This document shows, in pieces, positions 1 through 64,000 of a stretch of 64,000 bases of DNA. Source of the stretch: Bacteroidota bacterium. Its GTDB lineage: Bacteria > Bacteroidota > JABWAT01. Made by a program: the position numbers and the translations under genes. The notes under the pieces are model-generated. The model was given only the letters and a program-made list of their open reading frames with translations. It was not told the DNA's origin and did not search any database. Within the stretch, counting starts at the first letter, position 1; every line of letters begins with the position of its first letter. The DNA lies in assembly GCA_023151185.1 (NCBI GenBank), contig JAKLJL010000010.1, positions 64,001-128,000 of the forward strand, written 5' to 3'.

Positions 1-422
1 TTGATGTTATATCCTTCAGATTTAAAAGATCCATTTATTCCTGGCCGCTTGGTATCCCGTTTGGACCGTCATTTGATGCCCCGGGTAAAAACTATCCCGG
101 ACATGCCCGAATTCTTGCCCCTACAATCGGATATCAACGTTTTTGGTGGAAAGGTGCTTACACAGCCCTTTATGCAATGAATGCCTTTGAAAAGTATTTC
201 GATTCCAAAAATAAAGTTATCGGGAATGGGTATACCCTTTATCTTGACTTCTATTTAGGGTACCAGTTTAAGTTCTTTAATGACCGGTTCTTTTTTGAAC
301 CTGCCATTGGCTGCAGTTACTGGCCGTTAAGAACGGGTGTTCCTGACTCCTTTAAACAGACTGAAAAGAAGTGGCCAAACTATTTTATCCAACCGGGACT
401 TGATTTTGGTTTTAATTTTTAA
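1..422 (+). CDS. Outer-membrane beta-barrel family protein, 5' end truncated by the window edge; paralog of the next gene
   Basis: The frame is open from position 3 to the stop at 422. The C-terminal half aligns with ORF 483..1106 (FFFEP...KWP.Y..PGL.(F/V)GFNF), and the terminal aromatic Phe is typical of OMP barrels. Confidence 0.5.
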   Translation, partial: DVISFRFKRSIYSWPLGIPFGPSFDAPGKNYPGHARILAPTIGYQRFWWKGAYTALYAMNAFEKYFDSKNKVIGNGYTLYLDFYLGYQFKFFNDRFFFEPAIGCSYWPLRTGVPDSFKQTEKKWPNYFIQPGLDFGFNF

Positions 423-482
423 GCTGAACCGAAAAACAACCAGAGATCAGGCAGTAAAATTTAACTTAAATGGAGTTTTTAA

Positions 483-1106
483 ATGAGAAAATTGTGGTTC
501 AGTTTTATTTTGGTGCTGGCCGGTAGTTTACAGGTTAAGGCACAATATGCTGAAAATGATACAACCTATAAAAAATGGTTTGTCGGGACCTCCTTATTTG
601 TTTTGCTGGGAAATCTCGACAAAGAAAATCCGCCCAACTTTTTTCAGGTGACCTTCGGCTACCGGCTTACCGGAAAGGATGTATTAACAATTTCCCCGAA
701 AACCTGGAAGTATGCCTGGCCAAACGGGATTCATCCTTTTTTCAATGATGCCTATAAAGATCCTAAGGAAAAATTTCCGGGTTATGTTCGTGAATATGGT
801 GCAACATTTTCTTACACCCGGTTTATTTGGGAAGGCCTGTATGCTCAGCTTGATGTGATGCCGGCCTGGCAAAACTTTGTAAATAACAAGGGCAGAAAAA
901 TTGATGACGGGTTTCAGATTTTCAACTCTTACCGTGTTGGGTATCATATCAAACTGTTTAAAGATAAATTTTTCTTTGAACCGTCTGTTTGCATGACTCA
1001 CCGTGCCTATCACACAAAACTTCCTGACGGATTCAGGCAACTGGATGATAAATGGCCTAAGTACGTCTTTCCTGAACCTGGGCTTAATGTGGGTTTTAAT
1101 TTTTAA
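483..1106 (+). CDS. Secreted/outer-membrane protein, tandem paralog of the upstream partial gene
   Basis: It has an N-terminal signal peptide (MRKLWFSFILVLAGSLQVKAQ) and ends in GLNVGFNF. The C-terminal 60 residues match the upstream ORF's motif. Confidence 0.55.
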   Translation: MRKLWFSFILVLAGSLQVKAQYAENDTTYKKWFVGTSLFVLLGNLDKENPPNFFQVTFGYRLTGKDVLTISPKTWKYAWPNGIHPFFNDAYKDPKEKFPGYVREYGATFSYTRFIWEGLYAQLDVMPAWQNFVNNKGRKIDDGFQIFNSYRVGYHIKLFKDKFFFEPSVCMTHRAYHTKLPDGFRQLDDKWPKYVFPEPGLNVGFNF

Positions 1107-1131
1107 GTAACTGCTAAACCGGAGCCAAATA

Positions 1132-1554
1132 ATGAACAAACCCGAAACTACCCTGGAAGAGATTCAGGTAAATGTAAAGGTCAAGCTTGCATTTCTATGG
1201 ACGAGTTTTATGTTTCTTTATCTCTATGTCGATCATTTCCACTTGTATATGCCCGGCAAGATAGATTCTATTTTACAGGGAAAGGTTTTCGTATTTGAAA
1301 TCACCCAGGGTTTTATATTTACCGCACTTTCTCTGGCCACAATTCCGATGCTGATGATTTTTCTTTCTGTTTCGCTTAAGGCAAAATCAAACCGGCTGGT
1401 AAATTTAATTGCTGCAACCTTCCATATTCCGTACATGCTGTTTAACCTGGCCGGTGAAGCCTGGGTGCACATGGTATTTGCTGCTGCTGTGGAAGTTGTT
1501 CTTTTAGTGCTCATAATCCGGTATGCCTGGAAATGGCCCCGTATTGAAGCCTGA
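1132..1554 (+). CDS. Small integral membrane protein of unknown function (3-4 transmembrane segments)
   Basis: The 140-aa ORF has hydrophobic segments (FLWTSFMFLYLYV, IFTALSLATIPMLMIFLSV, AAAVEVVLLVLII). Only a short gap separates it from the upstream gene. Confidence 0.5.
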   Translation: MNKPETTLEEIQVNVKVKLAFLWTSFMFLYLYVDHFHLYMPGKIDSILQGKVFVFEITQGFIFTALSLATIPMLMIFLSVSLKAKSNRLVNLIAATFHIPYMLFNLAGEAWVHMVFAAAVEVVLLVLIIRYAWKWPRIEA

Positions 1555-1692
1555 ACAAATGACAGATTAAACACAAACCACTTACAGGCGTTTGGAAAAG
1601 TGGGTTCAGGGTTTTGAAATTCCCTTCGACGCCAGGCAGAAAAACGATAATCGAAACCTTTACCAGACACTTCATTAACTAATAGACTATAG

Positions 1693-2385
<693 letters not shown>

Positions 2386-2474
2386 TTTTCACTTGCCTAA
2401 AGCAAAGGGCAAGGTTTTTGATGAAAAACCCAGAACTGATTTTAAAAAAAGAAATTGGCATCAATAATTGTTCA

Positions 2475-2651
2475 ATGAAACCCATAAATCTTTCCTTCTT
2501 ATTATCCGTTTTACTGTTGGTTTCAAAGCAAACTTATGCACAGCACTCAGATACATGGTTTGTTAAAGACCGCCACATCAATACAAAAGTGTTAAAAGAA
2601 GGCTCTCATCGCTATCTCGTGAACTTTAAGATTGGTAAAAATGCACCCTGA
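2475..2651 (+). CDS. Possible small secreted protein (58 aa)
   Basis: The internal Met yields a classical signal peptide MKPINLSFLLSVLLLVSKQTYAQ. The ORF is small with no recognisable domain, so this call is weak. Confidence 0.25.
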   Translation: MKPINLSFLLSVLLLVSKQTYAQHSDTWFVKDRHINTKVLKEGSHRYLVNFKIGKNAP

Positions 2652-3334
2652 AGCTGGATTCAGGTCCGGATAAGAACCAGTGAACGTACCATGCAAAATA
2701 AAAAACCGGTTATCCTAATAACACAGCAGCGGGGAGACAAAGAATCACCCATTCTTACAGTAAAATCGGTATAGGATGATTATACAATGATACCAGTTGC
2801 TCATGAGTTTGGGAATAAACAGCGGTTTTGCGCTGCCCAGATAAATAGTGAAAGTAAAACTGTACTGTATAACGGCAGCCTGGTATCAGATGCTGATACT
2901 TTAAAACACAGGAAAGCCTTATGGTTAGTTATTTGAAAGCATAGGGAAAAATTATTTTTTAACCGGCATCTTGATATGGAAGTTTTTTAAACACTCACCT
3001 ATAAAAATGGAGTACCATTTTTTGGACCCTTCTACGACCCCGGAAGGTCATCGTCTTTTGCAAAAGCAGCTTAAACAGTTGCTGGCGCAGCACAACTAAA
3101 CGGGCAGGATAATCAGGCAATTGATTGCAGGTTATCAGAAGTGTGGCACAAATCGAGTATTTGATACTGAAACTGGTGAAAAGATGGGGAATCCAATTGA
3201 GACACTTCAACAGATGAAGAAAGAGTTAAGTTTGGGGTGCCCTGGAAAAGAAGGCCTGGTCATTCCTTTTAAAATGGAAAAATTCCAGCTCTTAATCATT
3301 TCATAACTTTGAAAATTTAAAACCCGGCAACACG

Positions 3335-4417
3335 ATGAGTCGAATTTATTTAACTTTTCTTTTTATATTGAATCTCACCAGCTTATGGGCTCAGAAGACG
3401 GCTCCATTTGCCGACTCACTCCGGATTGTATACCATATTCCAGAAATTAGTTATGCCGTAGTTGATTCCAAATCAATATTGGAAATTGCGGCATTGGGCA
3501 AACACTCTGTTGCTCTTCCGGATACTGCAACCCTAAACGATAGATTTCACATTGGTTCTAATACCAAAGCAATGACGGCATTTATAATTGCCAGATATGT
3601 GGAAAATGGAAAGTTGAAATGGAATACAAAATATTTTGATTTATTTCCTGAATGGAAGGAAAAAAGCAAGCCTGAATATGCCAGCATTACTCTTCAGGAT
3701 TTGCTTTCACATCAAGCAGGAATACAACCATTTCAAGGAGACGGCGACCCTCAAATACCTGACTACAAAGGAACAAACCAGGAAAAGAGAAAACAATTCG
3801 GACAATTCGTATTAACACAAGAGTCTGTTACTCTCGATGAAAAAACTCCGTTTGTTTATTCAAATGCGGGATATACCCTGGCAACATTAATGTTAGAAAA
3901 GGTTACAGGGAAGAGTTGGGAACAGCTAGTCCAAAAAGTATTCAATGAAGATTTAAAGCTGAATGTAGAATTCTCGTGGCCGGAAAATCAAAAACAGAAG
4001 GATACCTGGGGGCATAGTTTTGTAAATGGCAAACTCATCCCAGTTCCATCAACAGTTGATTTTCATTTGGATTATACAGAACCTGCAGGAGATTTAAATA
4101 TCAAGTTAAATGACTACATCAGATTTATTCAATTGAATTTAGAAGGGCTAAACGGGCAAAATAATTATTTGACGGCCAAAACCTATTCATTTATTCATCG
4201 AGGAATAGAGAACTATTCTTTGGGTTGGTATAATATTTATGAAAACGGCAAGGAGCTTTCAACACATTCAGGTACAGTTGGAACCTATTATACACTTGTT
4301 CAAATCGATAGAATTAAAGGGATTGCCTATGTAATATTTACAAATTCCTTTAATCAAGATACCCAACAAGGTGTAAGGCTTTTGATGAGAAAAATGAAAG
4401 AAAATTACGGCAGCTAA
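3335..4417 (+). CDS. Serine hydrolase of the beta-lactamase family (class C beta-lactamase / esterase-like), secreted
   Basis: A signal peptide is followed by the S-x-x-K motif (IGSNTKAM), Y-x-N (YSNAGY) and an HSG triad variant. It is 360 aa. Confidence 0.75.
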   Translation: MSRIYLTFLFILNLTSLWAQKTAPFADSLRIVYHIPEISYAVVDSKSILEIAALGKHSVALPDTATLNDRFHIGSNTKAMTAFIIARYVENGKLKWNTKYFDLFPEWKEKSKPEYASITLQDLLSHQAGIQPFQGDGDPQIPDYKGTNQEKRKQFGQFVLTQESVTLDEKTPFVYSNAGYTLATLMLEKVTGKSWEQLVQKVFNEDLKLNVEFSWPENQKQKDTWGHSFVNGKLIPVPSTVDFHLDYTEPAGDLNIKLNDYIRFIQLNLEGLNGQNNYLTAKTYSFIHRGIENYSLGWYNIYENGKELSTHSGTVGTYYTLVQIDRIKGIAYVIFTNSFNQDTQQGVRLLMRKMKENYGS

Positions 4418-5012
4418 AATCGGTTTAGTTTCACTGTTTTCAGTCGGCAATTGGGGGGAATGGGACTTATTCTTCTTTGCCGGCATATTTTTATTATTTT
4501 CCGGTTTTCGCCATTTTATTCCTTTTAAGCTACTTTAGATGACGCTTCCGGAGATGCCTAAAAAAACCTGATTTCATTTTTAAACCCTTCCAAATATCCG
4601 CCATCTATGCTCTGATCAGTAATGACATTTGGTGGTGCCTTTCTTTTCATGGTAAATACTGAGAAGTAAAAAGGAAAGGCGGTAAAGTATTTTAGCACTT
4701 TCGGACGGGTTCCCTTCTTTTATTACAATTCGCACCTAAACCTGATGCATTTAGTCGCCATGATTTTTGCAGAATTCGCAGGGTTGTGCTGAAGAATTAT
4801 AATTTTACAAGATCGGGTATCTGAACCACCATCATTAAAAGGATATGGTTTTCAACTTCGGGAGGTTTGTTCTATTTGGATTTTTGTGATAGTTTTAGTA
4901 TATCCGGTGTGCAGAAAACTTGAAAGTTATATACAAAATCACAAAAACAAATGGTAGTTGATTTACCATCACGAGAAAGAGAACAGTCAGAACAGGTACC
5001 CTAAAAAAACAG

Positions 5013-5489
5013 ATGAGAATCAGAGAAGCTAAAATTGCAGATATCAAACAAATTCAAATCATAAGGAATTCTGTTAAAGAAAACACGTTATCCAATCCAG
5101 ACCTGGTGACAGACAAAGACTGTGAAGAATTTATTACTGTTAGAGGAAAAGGATGGGTTTGTGAATTTGAAGAACAAATTGTTGGATTTGCAATTGTTGA
5201 CTTGAAGGAAAATAACATTTGGGCTCTGTTTTTAGATCCTGAATTTGAGGGAAGGGGTATTGGTCAAACCTTGCATAATACCATGCTGGACTGGTATTTC
5301 AAACAGACAAAAGAAAAAATCTGGCTGGGAACTGCCTTCAATACACGGGCAGAAAAATTTTACAGTAAAGCAGGCTGGACCGAAGCAGGAACACATGGCA
5401 TCAAGGAAATCAGGTTTGAAATGACCTTTGAAGACTGGACTACCATCTCAAACTCACTATCACCACGTAAAAATCAGGATTTAACTTAA
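5013..5489 (+). CDS. GNAT family N-acetyltransferase
   Basis: It has the acetyl-CoA binding signature (EFEGRGIGQTLHNTML) and is about 158 aa. Confidence 0.75.
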   Translation: MRIREAKIADIKQIQIIRNSVKENTLSNPDLVTDKDCEEFITVRGKGWVCEFEEQIVGFAIVDLKENNIWALFLDPEFEGRGIGQTLHNTMLDWYFKQTKEKIWLGTAFNTRAEKFYSKAGWTEAGTHGIKEIRFEMTFEDWTTISNSLSPRKNQDLT

Positions 5490-5505
5490 CAAGGAAAAAC
5501 AATCC

Positions 5506-5937
5506 GTGCCAACCATCAATCCGCAGATCAACTTCAACGGTAACGCAGAAGAAGCCTTTACCTTTTACCAGTCCGTTTTTGGTGGAGAGTTTGTCAACAT
5601 CATCCGGTTCAAAGATCTGGAAGGGCAGGGGTTCCCGGTTGCTGAAAGCGAAAAAAATAAGCTAATGAACATTGCCCTGCGGATCGGACCGAATTTTCTG
5701 CTGGGGAATGATGTCCCTGAAAGTATGGGAAAAACCAATGAAAATGAGAACAGAAGTAAAATTTCCGTAACCGCAGAAAACAAAGAAGAAGCGATCCGGA
5801 TCTTTGATGGTCTTTCATCCGGCGGACAAATTGAAGTCCCCCTGGAGGAAGGTCCCGGCGGAACCTATTTCAGCATGTTCAGGGACAAATACGGAATTGA
5901 ATGGATGGTGACTTTTGATCCGGATGCAAAACGATAA
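5506..5937 (+). CDS. VOC (glyoxalase/bleomycin resistance) superfamily protein, PhnB-like
   Basis: The N-terminal block INFNGNAEEAFTFYQSVFGG and the C-terminal block GIEWMV match the PhnB/3-demethylubiquinone-9 methyltransferase-like domain family. Confidence 0.6.
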   Translation: MPTINPQINFNGNAEEAFTFYQSVFGGEFVNIIRFKDLEGQGFPVAESEKNKLMNIALRIGPNFLLGNDVPESMGKTNENENRSKISVTAENKEEAIRIFDGLSSGGQIEVPLEEGPGGTYFSMFRDKYGIEWMVTFDPDAKR

Positions 5938-5985
5938 GGAACGGCGGACTGTCAGGTTAACCCCTGATTTTAATTTTCAGAGTTT

Positions 5986-6576
5986 ATGACGAACAAAACA
6001 ACCGGAAGCCGGAACCCTGTCTGGTGGCTTTTTCTGGCCCGTTTAACTGCTGCGCTACTGGCATTTTCATGCGGGGAAACGCCTGACAATAAAAATTTAC
6101 AGCCTCCGCAAGAGGTGACCCGGGTATCAGAATCAGACTACACGGTCCCGGAACCAGCAGAAACCCTGCTAACAGAAGATTCCGATTCTGAGTATTTCTA
6201 CATTGTCACAGCAGATACCCATCAGAACTATTTTTTCCTTGATAGAAAAATGCTGGAAATGGCCGGCCGGCTGAACCTGCCGATTGACACGATGGGACGG
6301 TATTATAATCCGGAGAAAAACAAAATCATCCTGCCGGAAACTGATGAGGATGATGTTTGGGCAGGTGATTATTACCCGCGCAGATTCCCTTCCGATTTTC
6401 TGAGCCTTGAACACCTGAGTTATTATCAGTTGTCTGCAAACCCGAAAACGATTGCACTCATTGCCGGCATATTCGAAACTGAACAACGTGCAGACAGTGC
6501 CGTCTCCTTTTTAAAGAAACAGGGTGAATCTGCCTTTTCATTCAGGGCTAAACTCTTTACCGGTTGCCTGCACTGA
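5986..6576 (+). CDS. Hypothetical lipoprotein
   Basis: It has a signal peptide with a lipobox (LLAFSC). The mature part is acidic and low-complexity, with no recognisable domain. Confidence 0.5.
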   Translation: MTNKTTGSRNPVWWLFLARLTAALLAFSCGETPDNKNLQPPQEVTRVSESDYTVPEPAETLLTEDSDSEYFYIVTADTHQNYFFLDRKMLEMAGRLNLPIDTMGRYYNPEKNKIILPETDEDDVWAGDYYPRRFPSDFLSLEHLSYYQLSANPKTIALIAGIFETEQRADSAVSFLKKQGESAFSFRAKLFTGCLH

Positions 6577-6734
6577 AACCGGATTTGTCCTTTTTTAAAC
6601 TGCCGGTTCCAAAAAGTCCGGTTGGTTTTGCATGAGGTCTGGATCGCAGGATTTTGAACCGTATTTTCACTATTTTTCTTCCCTTTTTGGGGGGATCGGT
6701 TTTGCACTTACCCCGGATCAGAAACAGTAAACGG

Positions 6735-7313
6735 ATGGCGTTTATGAGACCTGTCATTTCATTTATGCACCTTTCTCTTGATGGCTTTGTTGCCGGGCCT
6801 AACGGTGAAATGGACTGGATTTGTGTGGATGAGGAAATTTTTGAACATGTCGGGCGCCGGATTCAGGAAGGGGATACAGCCCTTTACGGCCGGAAAACCT
6901 TCGAGATGATGGAAGCCTACTGGCCAACAGCCGGAGATCAGCCAAACGCCACCCACCATGACCGGTCCCATTCTGCCTGGTATCAAAAAATTCAAAAAGT
7001 AGTACTTTCCACAACACTTGACGAAAAAAACTACCGGAACACCCGCGTAACCGGCAGCAACCCGGTTGAAAAGATACAATCTATCAGACAGCAGACCGGA
7101 CCGGAAATCCTCCTTTTCGGAAGTCCGGCAGCAACTCATTTCCTGATTCAGCAGGATTTAATCGACGGGTACTGGCTTTTTGTGAATCCGGTGATTTTGG
7201 GTAGCGGTATTCCACTCTTTGCCGGTATCCAGAATAAAATTAACCTGAAACTGGTGTCAACCCGGCAGTTTTCCTGCGGCGTTACTGAATTGAATTACCG
7301 GGTCAGGCGGTAA
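6735..7313 (+). CDS. Dihydrofolate reductase family protein (RibD C-terminal domain / YwjB-like)
   Basis: It contains the ISLDGFVAGPNGEMDW and LYGRKTFEMM blocks. The start is moved to the ATG at 6735, verified in the sequence; the ORF-track start at 6654 adds an implausible leader. Confidence 0.7.
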   Translation: MAFMRPVISFMHLSLDGFVAGPNGEMDWICVDEEIFEHVGRRIQEGDTALYGRKTFEMMEAYWPTAGDQPNATHHDRSHSAWYQKIQKVVLSTTLDEKNYRNTRVTGSNPVEKIQSIRQQTGPEILLFGSPAATHFLIQQDLIDGYWLFVNPVILGSGIPLFAGIQNKINLKLVSTRQFSCGVTELNYRVRR

Positions 7314-7383
7314 ACCTGCGCCAGGTGATCCGCCAGAAAAAAAAGACGGAGACTTTCTGAGAAAATTAATTGCAGCTATCAAC

Positions 7384-7914
7384 ATGACACTTGACGGGAT
7401 TTGTGATCATACAGCGGTTACTCCCGATGAGTCGCTTCATGATCATTACACTGACCTTCTCCGAACGGCAGGTGTCCTTTTATATGGCCGGAAAACCTTT
7501 CAACTGATGGAATACTGGCGGTCGGTTGCTGAATCACCAACCGGGAATAGATCACTGGATGATTTTGCCAGGGTCATGGATGCCGTCCCCAAAGTTGTGT
7601 TTTCACGGACATTAACCGAAACGGACTGGCCTGGTGCCCGAATCGCAACCCGGGACCTGCGGACTGAAGTTGAAGATCTTAAGCAGCAGGATGGCCTGGC
7701 TGTTTACGCCGGATCTCCGGGGTTGATTTCTTCATTAACAGAACTGAATCTGATTGATGAATACCAGATCTGTCTGCATCCGGTAATTGCGGGCGGTGGT
7801 CTGCCGCTTTTCAGGGATTTGACCCGGAATAAAAACCTGAATCTGGTCCAAACCAAACAGCTTGCCTCCGGCGCCCTGATTCTGTATTACTCCGCTTCAA
7901 CCCTGATTTCCTGA
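7384..7914 (+). CDS. Dihydrofolate reductase family protein (RibD_C), tandem paralog; N-terminus or start codon uncertain
   Basis: LYGRKTFQLMEYW and the C-terminal VIAGGGLPLF align to the upstream paralog. The frame stays open upstream through ...LRKLIAAIN with no ATG, GTG or TTG. Confidence 0.55.
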   Translation: MTLDGICDHTAVTPDESLHDHYTDLLRTAGVLLYGRKTFQLMEYWRSVAESPTGNRSLDDFARVMDAVPKVVFSRTLTETDWPGARIATRDLRTEVEDLKQQDGLAVYAGSPGLISSLTELNLIDEYQICLHPVIAGGGLPLFRDLTRNKNLNLVQTKQLASGALILYYSASTLIS

Positions 7915-7965
7915 TACGATTAAGAACCTGATGCCTTTGCCGGCATTCTGAACGGACAAATCCCA

Positions 7966-8592
7966 ATGAAAAAATACTACCTTCTTGTTTTTCTTTTCTT
8001 TGCCGGGCTGATCGGATCCGGTATTCAGCCGCATGACTATTTTACCTGGTTTCTGGAAGTTTTTCCGGCCATACTCGGAGCTCTGGTTCTGGCAGTCACT
8101 TTCAAAAAGTTCAGGTTTACCGATCTGACTTACAGTCTGATTCTGGTTCATTGCTTTATCCTGTTTATCGGCGGGCATTATACCTATGCTGAAGTTCCGC
8201 TTTTTGACTGGATCAGGGAGGTTTTGAACCAGACCCGGAACAATTATGATAAAGTCGGGCATTTTGCACAGGGATTTGTTCCTGCCCTGATTGTGCGGGA
8301 ATTATTCCTGCGGCTGGAAATTGTTCAGAAAAAAGGATGGATTTCCTTTCTGACGGTTACGGTTTGCATGAGCATCAGTGTCGTGTATGAATTTCTGGAA
8401 TGGTTCGTTGCCCTGAGCACCGGTGAATCGGCGGATGCTTTCCTGGGTACACAGGGATATATCTGGGACACTCAGTCGGATATGTTTCTGGCAACTCTTG
8501 GCGCTCTGACGATGGTTCTTCTGTTTTCAAAGGTTCAGGACCGGATGATCCGGAACCTGGATCCAAATGGGGATTCTGCTTCCCGACCCTGA
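7966..8592 (+). CDS. DUF2238 (YjdF-like) inner-membrane protein
   Basis: It has multiple transmembrane segments, and the conserved core KVGHFAQGFVPALIVRE...EFLEW is reminiscent of the YjdF family. This is a family guess from memory. Confidence 0.5.
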   Translation: MKKYYLLVFLFFAGLIGSGIQPHDYFTWFLEVFPAILGALVLAVTFKKFRFTDLTYSLILVHCFILFIGGHYTYAEVPLFDWIREVLNQTRNNYDKVGHFAQGFVPALIVRELFLRLEIVQKKGWISFLTVTVCMSISVVYEFLEWFVALSTGESADAFLGTQGYIWDTQSDMFLATLGALTMVLLFSKVQDRMIRNLDPNGDSASRP

Positions 8593-8804
8593 AACTGAAG
8601 GCAGGGGTTTTTTGATCCGGAAACAGTCCCTGCCTCTCTCCTGCACAGTACTTCCTCCCGGCTTGTCACCGCTTCCGGTTGCCGGCAGTCAAATTTCCTG
8701 CCGGACGTAAACCTCTGACACGATCAACCTGATCCTGCATCCAACCGCTGTTCTTAGCCCGAAACGGGTCTAAGCTGAAAAATTACTTACCAAACCAAAC
8801 TATA

Positions 8805-11369
8805 GTGAAAAAACAGACGATGGAAAAAATTCTTATAATTGGCGGCGTAGCAGCCGGTGCAACGGCCGCAGCCAAGGCCCGCAGGGTTTCCTCAACGGCC
8901 CAGATTACCATGCTCGAAGGCGGTCCGGATGTTTCATTTGCCAACTGCGGATTGCCGTATTACATTGGCGGGGATATCAAAAACAGGTCAAGTCTGATCC
9001 TGCAAAGTCCCGAAAGTTTTAAAGAACAGTACAATGTCGACGTCCACATCCATACAACCGTGACGTCCATTGACCGGAAGAATAAACGGGTTCAGGCCAC
9101 CCATGGTCTAACCGGAGAGAAAAAGGAATTCAGTTACACCAAACTGATTCTTGCTCAGGGCGGGAGACCGATCAAACCGACCCTTCCGGGTTCTGATCTG
9201 AGTCATGTTTTTACTCTGTGGACTCTGGACGATATGGATAAGATCCATGAGTTTATCTCCACGAAAAAACCGAAAAGTGCAGTTGTTGTTGGCGGTGGTT
9301 TTATCGGACTTGAAATGGCGGAGGCTCTGGCGAAACGTCAGCTTTCTGTGCATGTGGTAGAAGCGATGCCCCATGTCATGAGCATTATGGAGGCCGAGAT
9401 TGCCGGACTGATCCAGGCGGAAATGGAAAGCTATGGGGTCCGGCTTCACACCGGCACCAGTGTCAGGGAAATTACACCGGGCGAGGTGAAATTAGATAAC
9501 GGAGAGTCGATCAGTGCCGGAATGGTTCTGCTGTCAATCGGCGTCCGCCCGACCCTTCAGTTGGCAAAAGACTCTGACCTAACACTTGGGGATGCCGGTG
9601 GCCTGCTGGTTAACGAGTATCTGCAGACCAGTGACCCCGATATTTACGCCGCCGGTGATATGGTTGAAATCGTCCACAGGGTCAATCAAAAAAAGGTCCG
9701 GATTCCGCTTGCCGGTCCTGCGAACCGCCAGGGCCGGATTGCTGCTGAAAATGCCCTGGGCGGATCCCATCCGTACAAAGGGTCGATCGGTACCTCGGTT
9801 GTCCGGGTTTTTGAAATGGTAGCCGGGACCACCGGGTTGTCTTTAAAACAGGCGAAAAGTGCCGGAATTGATGCGGATGCTGTCACCGTTCATAAGGAAC
9901 ATCACACTTCTTACTATCCGGATTCTGAACAGGTGACAGTTCTGCTGGTTTTTGACAGAAAGACCGGTGTCATTCTGGGTGGTCAGACCGCCGGATATAA
10001 AGCTGCCGACAAGCGGCTCGATGTTATTGCAACTGCAGTTGCCTCACGTTTAACCATTCATGATCTGGCGGATATCGATTTTGCCTATTCGCCACCGATC
10101 GGGACAGCAAATGATGTTCTGAATATGGCTGCCTACTCAGCAGAGAACAAACTTTCCGGGTTCAGTGCCTCGGTTCCGGTTTCTGAACTGGATGAATTTG
10201 TCAAAACCCATTCACCGGTAATTCTGGATGTCAGAGATGTGTTTGCGTTTGAAAAAAGTCATATCGCCGGGGCAATTCACATCCCGTACGAAGTACTTTC
10301 CGAAGAGATGGACTCTGTTCCCGCTGACCGGCCGGTTCTGGTCTATGATGAGACCGGTAAAAAGGGACATCAGACTCTGAGAAAACTGACCGGCGCCGGG
10401 TATCCGAGGGTTTGGACTGTTTCCGGCGGACATACCTCCCTTCAGCGGTTTGCCCGTGCGATCCCGTTCACTCATTTTTCCCTCGGGCTTCTTCCGGTTG
10501 AGAAAAAGTCACTCCACGCTCAGGAAGTAAAGACTGAGAAGAAAGAAGAACCGGTTAAAACTCAGGAAGGTCCTCTGGTTGTCGATGTCAGAACACCCGG
10601 TGAGTTCAGCCGTGGCGCCTATCCGGGTGCTGTGAATATTCCGGTTGATGAACTTCCGGCCAGGCTGGCTGAGCTGGGTCAGGATCCGGCCAGAGACATC
10701 ACGGTTTACTGTGCTTCGGGTGCCAGATCAGCTTTTGCAGAAGGACTTTTAAAACAGGTCGGGTTTACCAATGTGACCAACGGCGGCGGGCTGAATGCCA
10801 TGATGGCCCGTCAGAAGAAAAGTGACTCTCCGGCCGGACCGGCAAAGCCCTTCATCGTGGATGTCAGAAGTGAAGGTGAGTTCAGCCGTGGTGCCTATCC
10901 CGGTGCAGTGAACATTCCGGTTGATGAACTTCCTGCCCGGCTGGCAGAATTCGGTTCGGATCCGGCCAGAGACATCACGGTTTACTGTGCTTCGGGTGCC
11001 AGATCAGCCTATGCAGAAGGACTTCTGAAGCAGGCCGGCTACACCAATGTGACCAATGGAGGCGGACTGAATGCCATGATGGCCCGTCAGAAAAAGAGTG
11101 ATGCACCTGCAGCAGAACCGGCGGGTCAGCTTATTGTGGACGTCCGGTCGCCGTATGAATTCATGGGAGGCGCCTATCCCGGTGCGGTCAATATCCCGCT
11201 GGATGAACTTCAGTTCAATCTGGATAAACTTGGCAGCAAGTCACGGGAAATTGTCGTTTATTGTGCATCGGGTGCCCGTTCTGCCTATGCCCAGCAGATG
11301 CTTCGTCAGCTTGGGTTCCAGAATGTGAAAAATGGCGGCGGACTGATGCAGATGATGCGCAGCCGGTAA
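8805..11369 (+). CDS. CoA-disulfide reductase-type pyridine nucleotide-disulfide oxidoreductase fused to four rhodanese domains (three catalytic CASGARS copies)
   Basis: The N-terminus has the FAD/NAD(P) Rossmann fold (ILIIGGVAAGATAA) and the redox cysteine context (SFANCGLPYYIGG). The C-terminus has one non-catalytic rhodanese followed by three rhodanese domains that each carry VYCASGARS. Two of these domains are near-identical at the DNA level. Confidence 0.85.
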   Translation: MKKQTMEKILIIGGVAAGATAAAKARRVSSTAQITMLEGGPDVSFANCGLPYYIGGDIKNRSSLILQSPESFKEQYNVDVHIHTTVTSIDRKNKRVQATHGLTGEKKEFSYTKLILAQGGRPIKPTLPGSDLSHVFTLWTLDDMDKIHEFISTKKPKSAVVVGGGFIGLEMAEALAKRQLSVHVVEAMPHVMSIMEAEIAGLIQAEMESYGVRLHTGTSVREITPGEVKLDNGESISAGMVLLSIGVRPTLQLAKDSDLTLGDAGGLLVNEYLQTSDPDIYAAGDMVEIVHRVNQKKVRIPLAGPANRQGRIAAENALGGSHPYKGSIGTSVVRVFEMVAGTTGLSLKQAKSAGIDADAVTVHKEHHTSYYPDSEQVTVLLVFDRKTGVILGGQTAGYKAADKRLDVIATAVASRLTIHDLADIDFAYSPPIGTANDVLNMAAYSAENKLSGFSASVPVSELDEFVKTHSPVILDVRDVFAFEKSHIAGAIHIPYEVLSEEMDSVPADRPVLVYDETGKKGHQTLRKLTGAGYPRVWTVSGGHTSLQRFARAIPFTHFSLGLLPVEKKSLHAQEVKTEKKEEPVKTQEGPLVVDVRTPGEFSRGAYPGAVNIPVDELPARLAELGQDPARDITVYCASGARSAFAEGLLKQVGFTNVTNGGGLNAMMARQKKSDSPAGPAKPFIVDVRSEGEFSRGAYPGAVNIPVDELPARLAEFGSDPARDITVYCASGARSAYAEGLLKQAGYTNVTNGGGLNAMMARQKKSDAPAAEPAGQLIVDVRSPYEFMGGAYPGAVNIPLDELQFNLDKLGSKSREIVVYCASGARSAYAQQMLRQLGFQNVKNGGGLMQMMRSR

Positions 11370-11393
11370 CCTCTCCGGTTTTTTCCCGGTTTA

Positions 11394-11449
11394 GGGATGC
11401 CCCGGGTTCGGTTCATACCGGATTCCGGGGCATTTTTTTTTATCGCCCC
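11394..11449 (+). terminator. Rho-independent terminator hairpin after the CoADR-rhodanese gene
   Basis: The sequence GGGATGCCCCGG...CCGGGGCATTTTTTTTT forms a strong GC-rich stem followed by a run of 9 T. Confidence 0.6.
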
Positions 11450-11709
11450 CCGGGTTAACCGGATCGTTTCAGGGATACCCGAAGACCGTACTGAGCAGCA
11501 TCCGGCATTTTCCGGTTGTTTTGAAATTCCGGTTCAGGTTCCGATTTTTAATCCGGACAAAGCTTCCAATGGCCCATGATTGGTTTCCCGGAAAAGCAAA
11601 CCTTCACCGGGAAGAGAAGTTCAACAGGCAGATTTCCGGTAAAGTCGGTCAAAGTCTTTCCTGCATTTATTCTGCCTGTTATTCCAATTTAATACAAACC
11701 AGGACACCC

Positions 11710-12234
11710 ATGAAACAAACTCTGACCGTTCTTCTGGCCTTCCTTCTCGGTTTCAATGCCTGCCAACTGCCCGAAAAACCACAGGAGAAAGATCCCCGGC
11801 CGCTCCTTCTTCAGCGACTGGACGGGACCTGGATTGGTAAAGGGCAGGTAACGGGTGAACCGGTTACCTATCTGATCTCGGTCGGGCCGGTCTTAAATTC
11901 GGCTTTTTCAAAAATCCACATGGTTGATCTGTCTTCTCCGCCTCAGTATGAAGCGTTGGTTTTTATTGGCGAAGATCCCCGGACCAAAACCATTATCACC
12001 CATTGGCTGGATTCATTCGGGGCTGCTTATTCCATTCCGCATGGAACCGGAAAAATCTCGGACCAGACTCTCGAGTTTACAATCCCGTATCCAGAATCGG
12101 TTTTTCTGGACCGGTTTATCTATGATGAAAGGTCGGATTCGTGGAAGCTGGAGATTTTGTCCCGTAAGGACTCCTCTTCGTCCTGGTCCGTTTTTGCCGG
12201 TTACGATCTGCACCGCCGGACGGCGGGGAATTGA
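11710..12234 (+). CDS. Hypothetical lipoprotein
   Basis: The internal ATG at 11710, verified in the sequence, gives MKQTLTVLLAFLLGFNAC with a lipobox. The 63 codons upstream look non-coding (FRFRFRF). Confidence 0.55.
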   Translation: MKQTLTVLLAFLLGFNACQLPEKPQEKDPRPLLLQRLDGTWIGKGQVTGEPVTYLISVGPVLNSAFSKIHMVDLSSPPQYEALVFIGEDPRTKTIITHWLDSFGAAYSIPHGTGKISDQTLEFTIPYPESVFLDRFIYDERSDSWKLEILSRKDSSSSWSVFAGYDLHRRTAGN

Positions 12235-12292
12235 GTCCAAGGGGATTCCGCCTGTTCTGCCGTAGTAATGTGTACTTTTGAGGGGCACTTCA

Positions 12293-12865
12293 ATGAAACT
12301 TGTCCTGATCCTGTTTGCATTTTCGTGGTTGCAGACCTGCTGCTGTTCTGAAGAAGAGAAGAGAAGCCAGGAAATACCAGAGGCAAAATTTGTTTTGCCT
12401 TTTCCGGTCGGGACCGCCTATCTGTGCACACAGGGATTTAATTCATCCTGGTCTCATTTTGGCTCTTTCGCCTATTCTGTTGATTTTGCCATGCCGGCAG
12501 GGACTGTGGTGACGGCTGCACGGGCTGGCCTGGTTGTGTATGCTGTTTCAGAGTATTCAGATTCTGATCATATCCCCGGCCATGAAAATGTGGTCATCCT
12601 CCGGCATTCTGATACAACGTATTCCAGATATTCCCATCTGTCCTTTCAGGGAGTCAAGGTCCGGGTTGCAGATGAGGTAAATCCGGGCGATACTCTTGGG
12701 TTCAGCGGGAATTCAGGCGACAGCAACAGACCCCATCTGCACTTTGATGTCACGGGAACATTTACCGGGCGGGCAGACAGGACCATTCCGTTTGATTTTT
12801 TGAACACGTCACCACAACCTGTCGGTCTGAACCCGGGGAACGTCTATACCGCAAAGAGTTATTGA
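12293..12865 (+). CDS. M23 family metallopeptidase (LytM-like) lipoprotein
   Basis: It has the HxxxD...HLHFDV zinc-binding signature (PGHENVVILRH ... RPHLHFDV) and a signal/lipobox at MKLVLILFAFSWLQTCC. Confidence 0.75.
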   Translation: MKLVLILFAFSWLQTCCCSEEEKRSQEIPEAKFVLPFPVGTAYLCTQGFNSSWSHFGSFAYSVDFAMPAGTVVTAARAGLVVYAVSEYSDSDHIPGHENVVILRHSDTTYSRYSHLSFQGVKVRVADEVNPGDTLGFSGNSGDSNRPHLHFDVTGTFTGRADRTIPFDFLNTSPQPVGLNPGNVYTAKSY

Positions 12866-12975
12866 ACCGGGAACTCCGCAGATGTTCTGAAATCTTCCTT
12901 CCTGATTTTCCATTAAGTGCGCAAGTTTGAAATTTTCCGGTTAAACTCTTTGTTTTTACCAAAAACGGAATCAGT

Positions 12976-13743
12976 ATGTTTAAGCGTGACTTATATTTAA
13001 GGCGGATCGGATTTTCAGGACCACTTGAGCCAACGGCCAAGACCCTGGCCCGTTTACAGGAGATGCATCTGCTCTCGGTCCCGTTTGAAAACCTGGATAT
13101 TCATAGCAGACAAAGCATCAATCTTGCCCCGGATGCCTTGTTTCAGAAAATCGTTGAAAAAAAACGGGGTGGATTCTGTTACGAACTGAACGGGTTATTT
13201 TTTGACTTGCTGAAGGCGGCCGGATTCGACGTGCAAAGAATTTCAGCCCGGGTATTCAACAGACAAAAAGGTGAATTCGGACCGGAGTTTGACCATCTGG
13301 CTCTCTGGGTTCGGATGACTGACACCGATTATCTTGCAGATGTAGGATTTGGTGATTTCTCACGGCATCCGCTGAGGATCAAACCGGATCTGATTCAGGC
13401 CGATCCGGCCGGGCAGTTCAGGCTGCTTCTGCAGGAAGACAACCAGTTTCTGGTTCAAAAAAGCCAGACTGGTTCGTGGGAAAATCAGTATCTTTTCTCA
13501 TTGAAGAGTCATTCAATTGAGGCGTTCTCTGAAATGTGCCGGTTTCATCAGACAAGTCCAGAATCTCATTTTACCAGGCAGAAACTGGTTTCCCTTGCCA
13601 CCCGAAACGGCAGAATTACCTTAACCGACAGGATTTTCAGGGAAACTGAAAACGGGGCAGTCAAAACAGAAATTGCCGTGAAGGAGACAGAATTTGGTGA
13701 CTATCTGGAAAAGTATTTCCCGGTTCAGGAAAACCAGCTTTGA
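12976..13743 (+). CDS. Arylamine N-acetyltransferase (NAT family)
   Basis: The N-terminal motif YLRRIGFSGPLEPTAKTLARLQEMHLLSVPFENLDIH and the catalytic Cys in GGFCYELNG match the NAT family. It is 255 aa. Confidence 0.8.
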   Translation: MFKRDLYLRRIGFSGPLEPTAKTLARLQEMHLLSVPFENLDIHSRQSINLAPDALFQKIVEKKRGGFCYELNGLFFDLLKAAGFDVQRISARVFNRQKGEFGPEFDHLALWVRMTDTDYLADVGFGDFSRHPLRIKPDLIQADPAGQFRLLLQEDNQFLVQKSQTGSWENQYLFSLKSHSIEAFSEMCRFHQTSPESHFTRQKLVSLATRNGRITLTDRIFRETENGAVKTEIAVKETEFGDYLEKYFPVQENQL

Positions 13744-13882
13744 CCCGGAATGTGGCAAGTTCCCCACTGAAAAAAAACAGGAAGAAGTAACAAGTCCAAA
13801 CACCCCTCCCCGTATGGGTTCAGAGTCCTGAAACCAGAAATTACGGGTCCAAAATCAACCATCAGCAACCCAACTTTTCACT

Positions 13883-14692
13883 ATGAATTCAGAATCCGTT
13901 TTGTTAGCCTTTCTGTTAACTTCGTTTGCCGGTCTGGCAACGGTAATCGGCAGCGTTATGGCGTTTTTTTCCAGAAAATTCAATCCACTTTTTCTAAGCG
14001 GATCGCTGGGATTTTCAGCCGGAGTCATGATTTACATTTCCTTTGTTGAATTGTTCCCGCAGGCCCGGCAAACTCTGACCCTGATCCATGGTGTTTCAGC
14101 CGGCGGATGGCTTACTGTTGCTGCCTTTTTTTCCGGAATTGCCCTCATTGCCCTGATTGACAAACTGGTTCCGTCTGCCGAAAATCCGCACGAAATGGCC
14201 AATCTGGACAGTGCCCGGTTTAGTGAAAAAGAGTCGTCTGCCCGGTTAAAACGGGTGGGTGTTTTTACTGCACTGGCCATCGGCATTCACAACTTTCCCG
14301 AGGGAATTGCAACCTTTGCCGGATCTCTTAACGATCCTGCCCTGGGAGTCAGTATTGCGGTTGCCATTGCCATACATAACATTCCGGAAGGAATCGCCGT
14401 ATCAGTTCCGGTTTATTTTGCCACAAAAAGCAGGCGAAAGGCATTCTGGCTTTCCCTTCTTTCCGGACTGGCCGAACCGGTCGGAGCTTTGGTTGCCTTC
14501 CTGATCTTTGGATCTTTACTTGATCAGACTGCATTCGGATTTGTTTTTGCAGCAGTTGCAGGAATTATGGTGTACATTTCACTGGATGAACTATTGCCGG
14601 CAGCAGAGGAATATGGTCAGCATCATATCGCAATCGGTGGTTTAATAGCCGGAATGCTGGTTATGTCAGTGAGTTTACTTCTGTTGGGGTGA
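13883..14692 (+). CDS. zupT: ZIP family zinc transporter ZupT
   Basis: It has the duplicated HNFPEGIA and HNIPEGIA metal-binding motifs and 8 transmembrane segments across 269 aa. Confidence 0.85.
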   Translation: MNSESVLLAFLLTSFAGLATVIGSVMAFFSRKFNPLFLSGSLGFSAGVMIYISFVELFPQARQTLTLIHGVSAGGWLTVAAFFSGIALIALIDKLVPSAENPHEMANLDSARFSEKESSARLKRVGVFTALAIGIHNFPEGIATFAGSLNDPALGVSIAVAIAIHNIPEGIAVSVPVYFATKSRRKAFWLSLLSGLAEPVGALVAFLIFGSLLDQTAFGFVFAAVAGIMVYISLDELLPAAEEYGQHHIAIGGLIAGMLVMSVSLLLLG

Positions 14693-14714
14693 GTTATCTT
14701 TTAAGGAGAATTCA

Positions 14715-15005
14715 ATGAGTTCCTGGTTTATAGCCAAAATCAAGATTCAGGATCCGGAAGAATACCAGAAGTATCTGGACCACGCCGGGTCTGTTTTTAA
14801 AAAGTTCAGAGGTGAGTATCTTGTGCTTGATAATTCACCGGTGGTACTTGAAGGAGCCTGGGATGCAACCCGGATCGTCATCATCCGGTTTGAGAGTGAA
14901 CAGGACTTTAAAGACTGGTATTACTCAAGCGACTATCAGGAAATTTTACTTCACCGGCTGGCGGCAGCAGACTGTGAAACCATTCTGGCAAAGGGAATTT
15001 ACTGA
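14715..15005 (+). CDS. DUF1330 domain protein
   Basis: The ~96-aa ORF is compact and well conserved-looking (IAKIKIQDPEEYQKYL...). The family assignment is from memory. Confidence 0.5.
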   Translation: MSSWFIAKIKIQDPEEYQKYLDHAGSVFKKFRGEYLVLDNSPVVLEGAWDATRIVIIRFESEQDFKDWYYSSDYQEILLHRLAAADCETILAKGIY

Positions 15006-15092
15006 GAAACCAGGATTCCCTTTCTGCTTAAATAATTCAGTCATCATTCAAAAAGGCAGGATCCTGCAGGATCTATAATCAGGAAATGGGTT

Positions 15093-15758
15093 ATGATAAA
15101 ACGGAAGAGTGCTTTCATCCTGGGCTGGTCCCTGATAGTCATGGCCATTGTTGCCGGATACTCACTGGGTTTTGCCTTTGAAAAGGTTGCAGATTATTTA
15201 AAAATGACAACCGACCCGGTCCCCGATGCCGGGTTTAAATTTCTTTTTACCCTGGTGCTTTGGGGAATCGGGATAACCGTGCTGCTGGATATTGTGGTTT
15301 CGGTTACAATCTACGATTTTTTCAAGGGGGATTCCGGAACGGTTGCCTTCTGGGCAATGGCCACCCGGCTGGTTTACACCTCTGTTTTTGGGTTTGCCGG
15401 GTTGTATCTGTTTCAGGGACTGTTTCTGTGGGAAACCGATCCGGGCCGACTGCAGGGATTTTTCGATAAATTCCGCCTGTTGTGGAATGCCGGCTTGATT
15501 TTATTCGGAGTTCATCTGGTTTTTACCGGATGGTTGATGAAGCTTCACCGGGTTATTCCGGCAATTCTCTGGCTGACAACCCTTGCTGGCGGGGGGGGCT
15601 ATTTCATCCTGCATCTGATGAAAACCGGTTTTCCGGAAATGACGGAAAGCATCCGTTTTCTGGAACGAATCCTGATGCTGCCAATGGTTGCTTCCGAGCT
15701 TGGCCTTGCCGTCTGGCTGGTCTGGAAAGGCGGGAAACCCCCTGTCTCAGTCCGGTAA
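15093..15758 (+). CDS. Integral membrane protein (DUF4386-like), paralog-like to 57634..58341
   Basis: It has 5-6 transmembrane segments and an architecture similar to the membrane protein at 57.6 kb. Confidence 0.45.
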   Translation: MIKRKSAFILGWSLIVMAIVAGYSLGFAFEKVADYLKMTTDPVPDAGFKFLFTLVLWGIGITVLLDIVVSVTIYDFFKGDSGTVAFWAMATRLVYTSVFGFAGLYLFQGLFLWETDPGRLQGFFDKFRLLWNAGLILFGVHLVFTGWLMKLHRVIPAILWLTTLAGGGGYFILHLMKTGFPEMTESIRFLERILMLPMVASELGLAVWLVWKGGKPPVSVR

Positions 15759-15839
15759 TTTTTACCCCTTCACCCAATTGGGGAACCGGCAGGATTTCGT
15801 TTTGTCCGAAGCAGCCTGACACTAAACTGGAGACCTGAA

Positions 15840-16217
15840 ATGAAATCCGACCCAAAACAAATGCTGATTCTGATTGCCGGACCCTATCGGTCAGGAACAG
15901 GAGATGACCCGGTTCTGATCCGGAAAAACCTGAATGACATGACTGAAATGGCCCTTAAAGTCTATGAAAAAGGTCACATGCCGCTCATTGGTGAGTGGTT
16001 TACCCTGCCGATGATTGAAGCTGCCGGGTCGTCTAAAACCGGTGATGAAATCTTCAACCGGTACTTCCACCCGGTTTCAGTTCAGCTTGTCGGATTCTGT
16101 GATGCTGTTCTCAGAATCGGCGGTCCCTCAGCCGGTGCCGATGAAATGGTTCAAACCGGGCTGAAAAACGGGAAAAGGATATTTATGTCGCTGTCAGAAA
16201 TACCTGAATTGGGCTAA
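15840..16217 (+). CDS. Hypothetical protein, possibly nucleoside 2-deoxyribosyltransferase-like fold (DUF4406-like)
   Basis: The 125-aa ORF begins MLILIAGPYRSG, which looks Rossmann-like. The assignment is low-certainty. Confidence 0.3.
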   Translation: MKSDPKQMLILIAGPYRSGTGDDPVLIRKNLNDMTEMALKVYEKGHMPLIGEWFTLPMIEAAGSSKTGDEIFNRYFHPVSVQLVGFCDAVLRIGGPSAGADEMVQTGLKNGKRIFMSLSEIPELG

Positions 16218-16238
16218 TTCACAATAAATGGAGGAGTT

Positions 16239-16673
16239 ATGAAACCTGTGCACAGTTGGATTCTGCTTTTTCTGGCAGCTTGTCAGCCGGAAACCCCGTC
16301 ACAAACCGGGGGGGTAATACCGGGGCAGGAGGTTGTTGCAGAGTATTTTTCTGTTTTCAACCGCCATGACTGGTCAGGACTTGCCGGGTTTTATGCTGAT
16401 TCTGTCATCCTGAAAGATCCTGTACTTGGAACCGCTCCGGTGACGGTTTCAAGGCAGGATATTGTGAAAAAATATCAGGATCTGCACCAGTCCATTCCGG
16501 ATGTTAAGGATTCAGTTGTAGCGGTTTACCCGGCTGGCTCTGTGGTAACAGTGGAATTCATTTCAACCGGGACAGGTCCTGACGGAAAACCGTTCACCCT
16601 ACCGATTTGTACTATCTTCGAATTCAAAGCGGGTAAGATCATCCGTGATCTGACTTATTACGATAATTTCTGA
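16239..16673 (+). CDS. SnoaL-like / NTF2-like domain lipoprotein
   Basis: It has a signal peptide with Cys (LLFLAAC) followed by VVAEYFSVFNRHDWSGLAGFYADSVIL, typical of the SnoaL_2 fold. Confidence 0.55.
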   Translation: MKPVHSWILLFLAACQPETPSQTGGVIPGQEVVAEYFSVFNRHDWSGLAGFYADSVILKDPVLGTAPVTVSRQDIVKKYQDLHQSIPDVKDSVVAVYPAGSVVTVEFISTGTGPDGKPFTLPICTIFEFKAGKIIRDLTYYDNF

Positions 16674-16786
16674 CTGAGTGAGAGTTCCTGAAGCGGGATT
16701 AGTTAACCGGCTTGCAAACCAGCCGGGATGAAATTAAAAGGTTACTTTTTATCTTTGCCATTTCACCTTCAATCCTCAGGACTTCC

Positions 16787-17929
16787 ATGTCGAATTCTTC
16801 CACCTATTCCGTTTTTCCGGATTCCAAAAACCATTATGAAATCCTGGATGGCCTCAGAGGCGTTGCTGCCCTGATGGTCATCGTCTTCCATCTTTTCGAA
16901 ACTTTTTCTGGCGGAAACCATTTTACCCAGATCATTAACCATGGCTATCTTGCCGTAGATTTTTTCTTTGTTTTATCCGGATTTGTAATCGGATATGCCT
17001 ATGATGACCGCTGGGGGAAGATGACACCCGGCGAATTTTTCAAACGGCGCCTGATCCGGCTTCATCCGATGATTCTTGCAGCAATGGTTACTGGTGCTGT
17101 CGGATACTATTTCAGTGCATCACCGGTTCTTTTTCCGCAAATCAGCACGACCCCGGTTTGGGAACTTCTGCTTATTATGGTAATCGGGATGACCCTTCTG
17201 CCGGTCCCTCCTTCACTGGACATCCGGGGGTGGGCAGAAATGCATCCTCTGAACGGTCCGGCCTGGTCCCTGTTTTTTGAATATGTGGCTAATCTTTTAT
17301 ATGGACTGATCTTCAGGCGGTTTCCGGTCTGGCTTCTGTCAGTTTTTGTTGCCTTTTTTGGTTTAGCTCTGATCCGGTTTGCCGTTTTCGGGCCAAACGG
17401 TGACGTAATCGGCGGCTGGTCGCTTGACCCTGTTCAGTTTCAGGTTGGTCTTATCCGGTTACTTTATCCCTTCTTTGCCGGACTTCTGCTTTCCAGAATC
17501 GTAAAACCTGGACGGCTTCGTCATGCCTTCCTGTGGTGCAGTGCTGCTGTAATCCTGATATTTTCAATACCACGGATTGGGGATGCTGACACTTTGTGGA
17601 TGAATGGGCTTTATGATTCACTGGCGATTATTTTTCTGTTTCCGCTGATTGTCTGGCTGGGAGCCTCAGGCAAACCTGAAAGCCCGCTTCAGGAAAAAAT
17701 TATCCGGTTTCTGGGGGATATTTCCTACCCGGTTTATATCCTGCACTATCCGCTGATTTATATTTTCACCGCATGGGTAGTTGATAATCAGGTTCCGATG
17801 GAAGCCGCCTGGCCCCAGGCACTGGCCGTCTTTTTTGGTTCGGTCGGGCTGGCCTGGATCGTACTTAAGTTTTATGATCTGCCAGTACGGAAATGGCTTG
17901 CTTCTAAATTTCTCAACAGGGCTCACTGA
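16787..17929 (+). CDS. Acyltransferase family 3 (OafA/YrhL-like) membrane O-acyltransferase
   Basis: The N-terminal block LDGLRGVAALMVIVFHL is followed by about 10 transmembrane segments. The start is taken at the ATG at 16787, verified in the sequence. Confidence 0.75.
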   Translation: MSNSSTYSVFPDSKNHYEILDGLRGVAALMVIVFHLFETFSGGNHFTQIINHGYLAVDFFFVLSGFVIGYAYDDRWGKMTPGEFFKRRLIRLHPMILAAMVTGAVGYYFSASPVLFPQISTTPVWELLLIMVIGMTLLPVPPSLDIRGWAEMHPLNGPAWSLFFEYVANLLYGLIFRRFPVWLLSVFVAFFGLALIRFAVFGPNGDVIGGWSLDPVQFQVGLIRLLYPFFAGLLLSRIVKPGRLRHAFLWCSAAVILIFSIPRIGDADTLWMNGLYDSLAIIFLFPLIVWLGASGKPESPLQEKIIRFLGDISYPVYILHYPLIYIFTAWVVDNQVPMEAAWPQALAVFFGSVGLAWIVLKFYDLPVRKWLASKFLNRAH

Positions 17930-17931
17930 AA

Positions 17932-19044
17932 ATGTCTGTCCACAGCCGGCTCACTGACCTTCCAAAACCAGACAGAATGACCTCCCGGGAACTGCTTCAG
18001 AAGATAGTCTCTTTCCAGACCGAAGGCCACCCCTTTTATGCAGATGGGCTGGTTCCTTCACAGCGATACAATTCGGTTCTGCGATGGAAACGTGAGGATA
18101 ACAACATTTTCTTTACAGCCAGTATCGTGTTTGTTCTTCAGAATCTGGCTGATTTTGTTCCGGAAGAGGAAAAGCTGCTGATCCGTGACTTTATCAGGAA
18201 GGCAGTCCTGGCCTACCCGCATTACCGGAATAAACATGGCCTGGATACGTATTCATTCTGGCCGACTGACGGATCACCCCATTTCCCGAACGGGTTGATT
18301 TTCAGGCACCTTCACTCAGCCCGTATTCCCGATGATTCGGATGATACGGCACTGGTTTTTTTAACCTCATCCCAAAAACGGGAAACCACACTCTGGCTGA
18401 AGGATAAACTGATTCAGCATGCCAATCTGTCAAAAAAACAGATCCGGCAAACCTATCCGGATTATAAAAACCTGAAGGCATACTCGACCTTTTTCGGTAC
18501 CAATATGTATATTGAATTTGATTTCTGTGTTTTAACCAATATTCTGTTCTGGGTTTTTCAGAATCAATTGCCTGTGAATCAGCATGATTCAGATTCCATC
18601 ATCTTTTTAAGGTCAGTTATTCTGAACCGTCAGCATCTTGATGCCCCGTTCAGGGTAAGCCACAACTACCCGCATCCGGTTCTGATTCTTTACCATCTCT
18701 CCCGCCTGCTGGCTGCTTTTGACATCCCCGGTCTTTCTGAGTTAAAACCGGGTATTATTCAGGATCTGACCAGGCTTTCCAAAATGGAAAAGGGGATCAT
18801 GAACCGGATTTTGATTTCGACTTCTCTGATACGGTTGGGTCACCGGCCGGATTTTGAACCGGATCTTGTTACAGATGAACCCCGGTGGACTTTTTTTATC
18901 GCCGGCATGCTGACAGCACTGGATACACCGCTGACATCCCGTTTTGCCCATCTGGAAGTGTTTCACCTTAATTATGTTTGTGAAGCCCACCGGCAGGCGT
19001 TGCGGTATGAAAACCTGGTTCTGAGTCAAACATTAAGGAGTTGA
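17932..19044 (+). CDS. Hypothetical protein with DxDDTA motif (class II terpene-cyclase-like acid motif)
   Basis: The 370-aa ORF is soluble and aromatic-rich and contains ...RIPDDSDDTALVFL. It lies 3 bp after the acyltransferase and 2 bp before the GNAT gene. Confidence 0.5.
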   Translation: MSVHSRLTDLPKPDRMTSRELLQKIVSFQTEGHPFYADGLVPSQRYNSVLRWKREDNNIFFTASIVFVLQNLADFVPEEEKLLIRDFIRKAVLAYPHYRNKHGLDTYSFWPTDGSPHFPNGLIFRHLHSARIPDDSDDTALVFLTSSQKRETTLWLKDKLIQHANLSKKQIRQTYPDYKNLKAYSTFFGTNMYIEFDFCVLTNILFWVFQNQLPVNQHDSDSIIFLRSVILNRQHLDAPFRVSHNYPHPVLILYHLSRLLAAFDIPGLSELKPGIIQDLTRLSKMEKGIMNRILISTSLIRLGHRPDFEPDLVTDEPRWTFFIAGMLTALDTPLTSRFAHLEVFHLNYVCEAHRQALRYENLVLSQTLRS

Positions 19045-19045
19045 A

Positions 19046-19591
19046 ATGGCCGTTTTGATTGAAACGCCCCGGTTCAGGTTAAGAGAAATGGAGGCTGGTG
19101 ATCTTGAGATTCTGTTCAGGCTGGATTCTGATCCGGTCGTTCACCGGTATCTCGGTAACCATCCGGTTACCTCCCGTGATGAAATCACCGGAATGATTCT
19201 TTATGTAAGAAAACAGTATGCTGAAAACGGATTTGGCCGGTGGATGGTTGAGGTGAAAGCAACCGGAGAATGTGCCGGATGGGCCGGGTTGAAACGGGTT
19301 CATGACCACGTGAATAACCGGACCGGTTTTGTCGATCTGGGATATCGGCTTCTGCCTGAATTCTGGGGGCAGGGAATTGCCACCGAATGTTCAGCAGCAT
19401 CCCTTGTCTATGGGTTCAACTCCCTTCATCTGACCGAAATCTCGGCTGCTGCCCATGTTCAGAATGATGCGTCAAATCATATTCTCGGGAAACTGGGGTT
19501 TCAAAAAACCGGAACATTTCTGTTTCACGGATCAGAAAATAACTGGTATGATCTTTCAGAAGCAGACTGGCGCCTGAACAGGGCTCCCTGA
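19046..19591 (+). CDS. GNAT family N-acetyltransferase (RimJ/RimL-like, Acetyltransf_3)
   Basis: It begins TPRFRLREMEAGDLEILFRLDSDPVVHRYLG and has the catalytic core WAGLKRV...GYRLLPEFWGQGIATE. Confidence 0.75.
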   Translation: MAVLIETPRFRLREMEAGDLEILFRLDSDPVVHRYLGNHPVTSRDEITGMILYVRKQYAENGFGRWMVEVKATGECAGWAGLKRVHDHVNNRTGFVDLGYRLLPEFWGQGIATECSAASLVYGFNSLHLTEISAAAHVQNDASNHILGKLGFQKTGTFLFHGSENNWYDLSEADWRLNRAP

Positions 19592-19789
19592 CCGGATGGT
19601 TGGCAGTTTGTTCTCCTTCATTTCGGGTGAATCAGCACACAGCCAATCCAGGCTCCCCGGAACAAAAGGAATCCCGGGCTCCGGTACACATCCTTTATTC
19701 TTTCCCGTTATTCAGTAAAAGAACTCAATTGGTGGTTCCGCAACCTGAAAGAAATTCTGGAGAAATCCGGATAGGCACGTTCAGGTGAA

Positions 19790-20515
19790 TCAGGCCGGTG
19801 GTACCAATGAAACTCTTTTCCCCCAATACCGGCCGTTCGCCATCTGGAAGATTCCGGTTCCGGCGTAAACCAGCCCGGCATAGGCAGGCTGCAGAAGGAA
19901 AAACGAAAAAAAGACTGAAACCAGCCCAAGACCAATCATGATCAGGTGAGAAGACAGCCAGGCTTTGGTAATCAGAATTTCCTTTTCAGTGAGTTCCAGT
20001 TTTTCAGAGAACCGGAGTGCCCGGTATTGCATCAGGGAAAAAATGATAAAGACAAAAATGTATCCCAGCGAGTAAATCGTCATAAGATCTGAGCTTTCAC
20101 CCGGCGAAATCATTGCAATCACCTCACCCGTATCAGTTGTCACTTTCCAGGAGTGGTAAACAAACGTAGCAACCAGGAAATTTGACAGGAACTTTAGCGG
20201 GTAAATGTAAAACAGGATCAGAAAAAGAAGTGTTGCATTCAGGGTTATGGTCAGCGGATCCTGCAGTCCGTACCGCCGAAAGTAGATATAATGACAGTAC
20301 CAGATATACATCAGCAGGGAAAAGCTGAGTGCAAATGCCATGAAGCCCGACATCATCTCCTTCAGGTCGCCGAAAGTCCTCGGGACTTCAAGTGAAACAA
20401 CCAGCAGAGTAATGGAGAAGGCAAAAATTGCATCACTCAACCCCTCGATCCGGTTAACTTCTCCACCCCGCCACCGGAATCCGGCCGGGTCATGTGAAAT
20501 CAGTTTGGACAGCAT
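19790..20515 (-). CDS. TMEM175-like potassium channel (DUF1211)
   Basis: The signature RIEGLSDAIFAFSITLLVVSLEVP matches the R-x-x-x-FSD-x-x-x-A-x-x-x-TLL motif of TMEM175/DUF1211. The start is moved to Met43 (ATG at 20515, verified) to avoid overlapping mutB. Confidence 0.65.
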   Translation of the reverse strand: MLSKLISHDPAGFRWRGGEVNRIEGLSDAIFAFSITLLVVSLEVPRTFGDLKEMMSGFMAFALSFSLLMYIWYCHYIYFRRYGLQDPLTITLNATLLFLILFYIYPLKFLSNFLVATFVYHSWKVTTDTGEVIAMISPGESSDLMTIYSLGYIFVFIIFSLMQYRALRFSEKLELTEKEILITKAWLSSHLIMIGLGLVSVFFSFFLLQPAYAGLVYAGTGIFQMANGRYWGKRVSLVPPA

Positions 20516-20633
20516 GAAATCTCCCGTTTTTCGGGAAATTAGGAATTCCGGCCGTCCGGGACAAGCCTTGAGTGGTTTTAACAAACAAAAAAGCCAGTCG
20601 GCGGGACTGGCTTTTTTGAAGAAAAGGTGCTTC

Positions 20634-22814
20634 TCAGGCAAACCGGTGATTGATTTCTTCCATAATTTTCAGGGCTGCAAACGGGATTTTGGTCCCGGGT
20701 CCGAAAATGGCGGTAGCCCCGTGTTCATAGAGAAAATCGTAATCCTGAGCCGGAATTACTCCGCCAACGATTACAATGATATCCTCACGCCCCAGTTTTT
20801 TCAATTCTTCGATCAACTGGGGAAGCAGAGTTTTGTGCCCGGCTGCAAGAGAACTCATCCCGACCACGTGAACATCATTTTCAACTGCCTGGCGGGCGGT
20901 TTCTTCCGGAGTCTGGAATAACGGACCGACGTCGACATCAAATCCCATATCTGCATAGGCGGTAGCAACCACTTTGGCTCCGCGGTCATGTCCGTCCTGA
21001 CCCATTTTGGCTATCATGATTCTGGGACGGCGGCCTTCTTTCGATGCAAATTCATCGGTCAGTTTTCTGACTTCAGCCACATGGTTGTCTTCTTCGCTGG
21101 CATATTCTGAACTGTAAACACCTGAAATGGTTCTCACAACGGCCTGATACCTTCCCCAAACTTTTTCCAGTGAATAGGAGATTTCTCCCAAGGTTGCTCT
21201 GACTCTGGCTGCTTTCACCGAGAGGTCGAGCAGATTTCCTTCACCTGTTTCAGCACACCGGGTCAGGGCTGCGAGTGCCGCCTGAACATCTGCCTCATTC
21301 CGGTTCTTTTTCAGTTCCTGAATCCGCTTAATCTGGCTCAGCCGGACGGCAGTATTGTCAACTTCCAGAATTTCAATGGCAGCTTCTTTTTCCAGGCGGT
21401 ATTTATTTACCCCGACGATGGTTTCTCTGCCTGAATCAATTCTGGCCTGGCGGCGTGCTGCTGCCTCTTCGATCCGCATTTTCGGGATTCCTGCTTCGAT
21501 TGCTTTGGTCATTCCGCCATAGGATTCCACTTCCTGAAGGTGGGCCCAGCCTTTTTCGATCAGTTCCCGGGTGAGGGCTTCAACATAATAACTTCCACCC
21601 CACGGGTCAATCACTTTACAGATATTGGTTTCATCCTGCAGGTACAACTGGGTATTCCGGGCGATCCGCGCAGAGAAATCGGTTGGAAGAGCAATGGCTT
21701 CATCAAGGGAATTCGTATGCAGAGACTGGGTGTGCCCCAGGGCAGCCGCCATGGCTTCAATGCAGGTTCTGGCCACATTGTTGAACGGATCCTGTTCGGT
21801 CAGGGACCAGCCGGAAGTTTGGGAGTGAGTTCTCAGGGCCATGGATTTCGGATTTTTCGGATTGAAATCCTTGACGATTTTTGCCCAGAGAACCCGGGCT
21901 GCCCGCATTTTAGCTACTTCCATGAAGTAATTCAGACCCTGTGCCCAGAAAAAGGACAGGCGGGGAGCAAAGGAATCGACACTCATGCCGGCTTTGATCC
22001 CGGTTCTGATGTATTCCAGACCATCGGCGAGTGTGTAGGCCATTTCCAGATCGGCAGTGGCACCGGCTTCCTGCATGTGGTAACCCGAAATGGAAATCGA
22101 GTTAAACTTCGGCATATTTTCGGATGTGAATCTGAAAATATCCGCAATGGCCTTCATTGAAGGTTCCGGCGGGTAAATGTACGTGTTCCGGACCATATAT
22201 TCTTTCAGGATATCATTCTGAATGGTTCCGGTGAGCAGGTCATGGGCGACACCCTGTTCCTCTGCTGCGACAATGTAAAAGGCCAGAACCGGCAGAACGG
22301 CACCGTTCATGGTCATTGAAACCGACATTTTGTCCAGTGGGATTTTGTCGAACAGGATTTTCATATCCTCAACTGAGTCAATGGCAACACCGGCCTTCCC
22401 GACATCACCCACCACCCGCTGATGGTCAGAATCATAACCACGGTGAGTGGCCAGATCGAAGGCAACCGAAAGGCCCATCTGCCCGGCAGCAAGATTCCGT
22501 CTGTAAAAGGCATTCGATTCTTCTGCCGTCGAAAAACCGGCATACTGGCGAACTGTCCAGGGTTTATTGACATACATGGTGGAATAAGGACCCCTCAGAT
22601 AGGGCGGAATCCCGGCCATGAATCCGATATGATCGGCATTTTTAATGTCCTCGGCTGTATACAAAGGTTTTACAGCAATCTGCTCCATGGTTTCCCAGAT
22701 GAATTCACCGGGTTTTTTCCCGGTTTCTTTCTCGAACCGGGCTGCCCAGACATCGTAACTTTCCGGGTCTGTCTTCAGATTCAGATCCAGTTTAGTAAAA
22801 TCAGGTTTTTTCAT
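20634..22814 (-). CDS. mutB: Methylmalonyl-CoA mutase large (alpha) subunit with C-terminal B12-binding domain
   Basis: The 726-aa ORF has the mutase catalytic-domain blocks and the C-terminal B12-binding module ([23 protein letters not shown]). Confidence 0.9.
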
Positions 22815-22852
22815 TTCAGTACTCGTTTAATTTAAAAATCCAGGTTATTCGG

Positions 22853-25048
22853 TCAGAATTTGCTCCAGATACCGGTGAGGGTTTTAATCACATCGGCACC
22901 AAGGAAAATAAATTCGTCCACGCCGGCGGCTTTGTGGGCTTCGACCTGTTCTTTCGGGTATCCGGCCAGAACAACCACAACTCCAGGATTTCCGGATTTG
23001 ATCTCCTTCACAATAACCGGTACAAGTTCCGGATAGGTTTCATCGGTCGAGCAAATGACCACAACCGGAGCCTTCGATTCCAGTGCGCCCTTTGCGGCAA
23101 GTTCGGCAGTTTCAAATCCGGCAGGAGAGAGGACTTCGAATCCACCCGTTTCAAAAAATCCCCGGCTGAAATCAGATCTTCCCTTGTACTGGACAAGCGG
23201 TCCCATGTTGGCCAGAAAAACCTGTGGCAGGTGGCCTTTCTGAGCTTTGTAATTCAGGGCTTTTTTTCTTAGACCCGAAAAGTCGGCGGCAACCGAAAAG
23301 GGTATAAAGGCAGGTACTGTGGGGCCATTTTCTTTTCCGGACCGTAAAATCTGTGTTAATTCACCCAGAGTAGCCCCTTCGAGAGCTGCTTCAATGGCAA
23401 GATCAACTTGTTTTTCTGATTTCTCGGCACCGGCTTTTTCCAGTGTTTCCAAAATACGGATGTGTTTTTCCTGTCCGCCTGAAACCCGGTATTTCTGAAG
23501 GTACTCAGCCCGTTTAGTGAAAATGGCGTCAGCATCAGGAACAACCGGTTTGGGGAGATCCTCCCGGATGTTGGCATAGGCATTAACCCCAACGATAACC
23601 GACTTCCGTTTGGCGATATCGGCCCGGCGGGCATCGGCTGCTTTTCTGACTTCTTCTGCCAGATAGCCGGTTTGCAGAACTGCGGCCATTCCGTCTTTTT
23701 CCTGAATTTGTTTAAAAAGCTCCCAGGACGCTCCCGCCAGGTCGGCGGTCAGTTTTTCAATAAAGTAGGAACCTCCGGCAGGGTCAATCAGACTCGACAG
23801 ATGTGACTCTTCAGCGAGAATTATCTGGGTGTTCCGGGCAATCCGCCGGCTGAACTCATCCGGAACCGACCAGGATTCGTCGAAAGCATGGGTGTGCAGA
23901 CTCCCGACTCCGCCAACAGCTGCAGAAAATGCTTCTGTTGTGGTTCTGAGCAGATTAACGTACGGATCAAAATCTGTCTGGGTCATTGAAGACGTTTTTG
24001 CATGGATGGACATCGGATAGTCGGCCGGATCCAGTCCGTAAGCGGTTAAAATCTGGGTCCAGAGAATCCGTGCCGCACGGAATTTGGCGATTTCCATGAA
24101 GTAATGGGTCCCGATACCGAAAGTAAACCGGATGCAGGGGGCAATGTCAGAAGGGGAAACACCCCGTTCGGTCAGTTCTTCGAGATAGGTGACCAGTGTT
24201 GCCATTGCCGCTGCCAGTTCCTGAACCGCAGTTGCCCCGGCTTCCTGATAAACGGTGGTATCAATCCCAATGGTTTTCAGATTGATCTTGTGGATCCTGA
24301 CCCAGTTGGTTGCCGTTTTCATTTCATTGTAAATCTGATTCAGGGAAACCGGGAGTTGACCTTCTGCTGCGAGATAGCCCAACGGATCCGATTCAACAGA
24401 ACCGGTCAGTCCGGATGTTGCCCGGCCGTCTTTTTTCAAAGAGGCAATCAGAAGGGCAAGAAAAGGGAGTCCTGAATATCCGGCTTTTACAAAAACCGGG
24501 TAAGAATCGAGGGCAATTCCGGAAAAGGCTCTGCTGAGGCTTTGGGTTCCCGAAACGGAAAGCCCGCCAATGCCAACTTCACCGGGTTTTGCAAAATCTG
24601 CATCAACTCCACGGCGGGTTGCCCGGTCCAGAACGACTGAAATGGCGGTTTGGCCCCGGTCCAGATCCCGTTTAAGGATGTCATTGAAGTCTTCTGCAAG
24701 TCCAGCCGGAATGTCCTGACAGATTTTCCAGGGTGTGGCAACCGGTCCCTGGGCCTGACTTCCTCTTGATTGCAATCCACCTCCCGGAAATTCCTTTGCA
24801 ACAGGAAGATCCCGGATGTCTTCGGCCGTGTAGATTGGCTGAAGATCAATGCCTTCATAGGTTTTGGTGATCAGTTTTTTATCGTAAGGGGCACCTTTCA
24901 GATCGGCTTCGGCGACTTTTTTCCAGTCTTCAAACGAAGGGGCGGTAAATTCCGCTTTCAGGTTTAGTTTTTTATCAGCTTGCACGTCGGATCCTGTTGT
25001 GATTTTGTTAATTTCACATCGGGCCGGAATGAATATACCACCGGCCAC
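22853..25048 (-). CDS. mutA: Methylmalonyl-CoA mutase small (beta) subunit
   Basis: The 731-aa mutase-family paralog sits directly upstream of mutB on the same strand. It lacks the DxHxxG B12-binding His motif at its C-terminus. The true start may be the GTG at about 24985, which is preceded by AGGA. Confidence 0.8.
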   Translation of the reverse strand: MAGGIFIPARCEINKITTGSDVQADKKLNLKAEFTAPSFEDWKKVAEADLKGAPYDKKLITKTYEGIDLQPIYTAEDIRDLPVAKEFPGGGLQSRGSQAQGPVATPWKICQDIPAGLAEDFNDILKRDLDRGQTAISVVLDRATRRGVDADFAKPGEVGIGGLSVSGTQSLSRAFSGIALDSYPVFVKAGYSGLPFLALLIASLKKDGRATSGLTGSVESDPLGYLAAEGQLPVSLNQIYNEMKTATNWVRIHKINLKTIGIDTTVYQEAGATAVQELAAAMATLVTYLEELTERGVSPSDIAPCIRFTFGIGTHYFMEIAKFRAARILWTQILTAYGLDPADYPMSIHAKTSSMTQTDFDPYVNLLRTTTEAFSAAVGGVGSLHTHAFDESWSVPDEFSRRIARNTQIILAEESHLSSLIDPAGGSYFIEKLTADLAGASWELFKQIQEKDGMAAVLQTGYLAEEVRKAADARRADIAKRKSVIVGVNAYANIREDLPKPVVPDADAIFTKRAEYLQKYRVSGGQEKHIRILETLEKAGAEKSEKQVDLAIEAALEGATLGELTQILRSGKENGPTVPAFIPFSVAADFSGLRKKALNYKAQKGHLPQVFLANMGPLVQYKGRSDFSRGFFETGGFEVLSPAGFETAELAAKGALESKAPVVVICSTDETYPELVPVIVKEIKSGNPGVVVVLAGYPKEQVEAHKAAGVDEFIFLGADVIKTLTGIWSKF

Positions 25049-25265
25049 TGTTATTTTTCTGACGGCAATCTAAGGATTTTTTCGGGCAATGACGATCTGA
25101 ACGCCGCACAGAAAGCCCTCAGGAATGCTGATTTAAGCGACATCTAATGAAAACGGATACTCTTGCCTTTTATTGGCCGCCCGTTTTTCATGAAATTGTA
25201 ATGAAGCAGCCGGGCAGGAAGAATTTATCCGGCGGGTTTTATATCTTTAGAAAAAACGGAATTGT

Positions 25266-25712
25266 ATGGCCGCCACTTTAACCCTGGATGAGAAGTTTCT
25301 GAATGACAGTCTGGCCCGGTATATGCCGTCGAATCTGCCACCGGTCTCAGTAAAAATAGAAGAAAAAGCCCTGGTTATCTCTCTGGCCTGGTCGTTTGCC
25401 GGACTGACTTTCAGGCCCTCGGCAGCCCTCCGGATTGTTTCTTTCTACTGGTCGGATTACATTAAAACCATCACCTTTGAAATGATCAAAAGCCGGCCGC
25501 TGGATGCCCGTCCTATGCTGGCGATGGCCAAACCCTTTCTCCCTGACTTTATCCGGACGGAAGATTCGTTTGTAACGGTGGATTTACTGAAAATTCCCAG
25601 TCTGGCTCAGGTTCTGGTACAACCGGCAGTGACTGATCTGGATATTATTAAAATGGGAGTTTATGAGGGATTTCTATCCCTGACTGTCGATTTTAAGCCG
25701 TTTCCTGTCTGA
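25266..25712 (+). CDS. Hypothetical protein
   Basis: The 148-aa ORF has consistent codon usage, no recognisable domain and no strong overlap with neighbours. Confidence 0.4.
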   Translation: MAATLTLDEKFLNDSLARYMPSNLPPVSVKIEEKALVISLAWSFAGLTFRPSAALRIVSFYWSDYIKTITFEMIKSRPLDARPMLAMAKPFLPDFIRTEDSFVTVDLLKIPSLAQVLVQPAVTDLDIIKMGVYEGFLSLTVDFKPFPV

Positions 25713-25715
25713 AAA

Positions 25716-26492
25716 TCAGCCGATTCTGACCGACCGCATGCTGAGTGAGGCATGCTCATATCCTTCCCAGATAAAGGATACCGGATCTTTTGGATGAGAA
25801 CTTCCAAGGATATAAAACAAAGGTATCAGATGATCAGGAGTTGGAACCGACAGGCGGGCATCCTGACCGAGTGACAGATAATTCAGAACAGTCTCATGGT
25901 TTCCTGACCGGAGTCCTTCAGCGATGGCTTCATCAAACCGGACATTCCACCCGGCAGGTTCTGCCCGGGGATTCTGAAAATCTGCAGCCCGCAGATTATG
26001 CACGATATTTCCCGATCCGCAGATCAGCACACCTTCTTCCCGCAGAACGGACAGTTCACGGCCGATCCGGTAATGTCCTTCAGGTGAAAGACCGGCATCA
26101 ATGCTTAGCTGAAAAACCGGGATAGCAGCATCGGGAAACAGGTGGATCAGCACTGACCAGGCGCCGTGATCCAGCCCCATGGCAGGATCGGCCAAAACGG
26201 GAACCGACCGGATGAGGTTTTGAACCCGTTCTGCCGTTTCGGGTGAACCCGGGGCAGGGTAAGTGATTCTGTAAAGCTCTGGCGGAAATCCGTAAAAATC
26301 ATAAATCGTTTCCGGGTGAGTGGCAAAGGAAACACCGGTTCCCCGGGTGTACCAATGCGCCGAAATCATCAGAATCGCCTGAACCCCGGTCAGTTTACTT
26401 CCGGTCCGGCGCAGCATTTCTGACCATGGGCTGGTTCCCAAAGCATTCATTGGGGACCCGTGGGCAAAGAAAAAGGCAGGAAGGCGGTTCAT
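25716..26492 (-). CDS. ygiD: 4,5-DOPA dioxygenase extradiol-like (class III extradiol dioxygenase, YgiD/LigB family)
   Basis: The N-terminal block FFFAHGSPMNAL...ILMISAHW is typical of the DODA family. It is 258 aa. Confidence 0.75.
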   Translation of the reverse strand: MNRLPAFFFAHGSPMNALGTSPWSEMLRRTGSKLTGVQAILMISAHWYTRGTGVSFATHPETIYDFYGFPPELYRITYPAPGSPETAERVQNLIRSVPVLADPAMGLDHGAWSVLIHLFPDAAIPVFQLSIDAGLSPEGHYRIGRELSVLREEGVLICGSGNIVHNLRAADFQNPRAEPAGWNVRFDEAIAEGLRSGNHETVLNYLSLGQDARLSVPTPDHLIPLFYILGSSHPKDPVSFIWEGYEHASLSMRSVRIG

Positions 26493-27037
26493 TCGGCTGA
26501 ACGGAGCTTATCAAGCAAATCACTAAGCTGGGTGGCTTCTGCTTCTGAAAGGGAGGTCATCGGGCTGTGAAATTCGTCTGTCCGTGAATCGATCTGATTT
26601 AAAACTGACAGTCCTTTTTCGGTTATGGAAATGTCCATCTGCCGGCGGCTTTCGGGGCAGACTGCCCGGCCGACAACTTCCTTGGCAACCAACCGGTCGA
26701 TAAGCCTGGAAACGTCAGAGTTTTTATCGAGCATTCTTTCTTTAAGCAGGGTAATGGATGCCGGTTTGGGGTGCTGGCCTCTTAGAATGCGCAGGATATT
26801 GAATTGCTGCAGGGAAAGATCAAACTGTTTAAGAAAGACCGATTGTTTCCCGGCCAGCCAGCTATAAGTAAAAAACAGGTTAACCGCCGCCTTTTGCCGC
26901 TGACTGGTAAATTTCTTCTGGTGAATTTCTTCTTCAATTTTCATTTTTACATCCGGATTAGTGGCCGGAATCTGACCGGCGCCGGAATAAAGATACGACA
27001 TGGCGGAATCTGTTTCAGGTTGGGAGGCAGAATTCAA
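26489..27037 (-). CDS. MarR family transcriptional regulator
   Basis: It has the winged-HTH block QFNILRILRGQHPKPASITLLKERMLDKNSDVSRLIDRLVAKEVV. It overlaps the downstream DODA gene by 4 bp, giving operonic coupling. Confidence 0.75.
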   Translation of the reverse strand: MNSASQPETDSAMSYLYSGAGQIPATNPDVKMKIEEEIHQKKFTSQRQKAAVNLFFTYSWLAGKQSVFLKQFDLSLQQFNILRILRGQHPKPASITLLKERMLDKNSDVSRLIDRLVAKEVVGRAVCPESRRQMDISITEKGLSVLNQIDSRTDEFHSPMTSLSEAEATQLSDLLDKLRSAE

Positions 27038-27087
27038 AAGTACGAATACCGGGGAAAAAGGGTCTCCCCGGTATTCACAGCAATTCC

Positions 27088-27672
27088 TTATTTCTTTTCT
27101 TTTGCAAACTCGACGTTCAGTTTGATGGTGACTGTCTCACCAACAACAGCTCCGCCGGCTTCCAGGGCTTTGTTCCACTTGAGGTTGTAGTCAAACCGGT
27201 TGATCTCGGTTGTGGCCTTGAATCCGACTTTTACATTTCCCCAGGGATCGGTCATAATACCGCCAAGCTTAGCTTCCAGAACCACTTCACGGGTCACATC
27301 ACGGATGGTCAGATCGCCGGTGATTTTGAAGGTTTTATCGCCGGTTTTCTTGAAGGATTTGCTCTTGAAGGTCATGACCGGGAATTTTTCAGCGTTGAAA
27401 AAGTCATCAGACTGCAGGTGCTTGTCCCGCATTTCATTATCGGTATTGACTGAAGCAGTCTGGATGGTTGCCTCAACATAACTGTCAGAAAAGTCGTCAT
27501 TTTTTGAGACGAGTTTTCCGTCAACTTTGGCAAACCGGCCGTCGACTTCAGAAATAACCAGGTGGGTTACTGTAAAGCCGACGTTGGTGTGACTTGCATC
27601 CATATTCCAGGTGGTTTGAGCCTGGGCAGAGAACAGACCAAGAGTGAGCAGAAGGGTCAGAATTGTTTTCAT
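27088..27672 (-). CDS. YceI family periplasmic polyisoprenoid-binding protein
   Basis: A signal peptide is followed by the YceI-like block (WNMDASHTNVGFTVTHLVISEVDGRF). It is 194 aa. Confidence 0.75.
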   Translation of the reverse strand: MKTILTLLLTLGLFSAQAQTTWNMDASHTNVGFTVTHLVISEVDGRFAKVDGKLVSKNDDFSDSYVEATIQTASVNTDNEMRDKHLQSDDFFNAEKFPVMTFKSKSFKKTGDKTFKITGDLTIRDVTREVVLEAKLGGIMTDPWGNVKVGFKATTEINRFDYNLKWNKALEAGGAVVGETVTIKLNVEFAKEKK

Positions 27673-27759
27673 TTTTACTCCTTTTTGTTTTGATGGAGCA
27701 AAAGTATGTTATAACAATTAATGTTGCAACATATAAAACAAATTTTCCGGTAAGCCGGG

Positions 27760-28182
27760 TTATTTTGTGCGGTGGATCACATCGGTTGTGGTGTAGGACT
27801 GGTCCGACCGCAGCTTGATTACTGTGGTTACATTTCCCCGGGCATTGAAGTCGCCGATAACTTCCAGGAATCTGGGGTTCAGTTTTTCCCTCAGAACGTC
27901 ATAAATTTCATTGGTGACGGCTTCATGGCTGATGTGACGGTCTCTGAAATTGTTTAACCACAGTTTGAAGGCCTTCAGTTCCACTATCAGTTTGTCGGGA
28001 ATGTAATTCACATAAATCCGGGCAAAATCGGGATAACCCGATCTGGGGCACAGGCAGGTGAATTCGGGATAGTCAATTTCAATGAGGTAGTCCCTGTCCT
28101 GAAATTTATTTTCCCAGATTTCCAGTTCGGCTTCCTGAATTTCTTTTTCGCCGTACATCAGGTCCTTAATAACGGTTTTCAT
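27760..28182 (-). CDS. queF: NADPH-dependent 7-cyano-7-deazaguanine reductase QueF (unimodular type)
   Basis: It has the catalytic Cys context ([14 protein letters not shown]) and the QueF motif E(L)K(A)FKLWL. It is 140 aa. Confidence 0.8.
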
Positions 28183-28302
28183 TTAAATGTCCTTTGGTTC
28201 AGTGTTAAACCTGCAAAATTCGGAGGGAAGGGCAACGAATTCAATTCTCTGCAGGGGAAACGGCTGGAACCTGCTGTCAGGTTCCGGCCGGAAAGGAAAA
28301 GT

Positions 28303-31300
28303 TTACTTAACAGGGTAGGGAGGCGGTGGCGGAATGGTTTTTTCCTGAGTTTTCAGATCGTTCAGAATAACTTCAATGGCTTTATCCAGCTGGTCATCCT
28401 GGCCGGCAAATTCCCGTGCCGGATCGTTATCCACAACAATATCCGGCTCGACGCCATATCCTTCCATAATCCACTCTTTTCCTTCAACATCGTACCTCGA
28501 GAATTCAGGACGGTTCAGAATTCCTCCGTCAGTGAACGGAAGTGTTCCCCGGATGCCGACAACCCCGCCCCAGGTTCTTTTTCCGATGACTTTACCCAGT
28601 TTGTAGTGCTTGAACCGGTAGGTGAAAATATCGCCGTCACTTGCCGAAAATTCATCACACAGAGCCACTTTCGGTCCCCAGATCATTTCATCCGGGTTGG
28701 TGCCCGGAACTCCATTCCGTGAAATAGTGATCATGGCAATTTCCCGGCGAAGCCGTTCAATCAGCATGGGGGAAACATTTCCGCCGCCGTTTCCTCTGAC
28801 ATCAATGATCAGGGCCTTTTTGCTGAGTTGGGGGTAAAAATGCTTTACAAATTCATTCAGGCCGGCAGGTCCCATATCCGGAACGTGAATGTACCCCACT
28901 TTTCCGTTTGTTGCTTTAGTTACTTTTTCAATATTTTTCTGAACCATGGCGTAATAATTCAGATCCTGTTCATCCGGAACAGGAAGAACAATTACCTCAC
29001 GGCTTCCCTGAAAATCCGGTTTGGTATTAACCGTCAGGGTCACCTGCTGGCCCACCGTTCCGATCAGGCTTTCGTAAATGTTTTTCATTTCCTTCACCGG
29101 TTTACCGTTCACAGCCAGAATAAAATCACCGGTTTTTACATTCACCCCAAGTTCAGTAAGAGGCGACCGCAGTGACTTGTTCCAGTTTTCCCCTTCAAAA
29201 ATCCGGGTGATTTGGTAGAATCCGGAAGCATCCCGTTTCAATTCGGCACCAAGCTGGCCGGTTTTAATCCGTGGTGCGGCAGGGCTGTCACCTCCGCCGA
29301 CATAGGCATGGCCGATGTTAAGTTCGGAAACCATTTCACCCAGAATATAGGTCAGATCCAGCCGGTTATTGACATAAGGAAGCAGGGCGGCATATTTTTC
29401 TTTCACGCCTTTCCAGTCAACACCGTGCATATTGGGAGCAAAGAGAAAGTCCCGCATCTGCCGCCAGTTTTCATTGAAAATCTGAACCCATTCTGCCCTG
29501 CGGTCCAGGGAGACTTTCAGTTGGGACAGATTCAGCGGATCCGAAAAGTCAGTTTTTCCCGTAGGAAGTGAAGTCAGAAAATAGCTTCCATTTTTTCCAA
29601 CCAGAATTTTCGTCCGGTCAGCAGAAAGTTCGAATCCGCCGGCCTCCCCAATCTGGGTTTCTTTTTGGGCTGTGAGGTCAAACATCAGCATAACCGGACT
29701 TTCGTCCTTGCTGCCCTGGCGGATGTAAAACAGTTTATCGCCTGCACTTTGCAGATTCCGGTACGAAGAGGAGGCAACCGGAAGTCCAACAATCCGGTCG
29801 GTAATTCCATCCAGATCAACCTGAGTTCCTGGAGGCTGGATTTCTTTTTTCGCTTCTTCCTTTTTCCCATCTGTTTTAACTGCCGTTTCATCACTTTTTG
29901 GTTTAAACGGGGATTCTGTTGAAGCTGAAAGGGTGATCAGATAAATCCGGCTCATATCCTGATAGGCATGATTCCATTCAGTCCAGGAATAAACCGGGTT
30001 GAAATCACGGCTGGAAGTGAAGAACAGATATTTTCCGTCAGAACTGAAAACCGGATTTCCTGAGGCATACCAGCCATCGGTTACCGGGACCGGTTTTCCG
30101 GAGGCGAGTGAAAACAGGTAAACCCGGCTCATGGATTCCTGTTCCTGCTGCGAGTAGGCAATCCATTTGCTGTCGGGTGACCAGTCAAATTCAGTAATCT
30201 CCCAGACCGCGCTTTGGGTAACTTCAGAAACGGCCCTTGAGTCAATATCCACATATCTGAGTCTCTGAAGCCGGTCTGACCAGAGAATCTTTTTGCTGTC
30301 GGGTGACCACCTCAGTTCATATTTGTAAGTATCCGAGTTTTTGGTGATCTGGACAGGAGTTCCTTTTCCATCCGGTGATATCAGATAAATCTCATCCTCA
30401 CCGGTTGCATCCCCGACATAGGCAATCCACTTTCCGTCAGGAGACCATTTTGAATTCCGTTCATGAACGCCTGAGGTCTGTGTCAGATTTCTGACAGACC
30501 CATTTTTGGCAGGAACCGTGAAAACATCACCTCTGGCACCTAAAAGAGCCCGGTTTCCATCGGGTGAAATTTCGAAATTGGTTACTGATTTGCTTACGTC
30601 CACGATTCCGTTCCGCTGAATTGCGCCATCATCCTGAATCCGGACGGACAGTTTTTTCAGGGTTTCGGTTTTAAAATCGACCGTGTACAGGTAGCCACCG
30701 TTTTCAAAAATGACCGATTCATTTCCGGCAGATGGAAACTTAATGTCAAAATCCCTGAAAGAGGTAAGTTTCCGGGTTGATCTGGTATCGGTTTCATAAA
30801 CGTACAGATTGAACCGTTTATTTTCATCCCGGTCAGAGAGGAAGTAAATTTTATTTCCCCGCCACATCGGAATAATATCGGAGGCAGGATTGGAGGTAAT
30901 ATTGAGGGTTTCTCTGGTTTTAAAGTCATAAATCCAGATATCATCTGCCATACCGCCCCGGTACCGTTTCCAGGTTCTGAATTCTCTGAAAACCCGGTTA
31001 TAAGCCAGTTTGGCGTTATCGGGTGAGTAAGAGGCAAACCCGCCTCTGGGCAGGGGAAGTTTTTCGGGGATATCGCCCTTCAGGGTTGCCAGATATAACT
31101 GCCCCTTAAAATCATTTGGTTCACTCATTCTGGATCTGAAGAGGATAGACTGGTTGTCAGATTTCCAGTCCAGTACGATGTTGTTGGGCCCCATCCGGTC
31201 ACTGACATCATCACGGTCAAGAGTTGGAGTAATGGTGACTCTGACCGGAAGTCCGCCTTCCGCAGGGATTACATAGACTTCGGTATTTCCGTCGTATTGC

Positions 31301-31536
31301 CCGGAAAAGGCAATTTTCTTTCCATCCGGAGAGAACCGGGCAAAGAGTTCATTCCCGATGTGAGATGTCAGTTTACGGGCAATTCCACCCTCAGAAGAGA
31401 CGGTATAAAGGTCGCCGGCGTAGGTGAACACGACCTGATTTCCGTGAATTGCCGGAAATCTGAGCAACCGGGCCTCTTCCTGCCCGAAAGCAGGAAAAGC
31501 AGCAGCAAATACAAGCAGGAGCCAGAAACGAGACAT
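28303..31536 (-). CDS. Tricorn protease homolog (TolB-like beta-propeller + PDZ + S41 peptidase)
   Basis: The 1077-aa ORF has a signal peptide and the tricorn N-terminus (LLRFPAIHGNQVVFTYAGDLY). Its S41 catalytic region includes GYIHVPDMG and IIDVRGNGGG. Confidence 0.85.
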   Translation of the reverse strand: MSRFWLLLVFAAAFPAFGQEEARLLRFPAIHGNQVVFTYAGDLYTVSSEGGIARKLTSHIGNELFARFSPDGKKIAFSGQYDGNTEVYVIPAEGGLPVRVTITPTLDRDDVSDRMGPNNIVLDWKSDNQSILFRSRMSEPNDFKGQLYLATLKGDIPEKLPLPRGGFASYSPDNAKLAYNRVFREFRTWKRYRGGMADDIWIYDFKTRETLNITSNPASDIIPMWRGNKIYFLSDRDENKRFNLYVYETDTRSTRKLTSFRDFDIKFPSAGNESVIFENGGYLYTVDFKTETLKKLSVRIQDDGAIQRNGIVDVSKSVTNFEISPDGNRALLGARGDVFTVPAKNGSVRNLTQTSGVHERNSKWSPDGKWIAYVGDATGEDEIYLISPDGKGTPVQITKNSDTYKYELRWSPDSKKILWSDRLQRLRYVDIDSRAVSEVTQSAVWEITEFDWSPDSKWIAYSQQEQESMSRVYLFSLASGKPVPVTDGWYASGNPVFSSDGKYLFFTSSRDFNPVYSWTEWNHAYQDMSRIYLITLSASTESPFKPKSDETAVKTDGKKEEAKKEIQPPGTQVDLDGITDRIVGLPVASSSYRNLQSAGDKLFYIRQGSKDESPVMLMFDLTAQKETQIGEAGGFELSADRTKILVGKNGSYFLTSLPTGKTDFSDPLNLSQLKVSLDRRAEWVQIFNENWRQMRDFLFAPNMHGVDWKGVKEKYAALLPYVNNRLDLTYILGEMVSELNIGHAYVGGGDSPAAPRIKTGQLGAELKRDASGFYQITRIFEGENWNKSLRSPLTELGVNVKTGDFILAVNGKPVKEMKNIYESLIGTVGQQVTLTVNTKPDFQGSREVIVLPVPDEQDLNYYAMVQKNIEKVTKATNGKVGYIHVPDMGPAGLNEFVKHFYPQLSKKALIIDVRGNGGGNVSPMLIERLRREIAMITISRNGVPGTNPDEMIWGPKVALCDEFSASDGDIFTYRFKHYKLGKVIGKRTWGGVVGIRGTLPFTDGGILNRPEFSRYDVEGKEWIMEGYGVEPDIVVDNDPAREFAGQDDQLDKAIEVILNDLKTQEKTIPPPPPYPVK

Positions 31537-31695
31537 AAGTTATCCTTCTTTTTGTGATGATTCTGTTAAAGTTTTAAGGAATGATTGCGATTTTGTCTTA
31601 TTTGTGTCAATAAAAATCCGAAACCGGATTTTGGGTTGAAAAAATATTTTCTTCTACGGATGTTTATCCGGCAAAGTTACTGACCGGGGCCCGTA

Positions 31696-32154
31696 ATGAC
31701 TTTAATTCTCCTTAACCCTGACTGGCTGACGGACCTGGTATCCCAGGCGGGCTGGATGGGGCTGGCTGCCGGAAGCTTTTTATGTGCAACATTGCTTCCA
31801 TTTTCTTCTGAGGTTCTTTACCAGGGCTGGATTTTCTACGGGCAGCCGGCCGGTTTGGGATTCTTCGCTGCATCAGCCGGAAATTGTGCCGGTATATCTT
31901 TGAATTACGGGATGGGATTTTGGGCTTCCGGGCGGGACTTTTTGCCCGAACGGGTCCGGATTGCGACTGTGAAAACAGGCCCCTGGATCCGGAAATATGG
32001 AACCGGCGCCTTGTTTTTATCCGTTTTACCGGTTATTGGTGATCCTGTCACTCTGGCTGCGGGATATTTCAGAATCCGGATTTTCTGGTTTGCCCTGATT
32101 GGGTTTGGCCTCCGGATCCTGAGGTACGGGCTGATACTGGTTTTTAATTTCTGA
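31696..32154 (+). CDS. YqaA/DedA-related small membrane protein
   Basis: It has 4 transmembrane segments and a VIGDPVTLAAGY motif, similar to the YqaA family. Confidence 0.55.
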   Translation: MTLILLNPDWLTDLVSQAGWMGLAAGSFLCATLLPFSSEVLYQGWIFYGQPAGLGFFAASAGNCAGISLNYGMGFWASGRDFLPERVRIATVKTGPWIRKYGTGALFLSVLPVIGDPVTLAAGYFRIRIFWFALIGFGLRILRYGLILVFNF

Positions 32155-32236
32155 AGTCCGGTCAAATTTGAGGTCTGCATCAACTCAGATCTTCGGTCAG
32201 TTTGGTATTTTTGTTGTCTGCTCCCAAGGAGGTTTG

Positions 32237-33214
32237 ATGAAACCCACAACACCTGCCGGAGTTTTTCTGGCACTCTTTTTTTTCCTTCCATCCTGCTCCA
32301 CAATCGAACTGAAAAGCACCGAAAGCGGTTCCAACGGCCCGGTTAAGACTATTACCGTTACCCGGCACCAGTATAATTTCGGTGAACCCGACCCGGCCGG
32401 ATCTGTAGTTGAAAAGCAGGAATTCGATGTCCACGGTAATCTGGTCTCTCACCGGACGTTCGATGAAGCCGGAACCATGAAAACCCACACGTCCTATATT
32501 TATGATTATCTTCACCGGTTACTTGAGACCCGGTTTTATAACTCTGAACGCCGTCTTGAAAGCCGGATTGTCCTGAAGTATGACGAACTTGGCAGACACA
32601 TCAAGGATACCGAGTATGACGCCTTCGGCAATGTGAAAAATGCAGAAATAATCAGGTACAATGAAGACGGTAAAATTTCTGAAACCGTTTATTATGCCAT
32701 TGACGGCTCGGTACTCTGGAAAACCTTGTTTATCTGGTCAGATGGCGGGCAGCGGCTCGAAAAAAGAACTGTTGAAGGCGATGGGCGGATCACTGAAAAG
32801 GAAGTTTTGAAATTTAACAAAGCCGGTAAAGTTACCGAACAGTTCGAGTACTTTGGCGGCGGGAACATTCGCCAGATCATGGCCTGGCAGTATAATGATC
32901 AGGGCAACCGGACGGTGGAGGAATGCTACAATCCCAACGGTGAACTGGTTTACCAGTTAAAGTTCTTTTACAACAGCTCCGGCAAACTCATGAGAACCAA
33001 CCGGGAGCTTCCTGACGGCAAAGTTGAGGTTCAGGCTATTAATTTTTATAACGGCAACGGTCTGGTCTCCCGCAAGGATCTGAGCAGCGGAACCGGCTTC
33101 CGGAAAGAAACCTTTTCCTATGACCGGAACGGAAATAAAACTCAATGGGTCCGGTTTGACCCGGTTCTGGATGAACCGGTCGAAATGACAACTTACAGCT
33201 ACGAGTTTCACTGA
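32237..33214 (+). CDS. YD-repeat-like lipoprotein
   Basis: The ATG at 32237 is preceded by AAGGAGG. The product has a lipoprotein signal (LALFFFLPSC) and repeated Y(D/N)xxGxx units (YDELGRH, YNEDGKI, YNDQGNR, YNSSGKL, YNGNGLV, YDRNGNK). Confidence 0.6.
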   Translation: MKPTTPAGVFLALFFFLPSCSTIELKSTESGSNGPVKTITVTRHQYNFGEPDPAGSVVEKQEFDVHGNLVSHRTFDEAGTMKTHTSYIYDYLHRLLETRFYNSERRLESRIVLKYDELGRHIKDTEYDAFGNVKNAEIIRYNEDGKISETVYYAIDGSVLWKTLFIWSDGGQRLEKRTVEGDGRITEKEVLKFNKAGKVTEQFEYFGGGNIRQIMAWQYNDQGNRTVEECYNPNGELVYQLKFFYNSSGKLMRTNRELPDGKVEVQAINFYNGNGLVSRKDLSSGTGFRKETFSYDRNGNKTQWVRFDPVLDEPVEMTTYSYEFH

Positions 33215-33353
33215 GTGATTCGCCCCGTTCCGGGAAGAGAATGCTCCCCGGAATGCATTCCCGGCATCCTGTGCCGATACCCGTTTTTTTCCTGAATTCC
33301 CGTTTTACCCGGAATGGTTGCATCTTTGCAGATTAACTTCTGAAAGCACAGGT

Positions 33354-34538
33354 ATGAGTACACTGCCCCGGGTTGTTCTTCACAAAGGCAAAGAGAAAAA
33401 GGCACGGAATGCCTATCCGTTTATTTTCAGGGATGAAATCGGCGGATGGGAACCCAGACCGATGCCCGGTGACTGGGTAGAAGTTTCTGACTATGAAGGC
33501 AACCTGATCGGGGTCGGATATGCCAATCCCAAATGCAGTCTGGCCGTCAGACTGATGGAACTTGGGGTCAGGGAGCCATCGCCGGATCTTTGGTTCCGCC
33601 GGCTGGAACAGGCGGTTTCACGGCGGATGAACCTGATGAAAACGACCGGTGCCTGCCGGTTGGTTCATGCTGAGGCTGATTTCCTTCCGGGGTTGATAGT
33701 TGACCGGATCGGCGATTATGCTGTCCTGCAAAGCCGGACAGCCGGAACCGACAGGGTTAAAACTGAAATTGCCCGGCATCTGATGACTCTGCTTCCCCTG
33801 AAAGGAGTTTATGAACGTTCAGATATGCCGTCCCGGGAAGAGGAAGGCCTTAAACCGGTAAAAGGACTTCTTGCAGGTACAGAGCCGGAAGGAAAAATTG
33901 AGATTTCTGAAAACGGAGTCCGGTTCTGGGCAGACCCGGTCAGCGGACATAAGACCGGATACTATGCCGACCAGCGTGAAAACCGCCAGAAACTGGTTTC
34001 TCTGCTGCCGGCCGGGGCCCGGGTGCTCGATTTGTTTTGCTATAACGGAGGGTTTTCTCTTTTCGCTTCAGAAAAGGCCGGTTCTGTTCTGGGTCTTGAT
34101 CTTGATCCGGCAGCAATAAAACTGGCAGAGGAAAATGCTGTACTGAACGGTTTTACCAATCTCCGTTTCGAAGCGGCGGATGTATTTGCCTGGCTTGAAG
34201 AAGCTGTAAAAAAGCAGGAAAAATGGGATGTCATTATTATTGATCCGCCGGCGATGGCGAAGAAAAAAGAAAAAGCAGACAATGAGAAATGGATGTTCTG
34301 GCGGCTGATCAAGGGAGCCCTTGAAATTGCCTCTCCCGGGGCACTCCTTGTGGTCTCAAGCTGTGCCTACCACCTGTCCCAGCAGCAATTGTTCGAGGCC
34401 GCCCGGTTTGCAGCAGGCGATGTTCTGAAAACCCTCCGGATTCTGGATGTCACCTTTCAGCCTGAAGACCATCCCTGGGTTCTTCAGATCCCGGAATCTC
34501 TCTACCTGAAAACTTTTTTCTTCCGGCTGGAATCCTGA
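33354..34538 (+). CDS. rlmI: 23S rRNA (cytosine-C5) methyltransferase RlmI-like (PUA + class I SAM MTase)
   Basis: The N-terminus (PRVVLHKGKEKKARNAYPFIFRDEI) is typical of RlmI/YccW, and the SAM-binding block VLDLFCYNGGFS and the IIDPP motif follow. Confidence 0.8.
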   Translation: MSTLPRVVLHKGKEKKARNAYPFIFRDEIGGWEPRPMPGDWVEVSDYEGNLIGVGYANPKCSLAVRLMELGVREPSPDLWFRRLEQAVSRRMNLMKTTGACRLVHAEADFLPGLIVDRIGDYAVLQSRTAGTDRVKTEIARHLMTLLPLKGVYERSDMPSREEEGLKPVKGLLAGTEPEGKIEISENGVRFWADPVSGHKTGYYADQRENRQKLVSLLPAGARVLDLFCYNGGFSLFASEKAGSVLGLDLDPAAIKLAEENAVLNGFTNLRFEAADVFAWLEEAVKKQEKWDVIIIDPPAMAKKKEKADNEKWMFWRLIKGALEIASPGALLVVSSCAYHLSQQQLFEAARFAAGDVLKTLRILDVTFQPEDHPWVLQIPESLYLKTFFFRLES

Positions 34539-34548
34539 TGGGAAACGA

Positions 34549-36528
34549 ATGAATCTACCTTCCTTTTTTTCTTTCTCAGGTTTCAGAAAGGATCTTTCGG
34601 TTCCGGTTTACCTGATTTCCGAATATCTGATCATTCTCGGGATTTTATCGGGAATCCGGGTGGCCTTTTTCCTTTTTCACTCCGGATTCTGGCAGGAGGT
34701 TCCGGCAGCCGACTTGTTTACAGCTTTCGGAATCGGGATCTGGTTCGATTCGGTTGTGGCCTGTTACATTCTGGCTCTTCCTGCTTTGCTTCTTTTTCTG
34801 CCGGTAAAGGCCCATACCGACAGAATTCTGCTGACTGCCCGGACCTTGATCTCGGTTCTGACGGTCGTTGTTATGGTCATGAGCCTGGCCGATATCCGGT
34901 ATTATGAATTTTTCGGCAACCATCTCGATCATTTTGCTTTTGACTATCTGGACTCTCCGGGTGATGTGATCCCGATGCTCTGGCAGCAGTTTCCGGTGAT
35001 TGGCTATTTCATTTTTATTGGTAGTCTTGTTTCAGTTTATCTGTACATCCGCCACATCCGGCTGAATCTGAAACCGGCTGTTTATCCCAGATCCCACCTG
35101 AATCTGAGTTCAGTAACTGTCGTAACCGGAACCCTGCTGCTGCTTTTTATTGGAATCCGGGGAAAAGTAACCTCTATCCCGATCCAATGGGGAGATGCCT
35201 TTGTAACAGAATCCGAATTTGCCAACCAGCTCGGTTTAAGCCCGGCATTTACCTTTTTCAATGCATTGGCTGAAGAAAAAGAATGGCAGGTTTATTTTTC
35301 CGGCCGCAAGGATCTGGACCGGATTTTAAAACAGGCAGTTGTATTACCCGGTGACCAGCCAGCCGGGACCGATAATCCGCTTGACAGGACTCTGACCGGC
35401 CGTGGATTGATCCAGGGAAAACCCAACCTGATTTTTATCATTCTGGAAAGCTGGCGGGCTGATATGACCGGTTGTCTGGGAGATTCAACCCGGCTCACAC
35501 CAGTGTTTGACAGCCTGGCTGCAGAAGGAATCCTGTTTGAACAGTTTTATGCTTCGGGAATCCGGTCGAACCGGGGAATTCTTTCGGTTGTTTCTTCCTT
35601 CCCGGGCTACCGGGGTGGCAGCATGATGAAAAAAGTCAGCGGGCTGACTGAGTTCCCGACAGCAGCTTCGATTCTGAAACCGTATGGCTGGGTATCCGCT
35701 TCGTTTATCTATGGCGGCGATCAGACGTTTGACAACATGAAATCCTTCCTGAAGACTAACGGATTTGACCGGTTTACGGGTGTGGAGTCCTTTTCTGAAG
35801 CTGAATTCGGCAGTCATTGGGGTGCTTCTGACCGGGCCCTGTTTAAAAAAGCAGCCATCGAACTGGAAAGTTATCCGGAACCCTTTATTTCCCTGATTTT
35901 CACTCTTACTACCCACGAACCGTTTACTTACCCGCCTGATCTGAAGGAAACCGGGAAGGCAGCCGGAACTGAACGGGAACGTTTTTACAATCTGGTAGCC
36001 TATTCGGATGCAGCGTTGGGTGACTTTTTTACTTCCATCAGAAGCAAACCGTATTTTAAAAATTCAGTTTTTATCATTTGTGCGGATCACACCAAGAAGT
36101 TCAGCGACCCGGGACTTTCTTCAGAACGGTTTCATATTCCTGCCCTGATTTACTCTCCGCTTCTGGCGGATCTGAAAGGAACCCGGATTTCACAACCGGC
36201 CGGCCATCCTGATCTTCTCCCGACCGTTTTAGGATTTCTGGATGGGAAGTTCCGGGTGAATTCATGGGGCCGGGATGTTTTCAGAACCGACAGGAACACA
36301 GCCTGGGCACAGTTTAATACCAATGAATTTTCCGGGCTTGTTTCGGGCGGGCAGATCCGGTATCTGAATTTGAAAAATGGTGAGTGCTTTTCAACTGATC
36401 TTGCAGGAAACCGGATCCCACAGCCGGAGAAAAACCAGGCTTCCAGGTTAGATTCGCTGAATAAGGCGATTACTCAGGGAAGTTTTGAATTGGTTTATGA
36501 AAAACGGAACGGGATCCGGAGAGACTAA
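34549..36528 (+). CDS. LTA synthase family protein (membrane-anchored sulfatase / phosphoglycerol transferase)
   Basis: It has 5 N-terminal transmembrane segments and an extracytoplasmic alkaline-phosphatase-superfamily domain (IFIILESWRAD, ICADHT). Confidence 0.8.
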   Translation: MNLPSFFSFSGFRKDLSVPVYLISEYLIILGILSGIRVAFFLFHSGFWQEVPAADLFTAFGIGIWFDSVVACYILALPALLLFLPVKAHTDRILLTARTLISVLTVVVMVMSLADIRYYEFFGNHLDHFAFDYLDSPGDVIPMLWQQFPVIGYFIFIGSLVSVYLYIRHIRLNLKPAVYPRSHLNLSSVTVVTGTLLLLFIGIRGKVTSIPIQWGDAFVTESEFANQLGLSPAFTFFNALAEEKEWQVYFSGRKDLDRILKQAVVLPGDQPAGTDNPLDRTLTGRGLIQGKPNLIFIILESWRADMTGCLGDSTRLTPVFDSLAAEGILFEQFYASGIRSNRGILSVVSSFPGYRGGSMMKKVSGLTEFPTAASILKPYGWVSASFIYGGDQTFDNMKSFLKTNGFDRFTGVESFSEAEFGSHWGASDRALFKKAAIELESYPEPFISLIFTLTTHEPFTYPPDLKETGKAAGTERERFYNLVAYSDAALGDFFTSIRSKPYFKNSVFIICADHTKKFSDPGLSSERFHIPALIYSPLLADLKGTRISQPAGHPDLLPTVLGFLDGKFRVNSWGRDVFRTDRNTAWAQFNTNEFSGLVSGGQIRYLNLKNGECFSTDLAGNRIPQPEKNQASRLDSLNKAITQGSFELVYEKRNGIRRD

Positions 36529-36581
36529 AAATTGGTCCTGAAAAATCCCCCGGAACCCGATCGGATTCCGGGGTACTTCTG

Positions 36582-39500
36582 TCACTTGAGCAACACCATC
36601 CGGATGGTTCCGGACTGTTGTTTCATGGAGATCGTAAGCCAGTACATTCCCGATGCCAGATGAGCACCGTTAAACCGGAACTGATAGCTTCCCGGGGCAG
36701 ATTTAACTTCATGGGAAGAGTAAACCTGTTGTCCCAAAACGTTAAAAACGTTGAAATTTACCAACCCGGCATCCGGAAGATGATAGGTAACGGTTGTTTC
36801 AGGGTTAAACGGATTCGGAAAATTCTGTTCAATCAGAAATCCGGCCGGTTTTTCCTCTGCCTGTTCGACAGAAACCGGGTAAAGCTGATTCCAGAGTTTT
36901 GCTTCAACAACCCGGTTGAACAGAACCCGGTGGCCTGCATTATTCAGATGGATTCCATCACCGGAATTGTACTTGTTGTTGATGGTTCCGTCTGCATTAG
37001 CCAGTTCGGTCCAGAAATCGACACAGTGATCCCCATAGCGGGCTATTGTCGAATCCCGCATGACCATCAGGAGATTTCGTTTTGCTGTATCCAGGTTTCT
37101 GGGTTGAGTTGTGGTGACCCAAACCGGGATATTATTGGCATCACAAATCGAATCCAGAACGGAGTAGTTTTTCAACTGGTCGGCTACTGAATACCCAAGA
37201 TTCGCATCATTTGACGGCAGGTTGATCAGGATTGCATCCGGATGGTAACTCAGGGCCTTGGTGATGTTATTGTTCACTTTCGGCGTTGGCCTTCCCGAAG
37301 GTGGAACAAAACCGGTTGGCATGACATCATAGGTCGTATACCCGCCGACAGCCAGATTGATCACCAGGGCGTCCTTGTCATAACTCTGGACATATTTCCT
37401 GAACCGGTTTACGTAGGCACTGTCTGCAACCGTTGGCCCGATTCCCGCAGAGGTTGAAGACCCGAGGATGACAATGGTTCTGAGTGAATCGTAATTGATT
37501 ATTTTTCCGCCGGTCATTCTCAGATCATCAATGAACCAGGTATGTGAAACCGCATCGGTCTGATCCTGAGCCCAGAAAATAGTTTTAATCCGGGTGAAAT
37601 CTGCAGCACCGGGTTTTGCCATAAAAGACTTGATCGGGATTCTGACTTTTTTCCAGGGAGATCCATCGGTTTCACTGACATAAGAAGCCCACGAAATTTT
37701 ATCGGATTTTTTATTACCCAGATCTTCCAGAAATAGTTTCGGATAGTTTACCGTATCCGTTTGATCTGTCATCAGCACTCTGAATTCAAGGAAATCCTTG
37801 CTGGTTGCATCATTGCCGACCCATCCGTCTGCGGCAGCAGCCATCATCCAGTCTCCGCCGGTTCCCGAGGTCCATTTCAGTTTCAGGCTGTAATTTCCCA
37901 GAAGGGCATGTTCAGCACTAACCGGGAATTTGCTTCCGTTCATGAGCTCAAGTGTGCTTGGGGCATTGGCAAATCCCCAGCTTGAATCCCAATATCCGGG
38001 TGCAGATCCGGCACTGAAGAAAACCAGATCCTGCTGGCCGCCGGTTGCCGCCGGTCGGATCTTAAACGGATTGTCACTTTCATCGCCGAAGTCAGGAAGC
38101 CCTTTAACCTGAATCCGGATCCGGCCATTGGATGTTGTATCCGCCGGAACTGTCCAGTTGAACGAAGTTTGGCTTCCGGAAACGCGGTCAGAGACCAGGT
38201 TCCAGTTCAGGCCGCCATCGGCTGAGTACCAGATTTCGAGTGAATCGGCTTCTTTTGCTGTGAAAAGAAGTTGTTTTTTGGATCCGGGAACCCAGGATTG
38301 ATACCCGTTGGGTGAGATAACTTTCACTTCGTATGGCGGATAGTGGATACTGAACGGACTGTCACTGGTATCTGAAACAGACGGATTTTGAAAGTCTGAA
38401 ATCCGGATGAACCCATTGTCGGTTTCATGAGCCGGAACGGTCCAGGTCAATTTTCCGGATTCTGACGGCAGACCGCTGGCCAGAATTTCCCAGGTTGCCA
38501 AGCTGTCATAGCTGGCTTCAACCGTTACCGAATCTACATTTTTTACACTCCAGATCAGGGTTACTTCCTCGCCAATCCGGAAGGCCTCACCACCTTTTGG
38601 GTTTACAACCGAGATAAAGGACGGGTCAGGTGGCGGAAGCACAATTGAAAAGGCGGCATCGGTGGTATCGGCATGTTTCGGTTTGGCCTCGTCGTAGATC
38701 CTGAGCCAGACCTGATCAGACAGGCTGTCGGGAATAATCCAGGAAAGAGTACCGGAACCTGCCGGCAGGGAATCAGCCAAAACGGACCAGGTTTCCCGGT
38801 TGTCATAACTGATTTCGATGGCCACGGTGTCAACCGCTTTGGCCGTCCAGGTGATATCAGTCGTATCGCCGGCGAAAAACTGCTCACCGCCGGTGGGATG
38901 TGTCAAAACAACTTCAGCGGTATCCGGTTCTGTGAGCTGGTACCAGAGAACCCGGTGATTATTGTAATCGGCAAGCCAGATCTGAGATACCTCAGGTGTT
39001 TCATGGACGTAGATGGCTCTTGGGGTTTTAAGATTGACTGCGGTGGTAAGGCCGGTGCCGGTTGTAAAGTCACTTTGACCTAAAACGTAATCGGCAGGGG
39101 CACCGTTACCCAGATTTTTGGCATCGTTGAAGATCATCACCCGGTTATTGGCTTCCTCAACAACATAGAGCCGGCCTTCCTGATCTCCCCAGACAAACCG
39201 GGTGGTTCCAAACTGGGTTTGTGTAACACCAGAGGCATTGCTGGTAAAATCAGGCTGACCGTAAACTGCATCTGCAGCTGCACCATTGGCCTTGTCTGCA
39301 GCAGAATTGTAGCGCAGAACCCGTTTGTTGGTGTAATCACTCACATACAGATTTCCGTCAGGATCGGTATAGACTGAGTTTGGATTAAACAGGTTGCCTG
39401 GCCCCACTGCGCCAGAACTGCTGGTAAAATCAGGTTGCCCGAACACCCCATCAGCGTTGGCTCCGTTTGCCAGGGTTGCGGCATTTTTATACCAGGTTAC

Positions 39501-40085
39501 CCGGTGGTTTCCAAAGCCAGAGACCCAAAGCGTTCCGTTGTGGTCGAGCATAATTCCGACCGGACCGGCAAGGCCTGCCTGGGTCGTTGCAGATGAACTG
39601 GTGGTAAAGTTGGGCTGACCGATTACACCATCGGCATCGGCACCAGAAGAAAGGGAAGAGGCATTTTTAAACCTGAGAACCCGGTTATTCCCGTAATCTC
39701 CGATCCACATGGTTCCGTTTGCATCGACATGAATCCCGATCGGCTGGTTAAACTTATTGGCTGTGGTTCCGGTTGAAGCACTGGTAAAATCAGATTGCCC
39801 AAACACGGCTTCAGGCAGAGAGCCGGTCTGGAGTTCTGCTGCATTTCCATATCTGAGAACCCGGTTATTTGACCGGTCAACTACAAATAATTTCCCGGTA
39901 GTCGGGTCCACAGATACCCCGTTCGGACCCTTCAGCATATTCTGAGCCGTGCCGGATCCTGCCGAGACAAAGTCAGACTGTCCCAGAACGCCAGTGGCAG
40001 TCATTCCGTTGGTAAGTTGAGCCTGCAGAGTATAGGTCGGTAAGATCAGCAGAGCCATCAGAAAGAAAGAAAAAAGTTTCTTCAT
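36582..40085 (-). CDS. Large secreted NHL-repeat protein with SGNH/GDSL hydrolase domain and T9SS C-terminal sorting domain
   Basis: The 1167-aa ORF has a signal peptide and an N-terminal NHL beta-propeller (repeated VDRSNNRVLRY-type units). Its SGNH blocks are VIILGSSTSAG, NLAVGGY, LPSNDA and GDGIHLN. The C-terminus (FPNPFNPETTVTYHLP...) is T9SS CTD-like. Confidence 0.8.
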   Translation of the reverse strand: MKKLFSFFLMALLILPTYTLQAQLTNGMTATGVLGQSDFVSAGSGTAQNMLKGPNGVSVDPTTGKLFVVDRSNNRVLRYGNAAELQTGSLPEAVFGQSDFTSASTGTTANKFNQPIGIHVDANGTMWIGDYGNNRVLRFKNASSLSSGADADGVIGQPNFTTSSSATTQAGLAGPVGIMLDHNGTLWVSGFGNHRVTWYKNAATLANGANADGVFGQPDFTSSSGAVGPGNLFNPNSVYTDPDGNLYVSDYTNKRVLRYNSAADKANGAAADAVYGQPDFTSNASGVTQTQFGTTRFVWGDQEGRLYVVEEANNRVMIFNDAKNLGNGAPADYVLGQSDFTTGTGLTTAVNLKTPRAIYVHETPEVSQIWLADYNNHRVLWYQLTEPDTAEVVLTHPTGGEQFFAGDTTDITWTAKAVDTVAIEISYDNRETWSVLADSLPAGSGTLSWIIPDSLSDQVWLRIYDEAKPKHADTTDAAFSIVLPPPDPSFISVVNPKGGEAFRIGEEVTLIWSVKNVDSVTVEASYDSLATWEILASGLPSESGKLTWTVPAHETDNGFIRISDFQNPSVSDTSDSPFSIHYPPYEVKVISPNGYQSWVPGSKKQLLFTAKEADSLEIWYSADGGLNWNLVSDRVSGSQTSFNWTVPADTTSNGRIRIQVKGLPDFGDESDNPFKIRPAATGGQQDLVFFSAGSAPGYWDSSWGFANAPSTLELMNGSKFPVSAEHALLGNYSLKLKWTSGTGGDWMMAAAADGWVGNDATSKDFLEFRVLMTDQTDTVNYPKLFLEDLGNKKSDKISWASYVSETDGSPWKKVRIPIKSFMAKPGAADFTRIKTIFWAQDQTDAVSHTWFIDDLRMTGGKIINYDSLRTIVILGSSTSAGIGPTVADSAYVNRFRKYVQSYDKDALVINLAVGGYTTYDVMPTGFVPPSGRPTPKVNNNITKALSYHPDAILINLPSNDANLGYSVADQLKNYSVLDSICDANNIPVWVTTTQPRNLDTAKRNLLMVMRDSTIARYGDHCVDFWTELANADGTINNKYNSGDGIHLNNAGHRVLFNRVVEAKLWNQLYPVSVEQAEEKPAGFLIEQNFPNPFNPETTVTYHLPDAGLVNFNVFNVLGQQVYSSHEVKSAPGSYQFRFNGAHLASGMYWLTISMKQQSGTIRMVLLK

Positions 40086-40140
40086 TGGTATCTCCGAAAA
40101 AAACCGGGCAGAGTCTTTTCAGGACCTGCCCGGCAGTTGG

Positions 40141-41853
40141 TTATTTCATAAGTGTCAGGGATTTTGTGAGGGTTTTACCGTTGGCGGTGATGGTGCAAAA
40201 GTAAATTCCTGAAGCAAGACTGGTAGCTGTAAACCGCAGAGAGTGCTCACCTGCAGTCATTTTCCCGTTTTGCAGAACCTGAAGTTCCTGGCCGATTATG
40301 TTCCTGATTTTTACTGTCACCTCAGAAGCAGCCGGGAGAGTAAACCGGATGGAGGTCTCCGGATTAAACGGATTCGGATAGGCACCCAGGATTTTGAATT
40401 GATCCGGGTTACCCGAAAACTCCAGAATCTGGCTGTAGGAAGCTGACCCGTCAAAATCGGTTTGCTTCAGACGATACCAGACGGTTCCTTCGGTAATCTG
40501 GTCTCTGAGTGAATAATACTGTGTTTCACTTGAATTCCCCTTCCCTGAAACCGATCCGACCTGTGTCCAGTACATCCGGTTGACTGATTTCTCCAGGGTA
40601 AAGCCGGCATTGTTGATTTCTGAACGGGTTTCCCATTTCACCAGAACAGATCCATTGGTTTCAAGTGCGGTGAAAGAGGCCAGTTCAACCGGAAGCGGTT
40701 GTTCGAGATTATATTTCAGTACCCGGCTGTTGTTGTAATCCGCAAGCCAGAATTTCCGGTTTACATTGTCCACCCAGGCTCCCCGAGGGAAGTTCAGGGA
40801 TTGTGCTGTAGGTGTTGCAGGTGCAGAAGAAGAGGTAAAATCGGGCTGACCGATCACATAATCGGCATTGGCATAGTCCCCAAGGGTTGAGGCATCTTTG
40901 AAGACCAGCACCCGGGCAGTGTTTTCGAGTACCACAAACAGGTTATCCATATCGTCTCCGGCAACTGCCCGAAGCGTGCTGAATCCGTTTTGGGTTACCA
41001 TTGCCGAGGCTGATGCAAAATTAGGCTGGCCAAGAACCACATCTGCGGCACCGCCATTGGCTTTCAGCAGCGGATTTTCATACTTGAGTACTCTCAGGTT
41101 TCCGTTATCGGCTACCCACAGGTTTCCGTTCCCGTCGACGAAGCAGGCATTGGGGCTCGAAAGAGTTGAGGCAGACCGGCCGCCGGTGTTTGCAGTCGAA
41201 ATTGTAAATGAGGTTTGCCCTAAAACCGCATCAGCATTGGCGCCGTTCGCCTTGTTTTTGGCATCATCAAACCGTAAAACCCGGTGCTGGGCAAAACAAA
41301 CCACATACAGATTCCCGGATGCATCTTCCCATACTCCCGTTGCACCGCCCGTCTTGGCCTGGGTTGCGCTGGTTGCACTGGTAACAAAATCAGTCTGTCC
41401 CAGAACCCCGTCGGCTGGTGCACCATCAGCCTTGGAGGATACAGAGTCGAATCGCAAGACCCGGTTGTTTCCGTAATCTCCTACCCACATGGTCCCGGAT
41501 GCATTGATAAAAATTCCAACCGGGTTGTTCATTTTGGCGTCTGTTAGTCCGGATGTCCCGGTGACAAAATCGGCCTGACCCAAAACTCCTTCTGCTGCCG
41601 CACCGGTAGTCAGTGAATTGGCTGAAGCATAACGAAGAATCCGGTGGTTTCCGCGGTCAACCACAAACAGTTTCCCCGATACAGGATCAATGGCGACAAA
41701 CCCTGGGTTTTTTAAACCGGTTTGGGTTGTTGCAGTTACTTTACCTGCAAAATCGACCTGCCCGAGAACGACTTCGGCAGTGGGATAGTTTGCGAACTGG
41801 GCAGTTGCCGGTAAAGCGGCAAGCAGGAATACCGATAACAATTTTGATTTCAT
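40141..41853 (-). CDS. NHL-repeat secreted protein with T9SS C-terminal sorting domain
   Basis: The 570-aa ORF has a signal peptide, six NHL-like units and the C-terminal YPNPFNPETSIRFTLP... tail. Confidence 0.8.
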   Translation of the reverse strand: MKSKLLSVFLLAALPATAQFANYPTAEVVLGQVDFAGKVTATTQTGLKNPGFVAIDPVSGKLFVVDRGNHRILRYASANSLTTGAAAEGVLGQADFVTGTSGLTDAKMNNPVGIFINASGTMWVGDYGNNRVLRFDSVSSKADGAPADGVLGQTDFVTSATSATQAKTGGATGVWEDASGNLYVVCFAQHRVLRFDDAKNKANGANADAVLGQTSFTISTANTGGRSASTLSSPNACFVDGNGNLWVADNGNLRVLKYENPLLKANGGAADVVLGQPNFASASAMVTQNGFSTLRAVAGDDMDNLFVVLENTARVLVFKDASTLGDYANADYVIGQPDFTSSSAPATPTAQSLNFPRGAWVDNVNRKFWLADYNNSRVLKYNLEQPLPVELASFTALETNGSVLVKWETRSEINNAGFTLEKSVNRMYWTQVGSVSGKGNSSETQYYSLRDQITEGTVWYRLKQTDFDGSASYSQILEFSGNPDQFKILGAYPNPFNPETSIRFTLPAASEVTVKIRNIIGQELQVLQNGKMTAGEHSLRFTATSLASGIYFCTITANGKTLTKSLTLMK

Positions 41854-41984
41854 AAAGGATCTCCGATTGGTTAAGAGTTAATTCCTGAAAGGCAATAGCC
41901 TTCCAGGGCCCCGTGGGCCAGATTTTTTTTAGGGGCAAATGCCCGGATTTTTACCTTGGACTGATTGCGATTTCTGTCTGCCTG

Positions 41985-43013
41985 TCAGTTCCTGAGGGGG
42001 ATGAACGAACCCCTTTGAACCAACCGGGTCTGATACACCACCGGGCTGACAGGTGTCTGGTCTGGTGCGTCCGCGATCCGCTTCAGAATTTCTGAAACCG
42101 AATCACGGCCCATCCGGACGATGTCAAACTTCATGGTCGTCAGCCCGGGCTGCAGCAGGGCAGCCCATTCAATATCATCAAAACCGATGACGGAAATATC
42201 CTCCGGAATTTTCATTCCCTTTTCCGACATCCACTCATAAAATCCCAGCGCCATCCCGTCATTCGAAAAGAACACTGCGGTAGACCGGTTTTTTTCCCGC
42301 ATGATTTCCGGTGCCAGTTCATATCCGGAATTCTGCTTAAAATTTCCTTCCAGAACCTGAAGCTTTACCTCTTCACCGCCGAGATCCGAAATGGCCTTTT
42401 TAAAACCCAGCTTTCTTTGTTCTGCATCCAGGTTTTTCTTTTCTCCTGTTACCAGAGTAATTTTTCTGTGTCCCTGGTTCAGCATATAACTGGCCGCCTG
42501 GTAGGCCCCGTTGAAATTATCGATCAGAAAACTGAAAAACCTGGAATCCTTCAGCTCTTTGCCGATAATTGCTGCCGGTTTTCCCTGCGGAATATGATTC
42601 AGCAGTTTTTCTATTCCCGGTTGCGGATAGTAAATCAGAAATCCGTCTGCGACTCCGTTCATTTTTCCCAGAAGAGTTAACAGTTCTGAGTCGTTATTCT
42701 GAACACTGGTCACCAGCAGGTGGTAGCCCGATTCCCGGGCCCGGGTTTCGGCACCATAGAGAAAATCAGAAAAGAAAATTCCGTAAATCACCGGCAGAAT
42801 TACGCCGATGGTTTTATTCTGATTTCCGGCCAGAGTCCGGGCAGAGGAGTTGGGCAGATACTTCATCTGTTCGGCAATTGCCAGGATCCGTTTCCTTGTC
42901 TTTTCCGGTACCAGTGGGTTATTGTTGAACACCCTGGAAACCGTTGCAATGGAAACTTTGGCCTTTTCAGCCACATCGAAGATGGTAACCTGCCTGGATT
43001 GCGATGGTTTCAT
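41985..43013 (-). CDS. LacI family transcriptional regulator
   Basis: It has the N-terminal HTH (VTIFDVAEKAKVSIATVSRVFNN) and a periplasmic-binding-fold C-terminus across 342 aa. Confidence 0.85.
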   Translation of the reverse strand: MKPSQSRQVTIFDVAEKAKVSIATVSRVFNNNPLVPEKTRKRILAIAEQMKYLPNSSARTLAGNQNKTIGVILPVIYGIFFSDFLYGAETRARESGYHLLVTSVQNNDSELLTLLGKMNGVADGFLIYYPQPGIEKLLNHIPQGKPAAIIGKELKDSRFFSFLIDNFNGAYQAASYMLNQGHRKITLVTGEKKNLDAEQRKLGFKKAISDLGGEEVKLQVLEGNFKQNSGYELAPEIMREKNRSTAVFFSNDGMALGFYEWMSEKGMKIPEDISVIGFDDIEWAALLQPGLTTMKFDIVRMGRDSVSEILKRIADAPDQTPVSPVVYQTRLVQRGSFIPLRN

Positions 43014-43087
43014 TTGACTTTTATTTCCGGGAAAGAGTTTCTGCCGGAAAATAGTGAAAAAACCTGTTTGCTGACAACCAACTGTAT

Positions 43088-43116
43088 TGTAAGCGTTTAC
43101 AATGTAAGCGTTTACA
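43088..43116. promoter_or_regulatory. Two tandem cre/LacI-family operator-like palindromes (TGTAAGCGTTTACA x2, 1 nt apart) upstream of the LacI gene
   Basis: Each 14-mer matches the TGWAANCGNTNWCA consensus. They lie 75-100 bp upstream of the lacI start on the minus strand. Confidence 0.55.
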
Positions 43117-43219
43117 TTTTTTTTGTCAAGCAGAAATATCAGGAATTTTTGGGTTGGGTATGAAGGTGAATTGTGGTGGGAGTTCCGGGTGCCCCGGCTG
43201 GGTTATGGCCGGGGGCCGG

Positions 43220-44092
43220 TTATTTCTCGGAAGTGATGAAAATAATGGAACCAATACCCGAACTGACATCGAATTCAATGACTGTTTTGGCGGATTTATA
43301 ATTTGGGGACATGTGATAATCCCCTTTTTGCGAATATTGCGGGGGAACAGTCAGATTGCTGAAGAATCCGGAGTTGTCTTTGATCCGGACACCAACTGAC
43401 GGCGGCAGAACGATTTTGACTTCACCAACGCCAGTTTCAACGGATACCGATTTGGTGCCTGTTGACGTTCCGGAAAAATCGAGGTAAACTGACCCAACAC
43501 CGTTTTCGATAGCCAGAGATGAAAAATTGAGGTTGTTTACACCAAAGGCTTTGATTTCGCCAACCCCGGACTGGATTTTACATTTCTTGATTTCGGACTG
43601 ATTTAAGGATCGCATGGCCAGTTTTATGGAACCTGCTCCGGAATTCAGATCCAGCCCGGTCAGATTCAGATTGGTCAGATCAAGATCAGCAGACCCCGCA
43701 CCGATGCTGAACCGGATATCGTGTTCGACTTTTGGACCAAGTTCAAGCTTTCCTTTGAACCTGGTGCGGCCGTTTTCTTCATCCTCTTCTTCAGAACTGT
43801 CAAAATTAACACCGTCAGAATTGGTCATAAACTTCATCTTGGCCATATCGTTGAACCGGCGGAAATCGAGTTCCGGATCGAGGGTATGTTTATCGTAGGT
43901 GGCATCCAGATTGAAAAGAACCGGCTTTTGACCGGCCATCAGCCTGATCACTCCATAATCAATTTCGATATCTGACTTCAGGAGTGTTTCCTCGTCAATA
44001 TCGGCAGACTTCATCATCCGGCTTTGTGAAATTCCGGCAGCAGGAAGAAGAAGGCATCCGAGCAGCAATGTGGAGGTGAAGGTTCGTTTCAT
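43220..44092 (-). CDS. Secreted DUF4097-like (putative adhesin / beta-helix) protein downstream of the ECF sigma factor
   Basis: A signal peptide (from the ATG at 44092, verified) is followed by repeated GxG(S/E)(I/V)K beta-strand units. If the start at 44194 is used instead, the protein becomes a single-pass membrane protein. Confidence 0.5.
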   Translation of the reverse strand: MKRTFTSTLLLGCLLLPAAGISQSRMMKSADIDEETLLKSDIEIDYGVIRLMAGQKPVLFNLDATYDKHTLDPELDFRRFNDMAKMKFMTNSDGVNFDSSEEEDEENGRTRFKGKLELGPKVEHDIRFSIGAGSADLDLTNLNLTGLDLNSGAGSIKLAMRSLNQSEIKKCKIQSGVGEIKAFGVNNLNFSSLAIENGVGSVYLDFSGTSTGTKSVSVETGVGEVKIVLPPSVGVRIKDNSGFFSNLTVPPQYSQKGDYHMSPNYKSAKTVIEFDVSSGIGSIIFITSEK

Positions 44093-44197
44093 AATTCGCC
44101 CGTTCAGGGTTTGTCCGTTTAGTCGTACGGAATCCCCTCCGGAAAGGTTACATAACTCTGCCGAAACTTCCGGGGTAGGTGTGATGCCGGGCAATGG

Positions 44198-44812
44198 TCA
44201 ATAATTCCGGATCTTGTCTTTCAGAGCCTTGTACAGGATTTCCCTGGCTCTGAAGATATGAGCTTTTACCGTTCCCAGCGGCATATCCAGTTCATCGGCA
44301 ATTTCTTCATAGGATTTTTCTTCCTGATGCCGCATAATGATCACCCGCTGGTATTTCTCGGGAAGATGGGCAACTGCCTGCTCCAGAACGGTTTTTTTCT
44401 GGTCAAAAATTACTTCTTTGTCGGGAATGAAAGTCGAGTCGGGGATTTCATATTCCATTTCCCCGTCTTTGGTTTCGATGGGTTTGTCAATTGAAAACGT
44501 CCGGATCTTTTTCTTCCGGAGGTAATCAATGCAATTGTTCGTTGCAATTTTATAAAGCCAGGTCGAAAAGGCGAATTCAAAATTGAATGAACGGATGGAA
44601 TTAAATGCCTTGATAAAGGCTTCCTGGGTAAGATCCTCGACATCGGCTTTGTCAAGTACCATTTTATAGATCAGATTGTAAATGGCGTCATGGTATTTCT
44701 TCATCAGAAATTTAAAAGCAGTCTGGTCGCCGTCAATGGCCCGGCGGACAACTCTGAAATCTTCGAGTTTGGATTCTGAAGAAACTTGTGGTTCTGGAAG
44801 CGGCATATCCAT
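44198..44812 (-). CDS. RNA polymerase ECF-type sigma-70 factor
   Basis: It has region 2 (DAIYNLIYKMVLDKADVEDLTQEAFIKAF) and the region 4 HTH (SYEEIADELDMPLGTVKAHIFRA). Confidence 0.85.
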   Translation of the reverse strand: MDMPLPEPQVSSESKLEDFRVVRRAIDGDQTAFKFLMKKYHDAIYNLIYKMVLDKADVEDLTQEAFIKAFNSIRSFNFEFAFSTWLYKIATNNCIDYLRKKKIRTFSIDKPIETKDGEMEYEIPDSTFIPDKEVIFDQKKTVLEQAVAHLPEKYQRVIIMRHQEEKSYEEIADELDMPLGTVKAHIFRAREILYKALKDKIRNY

Positions 44813-44881
44813 CCTGAAAAGGAATATTTTTTTAAGGTAAGGTTTTTTGTAATTTTATTCAATTCAACGGAGAAACTGCTT

Positions 44882-45496
44882 GTGTTTATTACTTTTGAAG
44901 GCATGGACGGATCCGGTAAGTCAACCCAGATCAGGCTTCTGGCAGAAAAACTGACGGCATTGGGCCGGGAACCCCTGACGATCAGGGAACCGGGCGGGAC
45001 TCCTCTGTCTGAAGAGATCCGGCAGGTGCTGCTGGCCCACCGGAAAGGATCTGTGAGTCTGACAGCCGAAGTCCTCCTGTTTTTTGCTGCCCGTGCCCAA
45101 CTGGTCGATGAAGTCATCCTGCCACGTCTTGAAAAGGGTGATATTGTGATCGCAGACCGGTTTGTGGAATCCTCCTTTGCCTATCAGGGCTACGGAAAAG
45201 GAATGGAAATGGGATTTTTAAAAACTCTGGCCAGGCAGGTTACCCGGAATCTGGTTCCGGATGTGACCTTTTATCTGGATATCAATCTGGAGGGATCCCT
45301 ATCCCGTCAGGACAGCCGGGGAACCCGTGACCGTCTCGAAAGCATGGACCCAGAGACCTGGAACCGGATCCGGGACGGGTATCATGATCTGATCCAGGCT
45401 CATCCTGAACGTTGGGTGGTCATCAATGCCGGTGACACAGTCGGGCATATTCACCATCAGATCTGGACTGAACTCGAACACCGGCTTTCCGTCTGA
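44882..45496 (+). CDS. tmk: Thymidylate kinase
   Basis: The P-loop FITFEGMDGSGKST and the DRF and lid motifs are present. The start is assigned to the GTG at 44882, which has GGAG 9 nt upstream. The ORF-track start at 44786 would overlap the sigma gene. Confidence 0.8.
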   Translation: MFITFEGMDGSGKSTQIRLLAEKLTALGREPLTIREPGGTPLSEEIRQVLLAHRKGSVSLTAEVLLFFAARAQLVDEVILPRLEKGDIVIADRFVESSFAYQGYGKGMEMGFLKTLARQVTRNLVPDVTFYLDINLEGSLSRQDSRGTRDRLESMDPETWNRIRDGYHDLIQAHPERWVVINAGDTVGHIHHQIWTELEHRLSV

Positions 45497-45523
45497 ATCC
45501 CTCCACTGAAAAAGGACGTCCCC

Positions 45524-47125
45524 GTGCAGAAAAAATTTCGCTGGCCGGTGATTTTTACCGGCACCCTCCTGCTTGTGCTGCTGGCCGGATTTACCGCCGG
45601 AAGCAGTGACCTGTTTTTAAAAATTACCCGGAACCTGGAAATCTTCGGAAAAGTTTACCGGCTTGTTCTCGTCAATTACGTGGATGAAATTGATCCGGAT
45701 TCCTTTACTACCGAAGGAATCGGAGCAATGCTGGAAACCCTGGATCCCTACACGGTCTTTTTGAACTCAACCGTTAGTGAAATGGATCTGCTGATGTCGG
45801 GAAATGCAGGCGGAATTGGCATCAGTGTTTACAAAAAGGGAACTGAGATTGCAGTTTCTGAACTCATAGAAGGCTATTCTGCACACCGTGAAGGCGTAAG
45901 AGAAGGAGATGTAATTCTGCAGGTTGATTCAGCGGATGTGACCAGCCTGTCTGATCTGAGCTCAAAAATAAGAGGAGTCCCCGGAACAACCCTGTTGCTG
46001 ACCGTCCGCCGGGAGTCCACAGACGAAATAATTGGGTTCAGGCTCACAAGAGAGAAAATTGAAAATCAAAGTGTTTTGTTTTCGGAAGTACTCGGCGGGA
46101 AAACCGGGTATATCCGGTTGTACCGGTTTAATAAAAATGCCGGGGATGATGTTAAAAAAGCGGTCCAGAAGCTACTGGACCAAAAAATTTCCGGGCTGAT
46201 TCTGGATTTGAGAGGAAATCCGGGCGGAAGGCTGGATGAAGCCATCAGTGTAGCAAAAAAATTCCTGCCCTACAAATCTCTGATCGTAACCACCCGGGGG
46301 CGGAATGAAGACAGCAAGCAATCCTATTCTTCGGATGAAGTTCCGGTTTATTCCGGTCCGATGGCAGTGTTGATTGATTCTCTCTCGGCTAGTGCAGCAG
46401 AAGTAGTGGCCGGTGCCCTTCAGGACCATGACCGGGCCCTTCTCGTCGGGACGAAATCTTATGGCAAGGGTCTTGTCCAAACTGTGATGCCGGTTGCCTA
46501 TGAAACCAGCGTGAAAATAACCACGGCCCGGTATTATACCCCTTCCGGGCGGTGCATCCAGATCAGACCTATTAACCGTCTTGCCGACCACCCGGATACT
46601 CTGAAACCAAGGGAATTTAAAACGGACAAAGGAAAGGTGGTTCTTGAAGCCAATGGAATCAGCCCGGATATCAGAATCGAATCACCGGAAGAACCTGAAA
46701 TACTGACAGAACTGCGCCGGGAAAATGCCTTTTCAGACTTTGCAGCGGTCTGGGTAAAAGCCAATGAAGACAAAGTAACGCCCGGATTTTCATCCGGAAA
46801 GCAGGCCTTTGACGATTTTCTGGACTGGCTCAGGCAAAAATCGGTGGCTGATAAAACCCGGCTTGGAAGTTACCTGACTGAAATCCAGGAGTCATTTAAA
46901 GACCAGGCTGCCTATACGGGTTTTATTTTAAAACTGGATGAGGCAAAAAAGCAGCTTGCCGCAGATGTGTTCAAAGACCTGAACGGACAGGAAGCAGTAA
47001 TCCGGCAGATCCTGAAAAAGGAAATTTTACTCAGGAAACTTTCTTCTGCCCAGGTTCTGGCGCTTTCGTATTCTGAAGATCCGGTTCTTTTGGGTGCAAT
47101 CACCGCACTGGAAAAAGGCAGGTAG
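45524..47125 (+). CDS. S41 family C-terminal processing peptidase (PDZ + S41)
   Basis: It has a signal/anchor, a PDZ domain and the S41 blocks (GLILDLRGNPGG, catalytic Ser/Lys region). Confidence 0.8.
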   Translation: MQKKFRWPVIFTGTLLLVLLAGFTAGSSDLFLKITRNLEIFGKVYRLVLVNYVDEIDPDSFTTEGIGAMLETLDPYTVFLNSTVSEMDLLMSGNAGGIGISVYKKGTEIAVSELIEGYSAHREGVREGDVILQVDSADVTSLSDLSSKIRGVPGTTLLLTVRRESTDEIIGFRLTREKIENQSVLFSEVLGGKTGYIRLYRFNKNAGDDVKKAVQKLLDQKISGLILDLRGNPGGRLDEAISVAKKFLPYKSLIVTTRGRNEDSKQSYSSDEVPVYSGPMAVLIDSLSASAAEVVAGALQDHDRALLVGTKSYGKGLVQTVMPVAYETSVKITTARYYTPSGRCIQIRPINRLADHPDTLKPREFKTDKGKVVLEANGISPDIRIESPEEPEILTELRRENAFSDFAAVWVKANEDKVTPGFSSGKQAFDDFLDWLRQKSVADKTRLGSYLTEIQESFKDQAAYTGFILKLDEAKKQLAADVFKDLNGQEAVIRQILKKEILLRKLSSAQVLALSYSEDPVLLGAITALEKGR

Positions 47126-47128
47126 TCC

Positions 47129-47941
47129 ATGGAACTGCTCATCTGGATTGCTTCGGGCCTGCTGATCGGGGTTTTCTCAGGTTTTTTTGGAGTCGGTGGC
47201 GGAACAATTTCAATTCCGCTGCTTACGGTTATTTTCGGATTTTCTGGTTACACCCATGAAGGGGCACTGAAATCGGCCATTGCCACCTCCCTCCTGATCG
47301 GGTTTTCTGCCAGTCTCTTTGCCAGTTTCCGGAACGCCAAAATCTGGCGGCCGCCGGTTGGCCGGATTCTGACTCTGGCAGCAGGAAGTTTGCTGGGAAC
47401 GCGTGCAGGCGTACTGCTGTCTGTTCAGCTTCCCGGAACCGAACTCAGTTATATTTTAGGGACTGTATTACTGGCGGTTTCCCTTTACTATTTCTTTTCA
47501 GGGGAACCCGAAGCCGGACAGGAACCCAATGCCCGGGTTAAAGAAACCATTTTCACTCTGGTTCCGGCAGGTTTTGTCATCGGAGTGTTTTCCGGACTGA
47601 CCGGAATGGGCGGCGGGGTGATTCTGATCCCGGCTCTGACTTTTCTTTTTGGAGAGGAGCCCCGGCGGGCTGCTGTAACCAGCAGTTACATGATTATTCT
47701 CACTACCATTTTCGGGGTGATTCAGTACGGGATGATGACACCGGTATTCCGGATTCCGGAAGGGTACACCCATTGGGGGTATCTGTCTCTGACAACCGGA
47801 ATTCCGGTTGCGGTAATGGCTGCCGCAGGTGGCTATTCCGGGGCACGGCTTCTGCACCGGACGGCTTCACCGGCCTGGAAAAAATCATTTGCCGTTATTT
47901 TGATTCTGGTCGTGGCTGATTTGTTTTTCTTCGGGATCTGA
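47129..47941 (+). CDS. TauE/SafE family sulfite/anion exporter (DUF81)
   Basis: It has 8 transmembrane segments and duplicated G-rich motifs (GFFGVGGGTISIPLL; GMGGGVILIPAL). Confidence 0.8.
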   Translation: MELLIWIASGLLIGVFSGFFGVGGGTISIPLLTVIFGFSGYTHEGALKSAIATSLLIGFSASLFASFRNAKIWRPPVGRILTLAAGSLLGTRAGVLLSVQLPGTELSYILGTVLLAVSLYYFFSGEPEAGQEPNARVKETIFTLVPAGFVIGVFSGLTGMGGGVILIPALTFLFGEEPRRAAVTSSYMIILTTIFGVIQYGMMTPVFRIPEGYTHWGYLSLTTGIPVAVMAAAGGYSGARLLHRTASPAWKKSFAVILILVVADLFFFGI

Positions 47942-47994
47942 CCGGCAAACGGGAAAGTGCCGGTGTTTAGTTATTAACCGCCGGAAGCCACGGT

Positions 47995-49413
47995 TTACCT
48001 GAACAGGTCGCCGTTTTCCCAGGCAGATTTCAGTTTTCCCAGAAGGGCAAGTGCCGGTTCCCGTTCGTTCGGGATTTCGCCTTCCAGAATGGCTTCTTCA
48101 ATTGCCGTTTTAAATTTCCCGACCAGCGGTCCCGGTTTCAATCCGCAGATTTCCATGATATCGGCTCCGGAAACGGGGGGTTCCCACTCCCGCATGCGGT
48201 CTTTCTCTTCTACCTCTTTCATTTTTGCCACGACCCGTTCATAATTCTGCCAGTACCGGGTTTTTCGGGCATAGCTTTTTGTGGTCACATCTGCACGGCA
48301 CAATTTCATGAGGCTTTCAATATCCCCGCCTGCTTCGAAAAGAACCCGACGTACGGCAGAATCGGTGATTTCATCTTTCACCAGAGCAATCGGACGGAGG
48401 TGTAGCCGGACGAGTTTCTGAACAAATTTCAGGTGCGTCCCCGGAAGGCGGTGTTTTTTAAACAACCCGGGAACCATCCGGGCTCCCAGATCATCATGTC
48501 CGTGAAAGGTCCATCCACGGCCCGGAACGAACCGTTTGGTTTTGGGTTTGGCCACATCATGATACAACGCTGCCAGCCGAAGCCAGACATCATCAGTTGT
48601 TGTGCAGATGTTATCGAGAACCTGAAGGGTATGAAAAAATGTGTCTTTGTGGCCGTACCCGTCGAGCTGTTCAACACCAACCATTACTGCAAGTTCAGGA
48701 TATAAAATCGGGAGAACACCGGTTTCATGCATCAGGGTGAACCCGACGGAAGGTTTGGGTGACTTCAGGATTTTAAGAAATTCATCGGTAATCCGTTCCT
48801 GGGAAATGATAGCCAGCCGGTCTTTAACTTTGCCGATCGAGGCAATGGCATCGGGGTGGATCTGATACTGAAGCTGGGTAGCAAACCGGATACCTCTGAG
48901 AATTCTCAGCGGATCGTCGTCAAAAGTGGTTTCGGGCTCAAGTGGAGTCCGGATCAGCCGGTTTTCCAGATCCGAAAGTCCGCCAAACGGATCCATCAGA
49001 TCGCCGTAATCCTCGGGGTTCAGCGAGATGGCCATGGCATTGATGGTAAAGTCACGCCGGGCAAGATCTTCTTCAAGGGTTCCTGCGGCAACTGTCGGAC
49101 GGCGGGTTCCTCTGTCAAAATAGGCTTCCTTCCGGGCACCGACAAACTCAAGAATCTGCTCATGCCAGGGAATCATGGCCGTACCGAAATTTTCGTAAGT
49201 CACCACCCGCCGGATCCCAAGTCCGTCTGCAACCGCATGAGATAACTCAATACCGCTTCCCAGGGTAACAAAATCAATATCTTTCAGCTCCCGGCCCAGC
49301 ATCATATCTCTTACAAAACCGCCAACTACGTACGTTTTCAAGCCAAGGCGGCCCGCCTGTTCCGAAACAATCCTGAAAACAGGAAATTCATCCAGTTTAT
49401 GTCTGAAATTCAA
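47995..49413 (-). CDS. cca: CCA-adding enzyme / tRNA nucleotidyltransferase (class II, with HD domain)
   Basis: The N-terminus has the polymerase-beta head (YVVGGFVRDMMLGRELKDIDFV), and the HD domain lies in the C-terminal half. Confidence 0.8.
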   Translation of the reverse strand: MNFRHKLDEFPVFRIVSEQAGRLGLKTYVVGGFVRDMMLGRELKDIDFVTLGSGIELSHAVADGLGIRRVVTYENFGTAMIPWHEQILEFVGARKEAYFDRGTRRPTVAAGTLEEDLARRDFTINAMAISLNPEDYGDLMDPFGGLSDLENRLIRTPLEPETTFDDDPLRILRGIRFATQLQYQIHPDAIASIGKVKDRLAIISQERITDEFLKILKSPKPSVGFTLMHETGVLPILYPELAVMVGVEQLDGYGHKDTFFHTLQVLDNICTTTDDVWLRLAALYHDVAKPKTKRFVPGRGWTFHGHDDLGARMVPGLFKKHRLPGTHLKFVQKLVRLHLRPIALVKDEITDSAVRRVLFEAGGDIESLMKLCRADVTTKSYARKTRYWQNYERVVAKMKEVEEKDRMREWEPPVSGADIMEICGLKPGPLVGKFKTAIEEAILEGEIPNEREPALALLGKLKSAWENGDLFR

Positions 49414-49452
49414 ATTAAATCCCTGATTACAAATTCAGTCTGACTTCCGGAG

Positions 49453-50823
49453 TTATTCCGGCAGTGACTTTACCCAATAAAAGCTGCTTTTAATACAATC
49501 ATTAACCCCGATGCCGTTCTTCCAGTTGCCCAGCAGATGAAGCCCCTGGTGTGCCGATCCGGACCGCAGGATGTCTTCAACAATCCGGTAATGCCCGACT
49601 TCATATTGCGGAATAGCATCCGGCCAAACCCTGACAGTTGAAACTACCGGCTGAAGGTCAATCCCCAGGAATTCCTTCATGGCTGTTTTTGCCGTTTCGA
49701 GCAGATCCTCACGGCTGAGCCCGGCAGTTTCGGGCCGCCCGGCACCACCGATCATGACCGTGTAATTGACGTGGCCATCGGGAGCAACTCCATCAAAAGT
49801 CCCGGAATTGAAAATAATTCCCAGAATCTGCTTTTTTTCTATTTTCGGGATTAAAAACCCGAATCCTGCCTGATGACCGGGATCCAGGCGGTACCCCAGA
49901 TTAACAGCAGCAACCGGCACATACGGTATTTTCATGAGTTGGGCAGCCAGTTCCGGATCTGTTTCAGACAGGATCCTGGCGGTTACAGAAGCCGGAGTTG
50001 AAAGAACAACCTCGTCTGCAAGCAGAACTTCCCCGGAGGCAAGCGTCACCTTCCACCGATCCTCTTTTTGCAGGGAAACGACCTCAGCCCCGGTCTTCAG
50101 CTCATTTCGGAAAAACCCGGCGAGATGATGGGCCAGTTGCTGAATTCCGCCATGGGTGGAATAAAACCGGGATTTCCCTGTTTCGGGATGGGGAAAATCG
50201 GTAAGCTCAGCTTGTCTTTTGGCTTTTGCCTGTTCCTTTCCGGCACGAAGACCCCGGATCACTGATCCGTGGTTTCTTTCTGCTTCCCAGAGTGACGGGA
50301 AGGAGGACCGGACCGACAGCCTGCTGATGTCACCGGCATAAACACCAGAAACAAAGGCATCCAGCAGAACATCCGTAATCTGATTCCCGAACCGGCGTCT
50401 GAAAAAAGACTCCAGACTTTCATCCGGCTCACTGCAGGAGTTTTTCAGGTTCCGTTCCCTGAGAACTGCCCTGATGACCCCTTTCATTGCAGGAGAAAAC
50501 AACGTTTTGAACGGATTTCCGCCCAATTGATTCAGTTGATTGCGGTACCAGATAAACCGGGTTGACGAGGTTTTCCTGCCGGGTTTCAGCAGGTGCCAGC
50601 CGTTCGATTCATTCAAAAGGTGGAAAAAGGCATGCCCGTTCCGCATAACACCTCTCGGGCCGGATTCAAAAGTGAATCCGTCGATGACCGAAGATGAAAA
50701 ATTCCCGCCGGGAAATTCGTTTTTTTCCAGGATGGTGATGGACTGCCCGGGATGTTTTTTCCGGTAGTAAAAAGCTGCAGACAGCCCGGAAATTCCGGCG
50801 CCGATAAAAATAACCGATTTCAT
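49453..50823 (-). CDS. hemY: Protoporphyrinogen/coproporphyrinogen III oxidase, HemY family (FAD-dependent)
   Basis: It has an FAD-binding Rossmann fold (VIFIGAGISGLSAAFYY). The start is at the ATG at 50823 (AGGTGA 7 nt upstream); the ORF-track extension to 50868 is unlikely. Confidence 0.75.
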   Translation of the reverse strand: MKSVIFIGAGISGLSAAFYYRKKHPGQSITILEKNEFPGGNFSSSVIDGFTFESGPRGVMRNGHAFFHLLNESNGWHLLKPGRKTSSTRFIWYRNQLNQLGGNPFKTLFSPAMKGVIRAVLRERNLKNSCSEPDESLESFFRRRFGNQITDVLLDAFVSGVYAGDISRLSVRSSFPSLWEAERNHGSVIRGLRAGKEQAKAKRQAELTDFPHPETGKSRFYSTHGGIQQLAHHLAGFFRNELKTGAEVVSLQKEDRWKVTLASGEVLLADEVVLSTPASVTARILSETDPELAAQLMKIPYVPVAAVNLGYRLDPGHQAGFGFLIPKIEKKQILGIIFNSGTFDGVAPDGHVNYTVMIGGAGRPETAGLSREDLLETAKTAMKEFLGIDLQPVVSTVRVWPDAIPQYEVGHYRIVEDILRSGSAHQGLHLLGNWKNGIGVNDCIKSSFYWVKSLPE

Positions 50824-50970
50824 ACTGATCTCACCTAAAGATCCGAAAATACAGAAGATACCGGGCAAAATCAGATCAGGTACCGGAATTCTGTTCTCAG
50901 AATGTGAACCGGCAACCGGTTGGATTTCATTCTCTGACTGCTGATCTTTGGCGTTTTTATCAGGAAAAAC

Positions 50971-51342
50971 ATGACACCCGTCAGGATGATCTGGGCCTCA
51001 CTTGGCCTTTTTTTTGTGGCCCTTGGCGTGATCGGGATTTTTATTCCCGGTCTGCCGACGACGCCGTTTCTTCTGTTGGCGTTGTGGTGTTTCGCCAGAA
51101 GTTCTGACCGGCTTTACCGGTGGTTGCTCGATCACCGCGTTCTGGGAGTCTTTATCCGGGATTATCAGGAAAAACGGGCGATCCCGCTAAAAATCAAACT
51201 CATTTCACTTTCAACCGTTGCCCTTTCGCTGGGCATCACACTCTGGTTTCATGAATCATGGACTGTGAGGACTGTTGTACTGGTCCTCGGTATGACCGGT
51301 GTCTGGGTGATCCTCAGAATCCCGACATTAAAAAAAGACTAA
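50971..51342 (+). CDS. ybaN: YbaN family inner-membrane protein (DUF454)
   Basis: The 123-aa ORF has two hydrophobic hairpins and a PGLPTTPFLLLALWCFARSS core. Confidence 0.7.
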   Translation: MTPVRMIWASLGLFFVALGVIGIFIPGLPTTPFLLLALWCFARSSDRLYRWLLDHRVLGVFIRDYQEKRAIPLKIKLISLSTVALSLGITLWFHESWTVRTVVLVLGMTGVWVILRIPTLKKD

Positions 51343-51437
51343 AGCAGCCCGAAGCCCCGTTTTTGGAAGCCCTTTTTGTGGCATTTTGTGTGACATGATA
51401 TTACCTTTATCAACACAATGTTACAAAAGAGGCTGCC

Positions 51438-54428
51438 ATGCGTTCTTCCCTTGTCAGTTTAATCCTTCTGATCAGTTTTGCTGTGGGCTATGCCCAGACT
51501 GATTTCAGAAAGGAAACCATCTACTTTCTGATGACGACCCGGTTTTTTGACGGCGATCCGTCCAACAACCGCCCGACTGAATGGTGCTCCTACGATCCCA
51601 CCAATCCCGGAAGACAGATTTCCGACCCGAATGACGTGACCTGGCGGGGAGATTTTAAGGGCCTGGTTCAAAAACTCGATTACATCAAAGGAATGGGATT
51701 TACCGCCATCTGGATAACACCGGTCGTGCAGAACCGGGGGCCTCTCGACTACCACGGATATCATGCCTGGGATTTTACCAAAGTAGATCCCCGTCTTGAA
51801 TCGCCGGGATATACGTTTCAGGATCTGATCGATTCGGTTCATGCGAAGGGAATGAAACTCGTTCTGGATATTGTAACCAATCACGCCGGCCGGTTTGGGA
51901 TAAAGGGAGTTGCAGAAATCAAATACAATACCGACCCGTCGCAGCCGTGGGGGAAGGATAAAAACGGAAATACCCTGCAGGATAACCCGAACTGGACATA
52001 TGATGGACTGACTCCCAACCCGGATGACGGAAAAATCTGGAGCCGGGCAAACCTGGCTAAACTGCCGGCACCATACAATCAGACTCTTGCCGCCTATAAC
52101 TGGCCTTCAACTGAAAGTTATGTCAAAACGACCGATCCGGCTTGGTACCACCAGTCAGGAAACGGTTTTGCTCAGGGATATGACGATACCGAAAATCTCT
52201 ACAACCGGGCACTGGCCGGGGATACACCAGATCTGAATACTGAATCGGCGACCTTGAGGCAATATATGGTTGCAGCCTATAAAACCTTTATTGACATGGG
52301 AGTGGATGCTTTCCGGTGGGATACGATCAAACACATGGACCGGGCTTCCGTCCTGTATTTTCTGGATGAATTCAAAAAAATCAATCCGGATCTGTTTGTG
52401 TTTGGTGAGGTTGCCCAGAAACGGCATGAACTTCATACCGTCGAAGAAATCAATCCGCATTGGTACACCTGGCGGGGAGCCGTCGGCAATTCTGCCGGTT
52501 CAGGGCTTGCAGTTCTGGACTTTTATGCCGAGGCCACGTTTCACAACGTTTTTGAAGAAGGCGGCGGGTTCAATGGTGTTAAAGCAGCAGCCCGGTATGA
52601 CCAGTTGTACTCTGATCCGTCTACCAATCTGATGTGGCTCGACAATCATGATTTCGGACCCAATAACGACTGGAACCGCCGGTTTGGCGGAAGCGTGGAA
52701 AACCTGGCCGCCTGTATGAATTTCATGTTTACCTGGCGGGGGATCCCTATAGTGTATTACGGGACCGAAATGCAGTTTATGAAAGGGGCCTATGCGGATA
52801 TCCATGAATCGGCTGATATAGAAAAATCGCTTGACCGGACCGGCCGGGCCTATTACGGTACAGTCATGGGACAGGCACTTTCCCATAAAATGTACAGTCA
52901 TTTCGCCAAACTGAATGCCATGAGAAAAGCCATCCCGGCTCTGCAGAACGGATCGTGGACCTGGGGTGGCGGTGACCCGGGCAACGGAGTCGGGTTCATC
53001 CGGGAATCGGGAGAAAGCTATGCTGTTGTTGGTTTGGCAAAAGACGGAAAGGCGACCTTCACCTTCACCGGCCTGAAAAAAAACGGAACCTACCGGGATG
53101 CTGTTACCGGGCATGAAGTTCAGGTTGCCAACGGGTCCCTTACCTTTACGGCAGGATCTTCCTCGGCAGGGATTTATGTTTTTAACGGGCCGGGCAGAAT
53201 CGGAGACCTGGGTGCCGGATTTTTCCAGACAACTGCAGATGGATCAGGTGGTGGCGGCGGCGGTGAAACACCGGGAGCAGTGACCGTTTCACCGAATCCG
53301 GTTAATGCCGGGCAAAACGTGACCATAACGTACGATGGATTTCTGAACTCACAACCCGCCTGCAATCTTTACTGGAGTTATGGAAACTGGTCGGTTGCTG
53401 CAACTGCAACTGCCATGACTAAAACCCTGACCGGCACCTGGACGGTCACCTTCACGGTTCCTGCAACCGCATCCGGAAATCTGGATTTCGTTTTCAATAA
53501 CGGCGCCAATGTCTGGGATAATAACAACAGTCAGGATTGGCATTTCCCGGTTGAAGGCGGCCCGCAGCCTGGTGATGGATTTACTGTTTACTTTTACAAA
53601 CCCGATTCGTGGTCTTCTGCCTGGATTCACTATTGGAATGTGATGCCGGGAAGTGGTTCAACCACCTGGCCGGGCGTGGCCATGACGGCGGACGGCGGGA
53701 ACTGGTATAAATTTGTTTTCGACGGAAAGACCTCCGCCAATATGGTCATCAATGATAACGGTGCATCAGGAAAGCAAACTACCGATCTGAGCCGGACTAA
53801 AGACGGCTGGTACTACAATGGTGCCTGGTATGATGAAAAACCTGCAACTGGCGGCGGAGGCGGTGATCTGACGGTGCATCTGTTTAAACCTGCCGACTGG
53901 GCAGGGGCCAAAATCCACTACTGGAATGTTTTTCCGTCAGGGGCATCCTCAACCTGGCCCGGGGTCGACATGACTGATGACGGTGCAGGCTGGTTCAGCT
54001 ATACCTTTTCATCCTCCTCCTCGGCAAATATGGTGTTCAATGACGGAGCCGGGAAACAGACAACCGATCTCAGCCGGTCAAAGGAAGGCTGGTATTACAA
54101 CTTAACCTGGTATGATTCCAAGCCGGCTGTTGGGGTTTCGGTCGCCGGAAATCAGAAACAGCCCGGCGCACCCGAACTGCTGGGGAATTATCCCAATCCG
54201 TTTAATCCGTCAACAAAAATCAGTTTTTATCTGCCGGAAGAAAGCCATGCCCGCCTGACCGTATACAACATGCTCGGTCAGCAGATTGCCGTCCTGGCCG
54301 ACGGCTGGTTCAGAACAGGACTGGTGACCCGGGTTTTCTCTGCTGACGGACTTGCAAGCGGCTTGTATCTGTACCGGCTTGAAACCGGTCAGAAAATTCT
54401 TTCCGGAACGATGATTCTGCAGAAATAG
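51438..54428 (+). CDS. GH13 alpha-amylase with tandem starch-binding (CBM25/26-like) modules and T9SS C-terminal sorting domain
   Basis: It has a signal peptide and the GH13 catalytic regions (DIVTNHAG, GVDAFRWDTIKHM, FGEV, WLDNHD). Three repeats of about 95 aa (KIHYWN...TWPGV.M...NMV.ND...KQTTDLSR.K.GWYYN..WYD.KPA) are followed by the tail NYPNPFNPSTKISFYLP.... Confidence 0.85.
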   Translation: MRSSLVSLILLISFAVGYAQTDFRKETIYFLMTTRFFDGDPSNNRPTEWCSYDPTNPGRQISDPNDVTWRGDFKGLVQKLDYIKGMGFTAIWITPVVQNRGPLDYHGYHAWDFTKVDPRLESPGYTFQDLIDSVHAKGMKLVLDIVTNHAGRFGIKGVAEIKYNTDPSQPWGKDKNGNTLQDNPNWTYDGLTPNPDDGKIWSRANLAKLPAPYNQTLAAYNWPSTESYVKTTDPAWYHQSGNGFAQGYDDTENLYNRALAGDTPDLNTESATLRQYMVAAYKTFIDMGVDAFRWDTIKHMDRASVLYFLDEFKKINPDLFVFGEVAQKRHELHTVEEINPHWYTWRGAVGNSAGSGLAVLDFYAEATFHNVFEEGGGFNGVKAAARYDQLYSDPSTNLMWLDNHDFGPNNDWNRRFGGSVENLAACMNFMFTWRGIPIVYYGTEMQFMKGAYADIHESADIEKSLDRTGRAYYGTVMGQALSHKMYSHFAKLNAMRKAIPALQNGSWTWGGGDPGNGVGFIRESGESYAVVGLAKDGKATFTFTGLKKNGTYRDAVTGHEVQVANGSLTFTAGSSSAGIYVFNGPGRIGDLGAGFFQTTADGSGGGGGGETPGAVTVSPNPVNAGQNVTITYDGFLNSQPACNLYWSYGNWSVAATATAMTKTLTGTWTVTFTVPATASGNLDFVFNNGANVWDNNNSQDWHFPVEGGPQPGDGFTVYFYKPDSWSSAWIHYWNVMPGSGSTTWPGVAMTADGGNWYKFVFDGKTSANMVINDNGASGKQTTDLSRTKDGWYYNGAWYDEKPATGGGGGDLTVHLFKPADWAGAKIHYWNVFPSGASSTWPGVDMTDDGAGWFSYTFSSSSSANMVFNDGAGKQTTDLSRSKEGWYYNLTWYDSKPAVGVSVAGNQKQPGAPELLGNYPNPFNPSTKISFYLPEESHARLTVYNMLGQQIAVLADGWFRTGLVTRVFSADGLASGLYLYRLETGQKILSGTMILQK

Positions 54429-54431
54429 AAA

Positions 54432-54457
54432 GAGGGGGCCAGTCCCCCTTTTTTTTA
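54432..54457 (+). terminator. Rho-independent terminator after the amylase gene
   Basis: The sequence AGGGGGCCAGTCCCCC is followed by a run of 9 T. Confidence 0.6.
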
Positions 54458-54529
54458 CTGCCCACGTTTGAACCGGATCCGTTATCTTGCAGAAAATGTC
54501 CATCAACCGTCAACCGAACTGAACCGATT

Positions 54530-55258
54530 ATGAAAGTGCTGCTGTTTTCTGATCTTCATGCCAACCTGACGGCTTTGACCCAGCTCAGGCAGGTAATCAG
54601 ACGTGAAATGCCCGATGAGATAATTTTTTTGGGGGATGCTGCAACCCTGGGTCCGTCTCCTTCAGAAGCAACCGCTTTATTGCTTGAAACGGCAAGCCGG
54701 TTCATTCTGGGAAATCACGACGGATATCTTTCGGATCCGGCTTCTGCAGAAACCTACACCCGTGAACCCGTTATTCTCGATTCCATCCGGTGGACCGCAA
54801 GCCAGTTGTCTGCTGAACATCTTTCCCGGATTTCCGGATTTCTTCCCAATCTGACCCTTGAAACCGGCTGTAAGTCAGAGTTAGTCTGTTTTCACGGATC
54901 GCCCCGGTCGAATGAGGAGGGTATATTAGCCGAGACTCCCGGTTCTGAGCTCCTGTCCCTGCTGTCGCAGTCGCCTGGCCGGGTGTTTGCAGGCGGGCAC
55001 ACTCACCTTCAGATGATCCGGAATGCAGCCGGGTCACTTTTGATCAATCCGGGAAGTGCCGGGCAGCCGTTTGAAAGATTCAACGCCAGCGGTCCACCGA
55101 ACCTGATTCCGGAAATCCATTTTGCGTTTTTGCAGGTTGAACCTGACGAAACCCGGGCAACCCTCCACCGGATTCCGCTTGACATCCCGGCCTTCAGGAA
55201 AGAACTTGCTGCGAGCAGGTTTCCGCTGAGAAACTGGATGCTTTCAATTTATTCCTGA
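54530..55258 (+). CDS. Metallophosphoesterase (calcineurin-like, YfcE-like)
   Basis: It has the motifs LFSDLHAN, IFLGD and LGNHD. It is 242 aa. Confidence 0.75.
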   Translation: MKVLLFSDLHANLTALTQLRQVIRREMPDEIIFLGDAATLGPSPSEATALLLETASRFILGNHDGYLSDPASAETYTREPVILDSIRWTASQLSAEHLSRISGFLPNLTLETGCKSELVCFHGSPRSNEEGILAETPGSELLSLLSQSPGRVFAGGHTHLQMIRNAAGSLLINPGSAGQPFERFNASGPPNLIPEIHFAFLQVEPDETRATLHRIPLDIPAFRKELAASRFPLRNWMLSIYS

Positions 55259-55348
55259 ACCTGCCGGGACTCAACTTAAATCCCGGGCGGCGTGTTTTCT
55301 TTTACAGGCTACCTTGAGTATATTTTATCAAAACACAGTCAGGGTTTT

Positions 55349-56608
55349 ATGTCACTGATTATTCTCGCCGTTGGTGCACTGGTGTTCTTTGCCCACTTTC
55401 TGGTGCTTCAATTCCGGAAAACGAATATTCCGGATGTTTTAATTTTGATGGCAGCAGGACTTGTTATGGGCCCGGTAACCGGTTTGGTTTCCCCGGATGA
55501 TTTTGGAAAGGCCGGGTCGGTGCTGGCCACCATCGCCCTGGTGGTTATTTTATTTGAAAGCGGGACTTCTCTGAACCTGAAGACCATGACGGCTTCTCTT
55601 TCACTGACCGGATGGCTGGCGGTTACCACGTTTATTCTTACTTCTTTTACTGTTTCCCTGTTCGGTATTTTTTTTCTCGGCCTGACCCTGCTTCCGTCAG
55701 TTATGCTTGGGCTGGTTTTGGGTGGTACTTCTTCTGCTGTTGTCATTCCGGTTGTTGATCTGCTGAAAATCAGGGAGAAGCCTGCCACTGCCCTGGTACT
55801 GGAATCAGCCCTTACCGATGTTCTGTGTATCATCGGGGTATTTACAGCACTTCAGATTTACACACTGGGTGAGGTAAATCCGGGAAAAATTGCCGGGAAT
55901 GTACTGGCTGCTATGGTCTTCGCTGCCGGTATCGGGGTTGCCGGCGGTGCAGGCTGGCTTTTTGTACTCGGGAAAGTCAGGGATTTCCCGAATACGATTT
56001 CAAGCACGCTGGCCTATGCCTTTATCATTTATGGGATAACGGAACTTCTGGGCTTTTCTGGTGCTATCTCGGCACTCACCCTGGGAATTACCATGTCAAA
56101 TTTCCAATCAATGGGTTTGGCCAGGCTTCCTGCAATCCGGCAAAAGCCAATCGAGTCACTGACTTCTTTTGATCTCGCTTTTTATAAGGAAGCAGTCTTT
56201 CTTCTTAAAACGTTCTTCTTTGTTTATCTGGGAATTTCCATCCGGTTTTCAGATACCAAGCTTGCACTTCTTGCCCTTATGATGATGGCAATCGTCTTTA
56301 CGCTCCGGATCGGGGTGACCCGCCTGATTATGAGTTCCCGGGAATTTGAGCTGAGGGAAACTGCGGTTGTTTCAATGATGGTCCCGAAAGGGTTGGCAGC
56401 GGCGGTTCTTGCTTCCCTTCCGGTAAATGCAGGTGTTCCCGGCGGAGAGATTATCCGGGACACAACTTACATGGTTGTTCTTATCAGCATTTCACTGACA
56501 GCTATTCTGGTCATTTTATTTAACTTCCGTCCTGTGAGAACGCTGTATTCAGTCTTACTGAACAAACCGGCAGAGCCTTCAGACGGAGTTTCTTCCCACC
56601 CTGAATAA
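55349..56608 (+). CDS. Cation:proton antiporter (CPA1 / NhaP-type Na+/H+ exchanger)
   Basis: It has about 12 transmembrane segments and a typical Na_H exchanger domain layout. The start is at the ATG at 55349. Confidence 0.75.
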   Translation: MSLIILAVGALVFFAHFLVLQFRKTNIPDVLILMAAGLVMGPVTGLVSPDDFGKAGSVLATIALVVILFESGTSLNLKTMTASLSLTGWLAVTTFILTSFTVSLFGIFFLGLTLLPSVMLGLVLGGTSSAVVIPVVDLLKIREKPATALVLESALTDVLCIIGVFTALQIYTLGEVNPGKIAGNVLAAMVFAAGIGVAGGAGWLFVLGKVRDFPNTISSTLAYAFIIYGITELLGFSGAISALTLGITMSNFQSMGLARLPAIRQKPIESLTSFDLAFYKEAVFLLKTFFFVYLGISIRFSDTKLALLALMMMAIVFTLRIGVTRLIMSSREFELRETAVVSMMVPKGLAAAVLASLPVNAGVPGGEIIRDTTYMVVLISISLTAILVILFNFRPVRTLYSVLLNKPAEPSDGVSSHPE

Positions 56609-56619
56609 GGACAACCCCA

Positions 56620-56961
56620 ATGGCTTACAACCTCTTGCTTGCAGACCGGATCCGCCTGACTCTTTCTTCACGGAAGGATCTGGAAGAAAAGGCCATGTTT
56701 GGCGGCCTTGCCTTTATGGTCGATGGCAAAATGTGTGTCGGGATTCTTCAGGAAGACCTGATGATCCGGATCGATCCTGCCCGCCGGGGAGACGTCCTTG
56801 CCCGCCCAGGATGCCGGGATATGGAATTCACCGGTCGGCCGATGGCCGGCTATTTCCTCATTTCACCCGAAGGAACCGGAACTGAACCCGATCTGACCCG
56901 CTGGATTGACCTGGCCCTGGAATTTAATCCGAAAGCAAAAAAATCGGGTAAACGAAAATGA
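56620..56961 (+). CDS. TfoX/Sxy N-terminal domain protein
   Basis: The MFGGLAFMVDGKMCVGI core of the TfoX_N domain is present. It is 113 aa. Confidence 0.65.
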   Translation: MAYNLLLADRIRLTLSSRKDLEEKAMFGGLAFMVDGKMCVGILQEDLMIRIDPARRGDVLARPGCRDMEFTGRPMAGYFLISPEGTGTEPDLTRWIDLALEFNPKAKKSGKRK

Positions 56962-57524
56962 ATCCGCTGCAGTCTGTTTTCGGATCGTACGGGATTTTGC
57001 CGGGTGATGCTCTTCGTGCGGCAGAAGCCTTCCGGCAGATTTCTTTGAAAAAAGGGGAGTTTTTCCTGCAGGAAGGTCACGTTCAGGATAAAGCCGGTTT
57101 CCTGGTTTCGGGCTGGGCTCATTTTTTTTCTCTGACGGAACAGGGCGATTCGGTAACGACTTATTTTGCCGGACCCGGCCGGTTCATTGCGTCATTGAGC
57201 AGTTTTCTCTTTCGTGCACCTGCCCGGGAAAGTATCCGGATGGCAACCGATGCAGTCCTTCTTGAAATTTCCGGCGATGCCTTCCGCCGGCTGAGAACGG
57301 AAATTCCCGGTTTTGACCGTCTTTACGTATCCCTTTTGGAGTATCAGATTTCCTGTATTGAAACCAGCCGGTTCGATATGATTTCTCTGTCTCCCGCAGA
57401 AAGGTACCGCAAACTCCTGCGGGAGGATCCTAAGCTGACCGGGCTGATGTCCGTCCAGGATCTGGCCTCTCTGCTTGGCATCACCCCGCGTCACCTCAGC
57501 CGCCTGAGAAAACCCGGCCGTTAA
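56958..57524 (+). CDS. Crp/Fnr family transcriptional regulator
   Basis: It has an N-terminal cNMP-binding beta-roll and the C-terminal HTH (SVQDLASLLGITPRHLSRLRK). Its ATG overlaps the TfoX_N stop (ATGA). Confidence 0.8.
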   Translation: MNPLQSVFGSYGILPGDALRAAEAFRQISLKKGEFFLQEGHVQDKAGFLVSGWAHFFSLTEQGDSVTTYFAGPGRFIASLSSFLFRAPARESIRMATDAVLLEISGDAFRRLRTEIPGFDRLYVSLLEYQISCIETSRFDMISLSPAERYRKLLREDPKLTGLMSVQDLASLLGITPRHLSRLRKPGR

Positions 57525-57633
57525 CCGGCATTACCCGTTCCCTTTATCGGATCACCCGTCCTGATTTTTCCGGACAAATGTCCTCTGACCAGCCTCAGAA
57601 AATCCGGACCTTTGGTTTAAAAACGGAGGGTTT

Positions 57634-58341
57634 ATGTCATCTCAATTTCCATCCCTGAAAAGTGCAGGGTGGTCTTTCCTGACCGGATCAGTTCTGGTTC
57701 TGATTCCCTACAGTCTGCTGGTTGCCCGGTTTAAGTATCCTGAGGTTCTCAGAAAACCTGCCGGAGAAATTCTGGCGTCCTTTCACGCCGGCGGGCCGGA
57801 TCTGATTCTGCTCTGGCTGGCCTTTGCCCTGTGCGGAATTCCGTTGCTGTACGGATATTACCGGATTGGCACAGTCCTGAAATCAGAGTTTCCCTTTGCC
57901 GGATTTGCCACGGTGGCCGGACTTGCCGGCGGGTTCGCCCAGATTATCGGACTGCTCAGGTGGGTTTTTGTGGTCCCGGTTCTGGCTGAAACCTGGAATT
58001 CAGGCTCTGAGCCGGTCAGAATTGCAGCCGAAACGGGATTTTTACTTCAGCATCAGGCTGGTGGTGTTCTGCTGGGTGAGTTTATCGGGCAGACCGCAAC
58101 CATTTTCTGGCTGATTTCCTTTTCCGTGATTCTGTTTCAGGCCAGGGTGATTCCAGTCTGGGTGATGGTTTGGGGGCTTTTGTCGGGTGTGATTTATTTT
58201 CTTGCGCAGGCTGAACTTTTGTCGACGGTGATTCCGGAATTCCCGGTCTGGGGACCGGCAGGGTTGATTGGCAGCACTCTTTGGCTCCTCTGGATGGTTC
58301 TGCTCGGGTTCAGGCTGATCCGGAAACAGCAACCGGGGTAA
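57634..58341 (+). CDS. Integral membrane protein (DUF4386-like)
   Basis: It has 6 transmembrane segments and is paralog-like to 15093..15758. Confidence 0.45.
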   Translation: MSSQFPSLKSAGWSFLTGSVLVLIPYSLLVARFKYPEVLRKPAGEILASFHAGGPDLILLWLAFALCGIPLLYGYYRIGTVLKSEFPFAGFATVAGLAGGFAQIIGLLRWVFVVPVLAETWNSGSEPVRIAAETGFLLQHQAGGVLLGEFIGQTATIFWLISFSVILFQARVIPVWVMVWGLLSGVIYFLAQAELLSTVIPEFPVWGPAGLIGSTLWLLWMVLLGFRLIRKQQPG

Positions 58342-58411
58342 GGCTGGCAGTTCCGTTGATTTCCCCGCAGAAAACTCCGACCTTGCACCCCGAAAAAACC
58401 GGAGAAATGCC

Positions 58412-58984
58412 ATGAAGTTTGCCCTTGCAGTTGTCGTTATCCTGATTCTTGCTGTTTTAACAACCTTCTTTCATTATGATATGTTTGACGGGATGACGGT
58501 TGTAAAGAAAACCGTTCCGGCACGTATTCTCGTTTATGAAGTCCATCAGGGGGATCATAAAAAGTCGGCGGATGCCATGAACAAGGTTTTTTTCACCCTG
58601 CTGAAACTGGATTCCATCAAAACCAGCATCGGCTTCGGGTTATATTATGACAACCCGGAATTTACACCGAAAGACAGCCTGCGGTGGATTGCCGGCTGTA
58701 TTCTGAATCCGGAAGATACCCTGAAAATCGGCCGGATTGCCGATTCGTTTAAAGTTGCTGTTTTCCCGGAGACCGAAGCGGTTTACACCGATTTTGCCTA
58801 CAAGGGAGCACTTTCTGTCTTTATCGGGGTCTATAAAGCCTATCCGGCGCTGGGAGAGTACATGGCGGAAAACAAACTGGCCATGCCGCCGGTTATGGAG
58901 CTTTACGACCAGCCCAGAAACACCATTCAGTATATTGCGCCCGTTCATCTTTCGAAGGAACAGTTCGATTCCTATCTGAAATAA
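58412..58984 (+). CDS. Membrane-anchored GyrI-like small-molecule-binding domain protein
   Basis: An N-terminal transmembrane segment is followed by a domain of about 160 aa with a GyrI/AraC-effector-binding-like pattern. This is a weak family call. Confidence 0.4.
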   Translation: MKFALAVVVILILAVLTTFFHYDMFDGMTVVKKTVPARILVYEVHQGDHKKSADAMNKVFFTLLKLDSIKTSIGFGLYYDNPEFTPKDSLRWIAGCILNPEDTLKIGRIADSFKVAVFPETEAVYTDFAYKGALSVFIGVYKAYPALGEYMAENKLAMPPVMELYDQPRNTIQYIAPVHLSKEQFDSYLK

Positions 58985-59102
58985 CCGTTCCGGCCATTCC
59001 GGGGAAAGACACCCAGGACCCGGAGGCCCAAAGGAATTGCAAACAGGAAAGGTTTACTTTCCTTCCTTTTAACGGGAAGGTCAGGGTGGGGGATAATTTC
59101 TC

Positions 59103-59130
59103 GCCCGGTACCCCAACCCGGGCTTTTTTT
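59103..59130 (+). terminator. Rho-independent terminator after 58412..58984
   Basis: The hairpin GCCCGG-TACCCCAA-CCGGGC is followed by TTTTTTT. Confidence 0.55.
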
Positions 59131-59475
59131 CCCCCGGCGCTACCGGATTCCTGACCGATCAATAAAATCGATTGCAAGTCTGCGCATCATCAGCCAAATT
59201 CATTAGCATAAGTTGAGTAACTCATAAGCATGACTTGATCAACTCATAAGCATGACTTTTGAAAAGCATGAGCATGAGTTTATCCGGTCGCTAAAAGGGG
59301 GTGTTTCCCTTAAAAGAGTATCCGGTTGAATGGGTTTAGAAGAGGTCGGGTGAGCAGTCAGCGGCTGGGAAACTGTACCGGGCTGTGACGGAGTCAAAAA
59401 CCCGGGGAATGCTTTCCCTCCCCCGGTTCGGGAGAGGGAAGGGCAGGCTTAATCAGGTAACAGGCAGTAAAGTCC

Positions 59476-62007
59476 TTACTTCGACAGAATCATCTTCCGG
59501 GTAAAGGACTGTCCGGAAGAGGTCATCCTGCAGAAATACAAGCCGGAAGGAAGTCCGGCTGCAGAGAAGGTCACCTCATGGTGACCGGCCGGGCGGATGC
59601 CGTCAACCAGAGTCGTGATTTCCTGTCCCAGAATATTCAGAACTTTAACAGTTACTTTACTCTGAACCGGCAGGGTAAAGCCAATCACGGTAGACGGATT
59701 GAACGGATTGGGGTAGTTAGGTTCCAGATTTAACCGGGAAACGAGTTGCTCATCGGCAACTCCGGTCACGGTTTCAAGGGTAAAATCATCCAGATACCAG
59801 CTTTGATCCTTTGACCCGGCCCCTGTCGAGGTTAAGGTAAACCGGAAAAGAACCGGCTTCCCGACGTAATCCGTCAGCGGAATGGATTCTTTCACCCAGG
59901 TCGTGGTCCCGGCAGCCCAGTCCGGGTTTGAATTCCAGTTCAGTGTTTTAACGGCAATCCAGGTCTTTCCGGCATCCGATGACAGTTCGACCGTACCCGA
60001 AGAAACTGCTGGGTCGAGGAGGGCAATAGTCCGATAGGTAATCCCCTGGCCGGCAGCCGGTTTAACCGCAGCAAGGAAGGCGGTTTCGGTCATTCCGGAG
60101 ATAACAGAAGAAATACCGATGGCATTCGATGACATGAAGGCTTTCTTTTCAACCGTCCATCCGGAAGTTCCGACAACTTTATAAGGAGCTGCCCCTTCGA
60201 ACGTTTCGGCCAGCGTGGTCAGTGGGGTTCCCAGCCGCTGAACTTCAGACAGAGCCACATCGCCGATGACGGTTTCACTGCCGGATCCGGTAAACCGGAT
60301 TTCATACCGGGTTGCAAATGCACTGCCAACAGGGGCAGTATCAATAAAGGTAATCACTTTTCCGGTATCGGCAGGGTTCAGTGTTCCGGTAAATACGGCT
60401 TTATCCCGTACCCGGGTAATCTGGTATCCTGAGAGATTGTGCAGCCGGGTACCGTCATTGTGCCGGGCCGGAACGGTCAGCGAAAAGATTGATGTGGTTC
60501 CATTATTCACCGCCGGGATGGATTCTGAGGCGGCAGGAGCCAGAGATCCGCCGGCGATCCGGAGGAATGAAGCTGAAATGCCGGTATCTCCTGAAACCGT
60601 ATGAATCGGCAGCATTTCGTACGTGTAGGAAGCTCCCGGAGTCAGTCCGACAACAGTCAGAGATTGTTCAGCACCGATTTCGGGCGAAGAGTATTCCTGA
60701 ATCGGAGCACCGTTCTGCAACAGGACAAGTTTGAAGTCAGTGGCGATCCGGCCATCGTAAAAGGACTCCGGATTCAGCCAGGAAACCTTCATGGAAGTCG
60801 GGGTTTCAAAGTCAGAAAAGGCTCTAAACTGGGTTGGCGGACTCAGTTTATTGCCAAAATCAATATCCCACCCGATCACAGCCAGTAACCGGAGATCTGC
60901 TTCTGATATCCGGACCAGTTCACCCCGGGCAACAGTCGGATCCATGATCCCGATTTTCCGTTCTGCTGCGGGCAGTGTGCTTCTGAGGGCATCATCCCGC
61001 CAGTGGGAAGATTGACGGGTATCCCCGCCGGTTCCGTTTGAATTCCCGGTCGACACTTCAAATTCCTCATTTCCATCCCAGAAAACATGATCTCCGCCCG
61101 CGGTTAACGGACCTGCTGTGAGCACCCGGGTTGCCGAGTAAAACTCATCCAGATTGCTGACTGCACCGGGACGGAACCGGAAAATATCCCAGGTGGTACA
61201 GTATCCGTCAGAATAGCCGATCGAAGAGACAAATCCCAGTGCATGCCCGATTTCGTGAATGGTAACTCCCTGAAAATCGGTGAGGCTCGAGGCAATTCCG
61301 TCAGACTGATCGAAATCAAAGGAAAAGGCAGAGTTAAATCCGATATTGGGAGTTTGCCCAAAGGCCACAACATCAGATGTCACCGCATCGAAATAACCCA
61401 GGGCCTGAAGGTTCGAACGGGTTGCAATCGGGTAATTGATGGTTCCCAGATCGGCAGTCAGCGGACTGGGAATTGCTGAGTACAGACTTGAAAGTCCTTC
61501 ATGTTTTCCGGACAGGGTTTCGCCGAATGCCTGAAAGGTTTCCGGATTGCCTGTCGCATTTTTCCCTGTCGTTGCCGCATAAATAGCAGAACTGGTGGAT
61601 CCGATTACACTGGAAGATGAATAAGCCGATCCGAACCGGGTCGGACCGTAATCCACATCAATGACGATGGTGACAGGAGTTAAAATGACCTGTTCCCAGG
61701 CTTCTGCTGCCTTGACGAAGGAAGCCTGGGCAGTGGGATTGGCTTTCAACTGATCGGTGGCCCGCAGAATAATATTCAGATGTCCGTCTCCCCCGGCTGA
61801 CTTCAGGGTGGATTCAATCACCGACAATTGCCGGGTAAAGGCGGCAGCACTTTTTTCAAGTGAACTTGCCGGCCGGGTTGATTCGATACAGCTCAGGTTG
61901 CCGTTGTGATCAGCAACCCAGGTAAATTCTGCAACAGTCAAGGGCTGCTGAGCCTGAACCCCTGCTGCAGCAGCGAGAAGGAGCAGGGAAAGGAGTGTTT
62001 TCTTCAT
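59476..62007 (-). CDS. Secreted zinc metalloprotease, leishmanolysin(M8)-like HExxHALGF motif, with Fn3/Ig-like domains and T9SS C-terminal sorting domain
   Basis: The 843-aa ORF has a signal peptide. The motif VTIHEIGHALGFVSS resembles the leishmanolysin active site HExxHALGFS. The C-terminal NYPNPFNPSTVIGFTLP... tail is T9SS CTD-like. Confidence 0.7.
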   Translation of the reverse strand: MKKTLLSLLLLAAAAGVQAQQPLTVAEFTWVADHNGNLSCIESTRPASSLEKSAAAFTRQLSVIESTLKSAGGDGHLNIILRATDQLKANPTAQASFVKAAEAWEQVILTPVTIVIDVDYGPTRFGSAYSSSSVIGSTSSAIYAATTGKNATGNPETFQAFGETLSGKHEGLSSLYSAIPSPLTADLGTINYPIATRSNLQALGYFDAVTSDVVAFGQTPNIGFNSAFSFDFDQSDGIASSLTDFQGVTIHEIGHALGFVSSIGYSDGYCTTWDIFRFRPGAVSNLDEFYSATRVLTAGPLTAGGDHVFWDGNEEFEVSTGNSNGTGGDTRQSSHWRDDALRSTLPAAERKIGIMDPTVARGELVRISEADLRLLAVIGWDIDFGNKLSPPTQFRAFSDFETPTSMKVSWLNPESFYDGRIATDFKLVLLQNGAPIQEYSSPEIGAEQSLTVVGLTPGASYTYEMLPIHTVSGDTGISASFLRIAGGSLAPAASESIPAVNNGTTSIFSLTVPARHNDGTRLHNLSGYQITRVRDKAVFTGTLNPADTGKVITFIDTAPVGSAFATRYEIRFTGSGSETVIGDVALSEVQRLGTPLTTLAETFEGAAPYKVVGTSGWTVEKKAFMSSNAIGISSVISGMTETAFLAAVKPAAGQGITYRTIALLDPAVSSGTVELSSDAGKTWIAVKTLNWNSNPDWAAGTTTWVKESIPLTDYVGKPVLFRFTLTSTGAGSKDQSWYLDDFTLETVTGVADEQLVSRLNLEPNYPNPFNPSTVIGFTLPVQSKVTVKVLNILGQEITTLVDGIRPAGHHEVTFSAAGLPSGLYFCRMTSSGQSFTRKMILSK

Positions 62008-62143
62008 TTTGATTCCGGTTATTGATTTTATAAAGACTATTTTTGCCTGTCAGGTTCCGGTTCGAAGCCAGCAGGATCCTGTTTTTCTTAAAATCGGATT
62101 AAAACCGGCCAATTGCAAAATGAACTGGTGACAGTGTTCACAA

Positions 62144-62653
62144 GTGAAAATCCAGATGTATGAGATAAATCCCGCAAAAATACCGGTAACTCCCGCCGTC
62201 AGAAGTCTCAGATCCGGACATATTCCGTTCCGGCCGTATCTTTTCCCGTGGAAGGAAAAAGGCGGCACCCGGTATTCTGCAGAACTTTTACAGATCAGTG
62301 AACATTTGGTGATCAAAACCCTGGTTTTTGAACCCGACCGGGGAGATCCTTTTCTGGTGCTGATGCATGGCGACCGGGAAGTATCAGTAAAAGCTCTGGC
62401 AAGGCTGCTCGGCGTGAAAACCGTTACCCCTGCATCCGAACCAACCGCAACCCGGTTTACCGGGTATCAGTTTGGCGGGACCTCACCGTTCGGGACTCGG
62501 CGGAAGATGAAGATCTATGCTGAAAAGTCCCTTTTTGATCTGACTGAACTTTACATCAACGGGGGTAAACGGGGATTCTTGGTGGCGGTCAATCCGGCAG
62601 ATCTGGGAAAAGTTCTGGAACTGGAAACCGTGACTGTGGCAATCACTGACTAA
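62144..62653 (+). CDS. ybaK: YbaK/ProX-type aminoacyl-tRNA deacylase domain protein
   Basis: It has the TPAVRSLRS N-terminus and the KTLVFE...GGTSPFG blocks of the YbaK/ProRS-associated domain. Confidence 0.7.
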   Translation: MKIQMYEINPAKIPVTPAVRSLRSGHIPFRPYLFPWKEKGGTRYSAELLQISEHLVIKTLVFEPDRGDPFLVLMHGDREVSVKALARLLGVKTVTPASEPTATRFTGYQFGGTSPFGTRRKMKIYAEKSLFDLTELYINGGKRGFLVAVNPADLGKVLELETVTVAITD

Positions 62654-62679
62654 ATTTCCGGAAAAATATATTTTTAATT

Positions 62680-64000
62680 GATAGGTCCGGCGTTTTGATG
62701 GAAAGCTGAAGAAGAAATACCGATTTGAATTTGGCAGTTGCATTTTTCGCACGGAAGAACGGCATTGGTATTACCGGAAATTTGTGGCCGTGCGGATTTT
62801 GTGATTTTATTCTTTCCCCCGGGGCTGACGCCCCGGGCTACCCCAAGGCTTCGCCACGGGCAAGCAGGATGTCACCCCTCCGGGGCTGAGGGCACTGCGT
62901 CGACCCCAAGACTTCGTCGCGGGCATGCGGCTGACGGCGGAATACAAAATTCTAACCTATAGAGCCTCAGTGTCCTTTTCCCCTCCTTTTCTAAAGGAGG
63001 GGTTAGGGGTGGTTTGGCTGTTTTCTCAGAACCAAAAGAAAACTGCCCAGTCAGGCACCCAAAGTTAGCAGTTTTAATTGGCAGAATCGCGCCGTGCAGC
63101 GTGGGAGACGTTTCGTGCGTTTCAGATCCTGACCGAAAAACCACTGAACCCGTGAGTATGGAACAGGTTATCCGGTCAGGATGTGGGGGCAGGCGGGAAA
63201 AGTCAAGGAAACGGCGGGTTCGATTCTGCTGAGGATTTTTGGGTACTTTTTATCCGTAAAAAGTACCTCCCCGAAGGGAAAGAGAGTATGAGGTTGCCGG
63301 TCCGGCGTTTCGCCGGAAGGATGGGGACTTTTTCAAAAAAGTCCCGCAAAAACGTTACCGCCCAGCCGCTCTAAGACTTGTGACTGGCGCTCCGGTCCTG
63401 AAAAAATCAGAACAAGAACGATGAGCTGAAGTTTTAATTCCCTCTCACAGACACTGATTTTTTATAACCGGACACTTCGCTGGTCACTGCGTCGACCCCA
63501 AGACTTTGTCGCGGGCATGCGGCTGACGGCGGAATACAAAATTCTAACCTATAGAGCTCTGGTTTCCGGAAATGGCTCTGTGCCACCCGGTAGCTTTATT
63601 GCCGAACCCAAAGAAAATCACTTCATCCGTCGTCCAAAGTTTGGAGCCGAATTGAGCAGAATCGCGCCGTGCAGCGTGGGAGACGTTTCGTGCGTTTCAG
63701 ATCTTGGCCGAAAAACCACAGAACCCGTGAGACTGGAACAAGCCATCCGGTCAGGATGTGGGGGCAGGCGGGCAAGGGCAAGGAAACGGCGGGTTCGATT
63801 CTGCAGAGGATTTTTGGGTACTTTTTATCCGTAAAAAGTACCTCCCCGAAGGGAAAGGGAGTTTGAGATTGCCGGTCCGGCGTTTCGCCGGAAGGATGGG
63901 GAAGGAATACCGATTTGAATTAGTCGGTTGCGTTTCCGCACGGAAGAACGGCATTGGCATAACCGGAAATTTGTAGCCGTGCGGATTTTGTGATTTTATT
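62680..64000. repeat. Array of long non-coding structured repeats (modules X ~100 bp, Y ~75 bp, Z ~250 bp; periods ~590 and ~1190 bp), running off the window edge
   Basis: Direct sequence comparison shows each module twice: X at 62711-62810 and 63899-64000, Y at 62893-62966 and 63486-63558, and Z at 63072-63325 and 63654-63902. Copies are 85-95% identical. The region contains perfect hairpins (GGGTACTTTTTATCCGTAAAAAGTACC; GGGACTTTTTCAAAAAAGTCCC). Only short R-rich ORFs that share repeat-derived sequence are present. Confidence 0.7.

Follow-up and report, generated by a model that had tools for sequence, protein, structure and literature searches.

A probable monodomain class II terpene cyclase of an uncharacterised Bacteroidota-wide family, encoded between two acyltransferase genes

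Squalene-hopene and oxidosqualene cyclases are beta-gamma didomain enzymes of 600-750 aa which contain QW repeats. To our knowledge, MstE was the first monodomain class II cyclase, and the characterised beta-only members of this class comprise only MstE, the HAD-fused cyclase domains of the drimenol synthase AsDMS and of AstC, and one enzyme from Sorangium described in a 2025 preprint. The existence of monodomain, beta-only class II cyclases is documented by MstE and the Sorangium enzyme (PMC12414744; bioRxiv 10.1101/2025.09.20.677545). A fusion of a HAD domain with a standalone TC-beta domain has been proposed (PMC12365925; bioRxiv 10.1101/2025.09.20.677545), in which a monodomain of the Sorangium type is the ancestor that gave rise to AsDMS (bioRxiv 10.1101/2025.09.20.677545), and the biochemical study of basal monodomain cyclases has been urged as a means of rooting the class II tree (PMC12414744).

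The 64-kb stretch of DNA analysed here (the window) encodes three adjacent genes on one strand, the middle one of which is the subject of this report.

16787..17929, + strand: upstream gene, polytopic membrane acyltransferase-3 (Acyl_transf_3), 380 aa (Pfam PF01757, E 2e-38)
17932..19044, + strand: middle gene, homolog of a standalone TC-beta (class II terpene cyclase beta-domain), 370 aa (ORF, AF2/Foldseek, family profile)
19046..19591, + strand: downstream gene, GNAT N-acetyltransferase (RimJ/RimL-like Acetyltransf_3), 181 aa (Pfam PF13302, E 1e-29)

The ORFs and both junctions read as given in the preliminary description of this DNA, with a gap of 2 bp between the acyltransferase-3 and middle genes (cac-TGA-aa-ATG) and of 1 bp between the middle and GNAT genes (agt-TGA-a-ATG). 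Since the gaps are this short and the strand is shared, the three genes are probably co-transcribed in the source lineage, as judged from spacing only. A sigma-70 and terminator scan, which does not cover Bacteroidota promoters, stayed at the shuffle background, and an Rfam search of the 64-kb window returned zero matches. The start of the acyltransferase-3 gene was set at the ATG at 16787, as in the gene call of a 95%-identical contig (L001); a longer ORF with a TTG start begins at 16712. The acyltransferase-3 contains at least seven TM-like segments, while the NCBIfam matches of the GNAT gene are weak and below threshold. Around the trio, the window carries genes of mixed function (arylamine NAT, ZIP, DUF1330, DUF4386, SnoaL, TMEM175 and methylmalonyl-CoA mutase), and no isoprenoid genes are found near the middle gene.

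The preliminary description could name no family for the 370-aa middle protein, and the searches were indeed empty in Pfam (even at E <= 10, where SQHop_cyclase_N/C is also missing), in NCBIfam and, with phmmer and the single sequence, in the PDB. Pfam likewise yielded neither a HAD domain nor a glycoside-hydrolase HMM match, and the 370 aa make up one domain. The protein is soluble and aromatic-rich, as had been noted, with no TM-like segment (top 19-residue hydropathy of 1.6) and an F+W+Y content of 11.6%. Two family profiles were used, A1 of 49 sequences and the broader A2 of 148 sequences, and residue conservation was scored in 271 homologs. Against PDB sequences, A1 gave no meaningful match, while A2 matched AsDMS (E 2e-8 and 2e-7) and AstC (E 5e-4 and 2e-3), with just one further, insignificant chain at E <= 10; MstE was absent from the PDB sequence searches made by HMMER at E <= 10 with the single sequence, A1 or A2. 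The reciprocal search with a 160-aa AsDMS segment retrieved a single fragment (P0324, annotated PF28380), and hhalign of the family against this AsDMS-like fragment covered only the region from the acid motif to the conserved Asn (probability 54%, E 1e-4), with the same motif aligned.

The AF2 model of the middle protein (pLDDT 88.6, pTM 0.89) is composed of about 12-14 helices. In Foldseek searches against the PDB, AsDMS takes the first nine places (E 1.8e-8 to 9.6e-8, TMq 0.61-0.65, some 362 aligned columns; E 1.8e-8 and TMq 0.64 for the best match), followed by SsDMS, MstE (E 0.04, TM 0.52/0.55), Tpn2 and human OSC, and every one of the top 11 matches is a class II sesquiterpene cyclase. 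Non-terpenoid alpha/alpha barrels are found only at E >= 0.012 and TM <= 0.47, and the lower matches include 2-epimerases, GH76 and GH8. As modelled, the middle protein is predicted to adopt the beta-domain alpha/alpha-barrel fold of the class II terpene cyclase superfamily, and not the unrelated fold that would have spoken against the cyclase suggested earlier. Three sites are predicted to form the acid machinery of this barrel.

18334..18351, + strand: DxDDTA motif (D135-S-D137-D138-T139-A140), predicted acid motif, with D137 as the predicted general acid and D135 as its partner
18538..18540, + strand: N203 codon, Asn that is predicted to orient the general acid through a hydrogen bond (alignment, conservation)
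18667..18669, + strand: Y246 codon, Tyr predicted to activate the general acid (alignment, conservation)

The DxDDTA motif, carried by the peptide SARIPDDSDDTALVFLTS, occurs once in all six frames of the 64-kb window. Short acidic motifs recur by chance at genome scale (for DxDDTA, 2.6e-4 per protein at the composition of the middle protein), and the match could on this ground be a coincidence in an unrelated helical protein. Such a coincidence is extremely improbable, as the motif is conserved in the 271 homologs (D135 100%, D137 99%, D138 86% with D/T/C/V/S at this position, T139 91%), and as the fold and the profile both point to class II cyclases, with the motif exactly on their catalytic acid; the Foldseek, A2 and hmmalign evidence refutes it. 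The motif put forward in the preliminary description, together with the conservation of its aspartates, is thereby borne out. A variable third Asp beside a strict middle Asp is also the pattern in characterised class II cyclases (PMC12232559).

As aligned by HMMER/hmmalign, D135 and D137 fall on D331 and D333 of AsDMS, the motif of which is D331-x-D333-T-T, and hhalign agrees; the AsDMS variants D331A/N and D333N are inactive (PMC12365925). N203 is kept in 270 of the 271 homologs and is aligned by hmmalign with AstC N324 and AsDMS N388, where AstC N324A is inactive (PMC13244436). Y246, kept in the same proportion (270/271), is aligned with AsDMS Y427 and AstC Y361, and both AsDMS Y427F and AstC Y361F are inactive (PMC12365925, PMC13244436). 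In AstC, N324 and Y361 orient the acid D273 (PMC13244436), and the aligned N203 and Y246 are predicted to be acid-positioning hydrogen-bond partners as in AstC and AsDMS. The many conserved aromatic residues of the family include F109, Y184, W/F187, Y254 and F322, of which position 187 is aligned with AsDMS Y373, while F281, F318, F328, F509 and F518 of AsDMS have no mapped counterpart.

The middle gene is provisionally identified as encoding a cytoplasmic monodomain class II terpene cyclase, a single beta barrel from an uncharacterised Bacteroidota-wide family, nearest to the TC-beta domains of AsDMS and AstC, and we regard this as likely. The fold, the A2 profile and the conserved acid residues all support the small, single-domain class II cyclase which had been guessed at from the motif. 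By homology, D137 would be the 'middle' Asp, kept in place and activated by D135, N203 and Y246, and would protonate the terminal C=C of an isoprenoid chain lying in a predicted central hydrophobic pocket of the barrel, an event that would start the carbocation cyclisation cascade. The pocket may be closed by a conserved loop.

18229..18321, + strand: residues 100-130, highly conserved aromatic/His-rich loop of low model confidence (A1 conservation, pLDDT)

This loop contains residues which are invariant in A1 (N100, L104, T106, Y107, F109, W110, T112, H117, F118, N120 and G121), and the AF2 pLDDT values for residues 101-130 are 77/63/55. By analogy with the loops of MstE and AsDMS (PMC12414744, PMC12232559), it is probably a mobile active-site cap which stands in for the gamma domain.

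The family is Bacteroidota-wide, occurs in at least 329 species and is present almost universally, as a solo gene, in Spirosomataceae. The homologs number 403-518 at 90% clustering and form 476 clusters at 50% identity, in 329 GTDB species, with lengths of 290-482 aa (median 362), and Pfam detects no HAD domain in five of the longest members (P0199, P0201, P0262, P0266 and P0270). Signal peptides are predicted in about 1/4 to 1/3 of the divergent relatives sampled.

The neighbourhood of the gene was surveyed at 80 GTDB reference-genome loci and in metagenomic contexts, the related loci being retrieved with the A1 profile. L001 (95% identity), L004 and L005 (both 87%) are the only contigs that keep the trio of acyltransferase-3, cyclase and GNAT genes, and the order of the trio is absent at every locus with a relative of 59% identity or less. 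Neither an acyltransferase-3 nor a GNAT gene lies beside the cyclase gene at any of the 80 GTDB loci or in nine other metagenomic contexts, where the neighbours are unrelated. No neighbour cluster is common to more than 26 of the 86 loci, and all the sharing is genus-level synteny. Even between the 95% and 87% relatives the local gene order differs, with SnoaL lost and an M23 peptidase inserted.

The preliminary description had suggested that the locus, with an acyltransferase on either side, may decorate a lipid, terpenoid or glycan, and had proposed the conservation of the neighbourhood as a check. A single pathway in which the acyltransferase-3, the cyclase and the GNAT act together towards an acylated or acetylated terpenoid, lipid or glycan is consistent with the likely co-transcription (short gaps, shared strand) and with the retention of the trio in the three related contigs. 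We nevertheless consider it improbable, since neither acyltransferase recurs beside the cyclase elsewhere, all sharing of neighbours is synteny within genera, the order shifts even among close relatives, and the surrounding window genes are functionally mixed. Since retention of the trio is confined to relatives with identities of 87% or more, the data do not support a joint decoration locus, and the reading as a conserved acyltransferase-cyclase pathway is rejected for want of conservation across lineages. The acyltransferase-3 and GNAT genes are probably recent, lineage-specific neighbours and not conserved pathway partners.

A second region of the protein bears on the substrate of the predicted cyclase.

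18505..18522, + strand: M192-E195-D197 segment, with M192 and E195 at the positions of the diphosphate-binding R378 and R380 of AsDMS

In AsDMS, R368, R370, R415, Y416 and R503 (construct numbering) grip the diphosphate (PMC12232559; bioRxiv 10.64898/2026.08.29.748031). As aligned by hmmalign, AsDMS R378, R380, R425 and Y426 correspond to M192, E195, H244 and N245 of the middle protein, so that four of the five clamp residues are mapped and replaced, while R503 lies beyond the aligned segment. The replacements are family traits, with Met at position 192 in 94% and Glu/Asp at position 195 in 94% of the 271 sequences. Because the Arg/Tyr clamp has given way to Met/Glu/His/Asn, the head group of the substrate would be either bound differently, possibly via Mg2+ coordinated by the conserved acidic residues E195, D197, D56 and E360, or not a diphosphate.

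The nearest relatives by structure and sequence all cyclise FPP, and the middle protein agrees with the Sorangium enzyme in size, in monodomain architecture and in the position of the motif (DxDDT at 135-139 vs DxDVT at 134-138; bioRxiv 10.1101/2025.09.20.677545). The middle protein may thus use FPP as a drimenyl-diphosphate (or other sesquiterpenyl-diphosphate) synthase, like the Sorangium enzyme or the cyclase half of AsDMS, and an unlinked phosphatase would then carry out the dephosphorylation. This assignment is unlikely in view of the conserved replacements in the clamp, the more so as the Sorangium enzyme retains R188 and Y234 (equivalent to AsDMS R380 and Y426), positions taken in the new family by Glu/Asp and a variable residue. 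Besides, no FPPS, AraC or ABM cluster as in drimenol loci is found in the window or at the 86 loci, and part of the family is putatively exported, away from FPP.

Many (alpha/alpha)6 barrels hydrolyse or isomerise glycans and other polar substrates. The lost diphosphate clamp, the signal peptides of many divergent members and the presence of 2-epimerases, GH76 and GH8 among the lower Foldseek matches would all suit a TC-beta fold and acidic dyad recruited to non-terpenoid, possibly extracytoplasmic acid catalysis (e.g. glycan or polar-substrate hydrolysis or isomerisation), or to a binding protein; the genomic contexts are also never terpenoid, and some members lie next to peptidase, amidohydrolase or arabinose-utilisation genes. 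Such a function is nonetheless rather unlikely, as the homologs keep the complete Asp/Asp/Asn/Tyr protonation network known from AsDMS and AstC at 99-100%, conserved aromatics are numerous in the protein, the glycosidase and epimerase folds score at least 5 orders of magnitude worse than AsDMS in Foldseek, and glycoside-hydrolase HMMs do not match.

Returning to the terpene cyclase, a more specific proposal may be made, which we hold only tentatively. The family may consist of free-living relatives of the cyclase portion found in HAD-fused drimenol synthases, which have a rebuilt head-group site and turn a substrate different from AsDMS-style FPP into a cyclic isoprenoid, with cytoplasmic and exported branches across the Bacteroidota. 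As the catalytic tetrad is intact but the head-group site is different, the family is a candidate for a new cyclase specificity and a new cyclic isoprenoid in Bacteroidota. Standalone beta domains are treated as a missing evolutionary piece in recent papers, and the present family is large, has no Pfam or NCBIfam model and is present in the easily cultured genera Dyadobacter, Spirosoma, Runella and Larkinella. If the assignment is true, it would give experimental access to the debate whether monodomain cyclases are ancestral to the beta-gamma class II cyclases, and it would imply that common Cytophagales of soil and freshwater contain a cyclic terpenoid lipid yet to be discovered. Export would be unusual among terpene cyclases, should the exported branch prove real.

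Among the known systems, SHC/OSC and the bacterial class II diterpene cyclases share the beta-domain DxDDTA motif and the protonation-initiated chemistry (predicted for the middle protein), but they are two-domain beta-gamma proteins (450-750 aa) whose active site lies at the domain interface and which match SQHop_cyclase or prenyltransferase-repeat Pfam models, whereas the middle protein has a single domain and no such match. Membership of the SHC/OSC group is rejected, as the protein is a single domain with neither a QW nor a Pfam match.

MstE, the merosterolic acid synthase of Scytonema (PDB 6SBB), is a monodomain beta barrel of about 350 aa like the middle protein, its active site is capped by a loop instead of a gamma domain, and the head group of its substrate is not a diphosphate. 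It is nevertheless a weaker structural match than AsDMS with no HMMER match, and it uses DxD and sits in a biosynthetic gene cluster, whereas the middle protein has DxDD and no prenyltransferase or cluster context. The fungal HAD-like drimane cyclases AstC/AacA (PDB 22TY, 22TZ; PMC13244436), reached by the A2 profile (best E 5e-4), share the Asn and Tyr which orient the acid, but are HAD-fused and FPP-specific. The Sc terpene synthase beta of Sorangium cellulosum Soce836 (WP_129572421), compared here by its published description, is a mono-beta-domain class II sesquiterpene synthase that resembles the middle protein in size and in its standalone beta domain (bioRxiv 10.1101/2025.09.20.677545), though from a different phylum.

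The best match by both structure and profile is AsDMS of Aquimarina spongiae, a HAD-TC-beta protein of the 'DMS-1' clade (PDB 9MHS, 9MLO, 9M7D/E/F). Both proteins are from Bacteroidota, the cyclase domain of AsDMS is likewise beta-only, and its D-x-D-[D/T]-T motif, N388 and Y427 correspond to D135/D137, N203 and Y246. AsDMS differs in its length of about 536 aa with an N-terminal HAD phosphatase domain, in its Arg/Tyr clamp and in the FPPS and AraC-like regulator cluster that accompanies DMS-1 genes in marine Flavobacteriaceae, and its identity to the middle protein is only about 15-17%.

The three genes under study lie on the forward strand of the window as follows.

16787..17929, forward strand: gene 1, membrane acyltransferase, 380 aa from ATG (Pfam Acyl_transf_3, E 2e-38); a longer ORF has a TTG start at 16712
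17932..19044, forward strand: gene 2, middle protein (cyclase candidate), 370 aa
19046..19591, forward strand: gene 3, GNAT, 181 aa (Acetyltransf_3, E 1e-29)

The ORFs and junction sequences found in the window agree with the coordinates and gaps of the preliminary description, gene 1 being separated from gene 2 by 2 bp (...cac TGA aa ATG...) and gene 2 from gene 3 by 1 bp (...agt TGA a ATG...). The trio is likely co-transcribed in the window's lineage, as judged from gene spacing, since promoter and terminator scans gave background level only. Directly upstream is a SnoaL/NTF2-like gene (16239..16673, forward strand) encoding a lipoprotein-type N-terminus (MKPVHSWILLFLAAC), which is found in the related locus L001 and missing from L004, and it is adjoined by a gene for a 125-aa protein without family (15840..16217, forward strand), conserved in both loci.

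The middle protein was described earlier as soluble and without a nameable family; it contains no transmembrane-like segment and had no match in Pfam or NCBIfam, nor in the PDB when searched as a single sequence. Its AlphaFold2 model, built from an alignment of 49 close homologs (pLDDT 88.6, pTM 0.89), is nearly all-helical with about 12-14 helices. In a Foldseek search of the PDB, crystal structures of AsDMS, the Aquimarina spongiae drimenol synthase with a HAD domain fused to TC-beta, take all nine top places (E 1.8e-8 to 9.6e-8, TMq 0.61-0.65) and align over about 362 columns at 15-17% identity. The next matches are SsDMS, a drimenyl-diphosphate synthase from Streptomyces (E 5e-3 to 9e-3), MstE, a cyclase with a single domain (TM 0.52/0.55), the diterpene cyclase Tpn2 and the oxidosqualene cyclase of humans. 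Alpha/alpha barrels of a generic kind, namely 2-epimerases, GH76, GH8 and complement thioester domains, reach only E >= 0.012 and TM <= 0.47. The middle protein is very probably a homolog of the class II cyclases with the same fold. Residues 100-130 are nearly invariant among the 49 homologs, yet modelled with low confidence; they would likely form a mobile lid in place of the gamma domain, as MstE and AsDMS have capping loops.

The DxDDTA-bearing peptide noted earlier (RIPDDSDDTALVFL) is present in the middle protein, and the motif occurs once across all six frames of the window. With a chance rate of 2.6e-4 per protein at this composition, the motif by itself would be no proof across a whole genome. 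P133, D134, D135, D137, D138 and T139 are invariant in the 49 close homologs, and in 271 sequences covering the whole family D135 is conserved in 100%, D137 in 99%, T139 in 91% and D138 in only 86% (D/T/C/V/S), this variable third motif position also covering the DxDTT of AsDMS and the DxDVT of a Sorangium enzyme. An N-terminal segment (17995..18060, cyclase residues 22-43), L-Q29-S-x-G-D-x-Y/F-F-x-x-G39-L-F-P, is conserved as well and presumably bears a loose resemblance to the QW repeat (Q-x3-G-x-W) of triterpene cyclases; it is matched by no Pfam repeat model.

Searched against the PDB, a profile of 148 diverse members matched AsDMS (E 2e-8 and 2e-7) and AstC, a HAD-like drimane cyclase from fungi (E 5e-4 and 2e-3), the sole remaining match at E <= 10 being one insignificant ribosomal-protein chain. 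One HMM served to re-align the window protein with segments of AsDMS and AstC; AsDMS is given in native numbering, its numbering schemes differing by 10 (bioRxiv 10.64898/2026.08.29.748031).

Residue correspondence from the HMM alignment
AsDMS D331 / D333 / T334 / T335: window D135 / D137 / D138 / T139
AsDMS N388 and AstC N324: window N203
AsDMS Y427 and AstC Y361: window Y246
AsDMS D382 and AstC D318: window D197
AsDMS R439: window R258

Activity is abolished by D331A/N, D333N and Y427F in AsDMS (PMC12365925) and by N324A and Y361F in AstC, where N324 and Y361 orient the acid D273 (PMC13244436). As N203 and Y246 align with these residues and are each conserved in 270 of the 271 sequences, the whole predicted Asp/Asp/Asn/Tyr protonation network is retained, and its positions are the most conserved ones in the family. 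When P0324, an AsDMS-like fragment, was compared by hhalign, the same region aligned. This fragment carries the precomputed Pfam annotation PF28380, which does not cover the window-protein family, as it is found on none of the listed homologs. Fold, profile match and conserved catalytic residues together support the earlier idea of a small, single-domain class II terpene cyclase, and the middle protein is probably an active isoprenoid cyclase.

AsDMS grips the FPP diphosphate with R368, R370, R415, Y416 and R503 (construct numbering; PMC12232559; bioRxiv 10.64898/2026.08.29.748031). Four of these five clamp residues align with M192, E195, H244 and N245 of the window protein, position 192 being Met and position 195 Glu/Asp in 94% of the 271 sequences each. 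The equivalent Arg and Tyr are retained, as R188 and Y234, in the FPP-cyclising Sorangium mono-beta enzyme (bioRxiv 10.1101/2025.09.20.677545). The site for the head group is thus built differently: the diphosphate might be bound via Mg2+ on conserved acidic residues, like in beta-gamma cyclases, or the substrate might be other than a prenyl diphosphate, like that of MstE.

N-terminal signal peptides with Bacteroidota-style ...AQ|Q/D cleavage contexts occur in about 40 divergent representatives, a quarter to a third of the sample (e.g. P0223, P0195, P0187, P0270, P0245, P0241 and P0209), which are typically 375-400 aa long and keep D135/D137/N203/Y246; the window protein has none, nor does its Cytophagales clade. 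The predicted export would be unexpected for a cyclase using cytoplasmic prenyl diphosphates, and could fit a membrane-lipid substrate accessible on the periplasmic side, or else a function unrelated to terpenoids. It is mainly because of these members that confidence in the cyclase reading is not higher; an exported class II terpene cyclase, if true, would be unusual. In P0201 (482 aa), a homolog without Pfam match, the signal peptide is followed by ~90 aa rich in His/Gln/Ala before the cyclase domain, a stretch that looks repetitive (…HQSAAKGIHQ…IHQPAIQNTIHIPQTASQ…).

The gene order acyltransferase-3/cyclase/GNAT is kept in loci L001 (95% identical), L004 and L005 (87% identical), even among which the surroundings shift (SnoaL lost, M23 peptidase inserted), and is absent at <= 59% identity, where the neighbours are unrelated.

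Neighbours of relatives at <= 59% identity
L002/L003: SIR2 upstream with a 4-bp overlap, ribonucleotide reductase downstream
Runella: OMP beta-barrel gene, DUF6807 gene
Spirosoma: sugar nucleotidyltransferase
Dyadobacter: NifU, ferredoxin-reductase-type gene
Further loci: amidohydrolases and S15 peptidase; M16 peptidase and PorV; arabinose-utilisation genes

The SIR2 gene overlaps the start of the cyclase homolog by 4 bp in nine loci at 54-59% identity. In Dyadobacter (e.g. L041:7041-8096 and L047:5176-5781), a ferredoxin-NAD(P) reductase-type gene (FAD_binding_6/NAD_binding_1/Fer2) directly follows the cyclase homolog in 19 of the 20 loci with this reductase gene, and a NifU/Nfu gene precedes the homolog in 16 of the 19 loci with NifU/Nfu. 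When all ORFs of 86 loci were clustered, the most widely shared neighbour family reached at most 26 loci, every shared adjacency was genus-level synteny, and no isoprenoid-pathway genes were among the shared neighbours; nor were any found among ORFs of at least 180 aa in roughly the window's first 47 kb. The cyclase gene is therefore a 'solo' gene, and the earlier proposal that the acyltransferases cooperate with it in decorating a lipid, terpenoid or glycan is unsupported and improbable, as the trio is confined to relatives at >= 87% identity. Just downstream of P0140, a divergent DxDVT homolog, a methylmalonyl-CoA mutase pair lies on the opposite strand (L089:12444-15095), as in the window (20634..25048); this may be an ancestral synteny remnant, with the GNAT and TMEM175 genes inserted later.

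The family comprises 403 homologs at E <= 1e-3 in a 90%-clustered collection, 518 by profile search and 476 clusters at 50% identity when 1.84 billion representatives were scanned exhaustively with HMMER, with relatives in 329 GTDB species and a median length of 362 aa (range 290-482 aa). Named members are all 'hypothetical protein' without precomputed Pfam domains, and named hosts are Bacteroidota, chiefly Cytophagales/Spirosomataceae (Runella, Dyadobacter, Spirosoma, Larkinella, Telluribacter, Persicitalea, Rhabdobacter, Ravibacter). No close reference exists for the organism of the window, the best GTDB match to the window protein being only 58% identical; T9SS Por_Secre_tail proteins encoded in the window confirm Bacteroidota. 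Other features of the window are listed below.

1..6000: GC 0.38-0.40 (0.47-0.53 in the remainder), may be horizontally acquired; O-methyltransferase (1693..2385), beta-lactamase-family protein (3335..4417), two ORFs without family (483..1106 and 5986..6576)
8805..11369, forward strand: 854-aa pyridine-nucleotide-disulphide oxidoreductase (CoA-disulfide-reductase-like) fused to four rhodanese domain matches
36582..41853, reverse strand: two adjacent genes for large NHL-repeat proteins with T9SS C-terminal sorting domains, one additionally with GDSL lipase and CBM30-like regions

The family is classified as an uncharacterised, Bacteroidota-wide subfamily of predicted standalone TC-beta cyclases. 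Though it introduces no new principle, it is a sizeable unannotated enzyme family which touches an unsettled question of evolution and is directly testable in cultured organisms. AsDMS is proposed to originate from fusion of HAD with a standalone TC-beta (PMC12365925; bioRxiv 10.1101/2025.09.20.677545), and a possible monodomain root of the class II tree has been discussed, with biochemical study of such enzymes urged (PMC12414744). The AsDMS clade of that survey was restricted to sequences of 550-650 aa, so proteins like the window cyclase would be missed.

Few class II cyclases of the beta-only type are known: MstE (Moosmann 2020, as given in PMC12414744), AsDMS and AstC in their TC-beta domains, and one Sorangium enzyme (bioRxiv 10.1101/2025.09.20.677545). 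The window family does not belong to the HAD-TC-beta enzymes AsDMS and AstC, as it has no HAD domain (none in five long members scanned), no Arg clamp and no cluster, nor to the MstE type, to which it has no sequence link, nor to SHC/OSC, as it is single-domain; with AsDMS, AstC, MstE and the Sorangium enzyme it shares the fold and the predicted catalytic network, and it would work in the manner of these enzymes.

What the first reader, a model, noticed from the sequence alone, without database searches (positions are those of the whole stretch)
62680..64000. Unclassified array of long structured non-coding repeats at the 3' end of the window
About 1.3 kb of non-coding DNA follows ybaK and is built from three repeat modules, X, Y and Z. 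X is about 100 bp and begins GAAGAAATACCGATTTGAAT...TTGTGATTTTATT. It contains an internal inverted repeat (CGCACGG...CCGTGCG) and is preceded in both copies by the tail of Z. Y is about 75 bp and begins CACTGCGTCGACCCCAAGACTTCGTCGCGGGCATGCGGCTGACGGCGGAATACAAAATTCTAACC. Z is about 250 bp and begins GCAGAATCGCGCCGTGCAGCGTGGGAGACG...GGTTCGATTCTGC...GCCGGTCCGGCGTTTCGCCGGAAGGATGGGGA. The layout is X-Y-Z-Y-Z-X and continues past position 64000. Copies differ by scattered substitutions and indels rather than by targeted changes. Each Z carries a perfect 11-bp-stem hairpin (GGGTACTTTTT-ATCCG-TAAAAAGTACC), and a second palindrome (GGGACTTTTTCAAAAAAGTCCC) lies between units. The GC-rich, hairpin-dense and ORF-poor character points to tandem copies of a structured RNA or to nested fragments of a non-autonomous element. 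Its repeats are too long and its spacers too regular for CRISPR, and it has no attC-like ends or flanking integrase within the window. Because the array runs off the window edge, an associated protein gene (RT, transposase or nuclease) may lie just beyond it.
Basis: seen in the sequence. Interest (0 to 1): 0.72.

Follow-up and report, generated by a model that had tools for sequence, protein, structure and literature searches.

The report
Cluster of modular intergenic repeat elements
The 1.3 kb after ybaK is one cluster of a previously undescribed, multi-copy family of hairpin-rich DNA repeats that also sits between unrelated genes in related bacteria; it resembles the mosaic repeat elements long known in E. 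coli and pneumococcus more than a new RNA machine, although its largest 200-nt module could still be a structured RNA.

Summary
X, Y and Z each occur twice at 87-97% identity, and the stretch matches no protein family. They are not peculiar to this locus. In an NCBI MAG (GCA_041916715.1, locus L012), six Z copies at 87-97% identity lie in three separate intergenic regions within 19 kb, beside unrelated genes. In a JGI metagenome contig (L011), X and Y modules occur without Z, and Y is on the opposite strand.

At least ten modules join in different orders at fixed junctions. Z has a sharply bounded 203-nt conserved block. Its 149-nt core is closed by a 13-bp stem, and its differences cluster in one hairpin tip. 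Rfam has no match for Z. One small hairpin module scores below threshold against Acido-Lenti-1 in all three organisms.

No transposase, reverse transcriptase, integrase or Cas gene lies near any array. Covariation evidence is too thin to prove an RNA.

Best reading: a new family of interspersed mosaic repeats of the BIME/BOX kind. A multicopy structured RNA remains possible for Z. Interest is moderate to low (0.35).

The parts
62144..62653 (+). ybaK-like gene (aminoacyl-tRNA editing domain). It is the upstream neighbour and not part of the repeat family. The array starts 30 nt after its stop codon.
   Evidence: Pfam PF04073, 95 bits; ORF list
62684..62811 (+). Degenerate Z-tail fragment (62684-62711) followed by X copy 1 (62712-62811). 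X is a stem CCGCACGG...CCGTGCGG followed by a T-rich run ATTTTGTGATTTTATT.
   Evidence: Repeat families D3 and D4; 87% over 128 nt to 63874-64000; X relatives in L012 at 90% and L011 at 77-81%
62812..62889 (+). GC-rich 8-bp hairpin (62818-62837, loop TGAC) followed by CTAC, then a 23-nt hairpin mini-module (62842-62864) and the rest of the Y-like half copy Y'. On the minus strand it reads GTAG plus a palindrome, like a REP element.
   Evidence: Sequence; sub-threshold Acido-Lenti-1 hit of 28.2 bits against a gathering score of 37, recurring in L012 and L011; 79% to L011 1955-2106
62890..62965 (+). Y copy 1; contains the 23-nt mini-module at 62905-62927
   Evidence: Family D2, 97% to copy 2; core 95% identical to L011 1778-1821 on the opposite strand
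62966..63080 (+). Linker L1, with hairpin CCCCTCCTTT/AAAGGAGGGG. It is one of three alternative sequences found upstream of Z.
   Evidence: 98-99% identical to the L1 copies in L012 arrays r2 and r3; alignment
63081..63229 (+). Z core copy 1, 149 nt. A closing stem GCAGAATCGCGCC / GGCG(GGTT)CGATTCTGC encloses a long hairpin with a variable tip and a G-rich 3' segment.
   Evidence: Fold z of -3.65 for the wider segment and -4.1 for the core; alignment of 8 copies; consensus fold
63230..63287 (+). Z 3' hairpin module: an 11-bp perfect hairpin at 63242-63267, then CCCCGAAGGG. It is present after every Z core.
   Evidence: a stand-alone relative with a changed but still paired stem in L011 1481-1532, minus strand
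63288..63327 (+). Z tail, an optional module with hairpin CCGGCG-TTT-CGCCGG. It is present after 4 of 8 Z copies; the others are followed by heptamer runs.
   Evidence: Alignment A1, columns 229-277; module map
63328..63481 (+). Module U, 154 nt. The 22-nt palindrome 63324-63345 straddles the tail/U junction. U is single-copy in the window but 99% identical to a segment in L012 array r1.
63482..63557 (+). Y copy 2 (23-nt mini-module at 63497-63519)
63558..63655 (+). Linker L2, an alternative pre-Z sequence. It contains a stretch of about 21 nt identical to the tip of one L012 Z copy.
   Evidence: 97% to the L012 L2 copies; 21-nt identity with the Z_e tip
63656..63804 (+). Z core copy 2
   Evidence: 93% to copy 1; the surrounding 262-nt segment is 97% identical to L012 9075-9336
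63805..63902 (+). Z 3' hairpin module (63805-63862) and tail (63863-63902), copy 2
63903..64000 (+). X copy 2, which runs to the end of the window

Best explanation
The region is one cluster of a lineage-restricted, multi-copy family of interspersed mosaic repeats. These are modular, hairpin-rich, non-coding DNA of the same general kind as E. coli BIMEs and pneumococcal BOX elements.

Shown:
- At least ten modules are joined at fixed break-points in different orders. They are X, a REP-like hairpin, a 23-nt mini-hairpin, Y, linkers L1 and L2, the Z core, the Z 3' hairpin, the tail and U. Relatives add heptamer runs and hairpins A and B.
- The same modules occupy four or more unrelated intergenic sites in three organisms.
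- Small modules occur alone and in either orientation.
- No mobility gene is adjacent to any array.

Inferred:
- Clusters grow, shrink and reshuffle by unequal recombination or gene conversion between modules. This would explain why copies in the L012 genome resemble each other (97-99%) slightly more than they resemble the window's copies (95-97%), and why tip variants are shared across genomes.
- New sites are seeded in trans by an enzyme that acts on hairpin DNA, encoded elsewhere in the genome. A REP-associated Y1 transposase is the obvious candidate, given the GTAG-plus-palindrome module.
- Any effect on the host probably comes from the hairpins within read-through transcripts, for example 3'-end stabilisation or termination. 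Three of four arrays begin 0-30 nt after the stop codon of a co-oriented gene, and X and hairpin B are followed by T-runs.
For: - Dispersal: six Z copies at 87-97% identity lie in three separate L012 intergenic regions, and the window and L012 share no other DNA or gene synteny.
- A 792-nt composite (Z, tail, U, Y, L2, Z) is 90% identical between the window and L012 array r1 despite different flanking genes.
- L011 has X, the REP-like hairpin and Y', an inverted Y, and a stand-alone Z 3' hairpin, but no Z core.
- Mosaic junctions: three alternative sequences precede Z and two follow it, all switching at the same columns.
- All modules, including U, L1 and L2, are 97-99% identical between genomes, so conservation is not specific to Z.
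- Fold stability is similar on both strands, as expected for inverted-repeat DNA.
- There are no Rfam matches at gathering score.
- The repeats break short-read assembly: the Logan unitig ends inside X.
- The nearest known motif, Acido-Lenti-1, is itself multicopy and tandem.
Against: - No terminal inverted repeats plus target-site duplications, and no empty-versus-filled site pair, were found, so mobility is inferred and not shown.
- No RAYT or transposase was seen. Only about 97 kb of sequence across three organisms could be inspected, and whole genomes were not available.
- The 64-kb window holds only this one cluster, so copy density in this genome may be modest.
- The Z block has very sharp edges, an invariant closing stem and 5' 48 nt, and a hot spot of change confined to one hairpin tip. 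This pattern is also what a functional RNA with a free tip would show.
- Six of eight one-sided stem changes give G.U on the + strand.
Confidence: 0.55

Rival explanations
1. Z, alone or as Z plus tail plus X, is a multicopy gene for a trans-acting structured small RNA of about 150-350 nt. Each unit would be transcribed on the + strand and terminated at X or at hairpin B plus its T-run. The other modules would be promoters, terminators and spacers duplicated along with it.
For: - The core folds into a closed multi-stem structure with z of -2 to -4 in all 8 copies.
- The conserved block has sharp edges.
- Variation is confined to a hairpin tip, while the closing stem and 5' 48 nt are invariant.
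- Six of eight one-sided stem substitutions are G.U-compatible on the + strand only, and five further invariant G.U pairs are predicted there.
- All eight Z copies share one orientation relative to the other modules, and every array is co-oriented with an adjacent gene.
- Terminator-like X (stem plus ATTTTGTGATTTTATT) or hairpin B plus TTTT follows each Z.
Against: - There is no recognisable promoter upstream of Z, and the upstream sequence differs among copies.
- The minus strand folds about as significantly as the plus strand.
- Only one compensatory change was seen, in a 2-bp helix, and two stems are broken.
- Six of eight is not significant (one-sided P about 0.14).
- Flanking modules with no predicted role are as conserved as Z.
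- An invariant 20-mer of Z is absent from 185,579 species-representative genomes, so the family is very narrow for a functional RNA.
- There is no Rfam match.
Confidence: 0.27
2. Z is the scaffold of a guide-type or bridge-type RNA (omega-RNA, bridge-RNA or retron-like) that serves a nuclease, recombinase or RT encoded beyond the window. The variable hairpin tip would be the specificity segment.
For: - The RNA is closed by a long terminal stem and has one hyper-variable internal segment.
- One tip variant is identical over 21 nt to a segment of linker L2 in the same array.
- The 5' end of Z has a 25-nt exact match to a phage terminase-like ORF.
- The array runs off the window, so a downstream partner gene cannot be excluded.
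Against: - None of the three complete L012 arrays or the L011 cluster has an adjacent TnpB, IscB, IS110, RT or integrase gene. The only nuclease-like neighbour is a 257-aa HNH_2 protein about 500 bp from one array.
- None of the 50 window ORFs scanned is a mobility gene.
- The phage match lies in the invariant, base-paired closing stem and not in the variable tip, and nothing else in Z matches that phage.
- Four further module cores have no viral match.
- The tip variants are few, and some are shared between genomes.
Confidence: 0.08
3. The apparent array is an assembly artefact, with collapsed or chimeric repeats.
For: The repeats do break assemblies. The Logan unitig for this locus stops inside X.
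Against: - An independent assembly of another organism carries the same composite (Z, tail, U, Y, L2, Z) at 90% over 792 nt, inside a 188-kb contig.
- The copies in the window differ from one another by 3-17%, so they are not collapsed duplicates.
- The Logan unitig confirms the junction between ybaK and X.
Confidence: 0.03

Closest known systems
Bacterial interspersed mosaic elements (BIMEs, built from REP/PU units) of E. coli and other proteobacteria
   Same: Both are intergenic clusters built from several short hairpin-forming modules combined in different orders. They are multi-copy, lie next to unrelated genes and often sit just after stop codons. One module here (62818-62841, minus strand) has the REP layout of GTAG followed by a GC-rich palindrome.
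   Different: There is no sequence relationship. The largest module here, the 203-nt Z block, is far longer than any BIME motif, and repeat units are 470-590 nt. Alternating REP orientation is not seen. No RAYT gene was found, although whole genomes could not be searched. The host is an FCB-group bacterium.
BOX elements of Streptococcus pneumoniae (boxA, boxB repeated, boxC)
   Same: Both have a modular architecture with variable module number, predicted stable secondary structure, dispersed intergenic copies and no coding capacity of their own.
   Different: The sequences and host are unrelated. BOX modules are 45-59 nt in a fixed A-B-C order, whereas here there are at least ten modules with several alternative junctions and a much longer core.
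Acido-Lenti-1 RNA motif (Rfam RF01687; Weinberg et al. 2010, PMC2864571)
   Same: The hairpin plus GGCUA linker plus second small hairpin next to X matches the model's whole two-hairpin architecture. It scores 28.2 bits in the window, 20.7 in L012 and 31.7 in L011. The published motif is also multicopy, occurs in tandem about 200 nt apart in Lentisphaera, and has no known function.
   Different: All three scores are below the gathering score of 37. The linker in the window is much shorter (7 nt where the model has 20). The motif covers only about 45 nt of the 1.3-kb array and says nothing about Z, X or Y. It has been reported only from Acidobacteria and Lentisphaerae.
MITEs and palindrome-associated non-autonomous elements (for example Correia, RUP, and IS200/IS605-derived PATEs)
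   Same: They are short, non-coding, structured, multi-copy and intergenic. The Z core is bounded by a 13-bp inverted repeat.
   Different: No target-site duplication was found. Conservation runs 58 nt past the right arm but stops exactly at the left arm, so the inverted repeat is not the element's terminus. No cognate transposase was found.

Membership tests
REP / BIME | Imperfect GC-rich palindrome of 20-40 nt preceded by a conserved GT[AG]G tetranucleotide | tested here: met
   On the minus strand, 62841-62818 reads GTAG-CCCGGGGC-GTCA-GCCCCGGG. The same layout occurs in L011 at 2033 and 2357 (ATAG in one copy) and in L012 at 8977. This holds for one small module only.
REP / BIME | Tens to hundreds of copies per genome | not testable with these tools
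   No whole genome was available. The window's 64 kb holds one copy of this hairpin.
REP / BIME | A RAYT (Y1 transposase) gene in the genome | not testable with these tools
   None was found among 50 window ORFs or among the neighbours in L011 and L012, but the rest of each genome is unseen.
Interspersed mosaic repeats (generic class) | The same modules occur at several unrelated intergenic loci, combined in different orders | tested here: met
   Module maps of the window, three L012 arrays and L011; no gene synteny between them.
MITE | Terminal inverted repeats at the ends of the conserved unit | tested here: not met
   The 13-bp inverted repeat closes the 149-nt core, but the conserved block extends 58 nt further on the 3' side in all 8 copies.
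MITE | Target-site duplication flanking each insertion | tested here: inconclusive
   Reading the array boundaries showed no direct repeat. No empty site was available for comparison.
CRISPR array | Short repeats of 21-48 nt separated by unique spacers of similar length, usually with cas genes | tested here: not met
   The repeat units are 76-300 nt and the sequences between them are themselves repeated elsewhere. There are no cas genes among the 50 ORFs scanned.
Acido-Lenti-1 (RF01687) | Score at or above Rfam's gathering score of 37 bits | tested here: not met
   28.2, 20.7 and 31.7 bits.
Any Rfam 15 family (for Z) | Match at the family's gathering score | tested here: not met
   There were 0 matches in the window and in L011 at gathering score. 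For Z, only noise appeared at E<=10 in the window and at E<=1 in L012.
Retron / omega-RNA / bridge RNA | Adjacent gene for RT, TnpB/IscB or an IS110-type recombinase | tested here: not met
   Absent next to the three complete L012 arrays and the L011 cluster. Downstream of the window's array the sequence is unknown.
Structured ncRNA (generic) | Significant covariation supporting the helices | tested here: inconclusive
   Across 8 copies at 95-99% identity outside the tip, the 64 predicted pairs include 1 compensatory pair, 6 G.U changes and 2 breaks.

The most novel reading that the evidence does not exclude
The 149-203-nt Z block is a new class of multicopy structured RNA. Its invariant scaffold carries a hyper-variable hairpin tip that sets specificity, either for a partner enzyme encoded elsewhere or for trans targets. 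The surrounding mosaic modules would be its expression and termination signals.
Probability: 0.12. Interest if true: 0.7.

Novelty: new member of a known kind. Interest (0 to 1): 0.35.

Why it matters
Interspersed mosaic repeats are well studied in proteobacteria and firmicutes but hardly described in FCB-group bacteria. This family shows an unusually long, sharply bounded and structured module (Z), arranged in units of about 0.5 kb together with REP-like hairpins and heptamer runs. It has practical effects, because it breaks short-read assemblies and produces spurious ORF calls (P0001 is one). It also links the orphan Rfam motif Acido-Lenti-1 to a REP-like repeat context. If Z proved to be a functional RNA, it would be a new multicopy RNA class with a variable tip. 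On present evidence the finding is a modest addition to the catalogue of bacterial repeat families.

Tried and rejected
- **Extending the contig failed.** Exact look-ups of the T9SS protein and YbaK return only a 3.4-kb Logan unitig that ends inside X. QueF shows the organism is present only in Logan assemblies.
- **Annotated collections.** blastn of the whole array against plasmids and phages found nothing.
- **Viral scans.** Seven were run. One gave a 25-nt match in a phage terminase-like ORF with no wider similarity at DNA or protein level, which I judged chance or unexplained. One short 17-mer gave six hits with no similarity to Z beyond 17-19 nt. The other five found nothing.
- **Other ORF searches.** The X/Y' ORF query found nothing. 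The exhaustive HMMER search with P0001 returned only generic heptamer-run translations from unrelated organisms.
- **Readings rejected:** tRNA or tmRNA; a decayed phage gene; a small coding gene behind the AAGGAGG in L1, because an indel in an L012 copy shifts the frame (read from the sequence); a sigma-70 promoter in front of Z.
- **Taxonomy.** A literature search for the MAG accession found nothing, so the organisms are described only as FCB-group bacteria, on the basis of their T9SS sorting domains.

Full report
**1. Observation**

The sequence after the ybaK-like gene (62144-62653, PF04073) is repeat-built as described. The repeat finder gives these pairs:
- Y at 62890-62965 and 63482-63557, 97% identical.
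- Z at 63029-63327 and 63604-63902, 88% ungapped.
- Z-tail plus X at 62684-62811 and 63874-64000, 81-94%.

Module cores match only these places in the 64-kb window and never match in shuffled sequence. The 11-bp hairpin (63242-63267 and 63817-63842) and the 22-nt palindrome (63324-63345) are present. Eight ORFs inside the region have no Pfam hit. It is the longest gene-free stretch in the window, at least 1347 nt against 949 nt for the next longest.

Four refinements follow:
- A GC-rich hairpin plus a Y-like half copy sits between X1 and Y1 (62812-62889).
- A 154-nt segment U separates Z1 from Y2.
- With gaps allowed, Y, its linker and Z form one unit of about 430 nt at 83% identity.
- Z-tail plus X recurs with a period of 1190 nt, so the super-unit may repeat beyond the window.

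**2. Known families**

Rfam 15 gives nothing at gathering score in the window. At E<=10 the only non-trivial hit is Acido-Lenti-1, at 28.2 bits against a threshold of 37, on the hairpin at 62818-62850. ARAGORN finds no tRNA or tmRNA. There is no similarity to plasmids or phages.

**3. Relatives**

The source contig could not be extended. The only public contig with the neighbouring proteins is a 3.4-kb Logan unitig that stops inside X, and the organism otherwise appears only in Logan assemblies. A 20-mer that later proved invariant in all Z copies is absent from 185,579 species-representative genomes, apart from two chance hits in coding DNA.

A degenerate motif shared by Y and Y' found one JGI metagenome contig, L011. 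A spurious 105-aa ORF across Y, the linker and Z found one protein, P0001. Its contig is L012, from NCBI MAG GCA_041916715.1.

**4. What the relatives show**

L012 carries six Z copies at 87-97% identity to the window's copies. They lie in three separate intergenic regions within 19 kb (about 3868-4634 on the minus strand, 8573-9801 and 14672-14992), next to unrelated genes: GH3 with small ORFs, asparaginase with peptidase M16, and a cellulase. One L012 segment reproduces the window's composite (Z, tail, U, Y, L2, Z) at 90% over 792 nt in a different gene context. Apart from the repeats, the window shares no DNA similarity or gene synteny with L012 or L011.

L011 has the following and no Z core:
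- Two X copies, each followed by the same type of hairpin, and one also followed by Y'.
- A Y core that is 95% identical but on the opposite strand.
- A stand-alone relative of the Z 3' hairpin, with a changed but still paired stem.

The modules are therefore independent, dispersed units.

**5. Mosaic anatomy**

Mapping named modules onto all five regions gives:
- Window: tail fragment, X, REP-like hairpin, Y', Y, L1, Z, tail, U, Y, L2, Z, tail, X.
- L012 r1: hairpin B, Z, tail, U, Y, L2, Z, heptamers, hairpin A, hairpin B.
- L012 r2: heptamers, A, B, L1, Z, tail, X, REP-like hairpin, Y' fragment, L2 fragment, Z, heptamers, A, B, L1, Z, heptamers, A, B.
- L012 r3: heptamers, A, B, L1, Z, heptamers, A, B.

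The alignment of eight Z copies shows conservation starting exactly at GCAGAATCG and ending near GAAGGGAAA, a block of 203 nt. Three alternative sequences occur upstream and two downstream, all switching at the same columns. Modules with no evident role (U 99%, L1 98-99%, L2 97%) are as similar between genomes as the Z core (91-95%).

**6. Is Z an RNA?**

The core (149 nt in seven copies, 150 nt in one) folds into a closed structure. It has a 13-bp terminal stem with a 4-nt bulge, a long hairpin and a G-rich 3' segment. Z-scores are -2 to -4 in all copies but similar on both strands.

The consensus fold has 64 pairs. Most are invariant. Six show one-sided changes to G.U on the + strand, two are broken, and one compensatory change lies in a 2-bp helix. 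This leans towards a + strand RNA but is not significant.

Variation is strongly clustered. Twelve of 28 variable columns lie in the 17-column tip of the long hairpin (corrected P about 2e-4), while the rest of the block is 95-99% identical. Copies within L012 (97-99%) are slightly more alike than L012 copies are to the window's copies (95-97%). Yet tip variants are shared across genomes: the W_Z2 tip equals the L12_b tip. One tip is identical over 21 nt to part of linker L2. Concerted evolution or gene conversion within a larger family explains this as well as RNA-level constraint does.

No sigma-70-type promoter precedes Z. X (stem plus ATTTTGTGATTTTATT) and hairpin B plus TTTT look terminator-like on the + strand.

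**7. Surroundings**

Fifty window ORFs encode ordinary chromosomal functions, including methylmalonyl-CoA mutase, thymidylate kinase, QueF, a sigma factor, T9SS-sorted enzymes and transporters. None is a transposase, integrase, RT or Cas gene. The same holds for the neighbours in L012 and L011. The only nuclease-like gene is a 257-aa HNH_2 protein about 500 bp from one array. T9SS sorting domains place the organisms in the FCB group.

Three of four arrays begin 0-30 nt after the stop codon of a co-oriented gene. The fourth lies upstream of a co-oriented gene.

**8. The small hairpin module**

On the minus strand, 62841-62818 reads GTAG followed by a GC-rich palindrome. From my own knowledge (Nunvar et al. 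2010), this is the canonical REP layout. The same module in L012 and L011 gives Acido-Lenti-1 scores of 20.7 and 31.7 bits, and the L011 copy matches the model's whole two-hairpin architecture. The original description lists 89 representatives, tandem copies about 200 nt apart on one Lentisphaera contig, and no known function (PMC2864571 supplement). The module is best described as Acido-Lenti-1-like but below threshold.

**9. Conclusion**

The finding is a real cluster of a new, narrowly distributed family of interspersed mosaic repeats. I favour a BIME/BOX-like non-autonomous repeat system that spreads in trans and reshuffles by recombination (confidence 0.55). The main rival is that Z is a multicopy structured small RNA (0.27). 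A guide-type or bridge-type RNA (0.08) and an assembly artefact (0.03) are unlikely. Novelty: a new member of a known kind. Interest: 0.35.

Noticed in passing
window 63080-63104 and 63656-63679; L010 2251-2275: The 5' end of the Z core (GGCAGAATCGCGCCGTGCAGCGTGG) matches 25 nt exactly, in copy 1, inside a 524-aa terminase-like ORF of IMG/VR contig IMGVR_UViG_3300037722_000699. There is no further DNA or protein similarity. My rough estimate of the chance expectation is 1e-3 or less. The match lies in the invariant, base-paired stem and not in the variable tip.
   Followed up: partly
window 62842-62864, 62905-62927, 63497-63519; L012 about 8999 and about 4205 (minus strand); L011 2059-2081: A 23-nt hairpin mini-module, CCCAAGRCTTYGYCRCGGGCAWG, is present in Y and Y' of the window and L011. 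It is precisely absent from both homologous L012 modules, each time at an ...AC^C.GG junction. Y and Y' differ by a compensatory GAC/GTC to GGC/GCC change. This suggests exact gain or loss of a tiny unit.
   Followed up: partly
L012 3778-3857, 8343-8459, 9347-9412, 9812-9863, 14382-14581, 15004-15049: Runs of an AGNCAGR heptamer (5-20 copies) flank Z in the related MAG but are absent from the window. Gene callers translate them into low-complexity ORFs such as P0001. Similar runs occur in many unrelated organisms.
   Followed up: partly
L012 4622-4473 (minus strand) versus linker L2 (window 63571-63591): The variable tip of one Z copy is identical over 21 nt to a segment of linker L2. L2 therefore seems to hold a relic of a Z hairpin, or else sequence has been exchanged between them.
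   Followed up: no
L011 about 170-200 and 8266-8300: An unrelated hairpin repeat, TGTCAYCCCGGRCTTGAYCCGGGRTCCATCCCAC, occurs twice in the metagenome contig. It is a second dispersed repeat family in that organism.
   Followed up: no
window 10599-11101: A 276-nt tandem duplication (1.8 copies, 88%) lies inside the 854-aa pyridine-nucleotide-disulphide oxidoreductase ORF with four rhodanese domains. It is a coding domain repeat and not part of the finding.
   Followed up: no
window 2386-3334, 4418-5012 and 58985-59475: These are the other long gene-free gaps (949, 595 and 491 nt). The last holds a 22-nt tandem repeat at 59200-59258. None contains modules of this family or an Rfam match, and they were not examined further.
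   Followed up: no
window 56958-58341; L012 16042-17493: A cNMP-binding regulator gene lies next to a DUF4386 gene in both the window and L012, at only about 44% identity over a short stretch and in a different relative orientation. The pairs are probably paralogous. No true orthologues were available to measure how closely related the organisms are.
   Followed up: no
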